64,000 nucleotides of DNA from positions 93,140 through 157,139 of the forward strand of contig JANWXW010000048.1 of assembly GCA_025057315.1 (NCBI GenBank). Reading direction: 5' to 3'. A program made the translations under genes and the position numbers. Positions within the stretch are counted from its first letter, which is position 1. Every line of letters begins with the position of its first letter. Positions 1 through 64,000 of this stretch are shown piece after piece. Below the pieces are notes generated by a model. That model had not been told where the DNA came from, ran no database searches, and saw only the letters and a list, made by a program, of their open reading frames with translations. The DNA comes from Myxococcota bacterium (GTDB taxonomy: Bacteria; Myxococcota_A; Polyangia; Palsa-1104; JAEUJZ01).

Positions 1-174
1 GCTAGCTCCGACCGGAGGAGCTGAACCCGGCAACCCACGCTAAGGACCTGCCGAGAGGGGTACCTCCCCCTCCAGTGCGATGCTCGCCCCCGCCGGCTGG
101 TCGGCTGGCTCGCCCCGGTTGCAACCGGCTTCCCCGCTGCGATGTTCCGTTGCTCACCATGGCTTTCCGTGAGC

Positions 175-3039
175 TCAGTAGCGGTAGCGAACGACCAACT
201 CGACGAAGATGTTGTCCGTGCGGCGGGTCACGGTGCCAAAATTCGGCCCGTCCCGCTGGTCGAGTTGGAATGGCGTCGAGATCGACAGCGCATTGAATGC
301 CATGGCCAGGATGTCGATGCGCTGCTTGAGCAGCTTCTCCATGCTAAAGGCCACCTGCAGGTCGAGGACAAACTGATCGGGCAGGCGGAACTCGCTCCAA
401 CCCGTCGGGTCGTTTACCCGAGCACCCGGGTCAGAGCCGCGCGGCGATCGGTACAGGCTCAGGCTCTGGTCCTCGGGGCTGCGGTACACCTTCCACTGGG
501 GTGCGCCGGTCAGGTACTGGAGGCGCGCGCCCAGCGTCAGCCCGAAGTCAAAGCCATAGTTGAGCAGCGCCTTGATGTAGTGCCGATAGTTGCGCGGCAG
601 GTCGCCATAAAAGTAGTGGCTCAGGCGCGGGTTGTAGCCGTACCCCAATGGGTCAAAGTAGTCTTCGACGGTGCCGCGGAGAAAAGACAGGGTATAGGAG
701 GCGATGACGTCGAACCTGCCGGGTGTGCCGCGTACCCAGAAATCGACCCCGTGGTACTCGCGGCGCGCATCGGGGGGCGTAGCGGCCTCGAAGATCTGCT
801 GCCGCTGCCCGTTGACATGGCCAACCACCCGCGTGCCGGCGGGGTCCCAAATCTGGTTGATCTCGCGGTTGATCCACAGGTTGCTATACAGGCGGTAGGT
901 GTAGTCCACGCCCGCCACGGTCAGGGGATGTACCTCGCGGTGGATGCCGGCGCTGACCTCGTCCACCTTGGGCGGCTCGACGTCCTGGGCGAAGGTCTGG
1001 CCGGCGACGCCACCTGAGCGGCGCACCTCCTCGAAGCTCTGCGTGGTCGGGTTCCAACGTCGCAAGATTGCAGGCTGCGTCGGGTTGCCACGGTCGGCGA
1101 TGCCAGCGTTGCCGACGTCGTTGTGGCGGCCGTAGTGGGCGACAAGCAGCGTGCTGCGGTCGTGGAGCAGGTCGTAGATGAAAGACAGACGCGGCCCGTA
1201 GCCAACCAGCGTCGCCAGGCGGGAGCCCTCGTGGTTGAAGAGCTGCCCCATGTCGATGCGGAAGCCGGGCACGACCGTCAGGTAGCGCTGGAAGGTAAAG
1301 CGATCCTGGATGAAAAAGCCCAAGTTGATCGCCTGCGCCGTCGTGGTCCAGCCCGGGCCCGGCCGTCCATCGCGCGGTTGGCTGTCGGGAAACTCCTCCA
1401 TGATCAGGCAAGAGGAGAACGTGGCCGGGTTCTGCGGATCGCAGGGCAGACCGGGCACGGTGTCGGTGAAGCGGCGGCCACCCGCAACGCCGACATTGTG
1501 CTCGTAGCGCATGTAGGCAAACTGCAATCCCCCCTTGATGTTGTGCGTGCCGCCCAAGCCTTGGGCGGTATAAAGCAGCGTCGGAGCAAACTGGAAGTTC
1601 CACTTCTTCTCGTCGTTCCAGTCGCGGTTACCATTCAGGTAGGTCAGGTTGTTGAAGGCATCTGCGGTGGCCAGCGTGTGCGAGGGCGTCAGGCGGTCGG
1701 GCTCGCCGTTGAGAGTGGCATAGGCGTCCTCCAGCGCGCTCTTGTAGGACAGGCCCGTCTGGATCTGAAGCAGCAGCTTGGGCGTGAGCAGCGAGTCAAT
1801 GAGCAGGGCGCCCCAGTCCCCGCCGCGGATCACGCGCCGCTCCGCTTCGGGCGTGAAGATCGTCGGGTCACCGCCAATGGCACTGGAGGCAATCGCGTTG
1901 GCGATGTAGTTGCGGTCGAAGCTGTAGGATACCGACACGCGCGTGTTCTGGCTGGCCTGCCAGGTCAGCTTGGCGCGGCCGATGTACAGCGTCTGGTCGA
2001 CGTATCGGTCGTACGGGTTCTCCAGCCCGGGGTACCACGGAACCGGCGGGATGTTGTTGGTGATGCGGTTGTAATTGAACTGGAACGAGGTAAAAAACCA
2101 CAGTCGGTCCTTGACAATGGGCCCGCCCAGGTTCAGGTTGGTTGAGTAGAAGGCGCGCTCGATCTGAGGCCGGTCGTCGTAGAGCAGCTGCCCCTGCTGC
2201 AGGCCGACGCGGGTGGCGTAGCGGGTTGGGGCGCTAAACTGGGTCGGCTGCAGAATCACGGTGGCGTCAATGGTTAGCTTGTTGCCGCCGCTGCGCGTAA
2301 TCATGTTCTGGACCAGGCCCAACGAGTTGAACTCGGCGTCCATGGCCCCAATCGCGATCACGAACTGCTCGACGGAGTCGTGGTTGATAAGGGCGCTGGA
2401 GGTGCCAAAGGCGCCCGAGACGATGTCGGTCAGGTCGAGCCCATCGATGAGGTAGCGGTTGTGGCGCCCCATGGCGCCCCGCACCTGCACGCGGTCGGTG
2501 CCCTGGGTAACGCCAGGGGCGTGCTGGGCGACGCCCTTTTCCTGGCGGAACGTCGGCGCCCGCGTGAGCGATGCGTTGCCGATGGTGACCACAGCCGCGG
2601 CGCTCTCTGGGTTGAGCGTCGGGTTGACCTTCTCAACGATGCGGTAGGTCTGGTTCTGCTGCGGCGTGGTCTGGACCTGAAGCTGAATGTCCACCGGTGC
2701 CAGCTCACCGGCATTGACCCGAATCCCGCGGTGCAAAATGGGCGCGAAGCCCTCCATGCGCACGGTCAGGTCGTAGATGCCCGGCGGCAGGTCGTGGATC
2801 GTGTAGCTGCCGTCGGCCCGCGTGGTGCCGGAGCGGGTTCCACCCAGGAGCGCCTTGCTGCTGACCTGTATCAACACATCGGCCACCCCCTCGCCGGTGC
2901 CCTCGATGGTCACATAGCCGCCGATGCGTCCGGTAACCTCGCCGATGGCCCCAGCCAATCGGGGAGCCAGCAACGTGGCCAGCACAGCCAGAATCCCGAG
3001 ACAGCCGCGCCAGCCGGGCAGACAGAAGGGGACGCGCAT
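175..3039 (-). CDS. TonB-dependent outer-membrane receptor, Oar-like: signal peptide, carboxypeptidase-regulatory-like (CarbopepD_reg) domain, then plug and beta-barrel
   Basis: The 1043-aa ORF is trimmed to the internal ATG at 3039 (MRVPFCLPGWRGCLGILAVLATLLAPRLAGA, a signal peptide). The N-terminal segment GRIGGYVT..ADGSYTIHDLPPGIYDLTV is typical of the CarbopepD_reg fold. It is followed by long beta-barrel-like sequence, and the protein ends in the aromatic ...VVRYRY typical of outer-membrane barrels. Confidence 0.85.
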   Translation of the reverse strand: MRVPFCLPGWRGCLGILAVLATLLAPRLAGAIGEVTGRIGGYVTIEGTGEGVADVLIQVSSKALLGGTRSGTTRADGSYTIHDLPPGIYDLTVRMEGFAPILHRGIRVNAGELAPVDIQLQVQTTPQQNQTYRIVEKVNPTLNPESAAAVVTIGNASLTRAPTFRQEKGVAQHAPGVTQGTDRVQVRGAMGRHNRYLIDGLDLTDIVSGAFGTSSALINHDSVEQFVIAIGAMDAEFNSLGLVQNMITRSGGNKLTIDATVILQPTQFSAPTRYATRVGLQQGQLLYDDRPQIERAFYSTNLNLGGPIVKDRLWFFTSFQFNYNRITNNIPPVPWYPGLENPYDRYVDQTLYIGRAKLTWQASQNTRVSVSYSFDRNYIANAIASSAIGGDPTIFTPEAERRVIRGGDWGALLIDSLLTPKLLLQIQTGLSYKSALEDAYATLNGEPDRLTPSHTLATADAFNNLTYLNGNRDWNDEKKWNFQFAPTLLYTAQGLGGTHNIKGGLQFAYMRYEHNVGVAGGRRFTDTVPGLPCDPQNPATFSSCLIMEEFPDSQPRDGRPGPGWTTTAQAINLGFFIQDRFTFQRYLTVVPGFRIDMGQLFNHEGSRLATLVGYGPRLSFIYDLLHDRSTLLVAHYGRHNDVGNAGIADRGNPTQPAILRRWNPTTQSFEEVRRSGGVAGQTFAQDVEPPKVDEVSAGIHREVHPLTVAGVDYTYRLYSNLWINREINQIWDPAGTRVVGHVNGQRQQIFEAATPPDARREYHGVDFWVRGTPGRFDVIASYTLSFLRGTVEDYFDPLGYGYNPRLSHYFYGDLPRNYRHYIKALLNYGFDFGLTLGARLQYLTGAPQWKVYRSPEDQSLSLYRSPRGSDPGARVNDPTGWSEFRLPDQFVLDLQVAFSMEKLLKQRIDILAMAFNALSISTPFQLDQRDGPNFGTVTRRTDNIFVELVVRYRY

Positions 3040-3345
3040 GCCTGGTTTGCCTCCGTCCGTGAGCGGCGGCAGTGTACGCCAAAGGCCGCAGCCGGATGTG
3101 ATTTTTTCGAAGGACGGCAGGCCGAGCCGAAAGAAGCCATGGCCCCCTCTGCCCTGGAGCCAGCGCATGCTTCCACCTGGGGCGAGGGACCCATCCACCA
3201 TCGCTGCCGGGCGCCGGGGCACCCCTGGGCGGGGGCAAGGCTGGGGGAGATGGCTGCAGGTGGCCAGGCCCCAACCGCGCGAGGGCAGCCAAGCGCACGG
3301 AACCATGGTATGAAGTTGTCCTAGCGGCCGGGCCCAATCTGGAGC

Positions 3346-3558
3346 ATGATGGTTTCCATGTCGCTTCTGTCCGTATGGACCGCGCTCGGGACCACACTAC
3401 CCCCCAAGCGCAGCCCGACCCTGGTCGGCCCCGAGGGCGACCTGTACTACGCCGTGTTCGTCGGCGTGGTTCTGGTGGCCTTTGTGATCTTTGCTTTTTT
3501 CTTTTATATGCGTGGCGGTCGGCCGGGTGGCCCAGGACAGGGCCGAACGGGGTCTTGA
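3346..3558 (+). CDS. Hypothetical small membrane protein (70 aa) in a divergent promoter region
   Basis: ORF with one hydrophobic segment (YAVFVGVVLVAFVIFAFFFY). It sits between the divergent TBDR and PIG-L genes. Nothing else supports it, and it may be non-coding. Confidence 0.2.
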   Translation: MMVSMSLLSVWTALGTTLPPKRSPTLVGPEGDLYYAVFVGVVLVAFVIFAFFFYMRGGRPGGPGQGRTGS

Positions 3559-3576
3559 ACCCGGATTCAGCACCCC

Positions 3577-4473
3577 ATGGGGACGACCCTATACTTGTCC
3601 CCCCATCCGGATGACGTGGCCCTGGCCTGTGGCGGGAGCGTGGCGGCCGACGTGGCAGCCGGGGAGCATGTGATACTCGTGACGCTATTTGGCAGCGGAG
3701 CCGACGGTGCTGTGCGGGAGCAAGAGGATGGGGCAGCCGCCGGCGTGCTCGGCTGTGCGCTGCGCCGGCTCGGCTTGCCCGAGGCGCTGGAGCGTACCGA
3801 GACGCGTAGTCCCCTTGATCTGTTCGCCCCGCTGGGGCCGCAGCACCTGGGGGTGCTGGCCGAGTGCGTGGCAAGGCTCCGGCAGGTGGTGCAGGAGGTG
3901 GAGGGCAGTGGGTCCAGACCCGTGCTGGCGGCCCCTCTGGCCGTCGGCGGCCACATCGACCATCGTCTGACCCATGGGGCGGCCCGTGCCGTGGCCGACG
4001 AGCTAGGGCTGGGCCTCTTCTTCTATGAGGACCAGCCCTACAGCCTGGCGCGCTACGCGCTCGGACGCCGCCTCGCTGCCGTCGCCGCAGCGCTGCTAGA
4101 CTGCCCCCCGCCGGAGCGTGCGCCGCGCCGCCGCGAGGTGGCAGCCTACCGACGCTACCTGCGCTCGCTGCCACTGGTGCGCCACATGGCGCCGCCAGGC
4201 CTGCGGTGGCTCATGGCGCATCTGGCCGCTCAGGCCGCGGTAAAAGCGGACGATCGCGGTCGAGAGCCAGGCTTTGCGCTGCGCCTCCGTCCCCGGCTGC
4301 GTGAGGTCGAGGCCTTCGCGTCGCAGCGCTTCGCCGCCATTGCAGCCTATGCTTCCCAGCAACCGCGGCTCTTCCCCTCTGCAGCGGCGATGGAGCGGGC
4401 ACTGCGCGCGCATGGCGGCGGCCCAGGCGGGGCCCTGGTGGAGCGGTTCTGGGACGTCGTTCCCCCTGCGTAA
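3577..4473 (+). CDS. PIG-L/LmbE family N-acetylglucosaminyl deacetylase
   Basis: N-terminal LSPHPDDVALACGGS matches the PIG-L family signature (HPDDE-like). There is a conserved His further in (GGHIDH). Confidence 0.8.
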   Translation: MGTTLYLSPHPDDVALACGGSVAADVAAGEHVILVTLFGSGADGAVREQEDGAAAGVLGCALRRLGLPEALERTETRSPLDLFAPLGPQHLGVLAECVARLRQVVQEVEGSGSRPVLAAPLAVGGHIDHRLTHGAARAVADELGLGLFFYEDQPYSLARYALGRRLAAVAAALLDCPPPERAPRRREVAAYRRYLRSLPLVRHMAPPGLRWLMAHLAAQAAVKADDRGREPGFALRLRPRLREVEAFASQRFAAIAAYASQQPRLFPSAAAMERALRAHGGGPGGALVERFWDVVPPA

Positions 4474-4481
4474 GGGCCTGC

Positions 4482-4826
4482 TCAGATCTGGCTGGCGCGC
4501 TGGCTCCGCTCGCTGGCCCTGCTGAGGAAGCGGTCGATGTGCTGCCGCGACTCCTCGGACATGCGGGTAAAGCGCACACCGACCGAACGCGCCGCAGGGC
4601 TCTCCATGAGCGCCACCCCCTCGACGCGAAGGACGTCGTCACAGCCCGGCAGCTGAAACTCCAGCAGGACCAGGTGGTGGGGCAGATCGGGCTCGAAGAC
4701 CTTCCGCAGCAGCATCCCCCCCCGGCTGATGTTGAGGGCCCGGCACAGGTGGGGCTCGCCGTTGATGTACTTGTTCAGCACAATGTCCACGGGCAGCCGC
4801 CGCTCGGATCGCTTCTCGTTCGCCAT
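4482..4826 (-). CDS. PilZ domain protein (c-di-GMP binding)
   Basis: RxxxR...D/NxSxGG-like motifs (RSERRLPVDIVL ... NISRGGMLL). The ATG at 4826 is preceded by an AAGGAG ribosome-binding site. The longer track ORF (start 4982) has no RBS. Confidence 0.75.
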   Translation of the reverse strand: MANEKRSERRLPVDIVLNKYINGEPHLCRALNISRGGMLLRKVFEPDLPHHLVLLEFQLPGCDDVLRVEGVALMESPAARSVGVRFTRMSEESRQHIDRFLSRASERSQRASQI

Positions 4827-4984
4827 CTGCCTTGCTCCTTTACCTACATGTAGGATAATGAAGTCAAAGATAGGAGTCAAGCAGCGCGTGCCCGCGAGGT
4901 TTTCTTTGACCCGCCTCTGGTGCATAAAGATACTGCCAAGCTCGACGCAGGCTCGGGTGTCGGGCCCAAGGAGAAAGCGCATTC

Positions 4985-6436
4985 ATGTTCCCTACAAAGA
5001 TCTCCCTTGCGGCAGCAGGTCTGGTGGTACTCCTTACAGCCATTGTCCACCAGGTGGCCACCGGCTCCCTGGCCCAGTCGGCGGTCAACGCATCGGGGCA
5101 GCAGCTGGAGCGGGCGGCGGGGCTGTTTTTGAGCCAGAGCCGTCTTCAGGCGCTGGAATTCAGCAACGAGGTCGCGCAGTACGCCCGGCAGGAGTCCCTG
5201 GCGCGGGTCTTCTCGATCGAGGACGAGGTGGCACGGCGCCGGGCTGCCCATCAGGCCGCCAACGCACTCAACGATGAGCACATCAGCAAGATGCACGACC
5301 GGCGCGCAGCGCTGGTGGCGCTGCTGGATGCGACCGGCATGGTGGTGGCACGAGACCTGAACCTCAACGCCCTCCACGGCGAGAACTGGAAGGCTCGCTA
5401 CCCGTCGGTGGCCATGGCGCTGGAGGGCCATGCCAACAAGGACGTTTGGGCCTTTAACAACCGCATGTACCGCGTGGCCTGCGCGCCGATCCGCGCTGAA
5501 GGTGGCCGTATCGTCGGCGTGCTGGTGGTGGGGTTCGAAGAGTCAGCCGAGGACGCACGCGTGCTGCGCGATGCCTTTGGCACCGAGGTGGTGGTGTTTC
5601 TCGACGGCAAGATCTTCGCCTCCAGCTTCCCGCCCAGCCAGGGCCGCGCAAGCATCAAGGAACAGGACCTCGCCCGGGTTCTGTTCCACGGACCCAACCT
5701 GGCCGGACCGACCGTGCGGGATCGCCGGCAGACAGCGCCCTTCCGCGTCCAGCTCCAGGGCGAGAACTTCCTGGCCGTGGCTGCCCCCCTGCTGGGCAAC
5801 ACCTCACAGCCGGCGGCTGGCTTCGTGCTGCTCACATCGATCGATCAGGCCACCTTGCCGGCCCGGCGGGCAGGCAATTGGATTCTTGGCCTGGGGCTGC
5901 TCGCTGCGCTGGCCACGGTGGCGGCAGCGGCCTACACTTCGCGACGCTTTTTGGCCTCGATTGACAAGATCGAGCAGGGGGTCACCGAGATCATCAACGG
6001 AAACCACGACTATATCTTCGAAAAGCAGGGCAACATCGACTTCGAGGGCCTGGAGAACGCGCTCAACGTGATGGTGGCCAAACTGTTGGGCCGCCCCGAG
6101 CCCAGCGAGGCAGGCGAGGTCATGGTCCCCATGGACATGGCGGCAGCGCCCTCGGCCTCGCCAAAGGACCGGCCGCAGGAAATCAAGCTTTCCCCCGAGA
6201 ACCAGGCGCTGGCGCAGGAGCCAGAGGAGCAGTACCGGCGCCGCCTCTACAACGAGTACGTCCACGCGCGTGAGCAGACGGGCGAGGGCAGCCGCGACCT
6301 GACCTTCGAGGGGTTCCTCGCCAAGCTCCGCGAAAACGAGACCGCTCTGTGCAGCAAGTACGGCGTCCGCACCGTCCGCTTCAAGGTCATCATCAAGGAG
6401 GGGCAGGCAACCCTGAAGCCCGTGCCTATCCCGTAG
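4985..6436 (+). CDS. Membrane-anchored sensor-like protein (N-terminal TM, periplasmic domain, second TM, HAMP-like linker, conserved C-terminal domain)
   Basis: Two predicted TM segments ([14 protein letters not shown] and [18 protein letters not shown]) bracket a roughly 260 aa extracytoplasmic region. A coiled linker follows, and the C-terminus reads [16 protein letters not shown]...[14 protein letters not shown]. No output domain is recognisable. Confidence 0.6.
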
Positions 6437-7520
6437 CCTCCTGGCCCTTGAGGGCCTCAGCCTGGAAGTGCGCCCGCAGGGCGTCGATGATCTCCTGGAT
6501 CTCCCCGTCGAGGATCTTGGAGAGGTTGTGCCTGGTCAGCCCGATGCGGTGATCAGTGAGCCGGTCCTGGGGAAAGTTGTAGGTCCGGATCTTCTCCGAG
6601 CGGTCCCCTGACCTCACCTGCGACCGCCGCGCCTCCCGCTCCGCCGCCTCCTGCTTGTCGCGCTCCATCTCCAGCAGCTTGGACCGCAGGATCTTCATCG
6701 CCAGCGCCCGGTTTTTATGCTGCGACTTCTCCTGCTGGCAACGCACGATGATTCCCGTCGGGATGTGTAGGATCTGGACTGCCGAATCGGTGGTGTTGAC
6801 CGATTGTCCCCCCGGGCCGCCCGAGCGCATGACCTCGATGCGCAGGTCCTTGTCCTCGATGCGGACGTCCACCTCCTCCGCCTCGGGCAGCACCGCCACC
6901 GTGGCCGCCGAGGTATGGATGCGCCCCTGCGCCTCGGTCTCGGGCACCCGCTGCACGCGGTGCACGCCAGATTCGTACTTTAGCTCCGAGTAGACTCCTG
7001 ACCCGGTGGGCGACGAGATCAGCGCTACCACCTCTTTCAGCCCATGCGATGCCGACTCCGACATGGACAGGATGTCGACCCGCCAGCGTTTGCGCTCCGC
7101 ATAGCGCGAGTACATCCGGAACAGGTCACTGGCAAACAGCGCTGCCTCCTCGCCTCCGGTCCCAGCGCGAATCTCTAACATGACGTTGCGGCTGTCATTG
7201 GGGTCCGGGGGAAGCAGCAGCACCTTGATCCGCTCCTCCAAAGCAGCCCGCTCGCGCTCCAGGCGCAGCTCCTCCTCGCGCGCCATCTGGCGCAGCTCGG
7301 CGTCGGGCTCGCGCAGCAGGGGCGCGTTCTCCTCCAGGGCGCGCTGCACCTGCCGATGACGGCGGTAGGTCTGCACCAGCTCCTCTAGATCCGCGCGCTC
7401 CTTGGCCAGTTTCTGAAACTGCGCCTGCCGCGCGATGACCTCCGGATCCGCCAGGAGCCGCTCCAGCTCCTCGTACCGGGCCTCGACCTCGGCCAGCTTG
7501 GTAAAAATGGACGGCGCCAT
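6426..7520 (-). CDS. prfA: Peptide chain release factor 1
   Basis: GGQ motif ([17 protein letters not shown]) and the PxT-containing class-I release-factor domains. Full-length match to the RF1 family. Confidence 0.95.
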
Positions 7521-7526
7521 CCGGCG

Positions 7527-7763
7527 CTAGGCCTTGCTCGCTGCCCTGGGGGGCGTGGGGGACTTTTGATGATACCGCTTCTGGAACCGCTCGATGCGAC
7601 CCGCGGCGTCGACCAGCTTCTGCCGTCCCGTATAAAACGGATGGCAGTTGGCGCAAATCTCGACGGCGAAGGACCCACGCGTCGAGGCCGTCTCGTACAC
7701 GGCCCCACAGGCGCAGGTGATCGTGGCCAGCGAGTAGTTGGGGTGGATGCTCGGCTTGGGCAT
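7527..7763 (-). CDS. rpmE: 50S ribosomal protein L31 (zinc-binding C+ form)
   Basis: 78 aa with CxCG...CxxCH (ITCACGAV ... [11 protein letters not shown]), characteristic of L31. It lies immediately upstream of prfA, as in many bacteria. Confidence 0.9.
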
Positions 7764-7973
7764 GCTGCCTTCCTCTGCAAGACTGCCTTACTTACCCTCT
7801 TGCGGCCGGCTGCGCAAGGGCATTGTCCTGCGGCCCTATCCATCGCCCGCGCCCGGCCGACCACACAGCCGGCAGCGGCCATCCTCGCCCACCACACCAA
7901 TGCAGGCCTCGTCCGCGCACAGCACGCGCGTCTCTGGGTCAAACCCCGTCTCTTCCTGCTCCACGTCCTGCAT

Positions 7974-8279
7974 TTATTTTAGGTTCTTGAACAGCTCCGC
8001 CAGCTTCCGCTTGGCTTCCTCCACCGATCTGTCCACCTTCCACCCCTCAGAGTCGCGGAAGTTAAAGTGCGGGCAGAAGTTCGCCTCGGCCCGGTCGCGG
8101 ATAAAGGCCGCCTCGGGCTCCCGACACTGGTTGTGGAGGTTGGGATCGTAGTGCTGGCAATTCTTGCAGCAGTGCAGATCAGCGCCGCAGTGAGGGCAAG
8201 CATCGCGGCGCCCGACCTTCACGCCGACCTTCACCTCGAAGATCTGCTCGTTGCCGCAGGCGTGGCAGTAGTAGGCCAT
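7974..8279 (-). CDS. Small zinc-ribbon protein (about 101 aa)
   Basis: C-terminal part of a 355-aa track ORF, starting MAYYCHACGNE and containing CxxC...CPHCG...CCKNC...CPHF. The upstream 250 codons of the track ORF are Arg/Trp/Pro junk and are excluded. Confidence 0.5.
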   Translation of the reverse strand: MAYYCHACGNEQIFEVKVGVKVGRRDACPHCGADLHCCKNCQHYDPNLHNQCREPEAAFIRDRAEANFCPHFNFRDSEGWKVDRSVEEAKRKLAELFKNLK

Positions 8280-8478
8280 AGGGGGGGTATTGTAGCACCC
8301 CCTCTGGCCGTGTCCACCGCCGCAGCTGCGCATGCCGCCCCGAGGCCACTTCCGTGGGCACCCGCCTGCTGCGGGCCGAGCCCCCAGACCGCACGCAGCG
8401 GCCAAGCCCCATGCAGCCGCAGCTTCATCCTGCCATCCCAACCTGGGGCCCACCCCGCGGCCGGTCGGCTCCCTGGCC

Positions 8479-11250
8479 TCACAGCCCCTGCAGCAGCGCG
8501 CGCAGCTCGGCGCCCGGATCGATTTGCAGCCGCGAGGCCATCGCCTCTGCCTCTCGCAGCAGGGCGGCCCCCTGTTCGCTCTGCCCGCACTCGACCAGGT
8601 AGCGGCCCATGCCGATGAGCCCCTGCACCAGCTCTGCCGGGTTGCCCAGCTCCCGCAGCAGCGCCACGCCCCGCCGGAAGTAGACCAGGGCCTTGGGCTC
8701 CCCGCGCTGACCGGCGCCCCCCTCGGCGTCGTACAGCGTCGCCGCGTGCACTTCCCCCAAGGCCAGCAGCGCCCGCGCAACGTCCAGCCGGACCCCAGCG
8801 GCCTCGGCCAGCCGGAGCGCCTCGGTGCAGCGCGCGTGGGCCTGCTGCATGTCGCCCCGACGCAGCGCGATAAGGCCCAGCGATCTCGCTGACTCGGACA
8901 GCAGCCGCCGGTCCTCCAGCTCGCGCGCCAGCTTCTCCGCGGCGCCATAGCGCCCCTCTGCCTCGGCCAGCAGGCCCTGCCTGAGCAGGCTGTCGCCGAT
9001 GTGACACTGTAGCACCGCGCTGAGGGGCTGCGTGCCGGCACTCTCGGCCAGGCCGAGGGCCTCCTCCCACGTACGGCGTGCGCCCTGCAGATCGCCCCGC
9101 TGGAAGGCCAGCATGCCGATCGCGTTGAGGCAGGCGGCGATGCCGGCCCGATCGCCGCACGCCCGGCTCAGTCCCAGGGCCTCCTCGTAACAGGCCGCAG
9201 CTGCATCCAGCAAGCCGCGGTGCCGCTCGATGTTGCCGATGCTGAGCAGCGAGGCGGCGATCTTGCCGCGGTGGCCCAGCCGGCGCCTGATCTCCAGCGC
9301 CTCGCCCGCGCGGCCCAGGGCCTCCTCATAGCGGCCCAGCAGCCACAGCACCTGAGCAATGTCGTCCAGCGTGTCGCTGGTGCCGGCCAGGTCGCCGCTC
9401 TGCCGGAACATCTCCAGGGCCTGCCCCAGGTAGTCCAGGCTGAGCTGCAGCTCCCCCTTCTGCCGCCAGACCTCGCCCATGTGCAGCAGCGCCGAGGCAG
9501 CCTTGCCGCGCGAGGCCAGCACCCATGACAGGCGCACGACCTTCTCATAGGCCCCAAGCGCGTTCTCGTAGTCGCCTCGCAGGTGGAACAACGAGCCCAG
9601 CTCGTCCCATAACCGGATGCGCGTGGCCAGGTCCTGAGTCCCTAGGCAGGCAATGGCTCGCGCCAGCAGCCGGGTGGCCCGCCCATGGGCATAGCGGTCC
9701 CGCGCCAGCCCGGCGGCGCGCAGGTAGCGCAGCGCGGCAGCCTCGCCCTTGCCGGCACGCATCAAGTGCGCACCGATGGCCTCCTGAATCTCCTCCCGCT
9801 CTCCATCGGCCGTCAGGTCCAGCCACTGCGCCAGCAGGCCATGGTAGCACCGCCGCCGTGCCGGCGGGATGCCGTCGTAGACCACATCGCGCCAAGGGGG
9901 ATAAGCGAACCGGTACTGGCGCTCACCGCGGATGCTGCTGTGCTCGATGGGAATGAGCAGACCCCGCTGGCACAGCAGGCGCAGGGCGGCCTTGACCTGC
10001 TGGGTGGTGCGGTCCCCTGCCACGACGATCTCCTCCAGCGTCGGTCCATCCGGGTCCGGCGCGCGGCGGCTCCCCCCTTCCCCAGGGGGCATGCCCAGAC
10101 CCACCTCACCGGCCCGGCCCAGCGCCACCACGGCATCGAGAAAGAAGTGCTCCCCGCAGATGGCCGCATGCTCCAGCACGGTGCGCGTGGCCGGCTCCAT
10201 GGCGGCCAGACGTGCGGCGACGATCTCCTCGAGGCTGCCCGGCAGCTCCAGGGCGGCCAGCCGGCCCAAGTCCCAGCGGGCCTGCTGGCGCGGCGACAGC
10301 GTCAGGGCACCTTGCTCCTCCAGCAAGCGCAGCAGCTCGACGATGGCCCGCGGCGAGCCGCCCAGGTGCTGCGCCACATGATCGGTCACCTCAGGCGGCG
10401 GAGGACCGGCGTCGCGCGACAGCGCATCCAACAGGTGCACCGCGTCTGCCTCGCTGAGCGGCGGTACCTCAATGCGCACACACGGCACCTCGCCCTGGCC
10501 GAAGCTCGGGTGGACCTCGTCGATCTCGGGGCGGGCAAAGGCGCACAGCATCACCGGCGAGCCCGACAGCCCTGCAGCCAGGTAGTGCAGCAGGTTGACG
10601 GACTCTGGCTGGGCATGCTCCATCTCATCAAGAAGCAGCGCCAGCGGACCCTGCGCTGCATCCGCCTGGAGGAATCGCCGCAGGGCCTGGAACAGGCGCG
10701 TCTCGCTGCGCTGGGCGCGCGGCTCAGGCGACCCCTCCTCCGGCAGCTGCAACAGGTCGGCCAGATGCCGCGCCACCTCGGTGCCGCGCGCGCCGGGCAG
10801 CAGCCGCTGACAGAGGCGCTGGACCTTGTCGCGGGCCACCGAGGGCGGGTCGCGTAGGCTCACATCGCAGCGCTGGGCCAACGCCTGCATGAGCGGCCCC
10901 AGCGGCGGGCCATAGGCAGCGCTGCCCAGCAGCACCCGCATCCCACGCGCCGCCAGCGCCTGCTCCAGCTCGCCCAGCAGACGGGTCTTGCCCATGCCCG
11001 GAGCCCCCACCACAAGACAGAAGCGGACCTGCTGCTGCCGGACAACCTCCTCACCCAACGCATCCAGCTGGGCCAGCAGGTCCACCCGGCCCCGCAGCGG
11101 GGTCGACGCCGAAGGCGCCGGGCCCAGACCCGGCAGCGACGTCTCCACCGTCCAGCTCCACCCCTGTGCCGGCTGGGGCGACAGGGCCGCACCACACGCC
11201 TGGCAGCGCGTGGCCCCGGGCAGGGTCTGGGCGCGGCACGCAGGGCACAT
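8479..11250 (-). CDS. Zinc-ribbon / P-loop NTPase (AAA_16-like) / TPR-repeat regulatory protein
   Basis: Start reset to the ATG at 11250, which gives MCPACRAQTLPGATRCQACGAAL (a zinc ribbon). Walker A motif GAPGMGKT. The C-terminal half is made of repeated TPR-like A/L-rich helices (ALG.YEEAL...). Confidence 0.75.
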   Translation of the reverse strand: MCPACRAQTLPGATRCQACGAALSPQPAQGWSWTVETSLPGLGPAPSASTPLRGRVDLLAQLDALGEEVVRQQQVRFCLVVGAPGMGKTRLLGELEQALAARGMRVLLGSAAYGPPLGPLMQALAQRCDVSLRDPPSVARDKVQRLCQRLLPGARGTEVARHLADLLQLPEEGSPEPRAQRSETRLFQALRRFLQADAAQGPLALLLDEMEHAQPESVNLLHYLAAGLSGSPVMLCAFARPEIDEVHPSFGQGEVPCVRIEVPPLSEADAVHLLDALSRDAGPPPPEVTDHVAQHLGGSPRAIVELLRLLEEQGALTLSPRQQARWDLGRLAALELPGSLEEIVAARLAAMEPATRTVLEHAAICGEHFFLDAVVALGRAGEVGLGMPPGEGGSRRAPDPDGPTLEEIVVAGDRTTQQVKAALRLLCQRGLLIPIEHSSIRGERQYRFAYPPWRDVVYDGIPPARRRCYHGLLAQWLDLTADGEREEIQEAIGAHLMRAGKGEAAALRYLRAAGLARDRYAHGRATRLLARAIACLGTQDLATRIRLWDELGSLFHLRGDYENALGAYEKVVRLSWVLASRGKAASALLHMGEVWRQKGELQLSLDYLGQALEMFRQSGDLAGTSDTLDDIAQVLWLLGRYEEALGRAGEALEIRRRLGHRGKIAASLLSIGNIERHRGLLDAAAACYEEALGLSRACGDRAGIAACLNAIGMLAFQRGDLQGARRTWEEALGLAESAGTQPLSAVLQCHIGDSLLRQGLLAEAEGRYGAAEKLARELEDRRLLSESARSLGLIALRRGDMQQAHARCTEALRLAEAAGVRLDVARALLALGEVHAATLYDAEGGAGQRGEPKALVYFRRGVALLRELGNPAELVQGLIGMGRYLVECGQSEQGAALLREAEAMASRLQIDPGAELRALLQGL

Positions 11251-11356
11251 GCCCTTGTGGGTATCCGATCGGGAAGTGAGGCGCAAGAACGCCGCATACA
11301 CCTGGGGCCGCCCCCGGCCAGCCGGGCTGCAAAAATTTGCTCCCTCCTGAAAGCGG

Positions 11357-12331
11357 GTGCAGCATGGCCCAGTGCCGCTCGAGAACCATGGCCCCCCCGA
11401 CGGGACGGAAGGGCCACAGGCCTCCCGTGTGCCCTGCGTCCAGCCGGCCCCCTTCCTCAAGTGGGCTGGCGGCAAGCGACAGCTGCTGCCGGAGCTGCTG
11501 CGCCGTGTCCCCTCGCTCCGCAGCGGGCGCTACTTCGAGCCCTTTGTCGGCGGCGGCGCCCTGTTCTTCGCGCTGCAACAGCGGGGCCTGCTCGGACGCC
11601 GCGGCGCCCGCCTGTCGGACATCAACGCCGACCTCATCAACTGCTACCTCATGGTGCGCGACCAGGTCGAGCCGCTCATCCAGCTCCTGTCCCGGCACCG
11701 CAACGAGGAGACGTACTACTACGCCGTGCGCGCCCAGGACCCCCGCACCCTGGATCCGGTGCAGCGGGCTGCGCGCCTCATCTACCTGAACAAAACCTGC
11801 TTCAACGGCCTGTTCCGAGAGAACCGGCACGGCCTGTTCAACGTCCCCTTCGGCCACTATGCGCGGCCTCGGTTCTGCGACCCCGAGGCGCTGCGGGCAG
11901 CCAGCTATGCGTTGCGCGGCGTGGCCATTGAGCACAGCTCCTTCGAGGAGGTCGAGGAGCTGGCCCAGCCGGGCGACTTCGTCTACTTCGATCCCCCTTA
12001 CGTGCCGCTCAGCCGCACCGCCCGCTTCGTCCAGTACAGCGCCGGCGGCTTCGGGCCCGAACGCCAGGAACGCCTGGCACGATGCGTGGCAACCCTGGCC
12101 GCCCGCGGCGTGAGCGTCCTGGTGTCCAACTCGGCCACCCCCCTGGTGCGGGGACTATATGCCGGCTTCCTGGTGGAAGAGGTACAGGCCAACCGGGCCA
12201 TCAACAGCCGTGGCGACCGGCGGGGCAAGGTCTGCGAGCTGCTCATCCGAGCCGGACCCCATGCCCGGCTCGCCGCCGCGGCGCGTCCGGTGGCACCACA
12301 GGGAGTCGAACCCCGAACCTTACGCGTATGA
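11357..12331 (+). CDS. dam: DNA adenine methyltransferase, Dam / D12 class N6-MTase
   Basis: PFLKWAGGKRQLLPEL, FEPFVGGGA (AdoMet binding), DPPY catalytic motif, and a C-terminal SRGDRRGKVCELLI. The GTG start gives an atypical 30-aa N-terminal extension. The ORF has no stop until 12331 and overlaps the tRNA 3' end, so the true 3' end is uncertain. Confidence 0.8.
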   Translation: MQHGPVPLENHGPPDGTEGPQASRVPCVQPAPFLKWAGGKRQLLPELLRRVPSLRSGRYFEPFVGGGALFFALQQRGLLGRRGARLSDINADLINCYLMVRDQVEPLIQLLSRHRNEETYYYAVRAQDPRTLDPVQRAARLIYLNKTCFNGLFRENRHGLFNVPFGHYARPRFCDPEALRAASYALRGVAIEHSSFEEVEELAQPGDFVYFDPPYVPLSRTARFVQYSAGGFGPERQERLARCVATLAARGVSVLVSNSATPLVRGLYAGFLVEEVQANRAINSRGDRRGKVCELLIRAGPHARLAAAARPVAPQGVEPRTLRV

Positions 12332-12364
12332 AGCGTCTGCTCTGACCGGTTGAGCTATGGTGCC
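12291..12364 (-). tRNA. tRNA-Met (anticodon CAT; elongator, initiator or Ile2/lysidine type not resolved)
   Basis: Manual fold: acceptor GGCACCA/TGGTGCC, D-arm GCTC-AACCGGTCA-GAGC, anticodon stem-loop GACGC-TTCATAC-GCGTA, variable loop AGGTT, T-arm CGGGG-TTCGACT-CCCTG, discriminator A. CCA is not encoded. Confidence 0.75.
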
Positions 12365-12700
12365 GCGGGCAGGGTCCCACAGCTACCAGAGGATGACCCG
12401 AGTGTCAAGCCCACAGGGCCATGAGCGCCCTCGGTGGCAGGCCCGATGCCGGGCACGAGCACGCAGGTCCGGCGCAGCGCTCGGCCCCCGCAGCAGGGAG
12501 CCCGCCCACGGTGTCGGGGGCAGGAGCCGCCCCGCATATCGGACACGGCCTGCATCCGGAGCGGCGGCACCCCAGGCCACCGATGCCGCGGGCCACGCCG
12601 AGCCCCCGCAGCCCCCAGGTGCGCACGGAGCACCCAAGGCGCAGAGGCTCAGCCAGGAGGCCAGATGCCCCCCCCTGGAGCGCCTCCCCCGCCTGGCATG

Positions 12701-12807
12701 GGGCCCATCCCAGCTGGCTTCAGGCCCCATCCCAGCCGGCCCGCTCCCACCCCCCAGCGGGCTCCAGCCACACCCCAGCTGGCTTCAGGCCCCATCCCAG
12801 CCGGCCC
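12701..12807. repeat. Two 33-bp direct repeats (cccagctggcttcaggccccatcccagccggcc) 33 bp apart, plus shorter CCCATCCCAGC copies, in a non-coding region
   Basis: Read directly at about 12709-12741 and 12775-12807. The surrounding ORFs are Pro/Arg/Gly junk. Confidence 0.5.
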
Positions 12808-12938
12808 CGGATTGACGGGACCTGGCCGGCTGCGCTATCCGCTGGAGGATGCTGTCCAGTCGCCCCCGTGCCGCACCGGCCTCTCGCACCGCGCGGACCG
12901 CGGCCCCCAAGAAGCAGGACGGAGCCCAGCAGGGAGCT

Positions 12939-13574
12939 ATGGCCCGAGCCGAGCGAGCCCGAGCCGTGCTGGCCGCTCTGGAGCGCCTCTACCCCGGGGC
13001 CGACTGCGCGCTCCGGCATGACAATCCCTTCCAGCTCTTGGTGGCGGTCATCCTGTCAGCCCAGTGCACCGACGAGCGCGTCAACCAGGTGACGCCGGCG
13101 CTGTTCCGCCGCTTTCCCGATGCCGCCGCGCTGGCAGAGGCCGACCTGGCCGAGCTGGAGGCGCTGGTGCGCCCCACCGGCTTCTTCCGCGTCAAGGCCA
13201 GGAACCTGCGCGAGATGGCCCGGGTCCTGGTGCGGGACCACGGCGGCCAGGTGCCCCCCAGCATGGAGGCGCTGCTCCGGCTGCCCGGGGTGGCCCGCAA
13301 GACCGCCAACGTCGTGCTCGGCACGGCCTTCGGCATCCCCTCTGGCGTGGTGGTCGACACGCACGTGCGTCGCCTAGCCCACCGGCTGGGCCTGACCACC
13401 CACCAAGATCCGGACAAGATCGAAAAGGACCTCGTGGCGCTGTGGCCGCAGGATCGCTGGATCGCCGCGGGGCACCAGCTTATCCTGCACGGGCGGCGTG
13501 TCTGCCATGCCCGGCGGCCGCGCTGCGAAGCCTGTGGGCTGTCGGCGCTGTGTCCCAAGGTGGGGGTGGCATGA
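12939..13574 (+). CDS. nth: Endonuclease III
   Basis: Helix-hairpin-helix glycosylase motifs (LPGVARKTANVVL) and a C-terminal 4Fe-4S cluster CHARRPRCEACGLSALC. The ATG at 12939 is preceded by GGGAG. Confidence 0.9.
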   Translation: MARAERARAVLAALERLYPGADCALRHDNPFQLLVAVILSAQCTDERVNQVTPALFRRFPDAAALAEADLAELEALVRPTGFFRVKARNLREMARVLVRDHGGQVPPSMEALLRLPGVARKTANVVLGTAFGIPSGVVVDTHVRRLAHRLGLTTHQDPDKIEKDLVALWPQDRWIAAGHQLILHGRRVCHARRPRCEACGLSALCPKVGVA

Positions 13575-14278
13575 CAGAGCAGTCGCGCCGCGGTGGGACG
13601 CGGCGGGGCCGGAGGGCCCCAGGTGACATCCAGATTGTGGACAGCCGCATCGAGCGCTATCTGGAGGAGCTGCTGCCCAGCACCGAGCCGGTGCTGCTGG
13701 AGATGGAGGCAATGGCCCGGGCCGAGGGCTTCCCCATCGTGGGGCCGCTGGTGGGGCGGCTGCTGCGCCAGCTGGCGCTGACGGTGTCGGCGCGGGACAT
13801 CTTCGAGATGGGCTCGGGCTTTGGCTACTCGACTTACTTTCTGGCCCAAGCCGTGGGCGACGGCGGTCGCGTGGTCCACACCGAGCGCTCGCCGGAGCGC
13901 AGCCTCCAGGCCCGCCAGCTGCTGGAGCGGGCCGGGCTGGCCTCGCGGGTCATCTTCGAGGTGGGCGATGCGCTCCAGATTCTCATCAGCTATCCTAGTC
14001 CTTTTGATTTGATCTTTATCGATGTGGACAAGGAGGCCTACCCGGAGGCGCTGGAGCTGGCGCGGGCGCGGGTGCGGCCGGGCGGTTACATCGTCACCGA
14101 CAACGTGCTCTGGCACGGCCGGGTGTTGGACCAGAACAGCGACGATCCGGCCACCCGGGGGGTGCAGGCCTACCTGCGGGCGGCCCTGACGGCGCCGGAC
14201 CTGCTCACTTCTGTGTTGCCGCTGCGCGATGGCGTGGCGCTCCACCTCAAGCTCTCCGAGTCGAGGCGGCGCCGGTGA
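13571..14278 (+). CDS. Class I SAM-dependent O-methyltransferase (caffeoyl-CoA OMT / YrrM family)
   Basis: The real start is the ATG at 13571, overlapping the nth stop (ATGA). EMGSGFGYST (AdoMet motif I) and DLIFIDVDKEAY are typical of this family. Confidence 0.85.
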   Translation: MTEQSRRGGTRRGRRAPGDIQIVDSRIERYLEELLPSTEPVLLEMEAMARAEGFPIVGPLVGRLLRQLALTVSARDIFEMGSGFGYSTYFLAQAVGDGGRVVHTERSPERSLQARQLLERAGLASRVIFEVGDALQILISYPSPFDLIFIDVDKEAYPEALELARARVRPGGYIVTDNVLWHGRVLDQNSDDPATRGVQAYLRAALTAPDLLTSVLPLRDGVALHLKLSESRRRR

Positions 14279-14685
14279 GGGAACCGCCCCGTCCTCAGGT
14301 CGCCGTCGGGGTCGTGCTGTTTGATGAGGCCGGACGGGTGCTGCTGGTGCGCCGCGGCAAGGAGCCGGCCCAGGGGCGCTGGAGCGTGCCCGGTGGCCGC
14401 GTCGAGCCGGGGGAGCGGCTGGTGGACGCCTGCCTGCGCGAGCTGCGGGCCGAAACAGGGCTGGTGGCGCGCCTGGGGCCCCTGTGCGCGGTGGCCGAAC
14501 ACATCGACGACACCTGCCACTATGTGATCCTAGACTATGTGGCCCATGCGCCCAGCGGACAGCTGGTGGCCGGCGAGGACGCGGTGGAGGCCCGCTTTGT
14601 CACGCTGGAGGAGGCGGCCACGATGCCCCTGACCGAGGGGCTGCTGGCAGTGCTGCAGCGCGCTCGCGATGGGCTCAGTTCATAA
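14275..14685 (+). CDS. NUDIX hydrolase
   Basis: NUDIX box GGRVEPGERLVDACLRELRAETGL. The GTG start overlaps the methyltransferase stop (GTGA). Confidence 0.8.
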   Translation: MREPPRPQVAVGVVLFDEAGRVLLVRRGKEPAQGRWSVPGGRVEPGERLVDACLRELRAETGLVARLGPLCAVAEHIDDTCHYVILDYVAHAPSGQLVAGEDAVEARFVTLEEAATMPLTEGLLAVLQRARDGLSS

Positions 14686-15007
14686 GACGGGAAGAGGGCT
14701 GCGCCTCTGGCTCCTCCTCACCCAGCCCCTGCCGCGTCAGCAGAAAGCGCACCCGTCCCTGCCCCAGCTCGGTGGCGATCTCGGCCTCGAAGGCGGGACC
14801 GACGACGCTCCCTAGGACCATGTCCTTGCCCAGCCGCACCACCCGCCCCTCCACCAGGTCCCCCTGCAGGCGCTCGCTGCTCTCCTGCAGATGGTGCAGA
14901 CGGTAGGCAGCCTGATACAGGCGTTGCGCAACCTCTGGCTGCAGCGGCAGGGTGCTCGACAGCACGGCGATCAGCAGCCAGTAGGAGCCTGGCTCCGAGG
15001 ATGACAT
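14675..15007 (-). CDS. Hypothetical protein (about 110 aa) with an N-terminal hydrophobic segment
   Basis: Trimmed to the internal ATG (MSSSEPGSYWLLIAVLSS...). No family is recognised. Confidence 0.4.
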   Translation of the reverse strand: MSSSEPGSYWLLIAVLSSTLPLQPEVAQRLYQAAYRLHHLQESSERLQGDLVEGRVVRLGKDMVLGSVVGPAFEAEIATELGQGRVRFLLTRQGLGEEEPEAQPSSRLMN

Positions 15008-15210
15008 GCGCCTAGCGTACTGGATGCATCGCGCCCGCGCCATGGGCCGCTGCAGCAAGCGGTGGATCCTCGACGGACATGAGCCCCACACCGCCCGTGG
15101 GCAGAGGCCCGCTGCGGTCGCCGCAACCCCGGACCTCGGGCACGATCGCCCTGCGGGTGCGGGGCCTGTGGGCCTGGGGGACCCGGTCTGGCCATGGCCT
15201 GCTGCAGGAC

Positions 15211-17934
15211 CTAGGGAAGGTCGCGGGCGCGGTGGGCCGCGCTGGAGACGGGCAACTCAGCTGCGGCCACCGGCTGGAGCCAGGTCAGGCCGCCCGCTCC
15301 TGGTCGCCAGGGCGCAGGGGGCCAGCGCAGCGCGTGTCCGGCCGGACCCCGGTGGCAGCGCAGGCAGGCGCTGCCGCCGACGAGCACGCCGCGGCCTGGG
15401 CCGACCACCAGGTGGCCGTCTGCGTCGTAGCTGACGCCCTCCAAGGTGCCGTCTGGGCGTTCGATGAGCAGCTCCACGTCGCGCAGCGCCCCGCTGCCAT
15501 CCATCGTCTGGACCAGGGACAGCCGGTCCAGCCCTGCCCACAGCCGCTGCCGCACGCGCCGGTGGGGCCGCACCCGCGACTCACCGGGCGCCAGGTGCTC
15601 GGGTGGCGCTGCCTGCAGGGCATCGCCCAGCCGCTGAACCAGCTCCCCCAGGGTGGCGGGCAGCTCCCCCCGGTCGCGCCGCAGCCGCAGGATCTCGCCG
15701 TCCAGGTCCGTCCCGGGCGGCTGGCCTGCCTCCCAGGCCGAGAGGCGCTCCCGGTAGGCCGTGCTGTCCAGCTCTCGCACCAGCAGCACGCCGTCGGCGT
15801 CGGGGTCTGGCCGGGGCGCCTCGCCGGTGGCCGCAGCGATGTAGGCTGCCATGCGCTCCAGCGCCTGCGGGTCGCGGGTCGCCGGGCGAAACCGGCGCTC
15901 CGGCTCCAGCGCGGCCGCCGTGCGGTCCAGGGCGGACAGCAGCCCCGAGAGCCGCTCGGACAGCTCCGCCACCTCGGCGCGGGGCAGGCTGAGGCAGAGC
16001 ACGCGCGGCCGCAGCGCCTGGACCGCCCGCCGGACCCCTTCCATCCACATCTGCCCATCGGCTGGTCGGCGCAGGGCCGGAAGCGGGCAGGAACCACCCG
16101 CCTGACAGCCCACGGCCAGCCCGGACAGGGCCAGCTGCATCTCCAGCAGATCCCAGCGCTGCACCACGTCCTGGCCGGCCGCGCTGGTCTGCAGCGTCCG
16201 GCGGAGGCGGACAAAGCTGGCGCTGGCCCGCTGGTAGGCCGTGAGCAGGGCCTGCAGCCCGCCCAGCAGCCGGCCGCTGGCCTGCTCCGGGAAGGTCGCA
16301 GCCAGGGCGCTCAGGCCCGCCTGCTCTGCCTGCAGCATGAGCAGCGCGCCGGTCGGGATTCCATGCCGCGCCAGACGCTCCTCGCCCACGCGGACGACCC
16401 CGTACAGGAAGGGGGGCCGACCGAAGTAGCTGGCCGGCGGATGGAGCCCTGGCAGCAGGCGCCTCAGCGGCGCCAGGGGGTGGAGCTGGTCGGCCAGCAG
16501 CGTGCGCAGGGGCCCGGCCAGGGCAAAGGCACGCAGCAGGGCGCCACCGGGCGGGGCGGCACGGGCGCGGAGCAGCCCCAGCGCCTCCAGGGACGAGGCC
16601 GGCAAGGTGGCCTCCACGGCCACCGGCGCGTCAGGCGGCAGCGCCTCCAGGCGTGCCAGCGCCCCTGGGTCCTCCGGCCGGATCGGGCGAGCCCAGGACC
16701 GCAGCGTCGCCGTGCGGACCAGCAGCGGCCGCGGTTGCGTGCCGTCCTGCTCGCGCAGCACCAGGTAGGGGTAGCCCCGCGGCAGCCCAGAGGCACGCAA
16801 CACCTGCTCGGGTCGATCGAGCGCCTCCTCGAGCGTCGCGGCAGCCAGCGTCAGCAGGGCGGCCCGCTGGGGATGGCCCACCAGCGCCCGCAGGTTGCGC
16901 TGCGCCGGCGGCGCGTCGGCGCGAATCCGCAGCGGCACCATGCCCGCCGGCAGCTGGCGGGCCAGAGCCAGGTCCTCGCTGGTGGCCCCCTCCAGAAAGG
17001 CGCGCAGCAGGGGGCCGCGGAAGCCAACCCGCTGCGCCACCTGCAGCAGCGACTCACCCAGGACCGCAGCAGCCAGGCGGCTGAGCAGGGGCACCTCAGA
17101 GACAAAGGCATAGAGCGAGCGGAGCACCCCCTCCTCCAGCGGACCAAACTGCTGCTGCGCCTGTCGCGCCCAGGCAGGGTAAGGGGGGACCGGTGCCGTC
17201 GCCTCCCGGGCCCATCGGGCCGCGGCCGAGGGAGCCAGGCCGGCTCGCCTCAGGTCAATAAAGGCCGCTGTGCCCTGGGGGCTTCGGGCCAGCGCCGCCG
17301 CATCGGCGCGGGAGGCGGCCCAGTGGCGCATCAGGCGTCGCTGGCGGCGCGCCGGTGGCTCCGCCGGGTCCAGCAGCGCGCCCTCGCGTCGGATCGACCC
17401 GTCGGCCTCCAGCTCGTAGGCCAGGCCCCGCTCGTAGTCGCTGACATGGATGCCACCACGGCCGGTTGTCACCCGCACCAGCACCTGGCCCCCCGCATCG
17501 AGCAGCTCGTGCACGGTCGCCAGCGGGTCGCCCGCTGTGCCGCGGTGCTGCCCCTGCCGCAGGTCGGGGGGCAGCCCACGCAGCAGGTCCTGGAGCGCCG
17601 CCTCCAGGGGGGACCCGCCGGCCTCGCCTGGCCCCTGCCCCGCTGGCGCCCTCACCTCCATGCGCAGCGCGACCGGTGGGAACACATCCAGGGCCCCTGG
17701 TGAAACAGCCGCTGCGGATCGGACCGCCCCCCCCGCCCCCCAGGGGCGTCCGGGCCGCGCACCGGGGCTCGCCGCCGGGCGGGCCGCGTGGCCGTCGCAG
17801 CCGGGCTGGCGCGGGTCGAGGCAGCGCGCGGTGTCCTGGGCCGCCCGATCCGAACCGCGGTGCAGCTGCCAGCTGACCGCCCCCAGAACGCACAGGGCCA
17901 GAACGACGACGATCGCCCGGAGCAGGCCGCTCAT
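15211..17934 (-). CDS. Large hypothetical protein (907 aa) with an N-terminal signal/anchor and a C-terminal CXXCH motif
   Basis: MSGLLRAIVVVLALCVLGAVSW is a signal or anchor. The protein is Ala/Leu/Arg-rich and has ...GGSACLRCHRGPAGH near the C-terminus. The fully overlapping plus-strand ORF (15079..17703) is Gln/Gly/Arg-rich, typical of antisense high-GC sequence, and is rejected. Confidence 0.5.
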   Translation of the reverse strand: MSGLLRAIVVVLALCVLGAVSWQLHRGSDRAAQDTARCLDPRQPGCDGHAARPAASPGARPGRPWGAGGAVRSAAAVSPGALDVFPPVALRMEVRAPAGQGPGEAGGSPLEAALQDLLRGLPPDLRQGQHRGTAGDPLATVHELLDAGGQVLVRVTTGRGGIHVSDYERGLAYELEADGSIRREGALLDPAEPPARRQRRLMRHWAASRADAAALARSPQGTAAFIDLRRAGLAPSAAARWAREATAPVPPYPAWARQAQQQFGPLEEGVLRSLYAFVSEVPLLSRLAAAVLGESLLQVAQRVGFRGPLLRAFLEGATSEDLALARQLPAGMVPLRIRADAPPAQRNLRALVGHPQRAALLTLAAATLEEALDRPEQVLRASGLPRGYPYLVLREQDGTQPRPLLVRTATLRSWARPIRPEDPGALARLEALPPDAPVAVEATLPASSLEALGLLRARAAPPGGALLRAFALAGPLRTLLADQLHPLAPLRRLLPGLHPPASYFGRPPFLYGVVRVGEERLARHGIPTGALLMLQAEQAGLSALAATFPEQASGRLLGGLQALLTAYQRASASFVRLRRTLQTSAAGQDVVQRWDLLEMQLALSGLAVGCQAGGSCPLPALRRPADGQMWMEGVRRAVQALRPRVLCLSLPRAEVAELSERLSGLLSALDRTAAALEPERRFRPATRDPQALERMAAYIAAATGEAPRPDPDADGVLLVRELDSTAYRERLSAWEAGQPPGTDLDGEILRLRRDRGELPATLGELVQRLGDALQAAPPEHLAPGESRVRPHRRVRQRLWAGLDRLSLVQTMDGSGALRDVELLIERPDGTLEGVSYDADGHLVVGPGRGVLVGGSACLRCHRGPAGHALRWPPAPWRPGAGGLTWLQPVAAAELPVSSAAHRARDLP

Positions 17935-17951
17935 GGCGGAATGTTAGGATA

Positions 17952-19211
17952 TCACCTGGTCCCTGGCGGTGCGGCGTACAGGTCCAGCTGGGGGTCCTCG
18001 TGCAGGAGGCAGAAGACCTGGCGGATCTGCTCGTGGCCGGTGCGCAGCAGAAAGGCGCTGTTGCGCCCGTAGCTCTTGGCGCCCAGCACGAAGAAGCGCG
18101 GCTCTGGGCTCTGCAGCAGCTCGGGCCCCAGGGCGGGCTGGGCCAGGCAATCGCCTCCTGCGCCGACCAGGGCCGCGGCCAGCCTCATGAGCCCCCCGGT
18201 GGCATAGCACTCGTGGACTTGGAGCTCGCGGTACAGGGTGGGGTCCGGACCGTAGCCGGTCAGGCCGATGACCTCATCGCACAGCTCCTCGTGCCAGCGG
18301 TCCGCGCCCTGGCGCAGCAGCACGCGCAGCCGGGGGCCCTCAGCCGACAGGCTCTCTACAAAGACCCCGTGGAGAAAGCGCAGCTTCCCGCCCTGGGTGG
18401 CGCCGGCGCGGGCCAGCTCGTTGGCGGCGTGCATGAGGGCGGCCCGGCTGGGCAGCGGGTCCCCGGGGATCGGCACATACGGCGTCAACCCCTCCCGGCG
18501 CACAGCCCACACCACCTCGGTGCGTGGCTCCTGCCGCTGCAACTCCACGAGCGCACACGCCACCGTGGCTGCCGACAGCCCGGCGCCGACAACCAGGACC
18601 TTTCGACCGGCAAACCGGTGCCGATCGCGACCGAGGACGTCCGGAATGTGGCGCCACAGCCTGCTGCCCAGCCAGCGCTCGCCCGGGGCGGGGATGCCGC
18701 CGTCCCCCAGGGCGTTGGGGTGGCCATAGGTGCCGCTGCAATCGAGGACCACATCGGCATGCTCGATGTGCTCGCCGCTGCGGTCCTCCACGAGCAGACG
18801 GAAGGCGTGGCGGGCGCGGCCGGGGCGCCCAATGAGGTCCCCCTTGAGCAGGCCATCGCGGCCGATCTGGACCACACGGCTGTGGGTCTGGATGTGTCCG
18901 GCCAGCAGCGGGTCGCGGGACAGTGGCAGCAGGTACTGTTCTGCCAGCTCAGCGCCCGTTGGACAGATGGAATCCTCCGGCACGCGGTAGCCGGCCTCGG
19001 CGAGCCGGCGCGTGCCCAGTGGCGTGCGGTTCATGGCCCAGGGGGACAGCATGCGCACGTGCCGCCAGCTCAGGACCCCACGTGCCACCTCGCCCTGCTC
19101 GAAAAGGCGCACGTCGTGCCCCAGGCACCTGCCGTACAGGGCTGCCTCCAGGCCAATGGGACCGCCGCCCACAATGGCGATGCGGACAGCACGAGCGGCT
19201 GCACCGGTCAT
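17952..19211 (-). CDS. FAD/NAD(P)-binding oxidoreductase (two Rossmann folds; flavin monooxygenase / pyridine-nucleotide-disulfide-oxidoreductase-like)
   Basis: RIAIVGGGPIGLEAAL (FAD GxGxxG) and RKVLVVGAGLSAATVA (second dinucleotide site). Confidence 0.8.
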   Translation of the reverse strand: MTGAAARAVRIAIVGGGPIGLEAALYGRCLGHDVRLFEQGEVARGVLSWRHVRMLSPWAMNRTPLGTRRLAEAGYRVPEDSICPTGAELAEQYLLPLSRDPLLAGHIQTHSRVVQIGRDGLLKGDLIGRPGRARHAFRLLVEDRSGEHIEHADVVLDCSGTYGHPNALGDGGIPAPGERWLGSRLWRHIPDVLGRDRHRFAGRKVLVVGAGLSAATVACALVELQRQEPRTEVVWAVRREGLTPYVPIPGDPLPSRAALMHAANELARAGATQGGKLRFLHGVFVESLSAEGPRLRVLLRQGADRWHEELCDEVIGLTGYGPDPTLYRELQVHECYATGGLMRLAAALVGAGGDCLAQPALGPELLQSPEPRFFVLGAKSYGRNSAFLLRTGHEQIRQVFCLLHEDPQLDLYAAPPGTR

Positions 19212-19259
19212 GGCTGCCTCCAGGACATGGGCCGCGACCCGGTGCCGGGCAGCATGGAC

Positions 19260-20282
19260 CTAGTTCCTTGCGCCGCGTCCAGCGGGGCGTGCGGCCGGAG
19301 CGTCCGGATCGATGCTGGAAGGGGGCAGGTCCGGCGCGACCATGCCCCGCAGCGCACGTTGCATGGCGCGCAGGCGGCCCCACACCCCCCCGGCCTGCGC
19401 CTGCTCGTCGGGAAACAGCGCCTCGCCAGCGGCGGTCATCAGGCGGTTGACGATCTCGCCCTCGACGGTTGGCCCGGCGCCGGTTTCGCGCGCCAGCGCC
19501 TCAAAGGCCAGCGCCTGCTTGCTCAGGCCGAGCGTGAAGACGCGCCGCGGATCGACGCCAATGGTGCGCAGGTCGTCCTCTAGAAGCTTCAGCTCGGCCA
19601 TGGCCCAGCCCATCACCTGCGCCTGCGCCAGCAGCAGCGCGATGGCGCGGTGCCGCGGCAGGGACCGAAGCATCACCGGCAGGTGCTGCAGGCCCAGGCC
19701 CACATGGCGCGCCTCGTCCTTTTCGTAGTAGCGCAGCAGCTCACACAGCACGGGCTCAACGCCGCTTTCGCGCACCGCCTGGAAGATGGTCAGCGCGATG
19801 GTCTCGATGAGCAGCTGCATGCCCGACAGCTTCAGGCACAGGTCGTCTGTCTCCAGGACGATGTCGAGCAGAGCACGCGCCGGACGGTCGATGCGGGTGG
19901 GCACCGGACCGTGCAGGCTCAGATAGTCGTACATCACATAGAAGTGACGCGCCTCGTCGTGCACCTGGGAGGAGGCGGCCAGCTTGGCACCCAGGGGCAC
20001 CAGGCGATCTGCAAGCTGGGCCGAGACCTTCCAGGCTGCCAGCTCGCCCCACATGAGAATGGAGAAGATGCGCATCAGGGCTGCTCGCTTGTCGGCCGCC
20101 ACGTGCACCCCGCCGTGCTTGTCGAGCAGCTCCCCCAGCACCCGGCGGCCGTTCCACTGCAGCTCCTGGCCGCGGTGGTAGATGTTGGCTAGCTTCTCCG
20201 CCCGGCGCGCCTCGGTGGCGTTGAGGCGGAGGTCGAACATATCGAAGGGAATCTGGCTGCGACCCAGACCGAACAGCGACAT
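19260..20282 (-). CDS. Ferritin-like diiron-carboxylate protein (two ExxH motifs)
   Basis: SSQVHDEARHFY and YYEKDEARHVGL are two EX2H diiron ligands in helical context. The start is reset to the ATG at 20282 (MSLFGL), which is preceded by GGAGG. The track ORF begins at an upstream TTG. Confidence 0.75.
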   Translation of the reverse strand: MSLFGLGRSQIPFDMFDLRLNATEARRAEKLANIYHRGQELQWNGRRVLGELLDKHGGVHVAADKRAALMRIFSILMWGELAAWKVSAQLADRLVPLGAKLAASSQVHDEARHFYVMYDYLSLHGPVPTRIDRPARALLDIVLETDDLCLKLSGMQLLIETIALTIFQAVRESGVEPVLCELLRYYEKDEARHVGLGLQHLPVMLRSLPRHRAIALLLAQAQVMGWAMAELKLLEDDLRTIGVDPRRVFTLGLSKQALAFEALARETGAGPTVEGEIVNRLMTAAGEALFPDEQAQAGGVWGRLRAMQRALRGMVAPDLPPSSIDPDAPAARPAGRGARN

Positions 20283-20387
20283 GTGCGCCTCCGCCAAGGA
20301 CTGTGTTCAGAATTTACTTAACAAGCGTGTCGGCCCTTGTCCAGCCCCCCCGTTGGGCGAGCCATTTTTTGCTACCATGGCAAATAG

Positions 20388-21830
20388 GTGTTTCCGTCTC
20401 AGTACGTCTGTCCCAGGTGCTACCGGCCCGTCCAGCCGAGCCACCCCCACTGCAGGGCCTGCGGTCAGGTGCGGGGCCCAGCTGGGTGGGTGGTCGATCC
20501 CATGGTGGGGCGGCTGGTGGCCGGCAAGTACCGCATCGAGTCCCGTCTGGGTGCTGGTGGCATGGGGGCGATCTTCCGTGCCACGCAGCGCTATGGGGAG
20601 CAGGACCTAGGGCCAGTGGTGGTCAAGTTCCTCATCGGGGAGCATGCCCAGGACCCCGAGCGGCGAGCGCGTTTTGTCAAGGAGGCGCGGGCTGCGCGCG
20701 AGCTGCGCTCGCCTCATGTGGTCAAGGTGTTCGACTTCGGCGAGGACGAGGACGGGACACCCTACCTGGTGATGGAGCTGCTGGAGGGCAAGAGCTTATT
20801 TGCGGTGCTGCAAGAGGGGGGTCCGCTGCCGGTGCAGCGGGCGCTGCGCATCGGCATGCAGGTGGCCGAGGCGATGATGGAGTGTCACGAGCGGGGCATT
20901 CTGCATCGCGATCTGAAGCCGGACAACCTGCTTTTGCTCGGCTCCCGCGCCGGTGACTTCGTTAAGATCGTCGACTTTGGCATCGCGCGCGTGCCGGTGG
21001 GCCCGGCCGTGCAGCAGGCCCAGAGCGCCGTCTCCAGCGTGGTCATCGGCACTCCCCGCTACATGGCGCCGGAGCAGATCACGGGTCAGCCCATCGACGG
21101 GCGCATGGACATCTTTGCCCTGGGCGTGATTCTATTTGAGGCGATGTGCGGCTGTCCTCCGATCCCGCTGCGGGAGGGGGACAACGAGATGGCCTATGTG
21201 GCACTCAACCTGAGCGAGCGGCCGCGCAAGGTCTCGGACCTGCTCATGGGCGTGCCGCCGGAGCTGGACGCGCTCATCGACCGGATGATGGCCAAGCGGC
21301 CAGAGGACCGGCCCCGCACGATGGCAGAGGTGCTGGTGGCGCTGGAGCAGCTGATGCAGCTGCCGCAGCTGAGGCACGAGCCGCAGGATCCGGAGCGAGA
21401 GGCACTGCGGCAGTCGGCGGCGCACCTGCTGGTGCCCCGGCCAGGGCCTGTGACGCTGACACCAGCCCAGGTGCGCCGGTCCCTCATGGCACTGATGGGG
21501 CGGAGGCGGTACTTGGTGCCGGCCCTGGTGGGGGCGGTGGTGGGGCTGGCGCTGCTGGTGGGGTGGCTCCTGACCTCCCCGCGGCTCGAGCTGCCGTCCC
21601 CTCAGGCAACGCCCGGGCCGATCCCCGCGGCAGGCTCCACCGCAGCGCCAGCGGCCTCAGGAGCCCCTCCGGCCCAGGCTGGCATGCACGCCAACCAGCC
21701 CCCCCCACCCGCTGCGAGCCCCCCAGCGCCGACCCCAGGCCTGCCGTCCGTGGGCAGGGGCCAGGCCAGGATGCGGCCGGGGGCCTCCCCTGCGGGTCGC
21801 GTCAGCAGCGCGGCGCGGCGGGACCGTTGA
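20388..21830 (+). CDS. Ser/Thr protein kinase with N-terminal zinc ribbon and C-terminal TM and Pro/Ala-rich tail
   Basis: CPRCYRPV...CRACG ribbon. Kinase motifs are GAGGMGAIF...VVVK, HRDLKPDNLLL, DFG, and APE. A TM segment follows (LVPALVGAVVGLALLVGWLL). GTG start. Confidence 0.9.
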   Translation: MFPSQYVCPRCYRPVQPSHPHCRACGQVRGPAGWVVDPMVGRLVAGKYRIESRLGAGGMGAIFRATQRYGEQDLGPVVVKFLIGEHAQDPERRARFVKEARAARELRSPHVVKVFDFGEDEDGTPYLVMELLEGKSLFAVLQEGGPLPVQRALRIGMQVAEAMMECHERGILHRDLKPDNLLLLGSRAGDFVKIVDFGIARVPVGPAVQQAQSAVSSVVIGTPRYMAPEQITGQPIDGRMDIFALGVILFEAMCGCPPIPLREGDNEMAYVALNLSERPRKVSDLLMGVPPELDALIDRMMAKRPEDRPRTMAEVLVALEQLMQLPQLRHEPQDPEREALRQSAAHLLVPRPGPVTLTPAQVRRSLMALMGRRRYLVPALVGAVVGLALLVGWLLTSPRLELPSPQATPGPIPAAGSTAAPAASGAPPAQAGMHANQPPPPAASPPAPTPGLPSVGRGQARMRPGASPAGRVSSAARRDR

Positions 21831-21968
21831 GCGACCCGACCCGCACAACTGGAACCCACGCCAACAGGGTGTCATGCTCTTGTGACAGGGCCGCAGCGGC
21901 CTCTATGCTGAAAGCGAACCAACCACGATAGGGAGCTGCCGTCTCCTTCTGTCCGGCGCGCCAGTCTG

Positions 21969-23735
21969 ATGCCACCGACCGACGTTTTGAACCCATCCTA
22001 CTACCACCGCGTCGTCGACTGCCAGTGGGCGTGCCCGGCGCACACCAACGTGCCAGAGTACATTCGGCTCATCGCCCAGGGGCGCTACAGCGACGCCTAC
22101 CTGCTCAACCGGGAATCGAACGTGTTCCCGGGGATTTTGGGCCGCACCTGCGACCGGCCGTGCGAGCCGGCGTGCCGCCGCACCCGCGTCGATGGCAAGC
22201 CAGTGGCCATCTGCCGGCTGAAGCGGGTGGCCGCCGACCTGCGCGACGACATCCGCCCCCGTCTGCCCCGGGCCCCGAGCCAGAAGAACGGCCGGCGCAT
22301 CGCCTGTGTCGGCTGTGGGCCCGCCTCGCTGACGGTGGCCAATGACCTGCTGCCGCTGGGCTATGAGGTCGTCATCTATGAGAAGCTGTCGCAGCCCGGG
22401 GGGCTGATGCGTACCAACATCCCGGCCTTCCGCCTGCCCGTGGAGGTGCTGGACGAGGAGATCAACTACATCCTCGACATGGGGGTGGACCTGCGCCTGG
22501 GCACACCGGTGGAGAGCATGAAGTGGCTGCTGCAGCAGGGCTACGATGCCATCTTTGTCGGCAGCGGCGCGCCCAAGGGCAAGGACCTAAACCTACCTGG
22601 GCGCTATGACAGCGACAAGGTCTACATTGGCATCGAGTGGTTGGAGGCTGTGCACTTCGGCCACGTGGAGCGCATCGAGGAGCGCGTGCTCATCATCGGC
22701 GTGGGCAACACGGCAATGGACTGTTGCCGCACGGCCCGGCGCCTTGGCGGACGCGACGTAAAGGTCATGGCGCGACGCACCCGGCCCTACTTTAAGGCCT
22801 CGCCGTGGGAGCTGGAGGATGCCGAAGAAGAGGGCGTGCAGATCGTCGAGAACCATGCGCCCAGCCGCTTTGTCGTCGAACATGGCCGGCTCACGGGCAT
22901 GGAGTTCGAGGTGCTGCAGTGGTACGAGGAGGGTGGCCGACAAAAGAGCCGCACGGTCGACAAGGTCATCGTCCCCTGCGACGCCGTCATCCTGGCCATC
23001 GGCCAGGACAACGCGTTCCCCTGGATCGAGCGCGACATCGGCATCCAGTTCAACGAGTGGGACATGCCCATTGTGGACCGCCAGACCATGCAGTGCAGCC
23101 TGCCCGGGGTGTTCTTCGGCGGCGATGCGGCCTGGGGCCCGGAGAACATCATCTGGGCTGTGGCGCACGGGCATCAGGCGGCCATCTCGATCCACAACCA
23201 CTGCCAGGGCATCCCGCTGACCCAGCGCCCGCCCCAGCGCATGACGCTGACCAGTACCAAGATGGGCTTCCACGAGTGGAGCTACAGCAACGCGTACAGC
23301 CCGGCCCAGCGGGCGAAGATGATCCACGTCGACCTGAGTGAGCGGTTCCAACGGCTGAACATCGAGGTCGAGACCGGTTTTACTCCAGAGCAGACCGCAA
23401 GCGAGGTGGAGCGGTGCCTCAACTGCGATGTGCAAACCCATTTTACCGCGCCGCTGTGCATCGAGTGCGACGCGTGCATCGACATCTGTCCGGTGGACTG
23501 CCTGACCCTGACCACCGACGGGCCCGAGGAGCAACTGCGGCTCCGGCTGACGGTGCCGGCCAGAAACCTCAAGCAGCCCCTGTATGTCTCGTCGCCGCTC
23601 AAGCAGACCGGGCGCGTGATGGTCAAAGACGAGGACCTGTGCCTGCACTGCGGGCTGTGCGCCGAGCGTTGCCCGACCGCGGCCTGGGACATGCGAAAGT
23701 TCAACCTCCTTATCCCCTACGCTGGACATGAATGA
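21969..23735 (+). CDS. GltD-like NAD(P)H-dependent FAD oxidoreductase with a C-terminal 2x[4Fe-4S] ferredoxin domain
   Basis: N-terminal Cys cluster (CDRPCEPAC), GCGPASL and IIGVGNTAMDC Rossmann sites, and a C-terminal CIECDACIDICP...CLHCGLCAERCP. It overlaps the korA start. Confidence 0.85.
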   Translation: MPPTDVLNPSYYHRVVDCQWACPAHTNVPEYIRLIAQGRYSDAYLLNRESNVFPGILGRTCDRPCEPACRRTRVDGKPVAICRLKRVAADLRDDIRPRLPRAPSQKNGRRIACVGCGPASLTVANDLLPLGYEVVIYEKLSQPGGLMRTNIPAFRLPVEVLDEEINYILDMGVDLRLGTPVESMKWLLQQGYDAIFVGSGAPKGKDLNLPGRYDSDKVYIGIEWLEAVHFGHVERIEERVLIIGVGNTAMDCCRTARRLGGRDVKVMARRTRPYFKASPWELEDAEEEGVQIVENHAPSRFVVEHGRLTGMEFEVLQWYEEGGRQKSRTVDKVIVPCDAVILAIGQDNAFPWIERDIGIQFNEWDMPIVDRQTMQCSLPGVFFGGDAAWGPENIIWAVAHGHQAAISIHNHCQGIPLTQRPPQRMTLTSTKMGFHEWSYSNAYSPAQRAKMIHVDLSERFQRLNIEVETGFTPEQTASEVERCLNCDVQTHFTAPLCIECDACIDICPVDCLTLTTDGPEEQLRLRLTVPARNLKQPLYVSSPLKQTGRVMVKDEDLCLHCGLCAERCPTAAWDMRKFNLLIPYAGHE

Positions 23736-25587
23736 CCTGGGGCCCCTATCACCTGATGAAGCGGCGGCCGCCGCGCTGGCCCGGCCGTGCTGCGGGGGCG
23801 TCAACGAGTTCGCCTTGAAGATCGCCACCGTCAACGGCACCGGCTCGGCCAGCGCCAACGGTCTGCTCATGCAGGCCATCTTCCGCATGGGCATCCCGGT
23901 GTCGGGCAAGAACGTGTTCCCCTCCAACATCCAGGGCTTGCCGACCTGGTACGAGATCCGCGCCAGCGGCCGTGGCCACACCGCCAGAACGCCGGTGTTC
24001 GATCTGATGGTGGCGATGAACCCCGCCACCTACCGGCAGGACATTGCCGAGGTCCGGTCTGGTGGCTATGTGCTGCACGACTCGACCTGGCCGCTGCAGC
24101 AGTCCTTGCAGCGCCCCGACGTCCATTTCCTGGGCATTCCGCTGGCGCGGTTGTGCGCCGAGGCCTTCCAGGGCGGGCGCGAACGGTTGCTCATGAAGAA
24201 CATCATGTATGTGGGCGCGCTGGCAGCCCTGCTGGACATCGACCTGGAGGTGGTCCGCACGCTCCTTGGCGAGCAGTACGGGGCCAAAAAAGGGCTGCTG
24301 GAGTCCAACGTCACGGCGTTGCGCATGGGTCACGAGTATGCGCTCGGCCACTTCGCGTGCCCGCTGCCGGTACGGCTGCAGCGGCTCTCGGCCACAGATG
24401 GACAGGTGCTGATGGATGGCAACACGGCTGCCGCGCTGGGCTGCCTCTACGCAGGAGCCACCGTCGCAGCCTGGTACCCGATTACGCCCGCCACCTCGGT
24501 GATGGAGGCCTTCCGCGGCTTCTGCTCGCGCTTCCGCAGGGACGAGCAGGGCCGCAATCGCTTTCTGATTGTGCAGGCCGAAGACGAGCTGGCCGCCGCG
24601 GGCATCGTCATTGGCGCGGGCTGGGCGGGGGCGCGCGCCTTCACCCCCACCAGCGGGCCGGGTATCTCGCTGATGAACGAGTTCATCGGGCTGGCCTACT
24701 ACGCCGAAATTCCGGCGGTGTTCATCGACGTGCAGCGGGCAGGACCCTCCACAGGCATGCCGACGCGCACGCAGCAGAGCGACCTGCTGCTGTGCGCCTA
24801 CGCCTCGCACGGTGACACCCGGCACATCCTGCTGCTGCCCGCAGACCCAGAGGAATGCTTCCACTTCGCGGTGCGGGCCTTTGACCTGGCCGAGCGCTTC
24901 CAGACGCCGGTCTTTGTGCTCAGCGATCTGGACATCGGCATGAATGATTGGATGATCCCCCGTTTGCGTTGGGACGACAGCTTCCGCCCCGACCGCGGCA
25001 AGGTGCCGTCGGCCGAGCAGCTCGAGCGCATGGAGATTTTTTATCGCTACCTCGACGTGGACGGAGACGGAATCTGTGCGCGCACCTTGCCTGGCATCCA
25101 CCCGCGGGGGGCCTACTTCACTCGCGGCTCGGGCCACAACAAGTTGGGCGGGTATACCGAGGATGCAGCCGAGTACACCGAGGTCATGCAGCGGCTGGCC
25201 CGCAAAATCCGCGGTGCTGCCGAGGCCGTGCCAGGGCCGATCATCCTGCGACGTGAGGGCGCCCGGGCCAGCCTCGTGACCATGGGGGGCTGCGACCGGG
25301 CGGTGCGTGAGGCGATCGATCGGCTGGCTGAGGAGGGCCTGCCACTTGACTACATGCGCGTGCGCGGGTTCCCCTTTGGCGATGCCGTGGCGCGATTTCT
25401 CGCCGAGCATGAGATCAACTGGGTGGTGGAGCAGAACCGCGATGCGCAGCTGCGCTCGTTGCTCCTGCTGGAGACCAAGGTCGCCCGGGAGCGGCTCCGG
25501 TCCATCACCAGCTACGGCGGGCTCCCCTTGAGCTGGCAGCAAGTCGCCGAGGGCATCCTGCATGACGGAGAGCAGAGTGTCCCATGA
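23728..25587 (+). CDS. korA: 2-oxoacid:ferredoxin oxidoreductase, fused gamma/alpha subunit
   Basis: The N-terminal gamma-like domain (KIATVNGTGSASANGLL) is followed by the alpha (pyrimidine-binding) domain. The gene is translationally coupled to its neighbours. Confidence 0.9.
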   Translation: MNDLGPLSPDEAAAAALARPCCGGVNEFALKIATVNGTGSASANGLLMQAIFRMGIPVSGKNVFPSNIQGLPTWYEIRASGRGHTARTPVFDLMVAMNPATYRQDIAEVRSGGYVLHDSTWPLQQSLQRPDVHFLGIPLARLCAEAFQGGRERLLMKNIMYVGALAALLDIDLEVVRTLLGEQYGAKKGLLESNVTALRMGHEYALGHFACPLPVRLQRLSATDGQVLMDGNTAAALGCLYAGATVAAWYPITPATSVMEAFRGFCSRFRRDEQGRNRFLIVQAEDELAAAGIVIGAGWAGARAFTPTSGPGISLMNEFIGLAYYAEIPAVFIDVQRAGPSTGMPTRTQQSDLLLCAYASHGDTRHILLLPADPEECFHFAVRAFDLAERFQTPVFVLSDLDIGMNDWMIPRLRWDDSFRPDRGKVPSAEQLERMEIFYRYLDVDGDGICARTLPGIHPRGAYFTRGSGHNKLGGYTEDAAEYTEVMQRLARKIRGAAEAVPGPIILRREGARASLVTMGGCDRAVREAIDRLAEEGLPLDYMRVRGFPFGDAVARFLAEHEINWVVEQNRDAQLRSLLLLETKVARERLRSITSYGGLPLSWQQVAEGILHDGEQSVP

Positions 25588-26639
25588 CCTACCTTCCCAA
25601 GCCCAAGGTCCACCATCCCGACCTACCGCGCAACGCGCTTGGCTTGACGCGGCGCGATTACGAAGGATCCCTCTCGACGCTGTGTGCCGGCTGTGGACAC
25701 GACTCCGTGACGGCCGCCCTCATCCTGGCCTTCTTCGAGCTGGACATCCCGCCCCACCGCGTGGCCAAGTTGAGCGGCATCGGCTGCTCCTCCAAGACAC
25801 CGACCTACTTTTTGCGCGAGGCCCATGGCTTCAACGGCGTGCATGGACGCATGCCGGCGCTGGCCACCGGGGTCAGTGCAGCCCGCCGTGACCTCTGGTT
25901 GGTCGGCATCTCTGGCGATGGCGATTCGCTGTCCATCGGCCTGGGCCAGTTCTGCCACGCCATCCGCCGCCGTGTGCGCATGGTCTACATCCTGGAGAAC
26001 AATGGGGTGTACGGGCTGACCAAGGGACAGTTCTCAGCCTCGGCTGACATCGGGTCCAAGTCCAAAAAGGGCGAGCCCAACCAGCAGGCGCCGATTGACC
26101 CGGTGCTGCTGGCACTGTCGCTGGGCGCCACTTTCGTTGCGCGCGGCTTCTCCGGTGACAAGGAGCAGCTGGTGCCGATCCTTAAGGCAGCTTTTCGCCA
26201 CCACGGCTTTGCCTTCGTGGACGTCATCTCTCCCTGCGTGACATTCAACGACCACGAGGGCTCGACCAAGAGCTACCAGTACACGCGCGACCACTACAAG
26301 CCGGTTGTGCATGCGGACTTCGTGCCGACCCACCAGGAGATTGTCGCCCACAGCGAGGAGGGCGGTGTCTTGGACATCCGGCTGCACGACGGCAGCGTGC
26401 TCAGGCTGCGCCGGACCGAAAGAGACTACGATCCCACCAGCCGCGACGCGGCCTACGCTTACGTTCGGCGGCACCAAGACCAGGGCGAAGTCGTCACGGG
26501 CATCCTGTACATCGACAGCAGCCCATCGGAGATGCATGCCCTTAGCGGCACGGTCGAAACGCCGCTGGCGCAGATTCCCTACGAGCAGCTCTGCCCCGGC
26601 GGGGCCGCGCTGGACCAGCTCATGGACAGCTTCCGCTGA
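25584..26639 (+). CDS. korB: 2-oxoacid:ferredoxin oxidoreductase beta subunit (TPP-binding)
   Basis: CAGCGHD Cys motif, TPP-binding GDG...N region (ISGDGDSLSIGLGQ...ILENNGVYGLT). It overlaps the korA stop (ATGA). Confidence 0.9.
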   Translation: MTYLPKPKVHHPDLPRNALGLTRRDYEGSLSTLCAGCGHDSVTAALILAFFELDIPPHRVAKLSGIGCSSKTPTYFLREAHGFNGVHGRMPALATGVSAARRDLWLVGISGDGDSLSIGLGQFCHAIRRRVRMVYILENNGVYGLTKGQFSASADIGSKSKKGEPNQQAPIDPVLLALSLGATFVARGFSGDKEQLVPILKAAFRHHGFAFVDVISPCVTFNDHEGSTKSYQYTRDHYKPVVHADFVPTHQEIVAHSEEGGVLDIRLHDGSVLRLRRTERDYDPTSRDAAYAYVRRHQDQGEVVTGILYIDSSPSEMHALSGTVETPLAQIPYEQLCPGGAALDQLMDSFR

Positions 26640-26851
26640 TGCAGGGGGTGGTCCTGACCGGAACATGGCCTCTTGGGCGGAGGAGCGAGCGGGGAGGCGG
26701 CCCACCGTGGCCGAGGCGGCTGCAGCAGGCCATGGTCATGACCCGGTGGGGGGTGTCCATCATAGACCTGGGCGCGCCGAGGCTGCTGCGATCGATTCTC
26801 AACCCCATCCCGTGCAGCTGACCGGGGCGAGCCCGCTATGATAGGCCCTGC

Positions 26852-29239
26852 ATGTCTGTGGTCATCTCCGACAAAACCCGTGCTGACCTGGGCTGGGACG
26901 TCCTGCTGGGGCACCTGGCGGACCGCTGCCACACGCTGCGCGGCAAGGCCCTGGCGCAGCAGCTCTCGCTGTTGCCCACGGCCGAGGACGCCCACGCCCG
27001 CCAGGCCGAGATCGCGGAGGCACGGGGGCTAGCCGACAGAGGGGAGGGCCTGCCCCTGGGCGGGGTGAGCGACGTGAGCCCATCCCTGGAGCGCGCATGC
27101 AAGGGCGGGGTGCTCTCGCCCCAGGAGCTGTGCGACATCGGACGGACGCTAGAGGCAGGAGCCCGGCTGCGCCGCCACCTTCTCTGCCGCGGGGAGTGCG
27201 TCCCACGCCTGATGGGACGGGCACTGCTTCTGACGGAGCTGCGCGAGCTTGCCACGGCCATTGCGGATGCACTCGATGAGTCGGCCGAACTGCGCGACAC
27301 GGCCTCGCCGGCGCTGCGCGCCCTGCGCCAGAAAGTGCAAGCGCTGGGCGCGGAGCTGTCACGGCGCGCCGAATCGCTGCTGTCTGAAGGGCACATCGAG
27401 CCGCACCTGCAGGACCGCTTCGTGACGCAGCGCGAGGGACGCTATGTGCTGCCGGTGCGCGCCGACGCCCGCACGCGGGTGCGCGGCATTGTCCACGGAG
27501 TGAGCGCCTCAGGGGCCACAGTCTTTGTGGAGCCAGAAGAAATCATCGACCTGAACAACCGGCTGCGGCTGGCCCAGCTCGAGATGGCCGATGAGGAACG
27601 GCGCATCCTGGCCGAGCTGTCGCGCAGCGTGTCCGAGGCCGCACCGCGCATCAGGCAGAACTTGGAGATCCTGACTACCCTGGACCTGATCGCTGCTGCG
27701 GCACAGCTGTCGAGCGACCTGCGGGCCGTGCCGGTGACGCTGTTGCCGACGGGGACGGGAAGCATCGACCTGCGCAACATACGCCACCCCCTGCTCCATC
27801 TGGCCGGCGTGCAGGTGGTGCCGAGCGACCTGGTGTGCCCGGCCGGCGGAGCTCTGGTCATCACAGGCCCCAATGCCGGTGGCAAGACCGTCGCCCTCAA
27901 AGCAGTCGGGCTGTGCGTGCTCATGGCACGCGCCGGCCTTCACTGCCCTGTGCAGGAGGGCTCTTCGCTGCCTCTGTTCGAAGAGGTACTCACCGACATC
28001 GGCGATGACCAGAGCCTGGAGCGCAGCCTGTCGACGTTTTCGGCCCACGTGCTCAACGTCCGCGCCTTTCTTGAGCGTGCCGGGCCCGGGACGCTGGTGC
28101 TCCTGGATGAGGTCCTCTCGGGCACCGACCCCGAGCAGGGGGCGGCGCTAGCACAGGCCGTGCTGGAGCGACTGGTGGCGCTGTCGGCGACGGTGGTGGT
28201 AACCACCCATCACGATCGCCTCAAGGCGCTGGCTGCCACGCAGCCGCGGTTTCACAATGCCAGCGTCGGCTATGACATGGAGCGGCTAGAGCCGACTTAC
28301 CGCCTACACCTGGGCGTGCCGGGGTCTTCAGGGGCGCTGCGGGTGGCCCGGCGTCTGGGCCTGCCCGAGGAGGTGGTGGCCCGGGCGGAGGCGCTGCTAG
28401 GCGCGCGGCAGAGCGACCTGGAGGCGCTGCTCCAGCTGCTGTCGCAGGAGCGAGAGCTGCTCACAGCCGAGCGGCAGGCAGCGGCCGAGGCGCGGCGAAG
28501 CGCCCAGGTGCGCGAGCAGGAGGCAGCCCAGCTGCTCCAGGAAGCGCGGGCGGAACTACGTCGTGCGCGGCGTGCAGCCCACGATGAGGCGGTGGTGGCG
28601 CTGCGGCGTGCCCGGCAGGAGCTGGAGGAGGCCCAGCGCGCAGTCCGCCTGGCCAGGGAACAGCCCGGTCGGGTCGAGGCTCTGCAGGAGGCACGGCAGC
28701 AGATCGACCGCCTGGCACGTGAGGTGGCGACCCGGGCACCGGAGCCGGATGCCCCAGCTGGTCGCGCTGCCACAGCGCAGGACCTGGTGCCCGGTGCGGA
28801 GGTGCTGGTGCCCCGCATGGGTGCACGGGGCACGGTGCTGACAGAGCCTGTGCGTGGCAAGGTGGTGGTGCAGGTGGGCGCGCTGCGCCTCAGTGTCGAG
28901 GCCGCTGAACTCCGCATTCCCGAGGGCACCGTGCGTCCACGTGGGACGGCATCGCCAACCCCCGCCCCAGCCCCGCGGCCGCCGTATGTGCGCACAGCGG
29001 AGACAACACTGGACCTGCGCGGCGAGCGAGTCGAGGCAGCGCTGGCCCTGGCCGAGAAGTTTCTAGACGACGCCCTGAGGCAGGGCCTGCCAGCCATCTA
29101 CCTCCTTCATGGCCATGGCACCGGTGCGCTGCGCGCCGCCCTGCGCGAGCACTTCCGCAACCATCCCGCTGTGGCTGCCCTGCGCCCTGCCAGCCAGAGC
29201 GAGGGCGGAGATGGCGTCACCATCCTGGAGCTAGCATGA
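26852..29239 (+). CDS. mutS2: Endonuclease MutS2 (MutS family ATPase with C-terminal Smr domain)
   Basis: Walker A (ITGPNAGGKT), the MutS signature, long coiled coils, and a C-terminal Smr domain (LDLRGERVEAALALAEKFLDDA...LLHGHGTGALR). Confidence 0.9.
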   Translation: MSVVISDKTRADLGWDVLLGHLADRCHTLRGKALAQQLSLLPTAEDAHARQAEIAEARGLADRGEGLPLGGVSDVSPSLERACKGGVLSPQELCDIGRTLEAGARLRRHLLCRGECVPRLMGRALLLTELRELATAIADALDESAELRDTASPALRALRQKVQALGAELSRRAESLLSEGHIEPHLQDRFVTQREGRYVLPVRADARTRVRGIVHGVSASGATVFVEPEEIIDLNNRLRLAQLEMADEERRILAELSRSVSEAAPRIRQNLEILTTLDLIAAAAQLSSDLRAVPVTLLPTGTGSIDLRNIRHPLLHLAGVQVVPSDLVCPAGGALVITGPNAGGKTVALKAVGLCVLMARAGLHCPVQEGSSLPLFEEVLTDIGDDQSLERSLSTFSAHVLNVRAFLERAGPGTLVLLDEVLSGTDPEQGAALAQAVLERLVALSATVVVTTHHDRLKALAATQPRFHNASVGYDMERLEPTYRLHLGVPGSSGALRVARRLGLPEEVVARAEALLGARQSDLEALLQLLSQERELLTAERQAAAEARRSAQVREQEAAQLLQEARAELRRARRAAHDEAVVALRRARQELEEAQRAVRLAREQPGRVEALQEARQQIDRLAREVATRAPEPDAPAGRAATAQDLVPGAEVLVPRMGARGTVLTEPVRGKVVVQVGALRLSVEAAELRIPEGTVRPRGTASPTPAPAPRPPYVRTAETTLDLRGERVEAALALAEKFLDDALRQGLPAIYLLHGHGTGALRAALREHFRNHPAVAALRPASQSEGGDGVTILELA

Positions 29240-29389
29240 CGCTGGGCTCCTCAGGTGCCTTGACCAGCTCTGGGTGCCTCGCTCGGGCCCAGCTTGGGAC
29301 ATCCCGTGCGGACTTGGTGGCCGCCCTGGCTTCCGATGGCAGCGTGCGTTGCGTGAACCGGGCTCCCCGTATGGCCCCTCCAGGGGGGC

Positions 29390-30367
29390 TTACCGGCTCC
29401 AGCCCATCGAATCAAACCAGCTGTAGGTGTCCGCCAGCGTCTGTTCGAAGGGGCGCGGTGCGTAGCCCAGCTCGCGCGCGGCCCGCTCGTAGCGGACCTG
29501 CCGGTTGCCCTGCAGGGCCCGCAGCGCATCGCGCGTCAACAGCGGTCGGCGGCCTAGAACCCGACTGATCAGCTCCACCGGTGGTGCTGCCAGGCGCGCC
29601 AGCCCCATTGGGACCTCCAGTCGCGGTGCAGCAGCGCCGGTGATGGCAGCGGATGCGCGCGCCAGCTCGCGCATCGATCGCCAGTGTCCCCCCAGCAGGT
29701 ACCGCTGTCCCGTACGGCCACGCGCCGCCGCCTGGATGATCCCCTCGGCCACGTCGCGGGCATCGACCCAGTTGAAGCCACCCGCCACCAGCGCCGGCAG
29801 CCTGCCTCGTCGCAGGTCCAGCAGCACCTGCCCCATGTGGGATGGACGGAAGTCATTGGGTCCGATCACCCCGGTGGGGTTGACGATGACCGCGTCCAAG
29901 CCCTGGGCCACGGCGTCCCGCACCACGGCCTCCCCTTCAGCTTTGGTGCGGTCGTACGCTGGCGCCTCCGCGCCGGCCGGCGCTCGTTCCTCGTCCAGGG
30001 GCTCGCTGAGCGGCTGCTGCGACAGCGCGTGGACCGAGCTCACGTGCACCAGGCGCCGCACCCCGACGGCACGGCATGCCTCCACCACATGCCGCGTGCC
30101 ATCGACATGGACCGCACGCATAATGCGCTCTTGAGTGGGCAGTAGACCGATGTGCGCAGCCAGGTGATAGACCACCTCGGCGCCGACAAAGGCCCGCCTC
30201 AGGCTCTCCGGGTCGAGCACGTCGCCGCGTACCTGCTCTAGCGGCAGGCCGGCCACACCGCGGGAATCGGTATGAATTAGGGCGCGAACCCGCTGGCCTT
30301 GCCCCAGGAGCGCACGACACAGATTGGCGCCGATGTGACCCGAGGCCCCGGTGACCACGACCGTCAT
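29390..30367 (-). CDS. NAD-dependent epimerase/dehydratase family protein (extended SDR)
   Basis: MTVVVTGASGHIGANL (TGxxGxxG) and YxxxK (APAYDRTK). Trimmed to the internal ATG at 30367. Confidence 0.8.
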   Translation of the reverse strand: MTVVVTGASGHIGANLCRALLGQGQRVRALIHTDSRGVAGLPLEQVRGDVLDPESLRRAFVGAEVVYHLAAHIGLLPTQERIMRAVHVDGTRHVVEACRAVGVRRLVHVSSVHALSQQPLSEPLDEERAPAGAEAPAYDRTKAEGEAVVRDAVAQGLDAVIVNPTGVIGPNDFRPSHMGQVLLDLRRGRLPALVAGGFNWVDARDVAEGIIQAAARGRTGQRYLLGGHWRSMRELARASAAITGAAAPRLEVPMGLARLAAPPVELISRVLGRRPLLTRDALRALQGNRQVRYERAARELGYAPRPFEQTLADTYSWFDSMGWSR

Positions 30368-30458
30368 AGCACCCTTATACTGAAGACGGCGCCCAGGGGA
30401 TAGCGCCAGCCAGCGGCCTGTGTACAATGCCCCGCCCAGCAGGAGGCAAAGACCCTAG

Positions 30459-31901
30459 ATGACCACCGAGCGCACCCAGTCCGACTCTGATGATAGGCGT
30501 ATGGACAAGATTGTTGCCCTGACCCGCCGACGGGGCTTCATCTTTCAGTCGTCCGAACTGTACGGCGGCATCAATGGCGCCTGGGACTACGGTCCGGTCG
30601 GGGTCCAGCTCAAGCGCAACGTGAAGGATGCATGGTGGCGCTCGCTGGTGGAAGAACGCGACGACATCGTGGGGCTGGACACGGCCATTCTAATGCACCC
30701 CATGGTGTGGAAAGCCTCTGGGCATGTGGATGGCTTCTCCGACCCCATGGTGGACTGCAAGTTGTGCAAGAAGCGCTTCCGCGCCGACGACCTAGACAAT
30801 GCCATCTGCGGCCAAAAGCCCTCCAAGCGCCCCGGTCAGTGTGGAGGCGAGCTGACCGAGCCACGGAACTTCAACCTGATGTTCGAGACCTTCCTGGGGC
30901 CAGTCAGCGATACCTCCTCACGGACATTTCTGCGGCCAGAGACAGCGCAGGGCATCTTCGTCAACTTTGCCAACGTCGTGGCCACCACGCGGGTCAAAAT
31001 TCCCTTTGGTATCGCGCAGATTGGCAAGTCGTTCCGCAACGAGATCAACCCGCGCAACTTCACCTTCCGCTCGCGCGAGTTCGAGCAGATGGAGCTGGAG
31101 TTTTTCGTCAAACCCGGCACCGATGAGGAGTGGTTTCACCGATGGGTACAGTGGCGGCGCGACTGGTACATCGGACTGGGCATCCGGCCCGAAAACCTGC
31201 GGCTCGTGCCGCACGAAAAGCTGGCCCACTACTCCAGGGCCACCACCGACGTGGAATATCGCTTCCCCTTTGGCTGGGGGGAACTGGAGGGCATTGCCAA
31301 CCGCGGTGACTTTGACCTTCGGCAGCATCAGCGGGGCATCCGCACCGTTGCCCGGTGGGACGGCGGCGACTTGCAGGCGCTGCAACTGGTCGAAGAGGAG
31401 CAGGACTGGCATCGGGGCAAGCTGTCTTACTTTGATGAGGAGACCAAACAGCGCTACATCCCCTATGTGATCGAGCCAGCTGCCGGTGCCGACCGCGCCA
31501 CCCTGGCCTTCCTCTGCGATGCCTATGATGAGGACAGCGCACCTGATGCCAAGGGACAGCTGGAGACGCGCGAGGTGTTGCGGCTCCACCCGCGGCTGGC
31601 ACCGGTGAAGGCGGCGGTACTGCCCCTTGTGCGCAAAGACGGGCAGCCGGAGCGGGCGATGCGTATCTACGAGGCCCTGAAACGGCGCTACGTCGTTGAA
31701 TATGATGAGTCAGGCTCGATCGGAAAGCGCTACCGTAGGCAAGATGAGATCGGCACACCATTGTGCATCACCATCGACTACGATACGAGCAAAGATGGCA
31801 CGGTGACCGTGCGTGACCGCGACAGCATGCGGCAGGTGCGCGTCTCCGAAGACCGCCTGCTAGAGCTGCTGGACGAAACGATTCATAGGGAACCGAGGTG
31901 A
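30459..31901 (+). CDS. glyQS: Glycine--tRNA ligase, alpha2 (single-chain) type
   Basis: Class II aaRS motifs (FQSSELYGGINGAWDYGP...), the eukaryote/archaeal-like dimeric GlyRS architecture, and a C-terminal anticodon-binding domain. AGGAGG lies 13 nt upstream of the ATG at 30459. An alternative start is 30501 (MDKIVAL). Confidence 0.9.
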   Translation: MTTERTQSDSDDRRMDKIVALTRRRGFIFQSSELYGGINGAWDYGPVGVQLKRNVKDAWWRSLVEERDDIVGLDTAILMHPMVWKASGHVDGFSDPMVDCKLCKKRFRADDLDNAICGQKPSKRPGQCGGELTEPRNFNLMFETFLGPVSDTSSRTFLRPETAQGIFVNFANVVATTRVKIPFGIAQIGKSFRNEINPRNFTFRSREFEQMELEFFVKPGTDEEWFHRWVQWRRDWYIGLGIRPENLRLVPHEKLAHYSRATTDVEYRFPFGWGELEGIANRGDFDLRQHQRGIRTVARWDGGDLQALQLVEEEQDWHRGKLSYFDEETKQRYIPYVIEPAAGADRATLAFLCDAYDEDSAPDAKGQLETREVLRLHPRLAPVKAAVLPLVRKDGQPERAMRIYEALKRRYVVEYDESGSIGKRYRRQDEIGTPLCITIDYDTSKDGTVTVRDRDSMRQVRVSEDRLLELLDETIHREPR

Positions 31902-31904
31902 ACC

Positions 31905-32645
31905 ATGTCCGGCCACAACCGCTGGTCCACGATCAAGCACAGGAAGGCCATCGCCGATGCCAAGAAGTCCAAAGGGTGGACCAAGCTGCTCAAGGAGGTC
32001 ACGGTGGCCGCCCGGGGGGGCAGTGACCCTGGAGGCAACCCCCGACTGCGCGCAGCCATCGAGAAGGCCCGTGCTGCCAACATTCCCAACGACACCATCG
32101 AGCGCGCCGTCAAGAAAGGCTCCGGAGAGCTGACCGCCGACCAGCTGGAGGAACTGACCTACCAGGCCTATGGTCCAGGCGGCGTGGCCATCGTCATCGA
32201 GCTGGCCACCGACAACCGCAACCGCACCGCCTCCGAATTGCGCAAGCTGCTGGAAAAACAGAACGCCAAGATCGACACTTCCGGGTCTGTGATGCACAAG
32301 TTCAAGCGGCGCGGTCAGCTCATCTTCGATGCAGCCAAACATAGCGAGGATGCCATCACCGAGGCGGCTCTGGATCTGGGTGCCGAGGATGTGCGCGCCG
32401 AGGGCGATACGATCGTGGTGTTGACCGAGGCGCAGGACTTTCATCAAATCAAAGAAGCATTTGAGAAGCGGGGGCTGGTGCCCGAGAGCGGCGAGGTGGC
32501 GCTGGTGCCCGAGCAGACCGTGACGGTGGGCGAGCACGACGCTGAGGTCATCACCCGACTGCTGGAGGCGTTGGACGACCATGACGACGTGCTCAACGTC
32601 TATGCCAACTTCGAGGTGGCTGGCGGAGCGGCACAGACCTCGTGA
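31905..32645 (+). CDS. yebC: YebC/PmpR family DNA-binding transcriptional regulator
   Basis: MSGHNRWSTIKHRK...GGSDPGGNPRL is the invariant family N-terminus. Confidence 0.9.
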   Translation: MSGHNRWSTIKHRKAIADAKKSKGWTKLLKEVTVAARGGSDPGGNPRLRAAIEKARAANIPNDTIERAVKKGSGELTADQLEELTYQAYGPGGVAIVIELATDNRNRTASELRKLLEKQNAKIDTSGSVMHKFKRRGQLIFDAAKHSEDAITEAALDLGAEDVRAEGDTIVVLTEAQDFHQIKEAFEKRGLVPESGEVALVPEQTVTVGEHDAEVITRLLEALDDHDDVLNVYANFEVAGGAAQTS

Positions 32646-33148
32646 GAATCCTGGGTATCGATCCAGGGACACGGCTGTGCGGCTATGGCGTCATCGAGGT
32701 GGAGCCGGCAGGACAGCTGCGCTACGTTGAGTGCGGCGTGATGCAGCTTGGCGAGGGGAGGCCGCTGCCCATGCGGCTGCGGCAACTCTTTGCCGACTTG
32801 GGCGAGGTGGTCGGTGATCTGCAGCCGAACGAGGTGGCCCTGGAGGCGATTTTTCATGGCAAACATACCCAAGCGGCGCTGCGGCTGGGGCACGCTCGGG
32901 GGGTGGTGATGCTTCTGTGCGCGCAGGCTGAGTTGCGCCTGTTCGAATACACGCCTGCGACGGTCAAGCGGGCTGTCGTGGGGCACGGCCGTGCCAGCAA
33001 AGCCCAGGTGCAACAGATGGTGCGCTGGCAGTGCGGCCTGCGCTCCCCCCCTGCGCCCGATGCGGCAGATGCGCTGGCCCTGGCTCTGTGCCATGCCTAC
33101 CACCGCGGCGCCTCGGCATGGACCACGCGCAACAGGAGGCATACATGA
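32642..33148 (+). CDS. ruvC: Holliday junction resolvase RuvC
   Basis: MRILGIDPGTRLCGYGV (catalytic Asp), E at position 66, and conserved C-terminal acidic residues. The GTG start overlaps the yebC stop. Confidence 0.9.
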   Translation: MRILGIDPGTRLCGYGVIEVEPAGQLRYVECGVMQLGEGRPLPMRLRQLFADLGEVVGDLQPNEVALEAIFHGKHTQAALRLGHARGVVMLLCAQAELRLFEYTPATVKRAVVGHGRASKAQVQQMVRWQCGLRSPPAPDAADALALALCHAYHRGASAWTTRNRRHT

Positions 33149-33741
33149 TTGCCCGGCTGCGCGGGACGCTCATCGACAAGGGCCTGGACACGGTGGTGCT
33201 GGACGTGGGCGGAGTGGCCTATGAGGTAGCCGTGTCGCTGCAGACGCTGCAGGCCTTGCCCCCTGTCGGCCAGGAGGCCACGCTGCGGACCTACCTGCAG
33301 GTGCGCGAGGACGCGCTGCAGCTCTACGGGTTTGCTGATGAGGAGGAGCGGCGTGCCTTTCTGCTGTGCATTTCGGTCAGCGGCGTGGGTCCCCGTCTGG
33401 CCCTCGCTGTGCTTTCTGGCCTCGACCCTCAGGGGCTGGCGCAGGCCGTCCAGCGCGGCGATGTGGCCCGTCTCATGCGTCTGCCAGGCATCGGCAAAAA
33501 GACCGCCGAGCGCCTCGTGGTGGAGCTGCGGGATCGGTTCGGGCCGCCGCGCGGGCGGGGGGGTGCGCCGGCCGGTGCCCTTTCTAGCGGTCCGGGTGCC
33601 GAGGTCGTGGCTGCGCTGCAGAACCTGGGCTACCGCCCGCAGGAGGCAGAGCGGGCTGCCCAGCAGGCGCTGGCCCGGGAGCCCGACGCCCCGCTGGAGG
33701 TGCTGCTCCGCATCGCGCTGAGGGCCCTGCAGCGCGACTGA
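33145..33741 (+). CDS. ruvA: Holliday junction branch-migration protein RuvA
   Basis: MIARLRGTL..., helix-hairpin-helix (LMRLPGIGKKTAERLVVEL), and a C-terminal RuvB-interaction domain. The ATG overlaps the ruvC stop (ATGA). No ruvB follows. Confidence 0.9.
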   Translation: MIARLRGTLIDKGLDTVVLDVGGVAYEVAVSLQTLQALPPVGQEATLRTYLQVREDALQLYGFADEEERRAFLLCISVSGVGPRLALAVLSGLDPQGLAQAVQRGDVARLMRLPGIGKKTAERLVVELRDRFGPPRGRGGAPAGALSSGPGAEVVAALQNLGYRPQEAERAAQQALAREPDAPLEVLLRIALRALQRD

Positions 33742-33975
33742 TCGCCTGGACAACGAAGCCTGTCTCAGAAGACCTGTCCCGTGTCAGGGTCTTTCGACCC
33801 CGCAAGGGGTCCTTTGACCCTAGCTTCGATGGAGCACGCGGTGCATGGGTGAGCCGCAACTGCACGAGATGATAGAAGCCGGGGAGCCCGTTTGACCACG
33901 GCGGAGACGGCATGGCTCTTGCCGTGTGCCCTAGCTTAGGTCGGGGCTGTTTATCCCCGATGCTCAGGGATCAGC

Positions 33976-35292
33976 ATGGAGTACCTTCGATCACACCAGC
34001 GCACGCCTGCGGTGCTGTCCGTTTTTCTCGCATGGATGAGTAGTTGTCTTCCCAGCACAGAGCGGGCTCCATCCCCTCCGGAAATCCAGGTTCCGGACCT
34101 GGCCATGCCGGACATGGAGGAGGAACAGCTCCTGCTGGGCGATGGGGGTGAGCTGTCTGCGTACCAGATCTTTACCCGACTGGTGCTGCCGCTTATTCAG
34201 CCTACCTGCCGTGGCTGTCACGGGGGCCGCCCAGGCGACCTGGGTCCGCCCTTTATGGCCTCGGCGCACCCTGACCGCTATGACCCCTACCCGACCATGC
34301 GCAACTGGCGCAACTTCACGCCCGACATCCCGGAGCAGAGCCTGCTGCTGACGCGTGGTCCCCACGAGGGGCCGGCCCTGGACCTGGACCAGACGGCGGC
34401 GGTGCTGCGCTGGCTGCGCCAGGAGAAGGTGGAGCGGGACCTGCTGATCCCCCCGCCGACGCGACCCCAGACCCGGCCGATGGTCCCCCGGGCTGACGGC
34501 AGCCTCAACATCATCCAGCTGTCACAAATCGACCGGAAGCTGGAAGGGGCCTTCATCCAGTTTACCGCGCAGGTGAGCGCGGCGATGCGGGTCATCAACC
34601 TCCGCGACCTGCGCATCGTCAACCGGCTGCCAGGTGCACTGCCAGACGACCAGCGGACGATCCGCATCGCACGGCCCATTGCCATTGTATGGAACGACGG
34701 TCGGGCCCGGCCCGATGTCGGCGACAGTCTCGGTCACATCGACCGCAACATCAAGCTCAATGAAGATGACCGGCCTCCCCCCCAGGGCGCAGGCGGGCCC
34801 GGAATCCTGCTAACACCGCTGCTGACGCTGCCGAACTACAACGCCGGCGATGCGCTGAGCTTTGCCTTCAACATTGTCACGGTCGTCGGTCAGGTGGCTG
34901 CGCCGGACACCTGCCGCCCGATGGGTTTGCAGGTCTTCGGCACGCAGGTCAAGGAGTTCCTTGGCAAGATGAACGCCTGCTCGCGGGCGGGCTGCCACGA
35001 CGCCACAGCACGCGTTGGTGGGCTGAACTTCGTTCCGCTGCGCGACCACACCGGCACAAACTATGACTCGCTCGCCGAGCTGTGCGAGCAGGTCAAGTAC
35101 TACCGGAAGAACCGGGTTCTGGAGGGGAACATGAATCCGATGCCGCCGCCGGGCAACACCCATCGCTTCCGCTGGGGTCCCTATGTGTACCAGGGCGTAA
35201 GCTACAACGGCTGCAGAGACAACGGCTTCCCAGACGGCTGCTTCAGCACCTACGTGAGCCGGCTGGAGGCGTGGGCCGCAGTCGATCCGTAG
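33976..35292 (+). CDS. Exported CXXCH-motif protein (putative heme-c binding; PSCyt-like), possible lipoprotein
   Basis: N-terminal hydrophobic leader ending ...LAWMSSC, a CRGCH motif about 80 aa in, and a second CSRAGCH (CX4CH). No TM segments otherwise. Confidence 0.6.
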   Translation: MEYLRSHQRTPAVLSVFLAWMSSCLPSTERAPSPPEIQVPDLAMPDMEEEQLLLGDGGELSAYQIFTRLVLPLIQPTCRGCHGGRPGDLGPPFMASAHPDRYDPYPTMRNWRNFTPDIPEQSLLLTRGPHEGPALDLDQTAAVLRWLRQEKVERDLLIPPPTRPQTRPMVPRADGSLNIIQLSQIDRKLEGAFIQFTAQVSAAMRVINLRDLRIVNRLPGALPDDQRTIRIARPIAIVWNDGRARPDVGDSLGHIDRNIKLNEDDRPPPQGAGGPGILLTPLLTLPNYNAGDALSFAFNIVTVVGQVAAPDTCRPMGLQVFGTQVKEFLGKMNACSRAGCHDATARVGGLNFVPLRDHTGTNYDSLAELCEQVKYYRKNRVLEGNMNPMPPPGNTHRFRWGPYVYQGVSYNGCRDNGFPDGCFSTYVSRLEAWAAVDP

Positions 35293-35307
35293 CGGGCTGA
35301 CAAGGGG

Positions 35308-36711
35308 GTGCAAATGGCTTCCGAACGCGGACGCGTGCCGCCAAGGAGAATGAGCATGCGCAGAGGAACCACCGCAACGCTATTCAGTCTCGGGCTGGCC
35401 GCTAGCCTACCAGGCTGTGGCGGCGTCCATCCCGAGCAGGACACGGACCGGTCCGTCGAGTTCCGACACCACGGGGTGGACAGTCCGCCGATTCTTCAGC
35501 TCCCGGACTGGCGCTACATCCCACCCGGCTCTGGAATCCGAACCTCCGCAGGAGCCGGGGGGCTCTCGGACCCAACGGTCAACTACAGCCTAGCGCTGCG
35601 CACCGCTGCCATCAAGCTGGTGGGTGAGCTGCCCACGCTCGACGAGATCAAGCAAATGGAGGCCGCTGCCTCGACAAGCCAAGCCCACCAGGTCTACGTC
35701 TCCCTGGTCCGCAAATACATCAACGACCGGCCCCGCTTTGCCCGCCAGATGGTGCAGTACTGGCGCGACACCCTGCGCATGGGTGGCAGCATCATGGGTT
35801 TTGTCTCCGACACAAACAACATGCGTGCTGTGGATCTGGAGACCGGTCCTCGCTTTGCCGCTCAGCTCACCGTAGAGGGCAGCGACATGCGTCGCCTCTT
35901 CACGCAAGACCGCAACACGTGCCCGACCTACGATGTAGCCACCGGCAACTTCACCCCTGCTCCCTGTGCAGCGCGCGATGGCAACGAGGGTCTGCAGGAG
36001 GGCGAGCACGTGGGCATCCTGACGCACCCGGCCTTCCTCGCTCACTATTACTCCAACTATGCATTCCGCCGCGTGCGTCTCATCCAAGAGCTGTTTGCCT
36101 GCCACAAGTTTCCGGCTGAGTTTACCGACAAGCCGGAGCGAGGCGATGGCTACCTCTACGTGAGCCCGTGGCCCAAATTCAGCATCACCAGCCAGGAGCG
36201 CCCACCGGTGTTCACCGAGCGTCGGCGCATTCGCGGGCCGGGCTTCACCCGCGTCGCCGACATGAGGGACTATGCCTGGGTGCGCTACGGATTCGACTGC
36301 GCGAGCTGCCACGCAACCATGAACCATCAGGCACCGCTGTTTATGAACTTTGATGGCATCGGCATCCTGCGCACCCGCTCCATGGTACAGACCCCGGTGG
36401 ACGACGCGCCGTTTGCCCAGATGGCTGACTACGTGCCGGCAGGCGAGAAGATGGCGTGGCGGTACCAGAAGGAGACGCCGACGATCAGGGCCTTTGGCCA
36501 GGCCATGGCCGAGGACCCGGAGGTAATCAAGTGCTTCATCATCCGCGCTTGGAACCGCGCCATGTCGCGCGCCGACGTGGTCAACGACCTGGCCATTGTG
36601 CCCGACGCGGTGGTCCGGGAGCTGACCGAGCAGTTCAGGACCTCTCTCAACTACAACCTGAAAGAGGCGCTGCTGCTCATCTACACCCACCCGACTTTCA
36701 TCCGCTTCTAG
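35308..36711 (+). CDS. Lipoprotein with a CXXCH motif (PSCyt/PSD-like exported protein)
   Basis: Lipobox LAASLPGC and a CASCH motif in DCASCHATMNHQAP. It starts 16 bp after the previous gene. Confidence 0.65.
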   Translation: MQMASERGRVPPRRMSMRRGTTATLFSLGLAASLPGCGGVHPEQDTDRSVEFRHHGVDSPPILQLPDWRYIPPGSGIRTSAGAGGLSDPTVNYSLALRTAAIKLVGELPTLDEIKQMEAAASTSQAHQVYVSLVRKYINDRPRFARQMVQYWRDTLRMGGSIMGFVSDTNNMRAVDLETGPRFAAQLTVEGSDMRRLFTQDRNTCPTYDVATGNFTPAPCAARDGNEGLQEGEHVGILTHPAFLAHYYSNYAFRRVRLIQELFACHKFPAEFTDKPERGDGYLYVSPWPKFSITSQERPPVFTERRRIRGPGFTRVADMRDYAWVRYGFDCASCHATMNHQAPLFMNFDGIGILRTRSMVQTPVDDAPFAQMADYVPAGEKMAWRYQKETPTIRAFGQAMAEDPEVIKCFIIRAWNRAMSRADVVNDLAIVPDAVVRELTEQFRTSLNYNLKEALLLIYTHPTFIRF

Positions 36712-36725
36712 GGAAGGAGACGGCT

Positions 36726-37526
36726 ATGAGAATCAACAAGCTCCTCCTGACCGGCGCCCTCAGTGGAATTATGGGCGCAGGATGTTTCCCCACCTACGTG
36801 CCGGGTGGGCCTGCCCCGGTAGAGCCAGAGTCCGATAAGGGACCAGCCACCTCCACACGGCCATCCACCGAACCTGTGGCCGTTCGTCCGCCAGATCCGG
36901 CCCGCGACTCTAGCATGTTCCTCGATCAGGGCGATGCCACCCGGCTCCTTGATCTCATCGCCCGCGAAGGCACGCCCGACCAGACCAGTCGTATGCACGC
37001 TTGCATGAAGATGCGCTATGATACGCTGGGTCGTGTGCTCGCCAGCCGCGGCGTGAACATGGGCCCGCTGCCAGTGCAGCAGAACACCACCTGCACTGGC
37101 TTTACCGGCAACGCCTCCATGTCCCAGCCGGCGCGCTTTCTCTACTGCGACAGCCGCGTGACCCTGGGCCTGCCGCAGTACCCGGCACGCATCGCCGAGT
37201 CCCCCTTCCAGACGGCGGCCAGCGCGGTCAAGATGCACGACCTGTTCCTGGCAGCCGCCAGTGAGGTCGTGGCTGCCTTTGGCCCTGGCACCAGTCCACC
37301 GGCCTGCCGCATCAATGGCCAGCCCGTGCGCCTGTTCGAGGCGAACCACAGCTGTAACCGGGACGGCGTCGCGTGCCTGCTCGGCTTCCCACCGGGAGAC
37401 GACCTGCTGAACCTGTGCAACCAGCTGGTGCTGGCCGCCGAGGCCTCTGGCGGCCGCGACGCCCCTACCTCAGGCAAGCAACTCGCCGTCGCGGCAATAT
37501 TGGCGGTGGCGCACATGTGTGAGTAA
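36726..37526 (+). CDS. Lipoprotein, hypothetical
   Basis: The ATG at 36726 is preceded by GGAAGGAGA. Lipobox-like IMGAGC; Cys-containing mature region. The longer track ORF (from 36456) overlaps the upstream gene and is rejected. Confidence 0.6.
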   Translation: MRINKLLLTGALSGIMGAGCFPTYVPGGPAPVEPESDKGPATSTRPSTEPVAVRPPDPARDSSMFLDQGDATRLLDLIAREGTPDQTSRMHACMKMRYDTLGRVLASRGVNMGPLPVQQNTTCTGFTGNASMSQPARFLYCDSRVTLGLPQYPARIAESPFQTAASAVKMHDLFLAAASEVVAAFGPGTSPPACRINGQPVRLFEANHSCNRDGVACLLGFPPGDDLLNLCNQLVLAAEASGGRDAPTSGKQLAVAAILAVAHMCE

Positions 37527-37556
37527 CGACAGGTCCTCAAGACTAAGGAGCATACC

Positions 37557-39329
37557 ATGGCAAGAGAGCGGCTTCACGGAGCGACCCGTCGGGACTTCAT
37601 CCGGGGCGCCTTCGCACTCGGAGCAGCCCTGGGCTGGGGCCCGACCCGCATCTTCGAGTTCCTCGATCGCGGCGGCGGCCTGGCCCATGGCATTGGCGAG
37701 AAGGCGCAGAACCTGCTCGTTATCTGCGGCTTCGCTGGTGCCGGCGGCTACTGGCACAACCTGTTCCCTCACCCGGATGCCCTGGTCGGCCAAAACGCCA
37801 CCGCGACGCAGGGCGAGCGCTACGCGCCCCGCATGCCGCTGCACTTCCTGCAGGATGCAGCCGGCGGCGGCGTGGCCACGAACATGGGCGGCGCCTTCCT
37901 CGGGCGCTTCCACGACTACTCCGGCAACGGTGGACGCCTGGCGGCAATGCCCGATGCCGGCGGCGGTCTGGGGGCCTGGGCCCCGGGCGAGCGCTTCAAG
38001 CGGCTGCGCGGAGCGGCCAACATGGGATTCCGCGGCTTCCAGAGCCAGAACGACACCTCCAGAGCCATCGACCGGCGCATCTACGGCTCGGATCGCATTC
38101 CCAGCAACCGCAGCGTCAGCCCGAACGACAACTTCGTGGTCTATGCGCGCGAGTCGCCGTTCCAAAAGTATGGTCTCAAAAAGGGCATTACCCAGATCGA
38201 GGGTGGGCCCATCCAGATCCATGCCAACGGCGCGCAGAACCACCGCATCCGGACCAACGGCAACTGGACCATCATGGCAGCGGCGGCTACCTGCCAGCAG
38301 GAAGTGCGGCCCGCGGTGCTCCAGGCACTGCTCGTCGGACAGTACTCGGGGACGGGGTATGCCAATGCACGCGAGTTTTATGGCAACCTCCCCGGCGCGC
38401 CGGAGCCGGCCGTGGTCAACAACGCAGCAGGCATGGTGAGCCTGTTCGCCAGCAATGCCGTCAAGGCTGGCGGTGCGCTGATCAACCCGCGCAACGCCGT
38501 GCTGTATGAGGCCTTCTACAAGGGCATGCTCGGCACCCAGAAGTCCGCCACGCTCCCCACCTACTTCCGCTCCTACCAGACCACCAAGCTGGGCTCACAC
38601 CTGGTCGGCGTGAACCTGGCCGACAAGCTGACTCCGACCGCTGCTGACCAGCGGCGCTATGGCCTGACCGGCAACTCGCCGGCCAAGTTCGCCGAGTTCC
38701 GCAACCGCCTGATCATCGCCGAGAAGGCCTTCAAGCTCGGCCTGTCCACCATGATCTGCATCGGCATGGAGCCGGATGACATCCACTCGCTCTATACCTC
38801 GAGTGGGCAAGGTGGCATCAACGCCGCTCAGGCCTCAGCCATCCTGGGCACGTTCCTGGACGCCTTCATGGAGGGCCTGACGGTGGACGAGGAGGGCAAG
38901 CGCGTTCCCGATCCGTTCCATCCGGAGCTTACCCTGGGGGACAACACGGTCATCTTGTTCGTCCAGGACAACCTGCGCAGCACCTTCGACAACCCTGGCT
39001 GGCCGGATGACTCGCTGCTGAACCAAAACCGCGCCTGGATCCTGAGCAACGGTTTCCTCCAGGTCGGTGCCTTCGGCGGCGAGCGGCCCCTGTCCGCCGG
39101 CGGCAGCAGCGAGGGCGGCTACTTCGATCCGGTCACCGGCGACCTGCTCACCGCGACCCAGGCGGCCAACGCCTTTGCCGGTGGCAACACCGCACGGGTG
39201 CGGGAGATCTACGGCGAGATGGCCATGGCTGCCACGCTCTACGCCGTCACCCGCGGCAACACGCGACGCGTGGCCGACTTCTATACCGGCCCGGACTACC
39301 CCGTGCTCCGGGTACCCCAGCTCCTGTAG
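37557..39329 (+). CDS. Tat-exported protein (twin-arginine signal), DUF1501/DUF1552-like candidate
   Basis: N-terminus MARERLHGATRRDFIRGAFALGAALG is a textbook Tat motif (TRRDFIR plus an h-region). 590 aa, Gly/Asn-rich, no TM. Confidence 0.7.
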   Translation: MARERLHGATRRDFIRGAFALGAALGWGPTRIFEFLDRGGGLAHGIGEKAQNLLVICGFAGAGGYWHNLFPHPDALVGQNATATQGERYAPRMPLHFLQDAAGGGVATNMGGAFLGRFHDYSGNGGRLAAMPDAGGGLGAWAPGERFKRLRGAANMGFRGFQSQNDTSRAIDRRIYGSDRIPSNRSVSPNDNFVVYARESPFQKYGLKKGITQIEGGPIQIHANGAQNHRIRTNGNWTIMAAAATCQQEVRPAVLQALLVGQYSGTGYANAREFYGNLPGAPEPAVVNNAAGMVSLFASNAVKAGGALINPRNAVLYEAFYKGMLGTQKSATLPTYFRSYQTTKLGSHLVGVNLADKLTPTAADQRRYGLTGNSPAKFAEFRNRLIIAEKAFKLGLSTMICIGMEPDDIHSLYTSSGQGGINAAQASAILGTFLDAFMEGLTVDEEGKRVPDPFHPELTLGDNTVILFVQDNLRSTFDNPGWPDDSLLNQNRAWILSNGFLQVGAFGGERPLSAGGSSEGGYFDPVTGDLLTATQAANAFAGGNTARVREIYGEMAMAATLYAVTRGNTRRVADFYTGPDYPVLRVPQLL

Positions 39330-40576
39330 CGCCGTCGACGCGCTGCGCCCCAGAGCATCAGCACAAGCCCAACTGCCCATCCCCTCCCTTCCTCCGCGAT
39401 CTGGCGGCCGACCGTGCAGCCGCACCCGGGTCCCATGTCCTCCGCGCGACCCATGTCGGGCCGCATCTCCACCTCGATGCCCAGCAGGGGAGCGCCCCGC
39501 TGCCACTCCTGCGGACATAGACGGGCCACGCTGCTGCCCTCGGGGCAAGCCAGCACACCGCGGGTCTCGGCAAACTGGAACAGGCTGCGGAAGCTCGCGC
39601 CCCCATCGGTGGACAGGGCGACCGCGGCATGGTCCGGAAAGTAGTTCCAGGAGCAGACGAACAGTCCCGATGGACGTACCGAGGCACATTGGGCGCGGCT
39701 AAGGCCCTCGACGCGACGCAGCGGCCCGCCCGCCTCCGACAGGTACAGTCCGCCCTCCGTAGGCACCAGGAGGCGGCCGCGCTCCCCATCCGCAACGACG
39801 CGATATACCCGTCGGTCCAATTCCAGCACCCTGGTGGTTTGTCCCGTGTCAGCATCGACACGCAGCAGCACGTGGTTTATGTCGTCGTGGCTGAGGACGT
39901 ACACCGTGCGCGGATGGACGGGGTCCACCCCTGCTGGCACCGTGCGCAGAAATGGCGGACGCGGCACGAGCGCCCGCGCCACAAAATGCATCGCGCCGTC
40001 GGTCGAGACGTACAGCATGGGCTCCGGAGCCGCCCCTGCTTCCACCCGCAGCGCGGTCAGCAAGAGGCGCTGCCCATCTGGCGACACGACCAGGCCGGGC
40101 TGGGCGTGGGCCTGGGCCCGAAACCGCTCCTGAAAGGACCGCCCTCCATCCTCGCTGCGCCACAGCACCGGTTGTCCATGTTCAACGGTGACAGCCCATA
40201 CTCGCAACGGCGCCTGCGGATCCGGCACCAGGGCAATCAGGTCGCGCCGGGACAGCTCGCTGGCGGTTGGCTCCCAGCTGCATCCACCATCGCGGGAGAT
40301 GGAAAAGCCCACCAGGTCGGTGGCATACAGGGTCCCATCCCCCCCCAGGGATACCTGTCGCAGCCGGTAGCTGTTGATGGCCTCATCGCAAATCCAGTGC
40401 CATGGGCCGGCCCCCTCTCCCTGGCTGACGAAGATGCCCCAATAGTCGGTGGGCAGATAAAGCGCCCCCTGCCGCCACAGGATCTCCCTGGACAGAGGCA
40501 AGCCACCGTGCCCCCGCGCAGGGTCCACGGCGAGCAGAACGGCAAGAAGACTCAGAGGCAAGAGGAGGCGTCGCAT
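39296..40576 (-). CDS. BNR/Asp-box repeat (sialidase-like beta-propeller) protein with a MYXO-CTERM-type C-terminal sorting tail
   Basis: Signal peptide MRRLLLPLSLLAVLLAV. Asp-boxes SRDGGCSW, SEDGGRSF and STDGGASF. The C-terminus GCGCTVG...AVGLVLMLWGAARRRRYR follows the Cys-rich / hydrophobic / Arg-rich pattern. Confidence 0.75.
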   Translation of the reverse strand: MRRLLLPLSLLAVLLAVDPARGHGGLPLSREILWRQGALYLPTDYWGIFVSQGEGAGPWHWICDEAINSYRLRQVSLGGDGTLYATDLVGFSISRDGGCSWEPTASELSRRDLIALVPDPQAPLRVWAVTVEHGQPVLWRSEDGGRSFQERFRAQAHAQPGLVVSPDGQRLLLTALRVEAGAAPEPMLYVSTDGAMHFVARALVPRPPFLRTVPAGVDPVHPRTVYVLSHDDINHVLLRVDADTGQTTRVLELDRRVYRVVADGERGRLLVPTEGGLYLSEAGGPLRRVEGLSRAQCASVRPSGLFVCSWNYFPDHAAVALSTDGGASFRSLFQFAETRGVLACPEGSSVARLCPQEWQRGAPLLGIEVEMRPDMGRAEDMGPGCGCTVGRQIAEEGRGWAVGLVLMLWGAARRRRYRSWGTRSTG

Positions 40577-40670
40577 CCATCAGGCCCACAGCGGCTTGGC
40601 ATACGAAGCTCAACAAACCATGACTGCCCTGTGCAACGCAACGCCCAGGGTGCCTGTCCTCACAGAGGAC

Positions 40671-41630
40671 TCAGGTAGGGGGGTCTTCCACCTGGCCCTC
40701 CAGGCGCCGTCCCAGTTCCTCGATGGCCTCGAAGCCAAACTCAGGTACAAACAGGTAGGGTAGGTGGATCTGCCGCAACGGCAGTGCCGCCTCCAGGCGT
40801 CGCAGGTGCTGCTCGTTCAGCGCCGCGCGCTGCCTCAGAAGCCGCGCCGACTGAACAAGCGGCTCCAGTGGGCCCAGGTCGGATGCGCGCTCCAGTGCAT
40901 CCAGCGCCAGGGCCGACACACCCGCGCCAAAACGCGGCGGATAGAGTCGGTTTACCACCACCGGCCCCACGGGGAAGCCATGGTTCCGTAGCAGCCCATA
41001 GAGCTGGATGGTCTCGGTGACGGGCAGGTCCTCGGCCAGCGTCACCGGAAACATCTGGCAGCGTGCCGGGTCGGTGAGCAACTCGTGGCAGGCGCGCGCT
41101 GGGCCGGTCAGGGGACCCTCGGGCACGGTGTCCAGAATGACCTCGGGGATGCGCAGCAGGGTCACGCTGTGACCCGTGGCCGGCGCGTCCATGATCACCA
41201 GGTCAAAGCGTGGTCGCCCACCTATCTCCTCGGTGGTATGGTACCAAACCTTGCCCAGCATGGAGTAGTCGAGCAGCCCCGGGATGGCGCGCAGGAATGC
41301 GCGCACGATGTCGCGCTCGAAGACCTGCCTGTAGATGAAGGCCGAGCGCAGCACCATGATGCCATACTCGCGCAGCGCGGCCTCGGGGGTCATGTTCACC
41401 GCCCACAGGTTGTCTAGCACGGGCTGGATCTCCTGGAAGGACCGCCGGACGCCAAAGAGCTGGCCCAGGCGATCTTTGGACTTGGTCTGCGCCAGCAACA
41501 CGCGCCTTCCGCTCCGTGCCGCCAGCAGCGCCAGGGCACACGAAACCACCGTCCGACCCACCCCTCCCTTGCCGACGACCACAATGAGACGGCGGGTGAG
41601 CAGGCTGGGGGGGGGCCTGTGGCTTTGCAC
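40671..41630 (-). CDS. ArsA/GET3-family P-loop ATPase-like protein
   Basis: Deviant Walker A VVVGKGGVGRTVVS. The start is uncertain. The ATG at 41660 would collide head-on with the kamD-like ATG at 41659, so a GTG at 41630 is preferred. Confidence 0.65.
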   Translation of the reverse strand: MQSHRPPPSLLTRRLIVVVGKGGVGRTVVSCALALLAARSGRRVLLAQTKSKDRLGQLFGVRRSFQEIQPVLDNLWAVNMTPEAALREYGIMVLRSAFIYRQVFERDIVRAFLRAIPGLLDYSMLGKVWYHTTEEIGGRPRFDLVIMDAPATGHSVTLLRIPEVILDTVPEGPLTGPARACHELLTDPARCQMFPVTLAEDLPVTETIQLYGLLRNHGFPVGPVVVNRLYPPRFGAGVSALALDALERASDLGPLEPLVQSARLLRQRAALNEQHLRRLEAALPLRQIHLPYLFVPEFGFEAIEELGRRLEGQVEDPPT

Positions 41631-41658
41631 GCAGCCCAGGGTAGCATACTCTGGCACC

Positions 41659-43269
41659 ATGCAGCCTCTGCCGATCGATCCCGACATCGTGGCCGAGTGC
41701 CGCGCGCTGGCCGGTGCCATTGCGGACTCGGTGCAGCGATTCATCGTGGACCATACCACGGTCTCTATCGAGCGCACCGTGCTCCGTGCCTATGGCATAG
41801 AGGGTGTCAATCCAGACGGCGTGCCGCTCGTCAACACCTGCGTGGATCGCTATCACGAGCGTGGCCTGCTGGGCTGGGGCATCGCTTTCTTTCTCGGCTG
41901 GGCCCTGGTGCGTGGAGCGCGCACGCCGCAGGAGGCCGCCGAGGAACTGGCCTATGGAGAGGCGCCGGGCCTGGATCTCGGGGGGGACTTCCGTCCGGGG
42001 GCGGAGCTGGTCGCCCAGGTGCGTCGGGCTCTTGCGCAACCCACCGCGGAGGCCCTCGCGCGCATCGACAGTGCCCGTGCGGCACGTCAGGCAGCGCGGG
42101 AACGGCTCGGCATGGGCCCGGACCGGGACCGTCCGCGCGATGGCGTGCTGCTGCCGCCGGGGCCGCCGCTCAAGTACGTCATCGTCGCCACCGGCAACAT
42201 CTATGACGATGCGGATCAGGCACGCGCGGCGGCCGAGGCCGGTGCCGACATCGTGGCCGTCATCCGCTCCACGGCGCAATCGCTCCTCGACTATGTGCCC
42301 TATGGGGCCACCACCGAGGGCTACGGCGGCACCTGGGCAACCCAGGAAAACTTCCGCATTGTCCGCGCTGCGCTCGACGAGACGCAGGAACGGCTAGGTC
42401 GCTACCTGATGCAGGTCAATTACTCTTCGGGGCTGTGCATGCCCGAGATTGCCTACCTGGGCGCTGTCGAGCGGCTCGACATGCTGCTCAACGATGCCAT
42501 GTATGGCATCCTGTTCCGCGACATCAACCCACGGCGCACGCTGTGCGACCAGTACTTCTCTCGCCGCATCATCGCCCGCGCCGGCATGATCATCAACACC
42601 GGGGAGGACAACTACCTGACGACGGCCGATGCGGTGGAGGCGGCGCACACCGTGCTAGCCTCGCAGTTTATCAACGAGGCCTTCGCCTTGCGCGCCGGGC
42701 TCCGCGAGGAGCAAATGGGCCTAGGCCACGCCTTTGAGATCGACAAAGCGCTGCCAGATTCTCTGCTCCTGGAAATTGCCCAGGCGCAGCTGGTGCGACA
42801 GGTGTTCCCACGCCATCCCATCAAGTGGATGCCGGCCACCAAGCATAAGTCCGGGGACATCTTCTGGTCGCACCGGGTAGATGGTTTGTTTGACCTGGTG
42901 GGGGTGATGACTGGGCAGAGCATCGAGCTGCTGGGCATGATGACCGAGTCGATCCACACGCCGTTTTTGCAGGACCGCTACTGCGCGCTCAAGGGCGCTG
43001 CATACACCTTTACGGCCGCGCACCACCTGGGCGACGAGATCCAATGGAACCCAGAGGGGCGCATTGTGCGCCGCGCACGCCAAGTGCTCACCCAGGCGCG
43101 CGATCTGCTCGCCGAGGTCGCAGCGGAGGGTCTGTTTTCGGCCATCGCCCGGGGCGTGTTCGCTGATGTGAAGCGCGCTGAAACGGGCGGCCGGGGCCTG
43201 GCCGGCGTGGTGCGGCGGGCGCCTGGCTATCTGAACCCCCTACTGGAGGCGCTGGAAGCTCCATGCTAA
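41659..43269 (+). CDS. Lysine 5,6-aminomutase alpha subunit (KamD)-like TIM-barrel protein
   Basis: Long collinear similarity to KamD as recalled (HTTVSIERTVLRAYGIEGV..., LKYVIVATGNIYDDADQARAAAEAGADIVAVIRSTAQSLLDYVPYGATTEGYGGTWATQENFR, NTGEDNYLTTADAVEAAHTVLASQFINEAFAL, MGLGHAFEID). Trimmed to the ATG at 41659, which gives an N-terminal length matching KamD. Confidence 0.75.
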   Translation: MQPLPIDPDIVAECRALAGAIADSVQRFIVDHTTVSIERTVLRAYGIEGVNPDGVPLVNTCVDRYHERGLLGWGIAFFLGWALVRGARTPQEAAEELAYGEAPGLDLGGDFRPGAELVAQVRRALAQPTAEALARIDSARAARQAARERLGMGPDRDRPRDGVLLPPGPPLKYVIVATGNIYDDADQARAAAEAGADIVAVIRSTAQSLLDYVPYGATTEGYGGTWATQENFRIVRAALDETQERLGRYLMQVNYSSGLCMPEIAYLGAVERLDMLLNDAMYGILFRDINPRRTLCDQYFSRRIIARAGMIINTGEDNYLTTADAVEAAHTVLASQFINEAFALRAGLREEQMGLGHAFEIDKALPDSLLLEIAQAQLVRQVFPRHPIKWMPATKHKSGDIFWSHRVDGLFDLVGVMTGQSIELLGMMTESIHTPFLQDRYCALKGAAYTFTAAHHLGDEIQWNPEGRIVRRARQVLTQARDLLAEVAAEGLFSAIARGVFADVKRAETGGRGLAGVVRRAPGYLNPLLEALEAPC

Positions 43270-43282
43270 AAGAGCAAGACTG

Positions 43283-44113
43283 ATGGACCGATTGATCCTG
43301 ACCTTGGTGGGCTTGCTGCTGGGGCCGGTAGCGCTGGCTGCCGCGCCCGACCTGGCCCCGGCGAATCCATCCATCCCTGGCGTCGACACCAGCCAGATGA
43401 CGCCCTCAGAGAAGGCAACGCTGGTTAGGCTGGCGGAGAAGTTTCCATCGGGCTGCGGCAAGCCGCACTCGCTGCTTGTGTCGCTGCGCACAGACCCTGG
43501 TTGCCGTCGCTCTCAGATGGCGATCCAGACCCTGCGCAAGTGGCTCTTGGATGGCTTCCTGCCCAGCGAGGTGGAGGAGCGCTACGAGGCGCGCTACCTG
43601 TCAAAACCTTACGACATTGATATTACGGGCGCGCCGGTGCGCGGCGACCCGAAGGCACCGGTGGCGTTGGTGGAGTTTTCGGACTTCGAGTGTCCACACT
43701 GCAAAATGGCCGGGCCTCATCTCAAGCGCCTGCTGGCCGAGCAGCCGAAAGTGAAGCTGGTGTTCTTCAACTTCCCCCTGGGCGCTCACCCCAACGCGGC
43801 TCTGGCTGCCGCTGCGGCCATTGCGGCAGGCAAGCAAGGCAAGTTTTGGGCCTACCACGACAAGCTGTTCGAGAACCAGGGGCGGCTGTCGCCAGCGGAG
43901 TTTACGCGCATTGCCCAGGAGCTGAAGCTAGACATTCCGCGCTTTCTAGCCGACATGGAGGGAGCCAAGGTGCGCGTTGCACGCGAGCGCGCCCTGGGCG
44001 ACAAGCTCGAAATCTCTGGCACGCCGGCCTTCTTCATCAACGGCCGCCGCTACACGGACAGGGTGGATTACGAGACGCTGCGGGCCTGGGTGGAGGAAGA
44101 ACTGGCGCGATGA
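43283..44113 (+). CDS. DsbA-family thiol:disulfide oxidoreductase (exported)
   Basis: Signal peptide, then thioredoxin fold with CPHC (EFSDFECPHCK) and the DsbA-like helical insert. Confidence 0.85.
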   Translation: MDRLILTLVGLLLGPVALAAAPDLAPANPSIPGVDTSQMTPSEKATLVRLAEKFPSGCGKPHSLLVSLRTDPGCRRSQMAIQTLRKWLLDGFLPSEVEERYEARYLSKPYDIDITGAPVRGDPKAPVALVEFSDFECPHCKMAGPHLKRLLAEQPKVKLVFFNFPLGAHPNAALAAAAAIAAGKQGKFWAYHDKLFENQGRLSPAEFTRIAQELKLDIPRFLADMEGAKVRVARERALGDKLEISGTPAFFINGRRYTDRVDYETLRAWVEEELAR

Positions 44114-44595
44114 GGACCGGGGTTCTCCTTGCCGTGCTGCTGCTGGGCGTTGTGCCCGCCTGGGCCGGGCAGCAGCGGGGCCGGCCAGCGGCGGACTTCG
44201 TGCTGCCGGATGGCGCTGGCCAGACCGTGCGCCTCTCCTCGCTGCGGGGCACGGTGGTGGTGATCGACTTCTGGGCCAGCTGGTGCGAGCCGTGTATGCG
44301 AGAACTGCCGGAGCTGGATCGGCTGCAGAAGGAGTTCGCCGGCAAGGTCGTGGTGCTGCCCGTGAGCATCGACAAGGAGCGCAGCGAGGCCCTGGCCACG
44401 GCGCGCAGGCTACGCCTGGGCCTGCGCGTGCTCCTAGACACCGATGGGAGGGTGGTGGCGCTGTACGACCCACCCCGGATGCCGACCTCGTACGTGGTAG
44501 ACCGCCAGGGTGTGGTACGCTATATGCACGAAGGCTTTGACGGCCCCCGGGACATCGCCCGGCTGCGGCGGGAACTGGAGGAGCTCACACGCTAG
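44110..44595 (+). CDS. TlpA/ResA-like periplasmic thioredoxin (redoxin family)
   Basis: The ATG at 44110 overlaps the dsbA-like stop (ATGA). Signal peptide, then WCEPC active site (VIDFWASWCEPCMRELPEL). Confidence 0.85.
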   Translation: MRTGVLLAVLLLGVVPAWAGQQRGRPAADFVLPDGAGQTVRLSSLRGTVVVIDFWASWCEPCMRELPELDRLQKEFAGKVVVLPVSIDKERSEALATARRLRLGLRVLLDTDGRVVALYDPPRMPTSYVVDRQGVVRYMHEGFDGPRDIARLRRELEELTR

Positions 44596-45007
44596 GCCGC
44601 CTGGTCGGCTTGTCCTTGCGGTTCTTGTCGCGCTCCGGGCTGCCGCCGTCGTCTACCTCAACAAACAGGCCATACAAGAGCCCAATGACCGGGGCCAGGA
44701 TGCCAGCGCCCCGCAGGCCCACCTGGCCCGGCAGCCCCTCTACCGTAATCTGGAGGGGGGGCAGAAAGCGGCTGCCCAGCGCAAACAAGCCTGCACCCAC
44801 GATCATCCCGAAGACCATCTTGAGCACCGGCGTCCAGATGGTGTCGGCTTTCCATGGTGCGCGGCCGCAGATAAGGCCCACCACGGCCCCCGTGGCGGCG
44901 CAGCCGAGGTAGCCATACATGCCCTCGGTGCGGCCTAGCCGAAGCAGGATATAGCCGACCAGGGCGCCAACGACGAGGCCGAGCAGGACCTTCAGTGCAC
45001 GGCCCAT
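44585..45007 (-). CDS. Small integral membrane protein (GlsB/YeaQ/YmgE-like, Gly-rich TM helices)
   Basis: Trimmed to the ATG at 45007, preceded by GGAGG. Three to four Gly-rich hydrophobic helices. Confidence 0.6.
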   Translation of the reverse strand: MGRALKVLLGLVVGALVGYILLRLGRTEGMYGYLGCAATGAVVGLICGRAPWKADTIWTPVLKMVFGMIVGAGLFALGSRFLPPLQITVEGLPGQVGLRGAGILAPVIGLLYGLFVEVDDGGSPERDKNRKDKPTRRPSV

Positions 45008-45101
45008 GAGCAACCTCCAGGCAAGGGAGCCAAGCAAAGCATTATATTAAGATTATACTGCACACAGCTCTTGTGGCTACCCTCGGCCTCATGGATTCGT
45101 C

Positions 45102-46574
45102 CTATCGCGAAGCCACCTCTCGGCCCTCCAACTGCCCAAGCAGCAGGCCAAGGGCAACCCGCTGCTCGGGCGGCAGGGTCGGGCCGCGCGGCGCCGCGAG
45201 TCGGAGGGGATCCACCGCCCGGCCCCCCACACGGACGCTCAGCAGCAGGTACGCCCGCCCGCGCTCACCCGGACCCACATAGCCAATGACCTGCCCGGCG
45301 CGCACGGTCTGTCCTTCCGTGAGGCCCCGGGCCAGACGCCCCAGCCGGCTGTAGCTGGTTTCGGCACCGCTGCCGTGAGACAGCACCACAGCCAGCTCAG
45401 GTGCGCGGCCAGAACGGGACTGGACCCGTCCGGTGGCCAGGGCCCGCACCGGCGTTCCAGGCGGGGCCGGATACTCCACGCCGACCACGCGGCGATGGGC
45501 GAGGCGCAAGACCGGGCGTTCCTGCACGGGGCGAAGCGAGCGCAAGGGCGAGTGCAGCCAGCTGCGGCGCAGGTCTTCCCCCTCCGCCGAGTAGTAGGCC
45601 GGTGGCTGTCCGGGCGCAGCGTGGCGCACGGCCACCAGAACGCCCAGGGCACCCTCGTAGCGAGCGGCCAGGATGGCCCCGTAACGATAAAAGTGGCTGC
45701 CACGGTAGATTTTCTCCACCAGGACATGAAAGCGGTCGTCCGGCCGTCCGGCAGCCACAAGGTCCACATCGTAGGCGAACACCTCGGCCAGCAGGCCCGC
45801 CAGGGGCCGTCCCTCGCCGGCGCGCACCACGGCTTCGTACAGCCCCCCCTCCTTCGGCAGCACCCCAGAGACGGCCACCACGCGGGTCACCACGGGACCC
45901 TCCAGCCGCTCGCGGCTCCAGTGGGTGCGGCTGCCGGCGACGGTGCGCTCCAGTCGGTAGCCCAGGCCCTCGTCCCGTTCGAAGTCAATGGCTTGCAGCC
46001 GGTTCTCTAGATCGTAGTAGAAGACCAGACGCTGTCCGCGCCGAAGGTGCCCGCCGGATATCTCCGCGAGCACGGCATGCACGGATTCGGCCTCCAGGTC
46101 CGTCAGCCCTTGGCGCTGCAGGACCTCGCTGAGAGGTTCCTCGCCCTCAGAGGCGACCTCGACCACGCGCAGGTACTCGTCGCGCAGGCCGCTCTGTACC
46201 CCGGCCCGGCGCATGGGCAGCCTCGGCGGCGTGCCGGGAGGCCCGTCCAGGCCGGGCACCAGAGAGGCCTGGCGGCCGATCTGAGCGGCCCGCAGCAACG
46301 CCGGTACCGACGTACCGCTGCGGAAGTAAAGAACATACAGATTGATGCCGATGAGCACGCTGGCCACCAGAAGCAGCCGCAGGGCGTCACCGAGCTGGCG
46401 GCGCAAGCGGTCGCTCCCCTCGCGTCGTGAGGGGAGGCCCAGGCGGGGTCCCATCCACAGCCGGGACGGCCTGGCCATGGGCCTGCAGGCTAGAACCGGC
46501 TGCCATCCTCGGCGCAGCCGAAACGCCGAGAGGAAAGGAAGGCCAGCCCTGATGGACCAAAGTCGCTGCGGCAT
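45102..46574 (-). CDS. Membrane-anchored LytM (peptidase M23) domain protein, catalytic residues apparently degenerate
   Basis: One TM segment (LRLLLVASVLIGINLYVLYF). C-terminal M23 fold (VGVEYPAPPGTPVRALATGRV...LSHGSGAETSYSRLG...VRAGQVIGYVG) in which the second His-x-His motif is replaced by LLLSVRV. Start codon uncertain. Confidence 0.7.
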   Translation of the reverse strand: MPQRLWSIRAGLPFLSAFRLRRGWQPVLACRPMARPSRLWMGPRLGLPSRREGSDRLRRQLGDALRLLLVASVLIGINLYVLYFRSGTSVPALLRAAQIGRQASLVPGLDGPPGTPPRLPMRRAGVQSGLRDEYLRVVEVASEGEEPLSEVLQRQGLTDLEAESVHAVLAEISGGHLRRGQRLVFYYDLENRLQAIDFERDEGLGYRLERTVAGSRTHWSRERLEGPVVTRVVAVSGVLPKEGGLYEAVVRAGEGRPLAGLLAEVFAYDVDLVAAGRPDDRFHVLVEKIYRGSHFYRYGAILAARYEGALGVLVAVRHAAPGQPPAYYSAEGEDLRRSWLHSPLRSLRPVQERPVLRLAHRRVVGVEYPAPPGTPVRALATGRVQSRSGRAPELAVVLSHGSGAETSYSRLGRLARGLTEGQTVRAGQVIGYVGPGERGRAYLLLSVRVGGRAVDPLRLAAPRGPTLPPEQRVALGLLLGQLEGREVASR

Positions 46575-46665
46575 CGCCGGGTAACTTCCCCGACTACCAT
46601 GCCGCGCAGATGCTGTGAAATTTTTCTCCTGGTTTCGACGGAGTGGGCAGAATCAGCGCACGCGC

Positions 46666-47634
46666 TTACTGACCCTCTGGCGGGAGGCGGCACAGGGCGG
46701 CGGCGATCTCAGCCGCCACGCGGGCGTTGTTCAGCAGGAGCGCCTGGTTGGCACGCACACTCTGACGACCTGTCTCCCGCGCCACGGCGGCCAGCAAAAA
46801 GGGCGTGAGCTGCTTGCCGTGCAGCCGGCTTTCGGCCGCAGCCCGAAGCGCTGCTGCCAGGGCTCGCTCGAAGTCGTCCGGCTCCAGGGCATCTGCTTCG
46901 GGGATGGGGTTGGCAATGAGCACCCCGCGGCCCGTGCCAAGCGAGAAGTGGGCCGCCAGCAGCGCGGCGGCTTCTGCAGGGGTCTCGACGCGGTGCTCCA
47001 GAGGCAGGCCGCTCTGGTTTGTATAGAAAGCCGGCAACTCGCTGGTGCGGTATCCAATGACCGGCACGGCCAGCGTCTCCAGATACTCCAGGGTCCGGCG
47101 TAGATCTAGGATCGCCTTGGCCCCGGCCGACACCACGGCCACAGGCTCGCGGGCCAGCGTTGTCAGATCGCTCGACACGTCGCTGGGGTCGCCCCGGTGC
47201 ACCCCACCGATGCCTCCGGTGGCGAACAGGCGGATGCCGGCGCGTGCTGCAGCATACAGGGTCGCCGAGACGGTGGTTGCCCCATCGCCGCCGGCAGCAA
47301 TAAGGGGGCCTAGGTCAGCCACGGTGGCCTTGACAAAGCGCCCGCGGGCCACCTGCTCCAGGGTCGCTGCCTCCAGACCCACCCGGAGCCGCCCACCGAC
47401 CACCGCCACGGTTGCCGGCACGGCGCCCGCCATGCGAATGACCTCCTCGGCGCGACGAGCCACTTCCAGGCCATCAGGCCACGGCAGGCCATGCGCCAGC
47501 ACGGTGGACTCCAGCGCCACCACTGGGCGGCCTTCCCGCACCGCCACCTGGACCTCTTCGGCCACCTCCAGGAACGGGGGCGGGGGCTCGGGGGCCCCCT
47601 GGCGAGCTTGTGGGTTCATGGGAGATGGAGCCAT
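46666..47634 (-). CDS. psuG: Pseudouridine-5'-phosphate glycosidase
   Basis: Full-length match to the PsuG/IndA family (VVALESTVLAHGLP..., GGIGGVHRG). Confidence 0.85.
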   Translation of the reverse strand: MAPSPMNPQARQGAPEPPPPFLEVAEEVQVAVREGRPVVALESTVLAHGLPWPDGLEVARRAEEVIRMAGAVPATVAVVGGRLRVGLEAATLEQVARGRFVKATVADLGPLIAAGGDGATTVSATLYAAARAGIRLFATGGIGGVHRGDPSDVSSDLTTLAREPVAVVSAGAKAILDLRRTLEYLETLAVPVIGYRTSELPAFYTNQSGLPLEHRVETPAEAAALLAAHFSLGTGRGVLIANPIPEADALEPDDFERALAAALRAAAESRLHGKQLTPFLLAAVARETGRQSVRANQALLLNNARVAAEIAAALCRLPPEGQ

Positions 47635-48527
47635 CAGTTTTTCTCCTTTGGGCCGATTTCATCCAGGAGGCGCAGCAGCACCTCCCCTTCCACCAGATAC
47701 ACTTCATTACAATAGTTGCATGTGACCTCCGCCTTCCCCTCGGCAGCCATCTCGGACAGGTCCAATGCCGACAGGGTACGCAGCATGCCCTCCACCCGGT
47801 CGCGGCTGCACCGGCAGCGGAACCTGAGCGGACGCGAGCCGAGCACCTCGAACTCCAGGCCAGGCAAGAGCGCCCCCGCGATCGCTTCCGCGCTGACCGC
47901 CGGCTGAGCGGCCAGCAAGTCATAGAGCACGCCGGTGCGTAGGCCGTGCTGTGCCTCGCGGATGCGGTCCACATTGCCGCCAGGCAGCACCTGGGCCAGA
48001 AACCCACCGGCAGCGCGCACCTGTCCTGCGGAGTCGAGCACAACCTCGCAGCCAAGCGCCGAGGGAATCTGTTCTGACTCGCGCAGGTAGGCCTCGATGT
48101 CCTCATCCACCTCCCCTGTGCCCAGGCGCACCTGCCCCTGATACCGGTCTCGCAGACCGATGTCCCGGGTCACGTGGACCACGCCCTCCCGCCCCAGCAG
48201 TCCCTGCAGGCGCTGCCGCCGGTCCATCAAGCGCCCCGCCCAGGCCCGCGGCTGGTGGGCATAGCCACGCACATCACCGTCGTCGTAGGCGTCCACTGTG
48301 AGCCCCCCCAGCGGTCCGTCCCCCTGGAGCTGGATTGTGACCCGTTCCCCACCGGTGGTCAGCGTCGAGAGCAGGAGGCCTGCCGTCAGGCCCCGGCCGA
48401 GCGCACAGGTAACCGCCGGGGACGTCCTGTGCCGCCAGGCCGCCTCCGCACACAGCCCACCTGTGGTGGCCGCCACGATGCGGATGGCCAGCGGGCGACA
48501 CAGGGCCCTGATAAGCAGGTCGGACAT
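47634..48527 (-). CDS. hslO: Redox-regulated chaperone Hsp33
   Basis: C-terminal zinc centre CRCSRDRV...CNYCNEVY, with the Hsp33 N-terminal domain before it. The stop overlaps the psuG start (TGATG). The upstream part of the 474-aa track ORF is junk. Confidence 0.9.
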   Translation of the reverse strand: MSDLLIRALCRPLAIRIVAATTGGLCAEAAWRHRTSPAVTCALGRGLTAGLLLSTLTTGGERVTIQLQGDGPLGGLTVDAYDDGDVRGYAHQPRAWAGRLMDRRQRLQGLLGREGVVHVTRDIGLRDRYQGQVRLGTGEVDEDIEAYLRESEQIPSALGCEVVLDSAGQVRAAGGFLAQVLPGGNVDRIREAQHGLRTGVLYDLLAAQPAVSAEAIAGALLPGLEFEVLGSRPLRFRCRCSRDRVEGMLRTLSALDLSEMAAEGKAEVTCNYCNEVYLVEGEVLLRLLDEIGPKEKN

Positions 48528-48604
48528 GCGGCGATCCAAACAATGGCACAAGAACTTGCACGCACCAGCGCAACCCAGCCCGCCTCTTAGCCGATATCTA
48601 CTAC

Positions 48605-49864
48605 ATGCACGCACCTGGAACCCATCTTTCTTCCTCCTCCCTGTCAAGCCGGTCGGTTGTTGGTGCCACCCCCCTGTTGTTCGAGCCGCGGCGGCGCGCT
48701 GGCTTCGTCCCTGTGCTGCGGTCCTCTGATGGACAGGAACGGCGACTCGACAGACCGCTGCGCGTGGGCAGCGCTGCAGACAACGACTGGGTCCTGTCCG
48801 ACCCCTTCGTCTCAGCCCACCATCTGATGCTGATTCCCGATGGAGACGTGGTGCGCCTGGCCGATCGGGGCTCCCGCAATGGGACCTTCGTAAACGGCGT
48901 CCGCGTCGAGCGTGCCGAGATTGGGGTCGGCGCCTGTGTGGTTCTGGGACGCACCCAGCTCCGCATCTGCAGCGCCGGTGGGACGACGCAGCTTCTGGGG
49001 AGCAGCGCGGCCATGGCGGCCGTGCGGGCCACCGTGGCTCGGCTGGGGCCGCTGCCACTGCCAGTGCTGGTGCTGGGCGAGAGCGGCACTGGCAAGGACC
49101 TGGTGGCGCGTGCCCTGCATGAGCACAGCGGACGGCGCGGCGCCTTTGTGGCCCTGAACTGCGGTGCGCTTCCGCGGGACCTCGTTGAGAGCGAGCTATT
49201 TGGGCACGAACGCGGCGCCTTCACCGGTGCACACCAACGCCGGCCGGGGTGTTTCGTCGAAGCCGACGGAGGCACCCTGTTCCTCGACGAGATTGGTGAG
49301 CTACCGCTGGAGTTGCAGCCGCGCCTTCTGCGCGTGTTGGAGGCGCGCGCTGTGCGCCCGGTGGGGGGCTCGCGCGAGGTGGCGGTGGATGTGCGCGTGG
49401 TGGCGGCCACCCACTGTGACCTCGAGCGGGCGGTGGCCGAGGGCCGCTTCCGGCAGGACCTGTACTATCGCCTCGCCGGTGCAGAGGTGAACCTGCCACC
49501 GCTGCGCGCGCGGCCAGAGGACATCGCCCAGCTGGTCCGCCATTTCCTTGATGAGCTCCAGCTCCCGGTGGAGATCGACGAGAAGGAGCTGGCCCGGTTA
49601 AGTCAGTACCCATGGCCGGGCAATGTGCGCCAGCTGCGCCACGCTGTGCAGCGTGCGGCGTATCTGAGTGGCCCCCGGCTGGTGGCCGAGGACATCCTGC
49701 CCCGGCCCACTGCTACCGGCGGACGACGACTGGCCGACCTGGAGCGCGCCGCCATCATGGAGGCACTGCGCCAGACTGGCAACAACCGCCGCGCCGCGGC
49801 GGCGCTGCTCGGACTCCCCAAGTCCACCCTGCACGACCGCTTGCGCCGCATGGGCCTGGGCTGA
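48605..49864 (+). CDS. Sigma-54-dependent transcriptional activator with N-terminal FHA domain (FHA / AAA+ / Fis-HTH)
   Basis: FHA core (RLDRPLRVGSAADNDWVL...SAHHLMLIPDGDVVRLADRGSRNGTFVNG). Walker A GESGTGKD. The sigma-54 contact motif GAFTGA. C-terminal HTH (NRRAAAALLGLPKSTL). Confidence 0.85.
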   Translation: MHAPGTHLSSSSLSSRSVVGATPLLFEPRRRAGFVPVLRSSDGQERRLDRPLRVGSAADNDWVLSDPFVSAHHLMLIPDGDVVRLADRGSRNGTFVNGVRVERAEIGVGACVVLGRTQLRICSAGGTTQLLGSSAAMAAVRATVARLGPLPLPVLVLGESGTGKDLVARALHEHSGRRGAFVALNCGALPRDLVESELFGHERGAFTGAHQRRPGCFVEADGGTLFLDEIGELPLELQPRLLRVLEARAVRPVGGSREVAVDVRVVAATHCDLERAVAEGRFRQDLYYRLAGAEVNLPPLRARPEDIAQLVRHFLDELQLPVEIDEKELARLSQYPWPGNVRQLRHAVQRAAYLSGPRLVAEDILPRPTATGGRRLADLERAAIMEALRQTGNNRRAAAALLGLPKSTLHDRLRRMGLG

Positions 49865-49994
49865 GGGAAGAGCACCAAAGCGTTCGCCCAGGGTTCGGCT
49901 CATGGGTCGACCCAGAACCCCGTCTGGACGTGCGCACTAGGGATACTGGGGATGGATGTAGCACCAGAGGATACGGAAGCAGAGGCGACCCCGC

Positions 49995-52900
49995 ATGCTA
50001 TATTTAGCAATCTACCACCCCATGACGGTCGCCTGCCCTCAGTGCTCCGCGCAGTATGAACTCCAGGCTTCGCTGATCCCGCCGGCTGGCATCCTGATGC
50101 GTTGTCCGTCCTGCCTTCACACGTTTCCCGTGAAGCCGGACGAAACCTCACTGGCCATCCTAGAGGACGAGTTCACTCCGCCCGGTGGTGTGACACCACC
50201 CCGGGCACCAGTCCCTGGCTCCGAGGCGGCCAGCGATCCGCAGCTGCCCTTCCCCAAGAGGGCTGCGCTGCGATCGGTCGGCGCGGCTTTCGACCCCGCC
50301 CCCCTCTCTGTCGAGGCGAGCGACCTGCCGGCTCCCAAGCCGCGGCCTGGCGAGCCGTCGCTGCCGTGGGCGGGCCAGGTGCTGCCCGAGCTGGCGGTCC
50401 TGGTCCCACCGCCTCCGCCGAGTGCACCAGCGGTGCTTCCTCCCGTGCTCGACCTCGGTGCCTCGGAGGGCGCATCGACCCCATGGGCAGACCTGCCAGC
50501 CCCCGTGGGCTCCCCACGCCGCGCAGCGGCAGACCTGCCAGCTCCCGTGGCACCTGACCTCCCAGCTCCCGTAGGCTCAGCTCGTCGCCCAGCGGCAGAC
50601 CTGCCAGCCCCCGTGGGCTCCCCACGCCGCGCAGCGGCAGACCTGCCAGCTCCCGTGGCACCTGACCTCCCAGCTCCCGTGGCACCTGACCTCCCAGCTC
50701 CCGTGGCACCTGACCTGCCCTCTCCCATCGTGGCAGAGCTGCCCCTGCCGGTAGAGCCTGAGCTGGTAGCGCCAGTTGAGGCACCGCTGCCAAAACCGGT
50801 CGGGGAGACCGCTAGGGAGTCGGCAGAGCTGGCGAATCTGCAACACCCCGGCACGACGGCCCCGACCGAAGCCTCGACCCAAAGAGAAGAAATCTCCTCG
50901 CTGGAGGCATTTGACGAGGCGGTTGCAGACCTGCTGACCGAGCCTATCCCGGCCGATGCGCTGGCCCCGGAGCCGAAACAGGAGCGACAGGAGCGACCTG
51001 CGGCTGCTGCCCGGCCGGCGTGGTCGCGCCGTCGCATCCTCGCCATCGTCGGAGGGTCTCTCGCTCTGCTGGTTGTAGGGGGTGGCGGTACCGCGTGGTA
51101 CCTGCTCCACGGGCGGCGCCCTGCCGAAGCTCAAGCATTGGTGGACCAGGCCTGTGTCCTGCTTGGCGACGATCTGTACCTGTCCTTCCGCAAGGCAGCC
51201 GAGCAGCTCAGCAAGGCGCAGGCATTGCATGCCAACGACAGGGAAATCGTGGGTTTGCTGGCGCAGGCCTATCTGGGTGCTGCCCGTGCCGGCGGCTTGA
51301 GTGAGGTCCAGCAGGCAGACGAGGTGCTGCGGAGACTCCAGCCACGGGATCAGGGAAACCCCGAGGTCGCCAAAGCCCGTGCCCTACGCGATCTGCTCGC
51401 CGGAAGGGTCGATGATGCCCGTCGCACCCTGGCGCCCCTGGCAAGCAAGAACGACCCCCGGGCCGCGGTCTACCTAGGCTGGGTCGAGTTGCAAGCCGGC
51501 AAGTTGTCAGCGGCCGAACAGGCCTTCCGGGAGGCCCTGGCGCGGGACGACAAGTTGCCTGCCGCCCATCTAGGCATCGGCCAGGTGCGCCAGCGCCAGG
51601 GAGACCGACCGGGTGCGATGGCGGCCTACGACCAAGTGCTACAGAGGCGGCCCACGCACTTTACTGCGGCTGTCGCAAAAATCCAGCTCTCCGACGATCC
51701 TGCTGCGGAGAGCCGGCTCCTGGAGACGGTGGCCAAGCTCCAGGCATCGGCCTCTCCCAGAGAGCTGGCCGAGATCTACACGCTGCTCGGCACCCAAGCA
51801 CTGGCTCAGTCGCGCCGCAAGGACGCGGAGGAGCGGCTGCGCAAGGCCCTGGCTGCCGCGCCGTCGTTTGTGCCGGCCCAGGTAGCGCTGGCGGGGCTGC
51901 TGTGCGAGCAGGACAAGACCGACGAGGCCTATGCGCTGTCACGGCGGGCGGTCGCTGCCGAGCCGAAGAACGTGGAAGCGTGGCTGGTGCTGGTGCGGGT
52001 GCTCTTGCAGCAGAAGAAGCCGCTGGACGCGGGCCAGGCATTGCAAACGCTGGTCCAGCTGGCGCCCAAAGACGCGCGCGTGCTCTACTGGCAGGGGCGT
52101 CGTGAGGAGGCCGTGGCTGCGGCAGGCAGCGATGACAAGGCCGCGCAGTTCTACCAGAAAGCGGTGGAGGCCGACCCGCGGTACATCGATGCCTACATCG
52201 GGCTGTCCCGGGTGCTCACCCGCCAGGGACGGGCAACCGACGCGCTGGCCGCGCTGCGACAGGTCGCGGCCCAGGCCCAGGACGACCCCCAGCTGGCGGC
52301 GGCCCTGGGGGATGCCTACCTGGCTGGCGGAGACAGCGTGAAGGCCGAGGAGGCGCTGCGCCTGGCGCTGAGCCGGAAGCCGGACCTGCTCGCGGTGCGC
52401 ATGAGCCTAGCCCAGGCACTGGAGCAACAGGGGCGCCTAGCCGAGGCTGAACGGGAGCTGGCTACCGTGGCGGAGCTGAACAAGAGCTACCCCGGCCTGA
52501 GCGAGCGCCGGGCCCAGCTCTTGCTTCGCCAGGGCCGCTACGAGGAGGCAGAGGTCCAGTATTTGGAGGCGGCCGCTGCTCCGGGCGCAAGTCAGGCGCT
52601 TCGCTTGGATGCGGCCAGCTACAACCTGAAGAGCCACCCCGCGGAGGCGGAGGAGATCCTTCGGGCCGTGCTCAAGGAGGACCCGCGCTCCAGCCGAGCG
52701 CATACGCTCTTCGCCCTGCTGCGGCTCCAGCAGCAGGAGGTAGGCGAGGCAGCGTTGCACGCTGAACTGGCCACCAAGCTGAACGACTCGCCCGAGGCGC
52801 TGTTGGCGCGGGGCATGGTGCTTCTGGCCCAGGGCCGCCGCCTGGAGGCGCTGGACTCGCTGGCCAAGGCGCGCCGGCCCCCGGTGGAGGCAATGGCCAT

Positions 52901-53420
52901 GGTCATGCACGCCCGCCAGCTTGCCGCCGAGAACCAGCACGCTGAGGCAATGGAGGAACTGAACAGCTTCATTGCGCGCCACCAGCAGCTGCTAGCCGAT
53001 CGCATGATCTATCGCCCCGACGATGTCTCTGAGTTGCTGGGTGGAGCCTACCTGCTCCAGGGCGACCTGCTCACCCTGGCCCAGAAGGAAGACAAGGCGC
53101 TGCGCTTTTATGAGTTGGCAGCGCGCACCATGCCCAAATCCGGTGAGGCGGCAGCCCGCTACGGTCGGGCGCTCTACCATGCAGGCAAGCGCAGCGCAGC
53201 CATTCGGGAGCTGGTGCGGGCCATTCAACTTGGTGGCGACCAGGCCCCCTACGCCTTGGAATCTTACCTGTTGCTGGGCGACAGCTATCGCGAGGCCAAG
53301 CAGCGGGCTGAATCCCTGCGCGCCTACAACAAGTGGCTGTCTCTGGCGCCGCCAACAGCGCCTGAGCGGCACGAAGTGGAGACCCACGTGCTCGCACTGA
53401 GCGATCCACGCCGGCGCTGA
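49995..53420 (+). CDS. Zinc-ribbon (MJ0042-like) / Pro-rich tandem-repeat / TM / TPR-repeat protein, 1141 aa
   Basis: N-terminus CPQCSAQYEL...CPSCLHTF. A PAPV-type repeat block, then one TM (ILAIVGGSLALLVVGGGG). About 700 aa of TPR-like repeats. A hairpin follows the stop. Confidence 0.75.
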   Translation: MLYLAIYHPMTVACPQCSAQYELQASLIPPAGILMRCPSCLHTFPVKPDETSLAILEDEFTPPGGVTPPRAPVPGSEAASDPQLPFPKRAALRSVGAAFDPAPLSVEASDLPAPKPRPGEPSLPWAGQVLPELAVLVPPPPPSAPAVLPPVLDLGASEGASTPWADLPAPVGSPRRAAADLPAPVAPDLPAPVGSARRPAADLPAPVGSPRRAAADLPAPVAPDLPAPVAPDLPAPVAPDLPSPIVAELPLPVEPELVAPVEAPLPKPVGETARESAELANLQHPGTTAPTEASTQREEISSLEAFDEAVADLLTEPIPADALAPEPKQERQERPAAAARPAWSRRRILAIVGGSLALLVVGGGGTAWYLLHGRRPAEAQALVDQACVLLGDDLYLSFRKAAEQLSKAQALHANDREIVGLLAQAYLGAARAGGLSEVQQADEVLRRLQPRDQGNPEVAKARALRDLLAGRVDDARRTLAPLASKNDPRAAVYLGWVELQAGKLSAAEQAFREALARDDKLPAAHLGIGQVRQRQGDRPGAMAAYDQVLQRRPTHFTAAVAKIQLSDDPAAESRLLETVAKLQASASPRELAEIYTLLGTQALAQSRRKDAEERLRKALAAAPSFVPAQVALAGLLCEQDKTDEAYALSRRAVAAEPKNVEAWLVLVRVLLQQKKPLDAGQALQTLVQLAPKDARVLYWQGRREEAVAAAGSDDKAAQFYQKAVEADPRYIDAYIGLSRVLTRQGRATDALAALRQVAAQAQDDPQLAAALGDAYLAGGDSVKAEEALRLALSRKPDLLAVRMSLAQALEQQGRLAEAERELATVAELNKSYPGLSERRAQLLLRQGRYEEAEVQYLEAAAAPGASQALRLDAASYNLKSHPAEAEEILRAVLKEDPRSSRAHTLFALLRLQQQEVGEAALHAELATKLNDSPEALLARGMVLLAQGRRLEALDSLAKARRPPVEAMAMVMHARQLAAENQHAEAMEELNSFIARHQQLLADRMIYRPDDVSELLGGAYLLQGDLLTLAQKEDKALRFYELAARTMPKSGEAAARYGRALYHAGKRSAAIRELVRAIQLGGDQAPYALESYLLLGDSYREAKQRAESLRAYNKWLSLAPPTAPERHEVETHVLALSDPRRR
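50480..50735 (+). repeat. In-frame tandem repeats (15/24/111-bp periodicities) encoding ADLPAPVGSPRRAA / APDLPAPV units
   Basis: Near-identical nucleotide blocks (gcagacctgccagcccccgtgggctccccacgccgcgcagcg...) occur twice, with shorter gcacctgacctcccagctcccgtg units four times. Confidence 0.6.
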
Positions 53421-53436
53421 GCGCGGCAGGGCCACC

Positions 53437-53480
53437 TAACCCTCCCCCTGTCCTGCCCTGGGCAGGGAGGCAGGCGGGTT
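53437..53480 (+). terminator. GC-rich hairpin(s) just after the stop of the TPR gene (CCTGCC/GGCAGG arms)
   Basis: cctgccctgggcagg and ggcaggcgggttcctgcc inverted repeats sit 20 to 60 nt after the stop. There is no clear U-tract. Confidence 0.35.
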
Positions 53481-54453
53481 CCTGCCGCTTGCCGCCCTGC
53501 TTCGATAAAGAAAGCCTCGATGTCCGATGGTGTGTTCGCAGAGTCCAATGTGGACGGAGGCTGGCCCAGGGCACCGCTCGGCCTATGCAATCCGGTCCGA
53601 TCGCTGGCGCTATGAGAGCGCAGCGCCTTGGGGGCTCGGCGATGAAACCGAGCGGCGGCCGTACGAGCTGCTGGCCGGACCTCTGGCGCTCATGAGGCAC
53701 TTGCCGCGCTGATCGACATCCCCCTCCATGGTGCAAGAGGGGTGGCAGGGCGGCGAACGACCCTGCCCTCTGCCATCACGGCTGCGCGGGCGTTGTCGCC
53801 GAGGCACAACCTGACACTCCCAAGGGGCGCCACGTTTGAGCGATGCGTTTGCACCCGTCCCCGGGGCCGACCGGGTCGCACCTTGACAGCTGGACTTGGA
53901 ATGGGCCCTCCGCGCCCGTAGCGTGCGTACACAAGGCCCAGCAAATGAAACAGCTGCAGATTTCTTCCCCTCCGCTGGAAGCTGTGAGAGGGTGCCCAAG
54001 TCGATGCAAGGTGCCCCTATGACCCCCTCGCGAATCCGCCGTCAGGGTCATCCCGTGCATTCGCGATTCTCTTCGGCCCAAGCCCAGCAGGCAATGCGCA
54101 ACATGGTGGATCGGGCTCTGCGCGATGTGGCCCTGCTCGTCTCAGCACGGGGTCTGTGTGCGCGCCGGGCAGCGGAACTGGCCGAGCTGCCGCGATGGGA
54201 TGTCGATGCGGTCAGCTCCGTCTGCCTCTGCTCGACCTGCTGCAACAGCCGCCTGCACTGACCCCACGACCCCGCACAGGGGGGTCGATGCAGGTGCAAG
54301 TCTACTATGTGGCCAGCTCCTCCCCAGACAGCCCTGCCTTTGGCGGTTGGGTCTATGTTTGTACAGCCCTGCACCCTGGCTGTGCCGCGCGGGTCCATCA
54401 GAGCAGGCAACATGGAGGGGGCGCCACGCATGTAGGTGTAGGAGTTGGTGCTG

Positions 54454-54636
54454 CTATCCGTCGCAGCTTCCCGTGGGACAGCCAGCGGCAACGGCGGTGG
54501 CGACGGACTGAATCGTAGCAGCGACGCCGCCTGCTGGGTGAGCGGCGTGGCTCGCATGCAGATTCAGGCGGGCGCACAGGATGGCTGCCAGAGCACTCGT
54601 TAGAACCAACGCGAGGGTCAGACGAAACCCACTCAT
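54454..54636 (-). CDS. Small secreted peptide (60 aa; signal peptide plus 38-aa Cys-containing mature part)
   Basis: ATG preceded by GGAGAGAGG at a 5-nt spacing. MSGFRLTLALVLTSALAAILCA is a signal peptide. Mature part ...AVAAGCPTGSCDG. Lies downstream of a roughly 240-bp low-GC island. Not otherwise supported. Confidence 0.35.
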   Translation of the reverse strand: MSGFRLTLALVLTSALAAILCARLNLHASHAAHPAGGVAATIQSVATAVAAGCPTGSCDG

Positions 54637-54925
54637 AGGTCCTCTCTCCGGCCGGGGGGTTCGTGTTCCGTCTCCGACATCGCCTAACTACATACGATGA
54701 CGATCTGACTCTTCACTGGCTACGGTAACACGAATCTAGCCATCGAAGAATAGTGATAAAAAGCACGAAACAATGATTACGAGTTAGGCGACATGGGCCG
54801 ACACCAGAGGCAGCCTGCTACATTGAGAAATATCAATGAATTTCAATGGTTAGTTTTCGTACCAGAGAGGACAGCAGGGGTCTATGAGGGCGGCGACAGA
54901 CGCAGCTGGTAAAACGAAACCGGAA

Positions 54926-57466
54926 TCAGGGCCACGAACGCTGTGCCAGCAGAAGTTGGTCCGGGGACTCCAGGAGCCAGAGATCGCTGTTGAAGGGCTG
55001 TGTGGCGTAGACGATGTACTTGCCGTCCGGAGAGATCGTGAAGCCGAACAAATTGGAGATGCGCCGCGGGCTGACGACGGGACGAGCCACCGCTGCGCGC
55101 AGGTCCACTTCATAGATATGCGGGTAGTCGGCCAGGAGCAGCTTCCCGTCGGGAGCAAAGCGCATGAACTTAGAGCGGAGCAACCTACCCTGCGGGTCGG
55201 TGATGCGCAGGCGCCGCGTCTGCTCGGGCCCTCGAGACAGCGCCACCAGGCCCTTGCTGGTGCCCACCGCCACCTCACGCCCGTCGGGGGACCAGGTGGG
55301 ACGGCCAAATCCATCCTCCACCCAACACACCGCCTCTTCAGGCGAGGCCAGCACTGGCCGCACCCACAGTCCCCCGGCGACGGTGCCCTCGCGGCCCTCC
55401 ATGCGCGTGGTGGCCAGCAGCTTGCCATCTGGTGACAGGGCCGCATGCATTTCGTTGCTGCCGAACCGGATGCTGGGCGGCGGTCCCCCGGACAGAGACA
55501 CCACCTCCAGGCTGCCGGCGAGGTTGCTGCCGACCACCAGCGCGCGGGACCCATCGACGAACGTCTCTGGCCACAGCGTGCGCGAGACGGCCTTGCGCAC
55601 CTGGCGCCCTACTCCGCCGGTGCGGGGGAGTACCACCACCGAGTTGGCGTTCTTGTCGCCATCGTTTTCGCCTACCATGACCGCGATCGACTGGCCATCT
55701 GGTGAGAACAGAGGCCATGCGAGCACATCGGTGGGGATGTTGACGCGAATGATCGAGCTGTTGGTCCCATCCCGGCTGGTGCTCCACAGCTCGAAGCCCT
55801 CCTGCGCGCGCGTGTAGACCAGGCGCTTGCCGTTTGCGGTCAGCGACGGATTATGGGGAATGTCACTCGGGGGCAAAAGGTTCAGCAGGGGCTCGCGGCC
55901 GGTCACCGACACGGAGAGCAGGCCGCGCCGTTCGCTGCCGAAAATCAGACGTTTGCCGTCTGGAGTCCACTGGACGCGGTCATAAAACGTCGGCTGATCA
56001 TCGAGCGTCACCGCCGGACCACCAGAGACCGGCAGCACGCGCAGCCCACCGGGAGCAGGGCCGGCCACATAGGCTAGCTGCTTGGCATCGGGAGAGACCG
56101 CTGGACACAGCTCGAAGCGCGCCGGCGGATCGGCCTCGATTGGCCGGATGCCTTCGCTGCCCAGTTCAAAATAGGCCAGGTGCCAGCGCCCCGTGTCCTC
56201 GTTGTAGTGAGACAGGGCCAGCCGCCGCCCGTCTGGGAACCAGCTGGGCGTGGTGCCAGCCACCAAGCGCTGAGGCGGGGACTCGACACCCAGGCTAATG
56301 TCCACCATGTAGATCTCAGCCGCGCGATCGAGGAAGTGGCGGCCAGTGGAGAACGCGATGCGACGCGAGTCAGGAGCGAAGCTGATCCACGTGACCGACT
56401 GGCCCGGGGCAGAGAAGCGCTGGGGTTGTACGGTGGCATCGAACAGTGGCCGCAACAGGCCTTCCATGACGCCATCGCTCTCTTCCATGTAGGCCAGCAA
56501 CTTTCCATCGGGGGAAACCGTGCCAAACTGGGCGCCGCCCCACTGGCGGGTGAGGATGCTCTTGAGCGGCTCACGCCGCATGGGCGGGGTGGGCTCACGC
56601 TCGCCCGCCGGCAGGGAGAACAGACCCAGCACCAGGCCTGGCTGGATGATAAGGGCCAGAGCAGTCAGGACAGCCACTGCAGAGCCAATGGTCACGCCAA
56701 TGATGGGGGCGCGGAGCCATGGCCGCGACAGGGCCCGTTCCAAGGCCATCGCATCCCGGTAGCGGCGCCGCGGGTCCCGATCAGTGGCCCGGCGAATGAT
56801 CGGCCGCAGCCACGCCGGTGGCCGCCGGTCCCCATAGAGCTCCTCGAGCACCAGACCAAGCGCATAGACATCGGTGGCAGGGGTGACCGCCTTGCCCAGC
56901 TGCTGCTCCGGGGCCATGTACCGTGGTGTGCCCAGAGCCACCCCGGTCACCGTGTCGCGTGGGCTGCCCTCCTTGCGCGCGACGCCAAAGTCGAGCACCA
57001 CGGCGCGGCCGTTCTTGTCGAGCAGGACGTTTTCTGGCTTGAGGTCCCGGTGCACCACGCCCTTTTCGTGCGCCGCAGCCACGCCCGCACAGATCTGCCG
57101 CGCGATGGACAGCGCCTCGTCGGGGTGCAGGGGGCCGCGGTCCAGACGTCGACGCAGCGTCTCGCCCTGCACGAATTCCATGGACAAAAGCACGCTGCCG
57201 TCTCCATCTCGGTAGGCATCGTGCACGCGACAGATATTGCGGTGGGAGAGTTCCCGGGCCAGCGCGGCTTCGCGCACGAGGCGGTCGGTGTAGTCCGGGT
57301 CCGCGGCCAGGTCCGGCCGTACGTGCTTGACCGCCACCTCGGTCTTGGTGAAGGTATCGAGCGCGCGCACAACAATACCCATCCCCCCGTGGCCGATCAC
57401 TTCCCGCACAAGGAAGCGGTCGGCCAGTAGGGATCCCACTCGCGGGCCCTGGTGCGCCTCGGTCAT
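54926..57466 (-). CDS. Ser/Thr protein kinase with TM segment and C-terminal TolB-like (PD40 / WD40-like) beta-propeller
   Basis: Kinase motifs (GHGGMGIVVRA...AVK, HRDLKPENVLLD, DFG, APE). TM IIGVTIGSAVAVLTALALII. Then repeated ...SPDG..LAY.. propeller blades. Confidence 0.85.
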   Translation of the reverse strand: MTEAHQGPRVGSLLADRFLVREVIGHGGMGIVVRALDTFTKTEVAVKHVRPDLAADPDYTDRLVREAALARELSHRNICRVHDAYRDGDGSVLLSMEFVQGETLRRRLDRGPLHPDEALSIARQICAGVAAAHEKGVVHRDLKPENVLLDKNGRAVVLDFGVARKEGSPRDTVTGVALGTPRYMAPEQQLGKAVTPATDVYALGLVLEELYGDRRPPAWLRPIIRRATDRDPRRRYRDAMALERALSRPWLRAPIIGVTIGSAVAVLTALALIIQPGLVLGLFSLPAGEREPTPPMRREPLKSILTRQWGGAQFGTVSPDGKLLAYMEESDGVMEGLLRPLFDATVQPQRFSAPGQSVTWISFAPDSRRIAFSTGRHFLDRAAEIYMVDISLGVESPPQRLVAGTTPSWFPDGRRLALSHYNEDTGRWHLAYFELGSEGIRPIEADPPARFELCPAVSPDAKQLAYVAGPAPGGLRVLPVSGGPAVTLDDQPTFYDRVQWTPDGKRLIFGSERRGLLSVSVTGREPLLNLLPPSDIPHNPSLTANGKRLVYTRAQEGFELWSTSRDGTNSSIIRVNIPTDVLAWPLFSPDGQSIAVMVGENDGDKNANSVVVLPRTGGVGRQVRKAVSRTLWPETFVDGSRALVVGSNLAGSLEVVSLSGGPPPSIRFGSNEMHAALSPDGKLLATTRMEGREGTVAGGLWVRPVLASPEEAVCWVEDGFGRPTWSPDGREVAVGTSKGLVALSRGPEQTRRLRITDPQGRLLRSKFMRFAPDGKLLLADYPHIYEVDLRAAVARPVVSPRRISNLFGFTISPDGKYIVYATQPFNSDLWLLESPDQLLLAQRSWP

Positions 57467-57659
57467 GGACTAGTTACTGCCTCTCGATTCATGCCTAGGA
57501 CTTGCATTACGGCAACCAGCATGCGGATTGTTGCCCGATGCGCGTCATTGTGCAAGCCCATGAACGGCAAAATGATAGCGATTTTCTCTGCTCCAGGCGC
57601 TTTGGATTTCCTACGCCCTTGACCACTGCCCATCCGTCCCCCTATAGTACGCGCACTCC

Positions 57660-58787
57660 ATGCTCGCTGAAGCCGCCGTCCCCTCGGAGCAGGCCGGAAC
57701 GCTCCTCACCAGCATGGAACCCAGTGTAATAATTGGAGTTTTTCTTTTCCTCGCAGTTTTGATCGGGCTTCTAGTTTGGTTTTTCTTATCACAAAAAAAT
57801 CGAGCCACAAAGAGGCCTGCTGAGGCAGCGCCCTCCCGCCCAGAACCGGCACGGGAGGCGCGAGCCCGGCTACGGGACCATGCCCTGGAAGCGGGCTTGG
57901 AGAAGACCCGCGGGGGCTTCATCGCCCGGTTGGGCAGCCTGCTCGGTCGCAAGCAGATCGATGCCCAGCTGCTGGCCCAGATTGAGGAGACCCTGCTTAC
58001 TGCGGACATCGGCCCGAAAACTGCCGCCCTGCTGTTCCAGCGCATCAAGGAGGCGCTCCCCCAGAAGGAGCTGGACGATCCAGAGACCGTCTTCCGCGCG
58101 CTGGAGCAGGAGTCGCGTCGGCTGCTGGAGGTGCCGGCCCCCCCGCTGGACTTTACCCGCCATCGGCCGTTTGTCGTGCTCGTCGTCGGGGTGAACGGCT
58201 CGGGCAAGACCACCACGATTGGCAAGCTGGCAGCTCAGCAGGTGCAGCTCGGGCGCAAGGTGATCCTGGCAGCGGGCGATACCTTCCGCGCCGCGGCCGT
58301 GGAGCAGCTGGAGGAGTGGGGACGGCGCGCGGGCGCCCAGGTGGTCAAGGGCAAGGAGGGGGGCGATCCGTCGGCCGTTATCTTCGACGCTGTGCGCCGG
58401 GCGCAACAGGAGGGGGCGGACGTAGTTCTGGCCGACACCGCGGGTCGGCTGCACGTCAAAGCCCAGCTCATGGAGGAGCTGCAGAAGGTGCGGCGCGTAA
58501 TCCGCAAGGCAGAGCCTACCGCCCCCCACGAGACCTGGCTGGTGCTGGATGCCACCACGGGTCAGAACGCCATCGCGCAGGCAGCCACGTTCAAGGAAAT
58601 GATGGAAATTACGGGCATCATCCTGACCAAGCTGGATGGCACGGCCAAGGGGGGAGTGATCCTGGGGATTTGCAACGAGCTGCAGGTGCCGGTGCGGTTC
58701 ATCGGCATCGGCGAGAAGGTGACTGACCTTCGCCCCTTCGACGCTGCGGAGTTCGCGCAGGCCCTCTACGCACGGGAGGGCCGATGA
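57660..58787 (+). CDS. ftsY: Signal recognition particle receptor FtsY
   Basis: NG domain with [31 protein letters not shown]-terminal membrane-anchoring segment. An alternative start is 57714. Confidence 0.9.
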
Positions 58788-59030
58788 GGGCAGGCCAGGC
58801 AGGCCAGATGGTGCGCTTCCATCGACCTGTCTGGTCGCGCCCAGCTGCGTCGCTGGGGCCAGTCCATGTCCCGCACTCGCTGACGACGTACTTGAAACGA
58901 CATCCAAGCCCTGCGGGCCGCAAACTTTTTTTGCGCTGCGGCTCAAACAACTTGATTGTGATACAAGGCGCATGATATCGTGCCCGTCTCGATACGTGGC
59001 AGCCAACCCCAACGGTGTGATGAGGCAAGC

Positions 59031-60011
59031 ATGAGGAGATTGGCGATCCGCCTGTGCATCTGGACAGCGACGGCGCTGGCAGTCTGTAGCGCAGGCAGAC
59101 TGGCTTACGGCCAGTCCCAGCAGCAGGTCCCTCCCGAGGGGGGGGAGGCTGCGGCCGAGCCCCCTGCGGAACTCCCATCGACGGGAGCACCGGCAGAGGT
59201 GCAGAGCGCCCCCACCCCCACGGAGACCGTCCGGCCTCAAGGGGAGCGGTGGAAGGACATTCTGGTCCTTCCGCGACGTGCCGTATTGAAGGCGAAGCGG
59301 GTCGAGGTGGTACCCATGTACCACTTCAATTTCAACAACCCCCTGATTCGCCACCACGGCATCGGGGCTCAGATCAACTACTTTTTGAGTGAGGCGCTGT
59401 GGCTGGGGCTGGAGGGGACCTATTACTTTGCTGACCAGAGCAACAGCTCCACCGGGACGTACTTTCTGATTGGCGTCCAGGACAAAGTCGTGCCGGCGGT
59501 CAACAAGCTGATCTTCTCGGCCCTGCTGGATTTCGGCTATGTCCCGGCACAGGGCAAGTTTGCGCTCTTCAACCGCAAGGTGGTCCACTGGGAGGGCTAC
59601 GTGACGCTGGGGGTGGGGACCTTTATGACCCAGGTCATTCCGGTGAAGCCCTCTGACCCGGCCTTTACCAACATCAGCGCGATGTTCAACGTGGGTGTGG
59701 GTTCGCGCCTCTTTATCAACCGATGGCTGGCCCTCAATGCCTTTCTCAAGATGTACGGCTACCCGGACACCTTCGAGCCGGTGGCCAATGCCGCCTTCAA
59801 CCGCGACACGATGCCGCCGGCAGGTGGAGGGGCTGGTGGCGGCTGTGCCAACTACTTCCGGGGGCTGACGCCGGGCACAGATGCCTTTGAGAATGCGTAT
59901 TCCCAGTGCCGCAAGGACAACGGGAACACGACGCTCGTTCTTGATGTGGTCTTCGGCATCGGAATGTCGTTCTTCCTGCCGCCGAAATTTGAGTACAAGC
60001 TGCCCAGGTAA
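59031..60011 (+). CDS. Outer-membrane beta-barrel protein (Myxococcales-type OMP beta-barrel domain)
   Basis: Trimmed to the ATG at 59031 (MRRLAIRLCIWTATALAVCSA is a signal peptide). Alternating amphipathic strands. The C-terminus ends in an aromatic-containing strand (...FEYKLPR). Confidence 0.7.
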   Translation: MRRLAIRLCIWTATALAVCSAGRLAYGQSQQQVPPEGGEAAAEPPAELPSTGAPAEVQSAPTPTETVRPQGERWKDILVLPRRAVLKAKRVEVVPMYHFNFNNPLIRHHGIGAQINYFLSEALWLGLEGTYYFADQSNSSTGTYFLIGVQDKVVPAVNKLIFSALLDFGYVPAQGKFALFNRKVVHWEGYVTLGVGTFMTQVIPVKPSDPAFTNISAMFNVGVGSRLFINRWLALNAFLKMYGYPDTFEPVANAAFNRDTMPPAGGGAGGGCANYFRGLTPGTDAFENAYSQCRKDNGNTTLVLDVVFGIGMSFFLPPKFEYKLPR

Positions 60012-60028
60012 AGGAGCGCGAGGGACCC

Positions 60029-61597
60029 ATGAGAACGCGAACGATCCTCGTCCTGTTCCTGACCTCCCTCGCCGCCCTGGGAGGGCTTACCGCTGAGGCC
60101 CGGGCGGATCGCGGTCGCAACCCCCTGGCCGGTCAGCCGGCCATTCGGCATCGGCTGGAGCTGCGCAAGCTTCGCTTCGAGGTCTCGCCTCAGTTTTTGC
60201 TGTCGGTCAACCAGCCGTTCCTCATCGGCATCGGTGGCGGTGCCAACGTTCAGTTCCATATCACCGACTGGCTGGGCATCGCTGCCTCGTTCCACTACAC
60301 AGCCAACGTGGCCTCTCCGCTGGCCAACCAGGTCGAAGCCTCGCTGCCCAGCCGTCCCGCACCTATGAATGATCCGGCGTACGGTCTGCGCCAGCCCAGC
60401 AAGGACCAGTTCAGAGATCATCTCATCGGCCCGAATCTGCTGGGCGGCCTCTATGCGACGCTGACACCGATGGGGGGGAAGTTCTCGCTGTTTAACGCGC
60501 TGTTTGCCAACTACGACTTCTATGGCCTGGCCGGTCTCGGGCTGGTCAACCTGACCACGCCGGTCGCATCGGGTGCGGGTTACATGCCGCCGCTCGATGT
60601 GAACAACGACGTCAACCGCCAGTCGCCCGACATCTTCACCGGACCACGCGTGGCCGGCCTGTTGGGCATCGGAGTGCACATCTTCTTCAACGACTTCTTG
60701 GCCCTCCAGATGGAGCTGCGCGACTACATCTACAAGTCCAATCCGGGCGGCCTGGACGTCAGCGCCACCGACAGCAAGCGAAACCAGGGGCCGGTGCTGA
60801 CGAGCGCCGATGAGTACGTCGTCAACCACCTGTACTTCGGCCTGGGCCTGTCCATCTTCCTGCCGCCTCGGGCCAAGGTCCTCGACAAGCGGCCCGACTC
60901 GCCCAAATACGTGCCTAAGTCCGAGCCCACGCCGGTTGCACAGTCGTCCCGCGGCAAGGACCGGGACGGCGACGGCATCGAGGACCGGGTCGACAGGTGT
61001 CCGGACCAGCCCGAGGACCGCGACGGGTTCGAGGACAGCGACGGCTGCCCTGATCCAGACAACGACAAAGACGGCGTGCTAGACGGGGAGGATGCGTGTC
61101 CCAACCAGGCCGGCGTCGCTGAGAACCAGGGCTGCCCGGACAAGGATCAGGACGGCGATGGGGTCGCGGATCGAACCGACCAGTGCCCCGAGACGCCGGG
61201 GGTCAAGCCCACGGGCTGCCCGGAGGAGAAGCGCCAGTATATTGTGGTCACCGAAGACAAGATTGACCTGCGCCAGCAGATTCGGTTTGCCACGGGCAAG
61301 GCGACGATTCTGCCGGCTTCCTTCCCCCTGCTGGACGAGGTGGTGTCTGTGCTCCAGCAGCGGCCCAAGCTACGCCTCCGCATCGAGGGCCACACGGACA
61401 ACAGGGGCAACCCCAAGAAGAACCAAAAGCTGTCCGAGGCCCGCGCCCAGGCCGTTGTGGACTACCTGGTCCGCAAGGGCATCGACCCAGCCCGACTGAG
61501 CAGCGCTGGCTTCGGCTCCAGCCGCCCCATTGCCGACAACAGGACCGCGGCCGGACGGGAGAAAAACCGACGGACCGAGTTCTTCATCGAGAAGTAA
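60029..61597 (+). CDS. OmpA-family protein: N-terminal beta-barrel, thrombospondin type-3 (Ca-binding) repeats, C-terminal OmpA peptidoglycan-binding domain
   Basis: Signal peptide. A beta-barrel region paralogous to the preceding gene. Repeated DxDxDGxxDxxDxCP units (DRDGDGIEDRVDRCPD, DSDGCPDPDNDKDGVLDGEDACPN...). OmpA_C motif (IEGHTDNRGNPKKNQKLSEARAQAV). Confidence 0.85.
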   Translation: MRTRTILVLFLTSLAALGGLTAEARADRGRNPLAGQPAIRHRLELRKLRFEVSPQFLLSVNQPFLIGIGGGANVQFHITDWLGIAASFHYTANVASPLANQVEASLPSRPAPMNDPAYGLRQPSKDQFRDHLIGPNLLGGLYATLTPMGGKFSLFNALFANYDFYGLAGLGLVNLTTPVASGAGYMPPLDVNNDVNRQSPDIFTGPRVAGLLGIGVHIFFNDFLALQMELRDYIYKSNPGGLDVSATDSKRNQGPVLTSADEYVVNHLYFGLGLSIFLPPRAKVLDKRPDSPKYVPKSEPTPVAQSSRGKDRDGDGIEDRVDRCPDQPEDRDGFEDSDGCPDPDNDKDGVLDGEDACPNQAGVAENQGCPDKDQDGDGVADRTDQCPETPGVKPTGCPEEKRQYIVVTEDKIDLRQQIRFATGKATILPASFPLLDEVVSVLQQRPKLRLRIEGHTDNRGNPKKNQKLSEARAQAVVDYLVRKGIDPARLSSAGFGSSRPIADNRTAAGREKNRRTEFFIEK

Positions 61598-61684
61598 GCT
61601 ACCCGCCCACCTCCCGGCGTAAAGGAGCCGGGCCCCTCCCCTGCCTGGCAAGTCCAGCCATGTGTGATCGCGGAGGCCCTTCCG

Positions 61685-62119
61685 CTAGCGGTATGGCTCG
61701 AGGAACTCGTCCAGCGCCTCCCCATTCAAGGCCAACGCCGTACAGTCCTCCACCAGGTCGGTCCAAGCGCGGAATTGCTCCTGAGGCAACGGCTGCGTCG
61801 CGTCCCAGAACAAAAAGAACGAGCCCAGCTCGGTGTTGCAGCTGCTGATGCGGACAAATCGGTTCTGCCGCTGCAGCGTGCCCTGGTAATGGTTGCGCAG
61901 CCCAGCCAGGTCCTGAATGGTCTTGCCGGCTGGCAGCAGCCATACGCCAGCGCGGGCCTTGAGTCCATCCCGGGCGACGCTGAGGCCAAACGACCAGCCG
62001 CCCACCCCGACGGCGAACTCGCGGTACGGGGTCGCCTCCTCCGGGCCGACCTCAATGCCGTTGCTGGCCCAGCGCTCCCGCAGGTACCTGGCAAAGCTGG
62101 CCTGGTCTGGCTGCTGCAT
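61685..62119 (-). CDS. Hypothetical cytoplasmic protein (about 144 aa)
   Basis: Trimmed to the third ATG (MQQPDQ...), which follows GAGGAGGAGGA. Diverse composition. The plus-strand mirror ORF (61664..62170) is Leu/Arg/Gln-rich junk. Confidence 0.5.
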   Translation of the reverse strand: MQQPDQASFARYLRERWASNGIEVGPEEATPYREFAVGVGGWSFGLSVARDGLKARAGVWLLPAGKTIQDLAGLRNHYQGTLQRQNRFVRISSCNTELGSFFLFWDATQPLPQEQFRAWTDLVEDCTALALNGEALDEFLEPYR

Positions 62120-62167
62120 CCTCGCATCCTCCTCCTCTTGGCGCATAGAGGCGATCTTAGAAAAGTA

Positions 62168-62180
62168 TAGCATGATGCTA
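62168..62180. promoter_or_regulatory. Perfect 6-1-6 palindrome TAGCAT-G-ATGCTA in the AT-rich divergent promoter region between the hypothetical gene and the TBDR gene
   Basis: Read directly. It lies about 20 bp upstream of the TBDR ATG and is flanked by unusually AT-rich sequence (cttagaaaagtatagcatgatgctaagatgag). Confidence 0.3.
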
Positions 62181-62198
62181 AGATGAGAAGCTTGGCCG

Positions 62199-64000
62199 AT
62201 GCACCTGGCGCCCCTGTGCCTGCTCCTTCTTGCCGCGCCGCTTCAGGCTGCCCCGGCCTCGGTGTTGAGCGGGCGGGTGTTCCAGCGCGGGTCCATCGCG
62301 CCGCTGCCCGGTGCCCACGTCCGTGCCTCCACCGGCCAGTCGGCCGTCGCCGACGAGGAAGGACGCTTCCAGCTGGAGCTACCTGCCGGCGAGGTCGAGC
62401 TGCACATTCAGGCAGACCGGTATGAGCCCCTGCGGGTCCGCGAGCATCTCCAGGCCGGCCGCCGCCTGGAGATGGAGTTCCGCCTCGTCCCCCGGCTGGG
62501 CTTTCGCGCGCCCTTTACCGCCACCGTGCGTGGGGATCCGCGGCGCGAGGGCGACCGGTTTATGCTCCGCGACGAGGAGCTGCGCACCTTGCCCGGCACC
62601 CTGGGTGATCCGCTGCGGGCAGTCAGTCTACTGCCCGGAGTGTCGGTGCCCGTGCCGGTGCTGCCGATCTACGTCGTGCGCGGGTCCAGCCCCGGCATGA
62701 ATGGCTACTTTCTCGACGGGATGCGGGTGCCGCAGCTCTTTCACCTGCTGCTCCTCAGCTCCTTTGTCTACCCCAGCCTGGTGGCGCGCATCGACTTTTA
62801 CCCCGGTGCCTACGACGCCTCGTTCGGCCGCTTCGCCGGCGGCATTGTCGACGCCGAAACCCGCCCTGCCCGCAGCGACAGCTCCCATGGCGAGCTACAG
62901 GTGCGCCTCTTCGATGTGGCGGGAGCGGCAGAGCTGAAGCTCCCCCGCGGCGTGCGGCTGACCGCGTCGGGCCAGTACGGCTACCCGGGTCCGCTGCTGC
63001 GTGCCTTCGACCCCCGGGTCGATCTCCAGTACTGGGACTACCAGCTTCGGCTCGACTGGAAGGGGCTTACGGTGCAGGCCCTGGGATTTTTTGACTATGT
63101 GAACATCTCGCGCGAGGAGATCCGCCGCGGCAGCCTCCGCCGCGTCCCCACCGAGTTCCGCCTCATGTTCCACCGCGTCCAGGTCCGGCACCACCATCGC
63201 ACCGGCCGGTTGGAAACGGAAGCCGGGCTGGTGGGTGGGGTCGACGAGCTCAGCGCGTTCGGGGGCAACGGCGTCCGCAAGCTATCGCTGGCGTGGCGGG
63301 CCAACGGTCAGCTGCGGCTCGGACGGTTCCGCCTCTTCGCCGGCGTGGAGGGCGAGCTGTCGCGGTTCACGCCGGAGAACTTCGGCAGCGACGAGATGCA
63401 GGCCGCGCCCGACGAGCTGGCCGACTTCGGCGAGGGGCGAACCGGCATCGTCGCGGGTGCGTTTGCGCAGGGCAGGATGGACCTGCTCCCAGAGCGGCTC
63501 AGCCTCACCGCCGGGGGCCGCATCGACGTCTACCACGCCGGCCGGGTGACGCTGCTGGGCTTGGAGCCGCGCGCTCAGCTCCGCTTCCATGCCCAGCGCT
63601 GGCTCACCTTCACGCTCGGTGGCGGTCTGTACCAGCAGCCGCCGAGCTTCCCGGTGCCGCTGCCAGGCATCGATACCTTCGCGCTGCAGCTCGGCCTCCA
63701 GCGCGCCATTCATGGTGCCTCCGGCCTGGAACTGCAGCTACCGCAATCATTCCATGTGAAGGCAACCGGCTTCTACCAGAAGTTCATGAACATGAACGAC
63801 GTCGTCCTGGACTTCGGCCCCCAGCTCTGCACCTCGCCGCCCCCGGAGTCGCTACGCGGGGCACCGGCGCTGGTCACGCGGCAGGTGGAGGGCCAGTCCT
63901 TCGGCATGGAAGTGATGGTCCGGCGCAGGGGCGAGCGCCTCAACGGCTGGGTGTCCTACACGCTCAGTCGGGCCGAGCGGATCTTTACCTGCGGGTTGCG
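62199..64000 (+). CDS. TonB-dependent receptor, Oar-like (signal peptide, CarbopepD_reg domain, plug); 3'-truncated by the window end
   Basis: Not in the ORF track because it has no stop in the window. A manual read from the ATG at 62199 gives an uninterrupted frame of about 600 codons: MHLAPLCLLLLAAPLQAAPASVLSGRVFQRGSIAPLPGAHVRAS...EGRFQLELPAGEVELHIQADRYEPL (CarbopepD_reg-like), then LRDEELRTLPGTLGDPLRAVSLLPGV (plug), then barrel-like sequence. Confidence 0.7.
   Translation, partial: MHLAPLCLLLLAAPLQAAPASVLSGRVFQRGSIAPLPGAHVRASTGQSAVADEEGRFQLELPAGEVELHIQADRYEPLRVREHLQAGRRLEMEFRLVPRLGFRAPFTATVRGDPRREGDRFMLRDEELRTLPGTLGDPLRAVSLLPGVSVPVPVLPIYVVRGSSPGMNGYFLDGMRVPQLFHLLLLSSFVYPSLVARIDFYPGAYDASFGRFAGGIVDAETRPARSDSSHGELQVRLFDVAGAAELKLPRGVRLTASGQYGYPGPLLRAFDPRVDLQYWDYQLRLDWKGLTVQALGFFDYVNISREEIRRGSLRRVPTEFRLMFHRVQVRHHHRTGRLETEAGLVGGVDELSAFGGNGVRKLSLAWRANGQLRLGRFRLFAGVEGELSRFTPENFGSDEMQAAPDELADFGEGRTGIVAGAFAQGRMDLLPERLSLTAGGRIDVYHAGRVTLLGLEPRAQLRFHAQRWLTFTLGGGLYQQPPSFPVPLPGIDTFALQLGLQRAIHGASGLELQLPQSFHVKATGFYQKFMNMNDVVLDFGPQLCTSPPPESLRGAPALVTRQVEGQSFGMEVMVRRRGERLNGWVSYTLSRAERIFTCGL

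Follow-up and report, generated by a model that had tools for sequence, protein, structure and literature searches.

A stand-alone chromosomal Dam-family adenine methylase in an uncultured Myxococcota bacterium, with a reading frame that ends inside a convergent tRNA-Met gene

The question that this locus raises is what a Dam-like adenine methylase is doing on its own in the chromosome of an uncultured Myxococcota bacterium, and how its reading frame comes to end inside a convergent tRNA gene. Our analysis of the whole 64-kb stretch of DNA around the gene (the window) leads to a rather plain answer. The gene, dam, very probably encodes a solitary alpha-class (D12) Dam-family N6-adenine methyltransferase (MTase) that looks functional and has been passed on vertically within a clade of uncultured Myxococcota, most of them high in GC, and its run-on into the tRNA is very probably passive. 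Apart from a few neat details, the stand-alone Dam is an ordinary chromosomal feature. The sequence comes from a metagenome-assembled genome (MAG) of an uncultured member of the group, annotated either as Myxococcota or as Myxococcales.

The preliminary description of the locus had claimed a complete Dam-class enzyme, and this is borne out. The open reading frame is complete and occupies 11357..12331 of the plus strand, giving 324 aa when counted from GTG 11357. It matches PF02086 (MethyltransfD12; E 1.5e-56, 192 bits against a cutoff of 22, residues 36-282) from position 1 to 253 of the 253-position model, and TIGR00571 ("dam"; 266 bits against a cutoff of 114.85, residues 31-297) from position 2 to 265 of 267. 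Both signature motifs can be read directly in the sequence: motif I, FEPFVGGGA, at nt 11534-11560 (residues 60-68 of the 324-aa form) and DPPY at nt 11990-12001 (residues 212-215). Motif I (FxGxG) lies N-terminal to the catalytic motif IV (DPPY), which is the alpha-class (D12) order, and D212, P213, P214 and Y215 are invariant across 26 relatives. The catalytic and DNA-recognition core, PFLKW...ELLIRAGP, supported by PF02086, TIGR00571 and the alignment with DpnM and EcoDam, spans 11447..12259 (+); conservation across the clade stops at A299-G300-P301, and the TIGR00571 model stops at residue 297. An AF2 model has a confident core (mean pLDDT 81) and two termini below 50. The equivalog for gammaproteobacterial Dam, NF008152, gives 177 bits against a cutoff of 441; the protein is a member of the family, and this score excludes it as an orthologue of EcoDam.

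DpnM (M.DpnIIA) of Streptococcus pneumoniae is the GATC-specific alpha-class Dam-family MTase of the DpnII restriction-modification (R-M) system, and EcoDam is a solitary GATC methylase with roles in mismatch repair, replication timing and gene regulation. Among solved structures, DpnM (PDB 2dpm) is the best match to the window Dam (E 1e-61, residues 28-297), and EcoDam (2g1p, 4rtj) matches at about 7e-43. With DpnM the window Dam shares the placement of FxGxG before DPPY, the FNGL.R...FNVP.G.Y recognition hairpin and a phenylalanine at the position of EcoDam Y119. However, DpnM belongs to an R-M cassette whereas the window Dam has no endonuclease nearby, and DpnM has neither the N-terminal extension nor the C-terminal run-on that are both found here. 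By analogy, EcoDam is the likely functional counterpart, as both enzymes are solitary, chromosomal and conserved in their lineages, although promoter architecture and genomic context differ and the NF008152 score speaks against orthology.

The target of the window Dam is most likely GATC, judging from the aligned contact residues, which are kept: EcoDam K9, N120, L122, R124, P134 and Y138 align with K35, N150, L152, R154, P164 and Y168 of the window protein, and Y119 is replaced by F149. The roles of these EcoDam residues in contacting GATC have been described (PMC4417163). GATC is present in the window at 245 observed against 279.5 expected sites, a ratio that indicates no avoidance and says nothing about methylation, and its density in the genomes of the clade loci (3.8-7.9 per kb) is roughly the expectation of a Markov model. 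The gene had been thought noteworthy on the grounds that GATC methylation is not a known Myxococcus trait. That framing does not fit, as the source is a Myxococcota or Myxococcales MAG, and Myxococcus hansupus has, besides, been reported to carry m6A at part of its GATC sites (31.9%; PMC4765838).

The methylase had also been called an orphan, which holds locally. No restriction endonuclease, Vsr or MutH-like gene was found among the surrounding genes examined, and a tblastn search with the PDDEXK_11 partners of related methylases returned no homologue across the 64 kb. When the locus was considered as a type II R-M system of the DpnII/MboI kind, no endonuclease was adjacent, the neighbours being the AAA_16-TPR gene, the tRNA, nth, an O-methyltransferase and a NUDIX gene. 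The partners used in the search come from loci in which a Dam about 50-60% identical to the window Dam is paired with a PD-(D/E)XK nuclease (PF20472, PDDEXK_11). Such pairs were found at L003, L004, L006, L008, L010, L014, L026, L039, L073, L096 and L127, in Myxococcales, Anaerolineae, cyanobacterial and other MAGs, some of them of the same phylum as the window. These pairs, along with unpaired relatives like L001 (64%), come next after the clade members in closeness to the window Dam. The pairs carry an adjacent nuclease gene of ~130 aa, whereas the window and its clade lack the nuclease and have instead a clade-specific promoter-like motif.

Immediate neighbours on both sides are a recurrent part of the locus. 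Divergent from dam lies a gene on the minus strand (8479..11250) for a 923-aa protein with a zinc ribbon, an AAA_16 domain (STAND-type NTPase) and TPR repeats (Pfam AAA_16, TPR_12/TPR_MalT), identical to an NCBI protein (P0124); convergent with dam lies the tRNA-Met gene. The AAA-TPR gene adjoins dam in 8/9 clade genomes, and the dam/tRNA-Met arrangement is kept in 7/9. Other genes in the window encode PilZ, PrfA (prfA), Nth (nth), an O-methyltransferase, a NUDIX protein, a Ser/Thr kinase, an oxoacid:ferredoxin oxidoreductase and MutS2. A metagenome scan turned up no further members of the clade, the closest loci (63-64% identity) being without the motif, the AAA-TPR gene and the tRNA.

Is the methylase then a true orphan, or do dam and the divergent AAA-TPR gene form a two-gene module that acts as an epigenetic regulator or in defence? 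The pair is adjacent and divergent in eight of the nine genomes while the AAA-TPR proteins are just 44-59% identical and the outer flanks differ, and conservation of the pair amid such varying flanks could reflect functional linkage rather than mere synteny. However, the AAA-TPR proteins make up an orthologous family with sharp bounds that extends beyond the dam clade. Two orthologues (L173, 47%; L174, 40%) have neither dam nor the dam motif alongside, and an obligate pair was rejected on account of these dam-less loci; conversely, the AAA-TPR gene is missing from L081, where dam, the motif and the tRNA are all present. The tRNA, for which there is no plausible functional link, is kept almost as often. 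The analysis detected no nuclease or effector domain, and the idea that the AAA-TPR protein serves in defence was dropped, PADLOC giving only generic TPR and weak matches. We consider a two-gene module unlikely, and continue to regard the methylase as solitary.

Another possibility is that the methylase was left behind by a phage or integrative element inserted at the 3' end of tRNA-Met and was later domesticated, as the preliminary description had proposed. The 3' ends of tRNA genes are classic integration sites, and dam abuts one. Phages often carry Dam genes (832 phage records match), and more distant relatives of the window Dam occur in mobile-looking pairs of a methylase and a small PD-(D/E)XK nuclease. 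The locus itself bears little trace of such an origin. The statements that no integrase is present and that base composition is native were confirmed, with no integrase domain in the genes examined across 0-29 kb and a dam composition like that of its neighbours (GC about 0.70, GC3 0.86). The att-like repeat that integration might have left was sought with the last 24 nt of the tRNA, allowing up to 3 mismatches, and in the 64 kb only the tRNA itself was recovered. The best phage relative is 45% identical (INPHARED) and the best viral relative in IMG/VR 52%, against 64-70% for chromosomal relatives. Moreover, the same arrangement recurs in L081, the Dam of which is 58% identical and the GC content 47%, which means that any insertion would be ancient and no longer detectable. 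A phage or integrative origin is thus very unlikely, and vertical inheritance within the clade is the preferred reading.

The second part of the question concerns the 3' end of dam. ARAGORN places the convergent tRNA-Met(CAT) gene at 12289..12364 (-), with the anticodon at 12330-12328 and an incompletely encoded CCA (...ACCg), and Rfam RF00005 places it at 12291-12364 (63.9 bits). The 3' end at 12291 and the stop "40 nt inside" the tRNA that had been reported agree with these placements to within 1-3 nt, the difference depending on whether one counts the two encoded C residues that follow the discriminator. The TGA that closes dam (12329-12331) falls across the anticodon complement (ATG, 12328-12330), and coding sequence and tRNA overlap by 41-43 nt. 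The tRNA has a G1-C72 pair and an anticodon stem of GACGC/GCGTA, without GGG/CCC, features of an elongator-type, non-initiator tRNA with a CAT anticodon. The tRNA-Ile2 likewise carries CAU, modified to lysidine; a blastn comparison with E. coli for isotype gave no match. Orthologues of this tRNA in L081, L082, L083, L086, L090, L172 and L173 have a mean column identity of 94%, with paired changes across the stems.

The tail that results from the run-on (HARLAAAARPVAPQGVEPRTLRV plus TGA; 12260..12331, +) adds 23 residues to the Dam past P301, in agreement with the earlier claim of a tail beyond the conserved C-terminus, and its last 14 codons, stop included, are antisense tRNA. It is presumably translated. 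The window is not alone in this respect. Seven relatives, with Dams 58-70% identical to that of the window (L081, L082, L083, L085, L090, P0003 and P0004), read into the same tRNA, and their tails, ...APQG(L/V)EPRTLRV or ...WHL(R/G)(E/D)SNPEPYAYEASALTS, are two frames of the same antisense tRNA, P0003 and P0004 using the second. In the window and in L082 and L085 the overlap amounts to 43 nt, in L081, L083 and L090 to 63-64 nt.

These relatives bear on the suggestion that a sequencing or assembly error has hidden a true stop ahead of the tRNA. Although the source is a MAG and GC-rich regions are prone to error, a separate Logan contig encodes a protein (P0121) that is identical over 319 aa and has the same tail; the seven relatives have no stop before the tRNA either, in two frames; and from 12111 to the tRNA there is no plus-strand stop in any frame, leaving more than 170 nt open in all three. 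An artefact is hardly credible in the face of these data.

A simpler account is that nothing stops the frame before the tRNA does. The spacer between the last conserved residue (P301) and the 3' end of the tRNA measures just 29 nt, and at a stop-triplet frequency of 1.56% per codon the probability of meeting no stop in 9-10 codons is 0.85. Chance thus predicts the run-on, and the view that the overlap is unusual cannot be upheld. The three plus-strand frames close at 12329, 12343 and 12351, and the first stop in every frame is supplied by the conserved, AT-richer antisense tRNA, one by the complement of U33 and the anticodon (ATGA) and two by TGAs in the complement of the D arm. The run-on would follow from a short spacer in GC-rich DNA in which stops are rare, and a passive run-on would make the tail a short appendage, not under selection and probably disordered; residues 313-324 of the 324-aa form have pLDDT values below 50.

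It is nevertheless conceivable that the overlap has a function, with transcription of the tRNA, a strongly expressed gene, colliding with, or running antisense to, the 3' end of dam, or with dam transcripts falling short of the stop codon within the tRNA and turning into non-stop mRNAs, and Dam being kept low as a result. The adjacency of dam and tRNA-Met persists in seven of the nine genomes despite changing outer flanks, six genomes have a short spacer of about 24-72 nt, and no terminator-like structure lies between the two genes, where folds of both strands were indistinguishable from shuffles (z -0.18 and -0.14). A convergent arrangement of this kind without a detectable terminator may be non-neutral. 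On the other hand, in L086 the tRNA lies 181 nt downstream and dam has its own stop ahead of it, in L088 the tRNA has been lost, and in L089 there is none within 372 nt after dam, arrangements which indicate that the overlap is dispensable. Both the frame and the length of the spacer differ freely between genomes, and the run-on is what chance by itself would lead one to expect. A functional overlap is accordingly improbable, and we favor a passive one. Inspection of the window by eye suggested a GAGCCGG/CCGGCTC hairpin, which was discarded because it is not conserved in relatives, and nothing directly relevant was found in the literature on antisense overlaps between coding sequences and tRNAs.

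At the other end of the gene, three starts have been proposed: GTG 11357 by the preliminary description (324 aa), GTG 11372 (319 aa) and GTG 11429 by NCBI (300 aa; MCS6912804.1). The last is in frame in the window and, against GTG 11372, would give a canonical short Dam N-terminus. In all nine clade genomes an in-frame GTG lies 6-7 nt 3' of a CAGCAT sequence and the frame is open from there through PFLKW; in L082, L083 and L085 this GTG is the sole in-frame ATG, GTG or TTG before FLKW. The Logan gene call for P0121 also begins at the position equivalent to GTG 11372. By this comparison translation most likely begins at GTG 11372, 6 nt past CAGCAT, so that the preferred coding sequence is 11372..12331 (+; 319 aa and stop); a start at GTG 11357 is possible, but the comparative evidence favors GTG 11372.

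An unusual N-terminal extension was thus rightly noted, even if its start was probably placed 15 nt too far upstream. From GTG 11372 it comprises 25 residues before PFLKW (11372..11446, +), variable in length and sequence among relatives and predicted to be disordered, with pLDDT below 50 at residues 1-15 and 17-22 of the 324-aa form. In relatives the F of FLKW follows the conserved GTG at a distance of 26-95 codons. Substitutions between L086 and L171 at the three codon positions number 2/2/8 in the extension, 6/1/20 in the core and 2/2/1 in intergenic DNA; the excess at third positions in the extension has a p of about 0.02, from 12 substitutions in one lineage. On this comparative evidence the variable, disordered extension is a real trait of the clade. 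A conserved N-terminal peptide, "MxxVP", was considered and rejected: the shared GCAGCATGG falls in different frames at different loci, which places the conservation at the level of DNA, only the GTG being consistently in frame.

What is conserved there at the DNA level resembles a promoter. The motif (11332..11365, +) consists of an A-tract, a -35-like TTGCTC, a 17-nt spacer and a -10-like (G)CAGCAT. The pattern AAAATTTG-N(19-23)-CAGCAT occurs once in the window against 0.00 expected. All clade loci (L081-L090, L171, L172) carry the motif, with AAAATTTG exact in all but L081, which has AAAAAATTG and fits a degenerate pattern. The motif is missing from every other locus retrieved, the dam-less AAA-TPR loci L173 and L174 among them. 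CAGCAT is invariant, with TTGnnn 17 nt upstream and the A-tract, in 9/9 clade genomes. A scan for consensus sigma-70 promoters did not call the motif, CAGCAT being a poor match to TATAAT, and a sigma-54 reading of TTTGC was set aside after a check by eye, since the GG-N10-GC spacing is absent in most loci. The motif is a putative dam promoter. No GGAGG-like (Shine-Dalgarno) sequence was found ahead of 11372, and the position of CAGCAT 6 nt before that GTG suggests that the dam mRNA is leaderless. Nothing directly relevant was found in the literature on leaderless genes in Myxococcota.

In 7/9 genomes the putative promoter carries a GATC at spacer positions 4-7, which has been lost in the window and in L086. 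A clustering of GATC at the dam promoter was also considered and dropped; GATC is frequent in these genomes in general, and only the one position-conserved spacer site is notable. Such a site recalls CcrM of the Alphaproteobacteria, a solitary, cell-cycle-regulated GANTC methylase with target sites in its own control region. Like CcrM, the window Dam is a lineage-conserved orphan adenine methylase that is possibly regulatory, and the fixed spacer GATC of most clade promoters echoes the same theme, although the window promoter has none. However, CcrM is of the beta class and differs in motif order, fold permutation and target, with no sequence kinship to the window Dam beyond the MTase fold.

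It is tempting to speculate that dam in this clade is a self-regulating epigenetic unit, in which a leaderless, GTG-initiated mRNA would be transcribed from a dedicated, clade-specific promoter subject to feedback through the methylation state of its spacer GATC, with dosage tuned by head-on transcription of tRNA-Met and possibly by the divergent AAA-TPR gene as well. We regard this full scheme as rather unlikely. If true, it would give the Myxococcota a parallel to the regulatory circuits of CcrM and Dam.

Irrespective of that scheme, the locus calls for a corrected gene model, with the start of dam probably at 11372 instead of 11357 or 11429. It also provides a comparatively verified case in which a conserved tRNA acts as a stop-codon "wall" for a GC-rich reading frame, in two frames. 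Annotators often trim such overlaps between coding sequences and tRNAs or flag them as errors, and the case should be useful to them. To our knowledge, adenine methylation has hardly been studied in Myxococcota, to which a lineage-conserved solitary Dam is now added. Should the GATC-bearing, apparently leaderless promoter prove to work, it would provide, as a hypothesis only, a testable entry to epigenetic regulation in these uncultured predators.

The ORF at 11357..12331 of the window (+ strand, 324 aa from a GTG) encodes a Dam-like protein, as the preliminary description had it. Its product matched the entire PF02086 model (E 1.5e-56) and the Dam subfamily model TIGR00571 over residues 31-297 (266 bits, cutoff 115). 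Motif I (FEPFVGGGA) and DPPY are seen directly in the sequence, and a comparison of 26 relatives revealed that the conserved stretch reaches A299-G300-P301. The top relatives with solved structures, DpnM (1e-61) and EcoDam (about 7e-43), are both GATC enzymes. Residues K35, N150, L152, R154, P164, and Y168 of the window Dam align with EcoDam K9, N120, L122, R124, P134, and Y138, while F149 occupies the position of EcoDam Y119, where DpnM likewise has F; the roles of these EcoDam residues have been described (PMC4417163). The window Dam scored 177 bits with the EcoDam equivalog model, below the cutoff of 441, and is thus a family member rather than an EcoDam orthologue. As judged from the alignments, the enzyme is probably specific for GATC. 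GATC avoidance was not seen in the window (245 sites observed vs 279.5 expected). The codons for DPPY (GAT CCC CCT TAC, 11990-12001) contain a GATC and so place the presumed target inside the active-site coding sequence of dam itself, which is probably a coincidence. An intact Dam had been considered notable on the grounds that GATC methylation was not known in Myxococcus. The DNA comes from a MAG annotated as Myxococcota or Myxococcales rather than Myxococcus, and the premise is weak given that SMRT data for Myxococcus hansupus place m6A at 31.9% of GATC sites (PMC4765838).

The dam product is a real, solitary Dam-family methylase that was vertically inherited. The suggestion of an old domesticated phage methyltransferase is not supported, since the best phage and IMG/VR relatives are 45% and 52% identical, respectively, vs 64-70% for chromosomal Myxococcota relatives. 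Nor do the surroundings support a mobile origin. The GC content (about 0.70, native as previously noted) and GC3 (0.86) of dam match those of its neighbors, and these are housekeeping genes (PilZ, prfA, FmdB-like zinc ribbon, nth, O-methyltransferase, NUDIX, Ser/Thr kinase, oxoacid:ferredoxin oxidoreductase, and MutS2). No integrase or endonuclease gene is among the surrounding genes, and a search for att-like repeats of the tRNA 3' end found no second copy in the 64 kb with three mismatches allowed. Elsewhere in the window, a roughly 2.8-kb region of about 76% GC (15016-17943) contains one long ORF on each strand, 15016-17703 (+) and 15211-17943 (-), which overlap; the GC3 of each is coding-like, Pfam gave no match for either, and NCBIfam gave none for the minus-strand product.

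The orphan status of dam was borne out, as no nuclease partner lies nearby and the window has no homologue of the PD-(D/E)XK protein of about 130 aa (PF20472, PDDEXK_11) whose gene adjoins dam in more distant relatives (about 50-60% identity, several phyla). Such pairs occur at the fetched loci L003 (6825-7223), L004 (5484-5936), L006, L008, L010, L014, L026, L039, L073, L096, and L127, often with little or no gap between the two genes. Neither NCBIfam nor PADLOC names this protein, which may be an uncharacterized small GATC-linked nuclease acting as a restriction-modification or nicking partner. The Dam loci of the closest outgroup (63-64% identity), which lack the upstream motif, AAA-TPR gene, and tRNA gene discussed below, carry a conserved ORF (about 265 aa, including a hydrophobic stretch) whose reading frame overlaps the dam stop codon (L001:6794-7591, L091:5794-6588, and L093:5928-6575). 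No family could be assigned to this ORF, and it may be co-transcribed with dam as a partner gene.

The dam frame does run into a convergent tRNA-Met(CAT) gene (- strand; 12289-12364 by ARAGORN, 12291-12364 by Rfam RF00005 at 63.9 bits). The stop codon, TGA at 12329-12331, overlaps the anticodon complement (ATG, 12328-12330), and therefore the ORF reaches 41-43 nt into the tRNA gene. Past P301 the tail has 23 residues, with the final 14 codons, stop included, being antisense tRNA. A sequencing or stop-codon problem had been proposed; against this, the NCBI annotation (P0001, 300 aa) has the same stop, an independent Logan assembly yielded a contig whose 319-aa product (P0121) is identical, tail included, and the closest relatives (58-70% identity) likewise run into antisense tRNA. 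Among these, P0002 and P0006 end in ...APQGLEPRTLRV, and P0003, P0004, P0005, P0007, and P0021 end in ...WHL(R/G)(E/D)SNPEPYAYEASALTS, the same antisense tRNA in another frame. At the DNA level, the overlap is 43 or 63-64 nt at L081, L082, L083, L085, and L090, while at L086 the same tRNA gene lies 181 nt downstream and dam terminates before it. These tRNA-Met genes are orthologous (94% mean column identity, with paired changes on both stem sides). The dam/tRNA-Met adjacency is conserved, and the missing stop in the spacer is not remarkable: at 1.56% stop triplets per codon in the window, the probability of no stop in the 9-10 codons between P301 and the tRNA is about 0.85. None of the three plus-strand frames has a stop in the >170 nt preceding the tRNA; the first stops, at 12329, 12343, and 12351, lie within it and coincide with conserved parts of the tRNA, namely the ATGA of the U33/anticodon complement and two D-arm-complement TGA triplets. 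The overlap is genuine and conserved, yet accounted for by geometry and GC content. With two frames and spacers of roughly 24-72 nt in use among relatives, the peptide encoded by the tail is not under selection. AlphaFold2 gave a confident core (mean pLDDT 81), with pLDDT <50 for residues 313-324, 1-15, and 17-22. At its 3' end (12289-12291), the window tRNA gene encodes ...ACC-g instead of CCA, and the dam-less locus L173 has the same tRNA-Met (3375-3451) with a full CCA, in opposite orientation and about 1.5 kb from an AAA-TPR gene, which suggests local rearrangement in the history of the locus.

Upstream of dam, nine genomes (the window, L081, L082, L083/84, L085, L086/87 with L171/172, L088, L089, and L090) share a promoter-like motif in which an A-tract and TTGnnn are followed by a 17-nt spacer, an invariant (G)CAGCAT, and, after a further 6-7 nt, GTG. 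A single copy of the motif is present in the window (11332-11365; 0.00 expected), and none was found in any other fetched locus. All nine genomes have this GTG in the dam frame, which stays open for 26-95 codons up to the PFLKW that begins the conserved core, and at L082, L083, and L085 no other in-frame ATG/GTG/TTG precedes FLKW. In the close pair L086/L171, substitutions by codon position are 2/2/8 in the extension, 6/1/20 in the core, and 2/2/1 in the intergenic region, with a third-position bias in the extension of p about 0.02 (binomial estimate). The clade is thus characterized by a genuine, variable N-terminal extension, whose start in the window is best placed, from these sequence comparisons, at GTG 11372 rather than 11357; GTG 11429 may serve instead. 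An apparent conserved 'MxxVP' peptide was rejected, since the shared GCAGCATGG falls in different frames at different loci and therefore reflects conservation of DNA. The L082 extension (8060-8200) has four tandem 11-residue units (NRAASGASRPE-like, a 33-nt DNA repeat), indicating that this region expands freely.

The divergent zinc-ribbon (DZR)/AAA_16/TPR gene (AAA-TPR; 8479-11250, -) is beside dam in eight of the nine clade genomes despite differing outer flanks, which could be read as a functional link. This is the minority view, as AAA-TPR falls in an orthologous family with sharp boundaries that is wider than the dam clade (about 90 clusters, 830-980 aa, 38-59% identical), two orthologues (47% and 40% identity) lack both an adjacent dam and the motif, and L081 has dam, motif, and tRNA but no AAA-TPR. 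We therefore take the pairing as clade-level synteny. Beyond the family, which has members in the window, L082, L083, L085, L086, L088, L089, L173, and L174, scores drop sharply to generic AAA_16/TPR matches near E 1e-39, and it seems specific to Myxococcota (Polyangia, Kofleriaceae). Some members have two N-terminal zinc ribbons. Alignment of window 11251-11331 with the intergenic regions of L082, L083, L088, and L090 revealed two blocks upstream of AAA-TPR: GTAaCCGA, 12-20 nt before the start codon (GTATCCGATC in the window, where it holds the sole intergenic GATC, at 11267), and, farther from the gene, a GCGCAAG-like sequence. Together these may form a short-leader or leaderless promoter for AAA-TPR.

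For dam, the geometry of the motif and GTG suggests a leaderless mRNA, which we only infer, since CAGCAT bears little resemblance to TATAAT and a consensus promoter scan did not pick out the motif. Seven of the nine genomes, among them L081 with its GC content of 47%, have GATC at positions 4-7 of the spacer after the -35-like hexamer (L081:7971-7974, L082:7984-7987, L083:5079-5082, L085:4439-4442, and also L088, L089, and L090), with CCTG in its place in the window and GATA at L086. The main interest of the locus lies in the way its two convergent, overlapping transcripts terminate and in this conserved, possibly leaderless promoter-like motif with its position-fixed GATC, which hints at methylation-sensitive autoregulation of dam that some lineages have lost.

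Follow-up and report, generated by a model that had tools for sequence, protein, structure and literature searches.

A window of 64,000 nucleotides from a Myxococcota genome carries, at positions 33976–39329 of the plus strand, four co-directional genes (g1–g4) that encode exported proteins and form a fixed, co-inherited unit. The cassette, which has not been catalogued before, is distantly related to the gene pairs of planctomycetes that combine a cytochrome-like protein with a DUF1501 protein. We propose, with a probability of roughly 0.45, that it is one operon and encodes an extracytoplasmic metalloenzyme complex of four subunits, which would bind up to three c-type haems.

PSCyt/PSD genes adjoin genes of the DUF1501/DUF1552 type, and few gene families have expanded as much in Planctomycetes and Verrucomicrobia as these two groups (PMC3542564; PMC5615132). 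The function of PSCyt/PSD proteins and their partners has been unassigned since these proteins were first reported from Rhodopirellula baltica (PMC3542564; PMC5615132). A four-gene version in the PVC bacteria comprises a DUF1501 gene, a gene for a signal-peptide protein, a PSCyt1/Big_2/PSCyt2/PSD1 gene and a PSCyt1/WD40 gene (Kamneva et al. 2012, PMC3542564). The first-pass annotation of the window had drawn an analogy to such systems; it proved to be correct as to the kind of system but not in the details.

Gene organization and expression signals

g1 (33976–35292, plus strand, 438 aa) encodes a lipoprotein with two haem-c attachment motifs; g2 (35350–36711, plus strand, about 451–453 aa), a lipoprotein resembling PSCyt2, PSCyt3, PSD and DUF1800 proteins; g3 (36726–37526, plus strand, 266 aa), a lipoprotein of an unnamed family; and g4 (37557–39329, plus strand, 590 aa), a Tat-exported protein with a predicted alkaline-phosphatase-superfamily core. 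The ORF list, the translations and the conservation of the families confirmed the four co-directional exported genes and their motifs, as initially annotated. The spacing is close, although not with the intervals of 16, 15 and 31 bp first given: the g1–g2 gap would be 16 bp only if g2 started at the alternative GTG at 35308. Because AAGGAG lies at 35341–35346 within the g1–g2 region, we favour ATG at 35350 or 35356, the latter being where the deposited protein P0017 begins, and the gap is then 57–63 nt. The g2–g3 and g3–g4 gaps are 14 and 30 nt, respectively. The Shine-Dalgarno site reported for g3 was found again (GGAAGGAG, 6 nt upstream of its ATG), and AAGGAG also precedes the g4 start.

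A sequence scan found no plus-strand terminator-like site inside the cluster, and a simple scan for sigma-70 promoters and terminators was uninformative. Upstream of g1, Rfam detected no riboswitch or other RNA. A tentative candidate for a sigma-54-type -24/-12 promoter element, GGCATGGCTCTTGC, lies at 33909–33922 on the plus strand, 54 nt 5' of the g1 ATG. The element is not significant on its own, because the window contains three matches against 2.25 expected. Of 42 related loci, 10 have GGCAY-N5-TTGC in the ~300 nt that precede g1, against about 0.4 expected from the background rate, the loci concerned belonging in part to one sublineage.

Conservation of the four-gene set

The four genes stay together. 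In a set of 80 metagenome loci with g2 as the anchor, g1 was upstream of g2 in 52 of 53, g3 downstream in 62 of 62 and g4 downstream in 47 of 48, always with g3 between g2 and g4. All four genes appeared in the same order at each of the 27 loci long enough to tell, as well as in named Myxococcota genomes, and a genome scan with a narrower g4 alignment retrieved the long form only, in five Myxococcota MAGs. Haem motifs, lipobox cysteines and the twin-arginine motif are essentially invariant across the families. GC-rich DNA does yield many long shadow ORFs, several of which overlap this region on the minus strand, so the genes might be artefacts or unrelated neighbours; however, each of the four plus-strand ORFs is matched at the protein level, with its functional motifs invariant, at up to about 100 independent loci, and their synteny is fixed over dozens of independent contigs, which leaves this explanation a negligible chance.

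Clustering of flanking ORFs at 98 loci revealed no universal fifth gene. The flanking clusters (fatty-acid hydroxylase, methyltransferase, T2SSE and DUF3570) reflect synteny within sublineages. An MBL-fold gene was considered as a further member; it adjoins or lies inside the cassette in loci L001 and L003 only and is therefore not part of the system. At three loci (L001, L014 and L024) g2 is interrupted, possibly by site-specific insertions. The first-pass annotation had also connected the cluster to a DsbA/TlpA-type pair about 4 kb downstream, where a DsbA-like gene (43283–44113) and an AhpC/TSA-redoxin ORF (43690–44595) are indeed present; on this view the cluster and the pair would together serve cytochrome-c maturation or thiol redox chemistry. 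The connection did not survive comparison: two minus-strand genes and a lysine-aminomutase gene intervene, a DsbA-like ORF is near the cassette at 1 of 98 loci and a TlpA-like ORF at none of 98, and the conserved flanking clusters contain no thioredoxin-fold family. We regard such a system as highly improbable.

g1 and g2, lipoproteins with haem-attachment motifs

g1 proved to be a lipoprotein like g2 and g3, a point left unsaid in the first-pass annotation, which had assigned the latter two correctly. Its lipobox WMSSC fits the PROSITE-style pattern, as do those of 43 of 50 homologues. Residues C24 (the lipobox cysteine), C78xxC81H82, C340H341, C370 and H396 are invariant in all 50 homologues; a word-based search had yielded just six. 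The first motif is CRGCH (nt 34207–34221), and the second, CSRAGCH (CX4CH, nt 34978–34998), is CXXCH in short-form relatives. Contrary to the earlier comparison with PSCyt/PSD families, HMM searches gave no PSCyt1 match and instead weak generic cytochrome-c signals, namely Cytochrome_CBB3 in 9 of 11 family members (best E = 1e-4) and Cytochrom_C in 5 of 11, every g1 match being below the Pfam thresholds. What g1 shares with class I c-type cytochromes is a CXXCH in its N-terminal part and a CX2-4CH in its C-terminal part, either motif being embedded in a stretch of ~100 residues with weak similarity to Cytochrome_CBB3 or Cytochrom_C. It differs in the domain of about 180 residues between these motifs and in having no evident conserved Met ligand, H396 being a candidate distal ligand.

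The likeness to PSCyt/PSD proteins did hold for g2. With the Pfam models PF07583, PF07587, PF07627 and PF07624 for the partner proteins, the window g2 matched PSCyt2 (E = 1e-5, 26.1 bits against a cut-off of 29.8) and, around CXXCH, PSCyt3 (E = 3e-4, 21.3 bits against a cut-off of 27). Across 20 family members, PSCyt3 was matched in 17, PSCyt2 in 13 (best E = 1e-10), PSD2 in 10, PSD1 in 7 and DUF1800 in 3, and the deposited copy of g2 carries PF07583 in precomputed Pfam. Judged by sequence, g2 is thus a peripheral relative of the PSCyt/PSD families and not a core member. Its CASCH motif (nt 36298–36312) corresponds to C315xxC318H319, present in 80 of 80 homologues. The lipobox cysteine is conserved in 20 of 20 sequences of the g2 alignment and the lipobox pattern in 52 of 80 homologues; in the window g2, SLPGC is non-canonical at position -2, and LPGC fits a relaxed pattern only. 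The fold of g2 resembles no cytochrome. When profiles of g2 and g4 were searched against PDB sequences, the sole match was to a hydrogenase small subunit, through the Tat signal.

g3, a Cys/His-rich lipoprotein

No match to g3 was found in Pfam or NCBIfam, and hhalign aligned it with g1, g2 and g4 through the lipoprotein signal peptide alone. The window g3 fits the PROSITE-type lipobox pattern, which is present in 48 of 57 homologues, while the lipobox cysteine is present in all 57. H91-x-C93-x-K95, R155, E158, D172, C194 and C217 are invariant, and C265, the penultimate residue (HMCE-stop), is kept in 56 of 57.

The further invariant cysteines of g2 and g3, together with a g2 fold unlike any cytochrome, would suit a different reading, in which the CXXCH and CX4CH motifs form disulfides or bind Zn, Cu or Fe; the cassette would then encode an envelope complex for binding or scaffolding, without a redox function, and g4 would be a pseudo-enzyme. 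YejM/PbgA, a non-catalytic alkaline-phosphatase fold, is among the structural neighbours of g4, which has no canonical nucleophile either. However, the histidine right after the second cysteine is invariant in all three motifs, the g1 motif segments weakly match class-I cytochrome-c models in 9 of 11 members, and the invariant His/Asp cluster of g4 argues for a kept metal site. We consider this reading quite unlikely and favour haem attachment.

g4, a Tat-exported protein with an alkaline-phosphatase-type core

The twin-arginine signal previously noted for g4 was borne out. The N-terminus, MARERLHGATRRDFIRGAFALGAALGWGP, contains the Tat motif TRRDFIR, with R11 and R12 encoded at nt 37587–37592, and RR is present in 50 of 51 homologues. 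In a predicted model of moderate confidence (pLDDT 72.9), the core alpha/beta fold is that of the alkaline-phosphatase superfamily. Foldseek of this model against the PDB gave no significant match, an outcome that, like the pLDDT value, counts against the proposed complex.

The homologue alignment points to several kept residues. H222, D452 and D484 are invariant across the family; D408-x-H410 follows the strand at 399–404 (DDIH at nt 38775–38786), and D471 closes the strand at 464–471. After strand 1, the alignment contains no conserved acidic residue that could serve as the metal-ligand Asp and no conserved hydroxyl or thiol residue that could serve as a Ser/Thr/Cys(FGly) nucleophile; G61 is the sole invariant position of residues 52–65 (LLVICGFAGAGGYW). 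The Asp and the Ser/Thr/Cys nucleophile after strand 1 define the catalytic members of the superfamily, and their absence from g4 is a further point against the proposed complex. g4 is 7–13% identical to enzymes of the superfamily (PafA, PhoK, NPPs, S1 sulfatases and phosphoethanolamine transferases) and, unlike them, has neither the conserved nucleophile nor the Asp after strand 1, and bears large family-specific insertions, e.g., residues 75–200 in the long form.

The structural neighbours of g4 are all phosphatases, phosphodiesterases, sulfatases or phospho-transferases, as expected if the system served hydrolytic nutrient scavenging. In that case g4 would hydrolyse or transfer phospho- or sulfo-esters of the envelope or the environment, g2 and g3 would bind such a substrate or present it, and the haems would have a sensing or regulatory role, not a catalytic one. 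In Verrucomicrobia, PSCyt genes often have sulfatase genes nearby and contain carbohydrate-binding modules (PMC5615132), and DUF1800 partners, described below, have no haem motifs. Against this stand the missing nucleophile and Asp, the 100% conservation of three haem motifs in 50–80 homologues, which would be costly for a purely regulatory role, and the flanking-ORF clusters, in which no phosphate- or sulfate-uptake genes are conserved. Hydrolytic scavenging is an unlikely explanation.

Relation to known gene pairs

DUF1501 and DUF1552 belong to the alkaline-phosphatase superfamily (Pfam clans). The first-pass annotation had expected a partner of this type; the Tat targeting and fold of g4 fit, but the DUF1501 (PF07394) and DUF1552 (PF07586) HMMs had no match in g4, in 15 close homologues (E ≤ 10) or in 10 distant ones (E ≤ 0.1). 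An hhalign comparison of g4 with eight real DUF1501 proteins gave P = 0.002 at a probability of 13–15%, which is suggestive only (controls, P 0.3–0.9). The motifs of the two families are collinear: RR, a G-rich loop after strand 1, H222 with SHF, DDPH with WDTH, GDTPK with EFGRT, and DGT with GTDHG.

The cassette shares with the PSCyt1/PSCyt2/PSD1 (DUF1549/DUF1553) and DUF1501 pairs a CXXCH partner with PSCyt2/PSD1-like sequence and an adjoining Tat-signal protein of the alkaline-phosphatase superfamily, and with the four-gene PVC cluster the presence of two additional proteins, one with a cytochrome motif and one with a signal peptide. It differs from the pairs in that g2 is compact (about 450 aa) and lipid-anchored and the cytochrome-like domains are on the separate g1, in addition to the HMM results for g1 and g4 given above. 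Compared with the PVC cluster, g3 has no recognisable PPC domain, the order is cytochrome, partner, small protein and enzyme, and the host, where the source is named, is Myxococcota and not PVC. Likewise, the cassette resembles the PSCyt3/PSD2-5 (DUF1588/DUF1585/DUF1587/DUF1592/DUF1595) and DUF1552 pairs in the PSCyt3 match of the C-terminal half of g2 around CXXCH, the PSD2 match at the C-terminus of g2 homologues and the Tat-exported partner gene, whereas g2 has no PSD3-5 and g4, by HMM comparison only, no DUF1552 match.

The claim that such pairs are rare outside the PVC bacteria needs qualifying, since a sister pair, DUF1800–DUF1501, occurs commonly on plasmids of Proteobacteria, Thermus and Bacteroidota. 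We found DUF1800→DUF1501 pairs with Tat signals on eight plasmids, in the order partner then enzyme; a tblastn search of plasmids gave no match to g4 or to a distant relative. These pairs of Proteobacteria, Thermus and Bacteroidota have in common with the cassette a two-gene logic, in which a partner precedes a Tat-exported enzyme-like protein, and the DUF1800 matches of three g2 homologues and the motif collinearity also link them. They differ in having no g1 or g3 equivalents, and several DUF1800 proteins have no evident signal peptide. None of the seven DUF1800 partners examined contains CXXCH, so haem is not intrinsic to the wider partner/enzyme module. These haem-less partners and the weak g4–DUF1501 link count against the proposed complex, as does the fact that, to our knowledge, there is no redox enzyme in the alkaline-phosphatase superfamily.

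A proposed extracytoplasmic complex

In the four-subunit complex that we favour, g1–g4 would be expressed as one operon, possibly from a sigma-54 promoter. g4 would be the catalytic subunit, exported already folded by the Tat system, with a metal centre probably held by the invariant H222, D408, H410, D452, D471 and D484. g2, lipid-anchored and with one haem-attachment site, would be its obligatory partner, as a peripheral relative of the PSCyt2/PSD1, PSCyt3/PSD2 and DUF1800 proteins that are always encoded beside DUF1501/DUF1552 proteins. g1, lipid-anchored and with two haem-attachment sites, may shuttle electrons between the g2/g4 site and redox carriers of the periplasm, and g3 would be a lipid-anchored Cys/His-rich accessory subunit. 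A bolder and doubtful version makes g4 the first member of the alkaline-phosphatase superfamily with redox activity; it would have lost the hydrolytic nucleophile, kept a His/Asp metal centre that is loaded in the cytoplasm and been wired through the g2 haem and the two g1 haems to a periplasmic electron-transfer chain.

The g1, g3 and g4 families have no Pfam or NCBIfam model and are therefore invisible to annotation at present. The cassette is a pared-down version, in a different phylum, of the planctomycete and verrucomicrobial systems, with the cytochrome-like, partner, accessory and enzyme-like parts each on one co-inherited gene. From this split arrangement one can read which components form a set and which residues are essential, and four proteins offer a simpler system for biochemistry. 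If the redox reading of g4 is true, the large PSCyt/DUF1501/DUF1552 families that Planctomycetes and Verrucomicrobia carry would consist of oxidoreductases and not of hydrolases.

Organization and surroundings of the cassette

The four adjacent plus-strand genes of the cassette, g1–g4, were found as open reading frames at 33976–35292 (g1, 438 aa), up to a stop at 36711 (g2, with candidate starts GTG 35308, ATG 35350, and ATG 35356), at 36726–37526 (g3, 266 aa), and at 37557–39329 (g4, 590 aa). The first-pass annotation described them as four genes for exported proteins, and we confirmed this observation together with every motif it quoted: CRGCH and CSRAGCH in g1, CASCH in g2, MRINKLLLTGALSGIMGAGC in g3, preceded by GGAAGGAG, and ATRRDFIRGAFALGAALGWGP in g4, preceded by AAGGAG. 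Its account required two corrections. First, g1 also encodes a lipoprotein, with the lipobox WMSSC. Second, the start of g2 is likely to be 35350 or 35356, because AAGGAG precedes these codons and 35356 is also the start of the deposited g2 protein (P0017); the g1–g2 spacer would therefore be about 57–63 nt, not 16 nt.

The locus has a deposited copy, which comes from a "Myxococcales bacterium" MAG. The surrounding genes are unrelated housekeeping genes. Upstream are those for a class-II aminoacyl-tRNA synthetase, yebC, ruvC, and ruvA, and downstream are a convergent BNR/sortilin-like gene and genes for an ArsA-like ATPase, the lysine-5,6-aminomutase alpha subunit, a DsbA-like protein, and an AhpC/TSA redoxin. 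At 32642–33976, the cassette, not ruvB, comes after ruvC and ruvA; ruvA adjoins the cassette in none of the related loci, and the genomic position of the cassette is therefore not conserved. At 41335–44595, the aminomutase alpha-subunit gene (E = 1e-223) is directly followed by the DsbA-like and redoxin genes, with no obvious B12-binding beta subunit directly after it. The sole Rfam match in the window was a tRNA gene at 12291–12364 on the minus strand. The G+C content is unusually high at 14001–18000 (0.73–0.76) and is 0.63–0.69 around the cassette.

Conservation of the four genes as a unit

Very few proteins are homologous to g4, with 16 clusters among 5.8 billion proteins and 287 representatives among 1.84 billion in a profile search, and the contigs of these homologues have the same genes next to g4. 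The long form of the cassette, as in the window, was found in only five Myxococcota/Polyangia MAGs among 185,579 species genomes. A short form of the whole cassette also occurs, in which homologues of g1, g2, g3, and g4 encode proteins of about 390, 412, 230, and 462 aa, respectively. A metagenome scan anchored on g2 gave 239 relatives and 80 retained loci, and all loci were scored by HMMs of the four families. The g1 gene lay upstream of g2 in 52 of the 53 loci with room for it, g3 downstream in 62 of 62, and g4 downstream in 47 of 48; all four genes were present in the same order and strand in each of the 27 loci long enough. The four genes are thus conserved as neighbours, a point that the first-pass annotation had proposed to check, and no universally linked fifth gene was found among the loci. 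The suggested link to DsbA/TlpA genes is essentially excluded: of 98 loci, a single one had a DsbA-like ORF nearby, and TlpA-like ORFs did not recur near any.

Several local arrangements were observed. The Polyangia MAG GCA_038231615.1 carries two partial cassettes, one with g2-g3-g4 and lacking g1 and the other with g1 directly followed by g4 and lacking g2 and g3 (L002/L015 and L003/L013); the g1-g4 copy has as neighbours a divergent MBL-fold gene, a gene for a 149-aa protein rich in Cys, and a gene for a protein of 442 aa that contains two CXXCH motifs. In five loci (L009, L011, L029, L047, and L084), the short-form cassette is followed within a few kb by DUF3570 and DUF4266 genes, and L010 has a partial copy upstream; this association is not universal, and neither gene was seen in the window. 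A class-I SAM-dependent methyltransferase gene directly follows g4 (about 40 nt) in a nine-locus sublineage (L053 and eight related loci) and is absent from that position in the window; methyltransferase genes are also close to other cassettes (L002:9990–11615; L004/L005).

Upstream of g1, at a distance of 54 nt, there is a sigma-54-type element, GGCAT-N5-TTGC, which is not significant in the window alone. Among 42 related loci, the same element precedes g1 in 10 (about 0.4 expected); all 10 are short-form, and they belong in part to one sublineage. The g1 leader matched no Rfam family. Between ruvA and g1, at 33786–33821, is an imperfect 16-nt inverted repeat, AGGGTCTTTCGACCCC/GGGGTCCTTTGACCCT, a possible activator-binding site or terminator of ruvA, which precedes the sigma-54-like element by about 90–120 nt.

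Relationship to known modules

PSCyt1/PSCyt2/PSD1 proteins adjoin Tat-signal DUF1501 proteins, and PSCyt3-type proteins adjoin a second family, with no function assigned in either case (PMC3542564; PMC5615132). DUF1800-DUF1501 operon pairs have also been described (PMC5122149). The analogy to PSCyt/PSD and DUF1501/DUF1552 pairs drawn in the first pass was supported in part. It held for g2: of 20 homologues, 17 matched PSCyt3, 13 PSCyt2, 10 PSD2, 7 PSD1, and 3 DUF1800, and g2 of the window itself fell just under the Pfam thresholds for PSCyt2 (residues 93–167) and PSCyt3 (residues 329–357, around CXXCH). It did not extend to g1, as none of 11 family members matched PSCyt1, or to direct matches of g4, as g4 and 25 relatives matched nothing in Pfam or NCBIfam.

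A DUF1501-like probe peptide retrieved 50 records from a plasmid collection, and the eight regions opened, from Alphaproteobacteria, Thermus, and Bacteroidota, were annotated as DUF1800 followed by DUF1501. In profile-profile comparisons, the g4 family aligned with plasmid DUF1501 (P = 0.002, probability 13%) and the g2 family with plasmid DUF1800 (P = 0.0018, probability 15%), while mismatched controls gave P = 0.3–0.9. Under relaxed settings, the g4/DUF1501 alignment ran end to end with conserved motifs paired in order, which is suggestive, not proof, of a relationship. The plasmid DUF1800 proteins have no CXXCH. Several of them have no evident signal peptide beside a DUF1501 protein with a Tat signal (L099, L102–L104, and L106), an arrangement that would be consistent with export of the two proteins together, as a complex.

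Standard modules pair a PSCyt/PSD or DUF1800 partner with a DUF1501 or DUF1552 enzyme. To this combination, the cassette adds a cytochrome-like lipoprotein with two motifs, encoded by a gene of its own, and a small lipoprotein, and in this it parallels the most complex of the PVC clusters, with four genes. The most suitable reading is that the cassette is a divergent, "unbundled" representative of the modules consisting of a partner and a Tat-exported enzyme, and this module identity is well supported.

Some g2 homologues are interrupted at one codon position (...RQMxQFW|RNTLRMGG; equivalent to about 35743–35790) by different inserts, within a helix of the g2 model and not at a domain boundary. 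The insert in L001 (4300–6100) is 1.7 kb, carries a signal-less MBL-fold gene, and is flanked by duplicated ATGCAG with inverted ends GACTGTCAC/GTGACAGT; that in L014 (2150–5990) is 3.7 kb, encodes a tyrosine recombinase and a two-component system, and is flanked by the 12-bp direct repeat TTCCACTTCTGG. In L024 (1–1240), g2 homology begins abruptly at FWRN and g1 is absent.

Conserved residues and proposed function

Invariant residues in 50 g1 homologues are the lipobox Cys, C78xxC81H82, C340H341, C370, and H396; the second motif differs between the forms, being CX4CH in the long and CXXCH in the short one. Weak matches to Cytochrome_CBB3 and Cytochrom_C were obtained for 9 and 5 of 11 g1 family members, respectively. 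Across 80 g2 sequences, the invariant positions are CXXCH, a further four cysteines, and a group of charged residues. In g3, which matched no Pfam or NCBIfam family, the conserved residues are H-x-C-x-K, R155, E158, D172, and another three cysteines, including the penultimate residue. One main rival reading, a non-redox binding complex with a ligand other than haem at the Cys motifs of the cassette, appears quite improbable.

The invariant residues of g4 are H222, Q247, D408, H410, D452, D471, W482, and D484, and N491 and the RR motif are nearly so. Foldseek gave no significant match for g4, and the non-significant ones were mostly from the same (alkaline-phosphatase) superfamily. After strand 1, where catalytic members of this superfamily have a metal-binding Asp and the nucleophile, conservation in g4 is limited to glycines. 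The other main rival, in which the enzyme would be a hydrolytic scavenger whose haems have no catalytic role, is unlikely, though not negligible.

We favour, at a probability of roughly 45% for the statement as a whole, a reading in which the four proteins would form a metalloenzyme complex and up to three haems would serve as its electron-transfer chain; the redox mechanism is one that we infer. For three of the four protein families, Pfam and NCBIfam have no entry. The cassette is a variant of an already known, functionally unsolved kind of module, and the variant itself is new.

Follow-up and report, generated by a model that had tools for sequence, protein, structure and literature searches.

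The question raised by this locus is what, if anything, is encoded in the 1.5 kb that separate a TPR gene from a convergent Ser/Thr kinase gene in the window, the 64-kb stretch of DNA analysed here. The first-pass annotation described convergent genes with no large reading frame between them, and both the bounds of this gap (Table 1) and the lack of coding signal are confirmed: the frame-specific GC profile is flat across the gap, the coding signature of the genome is seen in none of its ORFs, and the codon-usage log-odds do not exceed 0.16 in any frame, compared to a mean of 0.30 in real genes. The longest open frame spans 176 codons, against 183 +/- 44 in simulated sequences, and frames at least as long occurred in 50% of the simulations. 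In two other assemblies of the strain, the gene caller left the gap empty (L001, from Logan) or called a 68-aa ORF only (L004, from NCBI). The best explanation for the stretch is that it contains part of a two-gene cassette, a lineage-specific spacer, and terminator-like hairpins belonging to the TPR gene. All sequences compared are metagenome assemblies of uncultured bacteria.

Table 1. Features of the gap and its surroundings; positions are those of the window.
Feature	Position	Strand	Remarks
Gap without long ORF	53421-54925		between TPR ORF (+), stop at 53420, and Ser/Thr kinase ORF (-), 54926..57466
Two GC-rich stem-loops	53421..53500	+	just past TPR stop; terminator-like, no T-run
Lineage-specific spacer, ~0.95 kb	53501..54453		no supported gene
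68-aa 'hypothetical protein' MDW8282375.1 (GenBank)	54055..54261	+	80 codons from ATG 54019; called in L004
169-codon ORF	54048..54557	-	other frame over 3' part of peptide gene; chance ORF
Gene of putatively exported 60-aa peptide, unannotated	54454..54636	-	stop codon 54454-54456; product MSGFRLTLALVLTSALAAILCARLNLHASHAAHPAGGVAATIQSVATAVAAGCPTGSCDG; relatives in same position
C-terminal motif G-C-P-T-G-S-C-D-G, C-x4-C loop	54457..54483	-	codons 52-60; conserved across lineages
Signal-peptide-like N-terminus (Sec-type)	54586..54636	-	codons 1-17; Arg5 (invariant), hydrophobic core, S-A-L-A up to residue 17
Ribosome-binding site GGAGAGAGG	54641..54649 (54649..54641)	-	4 nt before ATG of peptide gene
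Low-GC island	54640..54880		GC 0.49; lowest-GC region in 64 kb
Leader element AGTCAGATCGYC-N(4-12)-TAGTW-N-GGSSATGT	54677..54710	-	inside ~85-nt putative 5' UTR, 54637-54721
Promoter-like architecture, dyad + extended -10-like	54722..54766	-	conserved spacing
Extended -10-like TGTTACCGT (TGnTAnnnT)	54730..54722	-	22 nt downstream of dyad
Dyad GTGCTTTTTATCAC	54766..54753	-	resembles CRP/FNR sites TGTGN-N6-TCACN; GTG-N8-CAC
Hanks-type Ser/Thr kinase, partner gene	54926..57466	-	VAVK, HRDLKPEN, DFG, APE motifs present

With a probability of roughly 0.9, the 60-codon ORF on the minus strand is a real gene and the cassette that it forms with the kinase is real as well. Gene callers overlooked it in both other assemblies of the strain, and the exact peptide sequence is absent from a collection of 15 billion proteins; hence, the ORF has never been called as a gene. 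Relatives are found in the same position in L002, L003, L005-7, L009, and L010/11, and also as proteins P0121-P0126. The relatives encoded by six other lineages are 57-69 aa long and have the invariant pattern M-x3-RL..A..L-x-SALA ... CPxGxC in common. The small secreted Cys-containing peptide that had been suggested on inspection thus corresponds to a conserved gene, whose signal-like N-terminus and invariant Cys motif recur in the relatives.

One could assume that no protein is made, and that the ORF lies incidentally within a conserved non-coding RNA or DNA regulatory region that follows the kinase. The codon usage of the ORF is indeed poor (its codon score of -0.05 places it near the 5th percentile for real genes; its GC3 is 0.65 versus about 0.82), the L008 relative contains an in-frame TAG, and the adjacent leader is conserved without coding. 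However, substitutions in the ORF are concentrated at third codon positions, both when all pairs are considered (N-terminal block, 140/116/230 at codon positions one to three; C-terminal block, 46/34/82) and among close relatives (9/14/36 and 3/0/12), whereas the neighboring leader, with 8/10/9, has no codon periodicity. The indels in the linker between relatives are all in frame (multiples of three), six of the seven lineages retain the start codon, the ribosome-binding site, and the position of the stop, and Rfam gives no match. These comparisons show selection acting on the peptide gene at the protein level, and the assumption of a purely non-coding region is almost certainly wrong.

The strong ribosome-binding site claimed for the ORF is present, at a spacing of 4 nt and not 5, and each of the seven lineages has its GGAGA core, 5-9 nt ahead of the ATG. 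The suggestion that the gene encodes a frameshifted or pseudogenised protein, or that it undergoes programmed frameshifting, finds no support: four orthologs (the relatives in L002, L005, and L008, and protein P0122) end in ...GSCDG followed by the stop, as in the window, and the two other assemblies of the strain show zero indels in the gap, including the suspected site near 54450-54460; the sole difference is one SNP at 54596 (S14T). The 169-codon ORF once regarded as a continuation of the secreted protein has a length expected by chance, a codon score of -0.14, and no family match.

The N-terminus of the peptide resembles a Sec-type signal peptide. The positively charged n-region contains the invariant Arg5, followed by a hydrophobic core over residues 6-20 (15-residue Kyte-Doolittle mean of up to 2.5), and the hydropathy maximum of 2.5 extends over residues 6-22. 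All relatives have RL..A..L[TA]SALA in their N-terminal part, and R5, L6, A9, L12, S14, A15, L16, and A17 are invariant in the seven lineages, with T13 replaced by Ala in L010 only. The invariant A15-L16-A17 has the A-x-A form recognized by signal peptidase I, and under the -3/-1 rule the peptide would be cleaved after A-L-A. We infer from these features that the peptide is exported. A lipoprotein signal (lipobox L-[AS]-[GA]-C) was considered and rejected, as the Cys at this position (C21; context A-I-L-C) is peculiar to the window sequence and the relatives have Gly or Thr instead. A variable linker, rich in Ala, Pro, Ser, Thr, and Gln, connects the signal-like N-terminus to the C-terminal loop. 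The C, P, G, and C of the C-terminal motif are invariant in all seven lineages, even where the accompanying kinases are only 56-57% identical, and the two Cys of the loop may form a disulfide.

The low-GC island of about 240 bp upstream of the small gene, also pointed out in the first-pass annotation, is both real and extreme. Positions 54640-54879 have a GC content of 0.487, which is equaled by just 0.15% of the 240-nt windows in the 64 kb; the GC minimum of the window (0.467) falls inside the island, and the only further island below 0.52 is the divergent intergenic region between the kinase and ftsY. AT-rich DNA is also found upstream of the ortholog in L008. Conserved motifs in the island make up a putative control region of the peptide gene. 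CRP/FNR-dependent promoters possess a TGTGA-N6-TCACA-like dyad at a fixed distance from the -10 element. The composite of dyad and -10-like element is present with identical spacing in the window, L002, L003, L005, L008, and L009; in L010, GTA replaces GTG and the composite is 1 nt shorter. GTG-N8-CAC is located exactly 25 nt before TAnnnT in six of the seven lineages and, read by eye, agrees with the CRP/FNR consensus at 7-8 of 10 positions; the implied center of the dyad is at about -44.5, compared to the canonical -41.5. The composite occurs once on both strands of the window (128 kb), versus 0.00 expected in shuffles, for a pattern that was derived post hoc from the same sequences. L003 keeps the composite, though it is otherwise unalignable in this region. 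The comparison shows that the DNA motifs upstream of the peptide gene are conserved; that they function as a promoter is suggested by their architecture, and the view of the island as a conserved control region of the small gene is supported. Scans for consensus promoters found no sigma-54 promoter in the intergenic region of the window and no sigma-70 site in the gap; the terminator scan of the gap gave one chance-level terminator.

In six of the seven lineages the leader element occurs once and only once at each locus, and every match precedes the small ORF; L003 is without it, and its leader is 31 nt long. We rejected the leader as a structured RNA: none of the 15 predicted pairs covaries, the MFE does not improve on shuffled sequences (z = +0.68), and the stem is broken in L009. 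An upstream in-frame ATG occurs in L002, L005, and L008, and the version in the window is broken (TAG, out of frame). The N-terminal extension that gene callers added in P0123 and P0124 (MEDSQIAVV...) was likewise rejected as coding, as it lacks codon periodicity and its frame is interrupted in the window.

The kinase gene combines the Pfam domains Pkinase, PD40, and Tricorn_N. In its product, a single transmembrane helix (about residues 253-288) is followed by the ectodomain, a C-terminal beta-propeller of PD40/TolB-like type; this propeller matches TIGR02800 (TolB) with E = 2.4e-17, at 63 bits compared to a family cut-off of 343. Wherever upstream DNA is readable in the other lineages, which is the case for five of them (L002, L003, L005, L009, and L010), a kinase ortholog (56-80% identical) precedes the peptide relative, and in the six lineages with flanking DNA, window included, the kinase ends 279-305 nt before the peptide ATG on the same strand. 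Among kinase orthologs with readable downstream DNA, none was found without the peptide gene. The genes beyond the pair vary: ftsY and the TPR gene in the window, a Band_7 gene and an outer-membrane-like gene in L003, and gcvT in L010. These arrangements show that the peptide gene stays with the kinase while the surroundings of the pair change, and because it is adjacent to the same kinase in every relative with readable flanks, the peptide is a candidate partner or ligand of the kinase. The peptide family is tiny, with about seven lineages among 1.84 billion representative proteins, and the statistics of the co-occurrence therefore rest on few and related genomes. A search of the GTDB species-representative genomes, from which the source lineage is absent, with the kinase ectodomain and then the peptide motifs recovered no relatives. 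Neither did a search of JGI metagenome contigs with the peptide motifs and the leader DNA pattern, a weak probe that also missed the expected match in L009, and no family in Pfam is similar to the peptide.

Propellers of the PD40/TolB type are established binders of peptides and proteins; the TolB beta-propeller binds Pal and the disordered TolB-box peptide of colicins. We tentatively propose, at slightly less than even odds, that the exported peptide acts on the periplasmic beta-propeller of the kinase. The kinase is of the membrane receptor type, a single transmembrane helix joining its cytoplasmic Hanks-type domain to the periplasmic beta-propeller of PD40/TolB-like type. The peptide gene, about 290 nt downstream, has a promoter-like region of its own and a conserved non-coding leader of about 85 nt; the peptide would be exported, its Sec-type signal peptide cut after A-L-A, and its two Cys closed into a six-residue disulfide ring. 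This ring would act in the periplasm on the propeller as a ligand, co-receptor, or inhibitor, and peptide production would tune the signalling of the kinase. The compartments match, as the peptide has a signal-peptide-like N-terminus and the TolB-type propeller is C-terminal to the hydrophobic helix of the kinase. A more specific version, in which the peptide is a self-made exported ligand whose disulfide-closed C-P-x-G-x-C ring docks in the PD40 propeller and switches the kinase, is doubtful, and we regard it as unlikely.

An alternative explanation, which we consider somewhat unlikely, is that the small protein is exported without binding the kinase, that its C-x4-C loop binds metal or serves redox or envelope-stress chemistry, and that the linkage reflects shared regulation or physiology. 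Two Cys residues four apart are frequently a metal- or redox-active arrangement. The C-terminal motif of the peptide remained nearly invariant while identity among the kinase ectodomains fell to 52-58%, and a structural or chemical role (metal, redox) fits this observation as well as a specific ligand does. Furthermore, the peptide gene has a conserved promoter-like region and leader of its own, which suggests that it is regulated separately from the kinase, and the linkage of the two genes may represent co-regulation instead of physical interaction. However, the spacing of kinase and peptide gene was kept constant through at least three genomic contexts, and genes for metal homeostasis or redox functions are not consistently nearby.

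The possibility that the peptide is a RiPP precursor, with thioether (lanthionine-like) rings formed among Ser/Thr and Cys of C-P-T-G-S-C and the kinase aiding the modification, is very improbable. It was raised by a faint match of residues 32-58 to the class II lanthipeptide LchA2 family (NF038161; E = 0.1), and by the distant PD40 kinases of L012 and L013, which are flanked by small C-x4-C peptides and, at L013, also by a kinase-LanC-like gene. However, the LchA2 match, at 13.1 bits versus a cut-off of 26, is at chance level, and the idea that these more distant kinases carry the same peptide was rejected, as theirs belong to a different small-peptide family that is not homologous to the window peptide. 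The N-terminus resembles a Sec signal peptide and not a RiPP leader, and the kinase has a transmembrane helix and periplasmic propeller in place of lyase and cyclase domains. The flanks vary from lineage to lineage, without conservation of any gene for a dehydratase, a cyclase, a radical-SAM, or an MbnB-like enzyme beside the pair, and the gene tables of L003, L004, L005, and L010 contain no lanthipeptide or RiPP enzymes (LanB/C/M/KC/L, radical SAM, MbnB-like). Bufferins (DUF2282, BufA) are RiPP precursors with Sec signal peptides, whose operons encode MbnB-like (DUF692) and DUF2063 enzymes. The peptide described here is similar to them in being a small Cys-containing precursor with an N-terminal Sec-type signal; however, no MbnB-like (DUF692) or DUF2063 gene is present, and the peptide has no similarity to any Pfam family.

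The remainder of the gap does not appear to belong to the cassette. The spacer has no coding signal in any frame and no repeat elsewhere in the window, and a tblastx comparison with the related loci gave composition noise only (21-33 bits). In L003, L005, and L009, a convergent outer-membrane-like gene lies within 16-123 nt after the peptide gene, and in L010 gcvT begins 180 nt past it on the same strand; no remnants of the relatives' convergent outer-membrane-like gene were found in the spacer. The best explanation is that the spacer is located where the cassette abuts the TPR gene, a neighbor other than those in the relatives. An origin from a mobile element (MITE or IS) was suggested by a 14/15 inverted repeat around 672 nt, and was rejected: the repeat, read by eye, is without target-site duplications, there is no second copy in the window, and the ORF of the repeat unit occurs on only two contigs.

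It is quite improbable that the spacer hides a functional element, either an sRNA or a real small protein encoded by the 68/80-codon ORF on the plus strand. NCBI annotation calls the 68-aa form, and no other frame in the spacer has a codon score as high as the frame of this ORF (0.11-0.16 over 54021-54200). The deep protein search with the nine spacer ORFs concatenated returned no match with E <= 1, and it also missed its positive control, the identical 68-aa entry P0127. However, the codon score of the ORF as a whole is borderline (0.02-0.04), a value that falls among the top 5% of non-coding frames. The ORF remains a singleton when about 15 billion proteins are clustered, nothing in Pfam, NCBIfam, PDB, or the plasmid collection matches it, and single-sequence AlphaFold predicts one long low-confidence helix (pLDDT 67); moreover, no relative carries the spacer DNA. 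The first-pass annotation had drawn attention to the Cys-rich tail of this ORF (54019-54261), to a TTGACA hexamer and to a GGTGCCC direct repeat. All of these exist, but the TTGACA at 53883 is not followed by a -10 element, the ORF has neither a promoter-like site nor a good ribosome-binding site, and the GGTGCCC at 53991 and 54010 is unremarkable because this 7-mer occurs 33 times in the window. The ORF is probably spurious. The stable hairpins noted past the TPR stop do exist, and their stability exceeds chance expectation modestly (MFE -46.6 kcal/mol, z = -2.44; equaled by 6 of 200 shuffled sequences). The two matches in the Rfam scan of the gap, both on these hairpins, are chance-level miRNA hairpins (E = 1.4-2.6, 19-20 bits versus 71-99), and a tRNA/tmRNA scan of the gap found none; the proposed ncRNA thus finds no counterpart among known families.

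The arrangement of kinase and peptide gene can be compared to systems with known function. In Rap-Phr cassettes, a short ORF with a secretion signal is located just downstream of the gene for the cognate signalling protein, in the same direction (PMC5199041). The cassette resembles Rap-Phr, and also PlcR-PapR and NprR-NprX of Bacillus, in this architecture, in the informative part of the pro-peptide being C-terminal, and in that the small gene can have its own promoter. In contrast to Rap-Phr, whose receptor is a cytoplasmic TPR protein (RRNPP), the putative partner in the present case is a Hanks-type Ser/Thr kinase that sits in the membrane and has its beta-propeller in the periplasm, the host belongs to a Gram-negative Myxococcota lineage, the intergenic gap is about 290 nt, and the C-terminal motif is conserved and not diversified into pherotypes. 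There is no sequence homology to Rap-Phr. Since the upstream gene encodes a Hanks kinase and not a TPR-fold RRNPP receptor, the cassette is not a member of this group but an architectural analogue only.

A parallel to the kinase itself is M. tuberculosis PknD, which has an N-terminal kinase domain, one transmembrane helix, and an extracytoplasmic propeller that serves as an interaction module. Hanks kinases with WD40- or PQQ-repeat beta-propellers have been surveyed (PMC1262709). The kinase in the window has the domain order of these receptor kinases, PknD included; however, its propeller is of the PD40/TolB/tricorn type. Similar to TolB, the ectodomain is a periplasmic PD40-type propeller, of which the TolB representative binds a short peptide epitope; in contrast to TolB, the protein is a kinase and not a Tol-Pal component, and its TIGR02800 score is well below the family cut-off. 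We know of no description of a secreted peptide encoded in genetic linkage with a beta-propeller Hanks kinase of this kind, and the ligands of these kinases are mostly unknown.

Little is known of what bacterial eukaryote-like Ser/Thr kinases sense with their ectodomains, and myxobacteria carry very many of these kinases. A secreted-peptide gene that travels with a kinase through varied genomic contexts provides a concrete candidate for a ligand or partner, open to direct binding tests, and the elements conserved in the non-coding DNA (dyad, extended -10, and leader element) provide handles for finding the regulator. The locus also illustrates, for a high-GC genome, how a conserved gene can escape gene calling and a probably spurious ORF on the opposite strand be annotated in its place. 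If the ligand reading were true, the cassette would represent a pair of peptide hormone and receptor kinase in a Gram-negative (Myxococcota) lineage, analogous to the peptide-receptor-kinase signalling of plants and animals, and it would be distinct from all known bacterial quorum-peptide systems.

The window comes from a metagenome-assembled genome of an uncultured "Myxococcales bacterium" and is 99.9% identical to two other assemblies of the strain, GenBank GCA_033578775.1 (contig JAVQWY010000019.1; L004) and the Logan assembly of SRR15826901 (L001). The TPR stop and the kinase gene delimit the gap exactly as the first-pass annotation described it, and the lack of a long protein-like ORF also holds, with the coding signature of this genome absent from all frames. 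Position-specific GC is flat across the gap, without a coding signature. We trained a codon log-odds model with 30 long ORFs from the window; real genes average 0.30 under it, and no ORF or sliding window in the gap exceeds 0.16. The longest open frame (176 codons, against 183 +/- 44 simulated; 50% of simulations reach at least that length) is unremarkable, as it matches expectation for the composition of the gap. The hairpins noticed after the TPR gene resemble a terminator of that gene and are stable (-46.6 kcal/mol, z = -2.44). Towards its N-terminus the TPR protein contains tandem DLPAPV(G/A)...-type repeats, where the alignment with L004 shifts by repeat units; the GenBank call has 905 aa, the ORF in the window 1141 codons.

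Coordinates of features in the window and in related loci
Feature	Position	Strand	Remark
TPR gene	53420 (stop)	+	ORF reading
Kinase gene	54926..57466	-	ORF reading
Small gene	54454..54636	-	60 codons
SNP	54596		C in window, G in L001 and L004
Low-GC island	54640-54879		
Second lowest-GC island	57558-57814		GC 0.508; kinase/ftsY divergent intergenic region
Dyad-TGnTAnnnT composite	54766..54722		
TTGACA	53883		
GGTGCCC	53991, 54010		
TPR repeat region	50480-50710		
Spacer	53501-54453		about 0.95 kb
Inverted repeat	53720-53734 / 54407-54421		15 nt, 14/15 complementary
Small ORF of L008	L008:204-377		593-nt ENA contig
Sigma-54-type motif	L003:4464-4478; L009:1012-1026		TGGCACG-N4-CTGC
Convergent gene	L003:4818-9200; L005:2618-4210; L009:1437-1547		ends ...KLQAQL[TV]F-stop
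Neighbourhoods of distant PD40 kinases	L012:2649-2966, 6703-6942; L013:6692-6967, 8344-9516		

The 60-codon ORF had been proposed to encode a small secreted Cys-containing peptide, and the conserved relatives and protein-level selection we found bear out that it is a real gene, with export of its product predicted. Searching 5.8 billion clusters with the kinase returned only three close relatives (100%, 80% and 57% identical); at the loci of the latter two (L002 and L003) a small ORF, alignable with that of the window and in the orientation of the kinase gene, lies about 280-300 nt past the kinase stop. A peptide profile search found three further proteins (P0122-P0124), and only P0125 and P0126 came in addition from an exhaustive HMMER search over 1.84 billion representatives, so the family is real but very rare. 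The exact peptide has no entry in a collection of 15 billion proteins and thus was never called by any pipeline; it matches no family in Pfam, NCBIfam or PDB.

Across seven lineages M1, R5, L6, A9, L12, S14, A15, L16 and A17 are invariant, as are C, P, G and C at the C-terminus; position 13, otherwise Thr, is Ala in L010 only. Between these two ends both sequence and length differ (57-69 aa in total), all indels being in frame. Pairwise substitutions per codon position number 140/116/230 in the N-terminal and 46/34/82 in the C-terminal block over all lineages, and 9/14/36 and 3/0/12 among four close sequences. Every ATG is preceded by a GGAGA ribosome-binding core. Two observations count against a gene: the ORF has atypical codon usage (score -0.05, GC3 0.65), and in the L008 copy codon 29 is an in-frame TAG, for which sequencing error, recent pseudogenisation and readthrough are possible causes; the conserved GCPTGSCDG-stop is still in frame after it. 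The third-position bias, invariant residues and in-frame indels indicate that the small gene is under protein-level selection, and conservation of non-coding DNA that makes no protein is highly improbable.

A frameshifted or pseudogenised secreted protein, as suggested earlier, is rejected. The genes in L002, L005 and L008 and protein P0122 end in the same ...G-S-C-D-G-stop as the window, and across the gap the window has no indel relative to L001 and L004, the sole difference there being a SNP that replaces Ser14 by Thr within the putative signal peptide. The 169-codon overlapping ORF, taken for the continuation, is of chance length, scores poorly for codons and matches no family. The other ORFs and motifs listed by the first-pass annotation are all present, but the TTGACA hexamer lacks a -10 partner; the window contains the GGTGCCC 7-mer 33 times. 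The plus-strand Cys-rich ORF, annotated in GenBank in a 68-aa version (MDW8282375.1), is probably spurious: it forms a cluster of its own, its codon score is borderline, and it has no promoter-like site or good ribosome-binding site, matches nothing in Pfam, NCBIfam, PDB or plasmids, and gives a weak AlphaFold model. The single deep search that included it, run with a concatenated query, did not recover its own positive control. The suggested ncRNA found no family in an Rfam search of the gap.

The low-GC island is genuine, holding the 240-nt minimum of the whole window (GC 0.467), and only 0.15% of 240-nt windows match the low GC of 54640-54879. The sole other island below 0.52 presumably holds the kinase and ftsY promoters. 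We read the first island as the control region of the small gene; over the roughly 130 nt 5' of the ATG, conservation exceeds that in the middle of the ORF. Here a GTG-N8-CAC dyad, whose half-sites we take to resemble the CRP/FNR consensus TGTGA-N6-TCACA, is followed after 22 nt by TGnTAnnnT, a form of extended -10. Spacing is identical in the window, L002, L003, L005, L008 and L009; L010 has one base changed and spacing 1 nt different. The pattern, derived post hoc, occurs once on both strands of the window against 0.00 expected. Its presence in L003, where the intergenic DNA is otherwise unalignable, argues for a function of this candidate promoter.

Between composite and ATG lies a leader of about 85 nt with the element AGTCAGATCGYC-N(4-12)-TAGTW-N-GGSSATGT, which six lineages carry in a single copy at each locus; in L003 the element is missing and the leader is 31 nt long. 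For P0123 and P0124 gene callers start at an upstream ATG and include the leader, but this extension is non-coding, since it lacks codon periodicity (8/10/9) and in the window is out of frame and interrupted by a TAG. The element is able to fold into a hairpin, with no covariation, a fold no better than shuffles and a stem broken in L009; its role may be that of an RNA or of a DNA operator. A sigma-54-type motif about 55 nt upstream of the dyad is confined to the two more distant lineages, L003 and L009, with no equivalent in the window's intergenic region.

Wherever upstream DNA is available (L002, L003, L005-L007, L009, L010/L011), a kinase ortholog (56-80% identical) precedes the small gene, its stop 279-305 nt before the ATG. 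The pair is flanked by ftsY and the TPR gene in the window, by a Band_7 gene and a convergent outer-membrane-like gene in L003, by the latter also in L005 and L009, and by gcvT in L010. As the outer genes vary between lineages, the conserved unit is the kinase plus the peptide. The convergent gene (530 aa in L005, 1460 aa in L003) ends in Phe, as outer-membrane beta-barrels typically do; neither Pfam nor NCBIfam gives a match for it, and it has left no trace in the 64-kb window.

In these relatives the next gene follows 16-180 nt after the peptide gene; the window's spacer has no counterpart in related loci and no second copy in the window. It is most simply read as non-coding DNA that remained at the junction of a rearrangement; a hidden element is quite unlikely. 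Within the spacer, 672 nt lie between the arms of an inverted repeat. One of these arms overlaps GGCGCCCCC; in L008 that sequence forms the left half of a perfect 10-bp hairpin located past the small-gene stop. The window has no significant terminator hairpin at this place, which may point to an insertion into a former terminator.

The catalytic motifs of the kinase are intact (VAVK44, HRDLKPEN139, DFG159, APE185), and its C-terminal ectodomain matches PD40/Tricorn/TolB propellers (TIGR02800, E = 2.4e-17). Its single hydrophobic helix (about residues 253-288), preceded by basic residues, implies that the propeller should be periplasmic. At its N-terminus the peptide is laid out like a Sec signal peptide, with n-region, h-region and A-x-A. 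Export would place the conserved C-terminal C-x4-C loop in the same compartment as the propeller. PD40/TolB propellers bind peptides, and together with the strict genetic linkage this makes an exported peptide acting on the kinase ectodomain the most likely model (probability roughly 0.45). An independent periplasmic metal or redox peptide, co-located with the kinase only, is somewhat unlikely, and a RiPP precursor is improbable.

Hanks kinases of the receptor type that carry propeller ectodomains have been described before (PMC1262709). In Bacillus Rap-Phr cassettes, as here, a short ORF with a secretion signal follows the receptor gene in the same orientation (PMC5199041). The pair is not a member of the Rap-Phr-type family, because the receptor class of those peptide cassettes differs from the kinase here. 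Among receptor-type Hanks kinases with propeller ectodomains, for example PknD, we know of none with a linked secreted peptide. Beside two distant PD40 kinases (P0005 and P0004, 28% identical) lies a different family of small peptides, which lack a signal peptide (MxFxxxDLM...LLCG..T.., C-x4-C motifs, ending ...ALLRQQLxxTLS); the L013 neighbourhood also has a Pkinase + LanC-like gene, and this may be an undescribed lanthipeptide-like system.

The small gene represents a real, previously unannotated and rare small-protein family, tightly linked to a receptor kinase and with conserved regulatory DNA, in an otherwise unremarkable spacer. The gene and its kinase linkage are solid, and that the peptide would be a ligand of the kinase is an attractive hypothesis.
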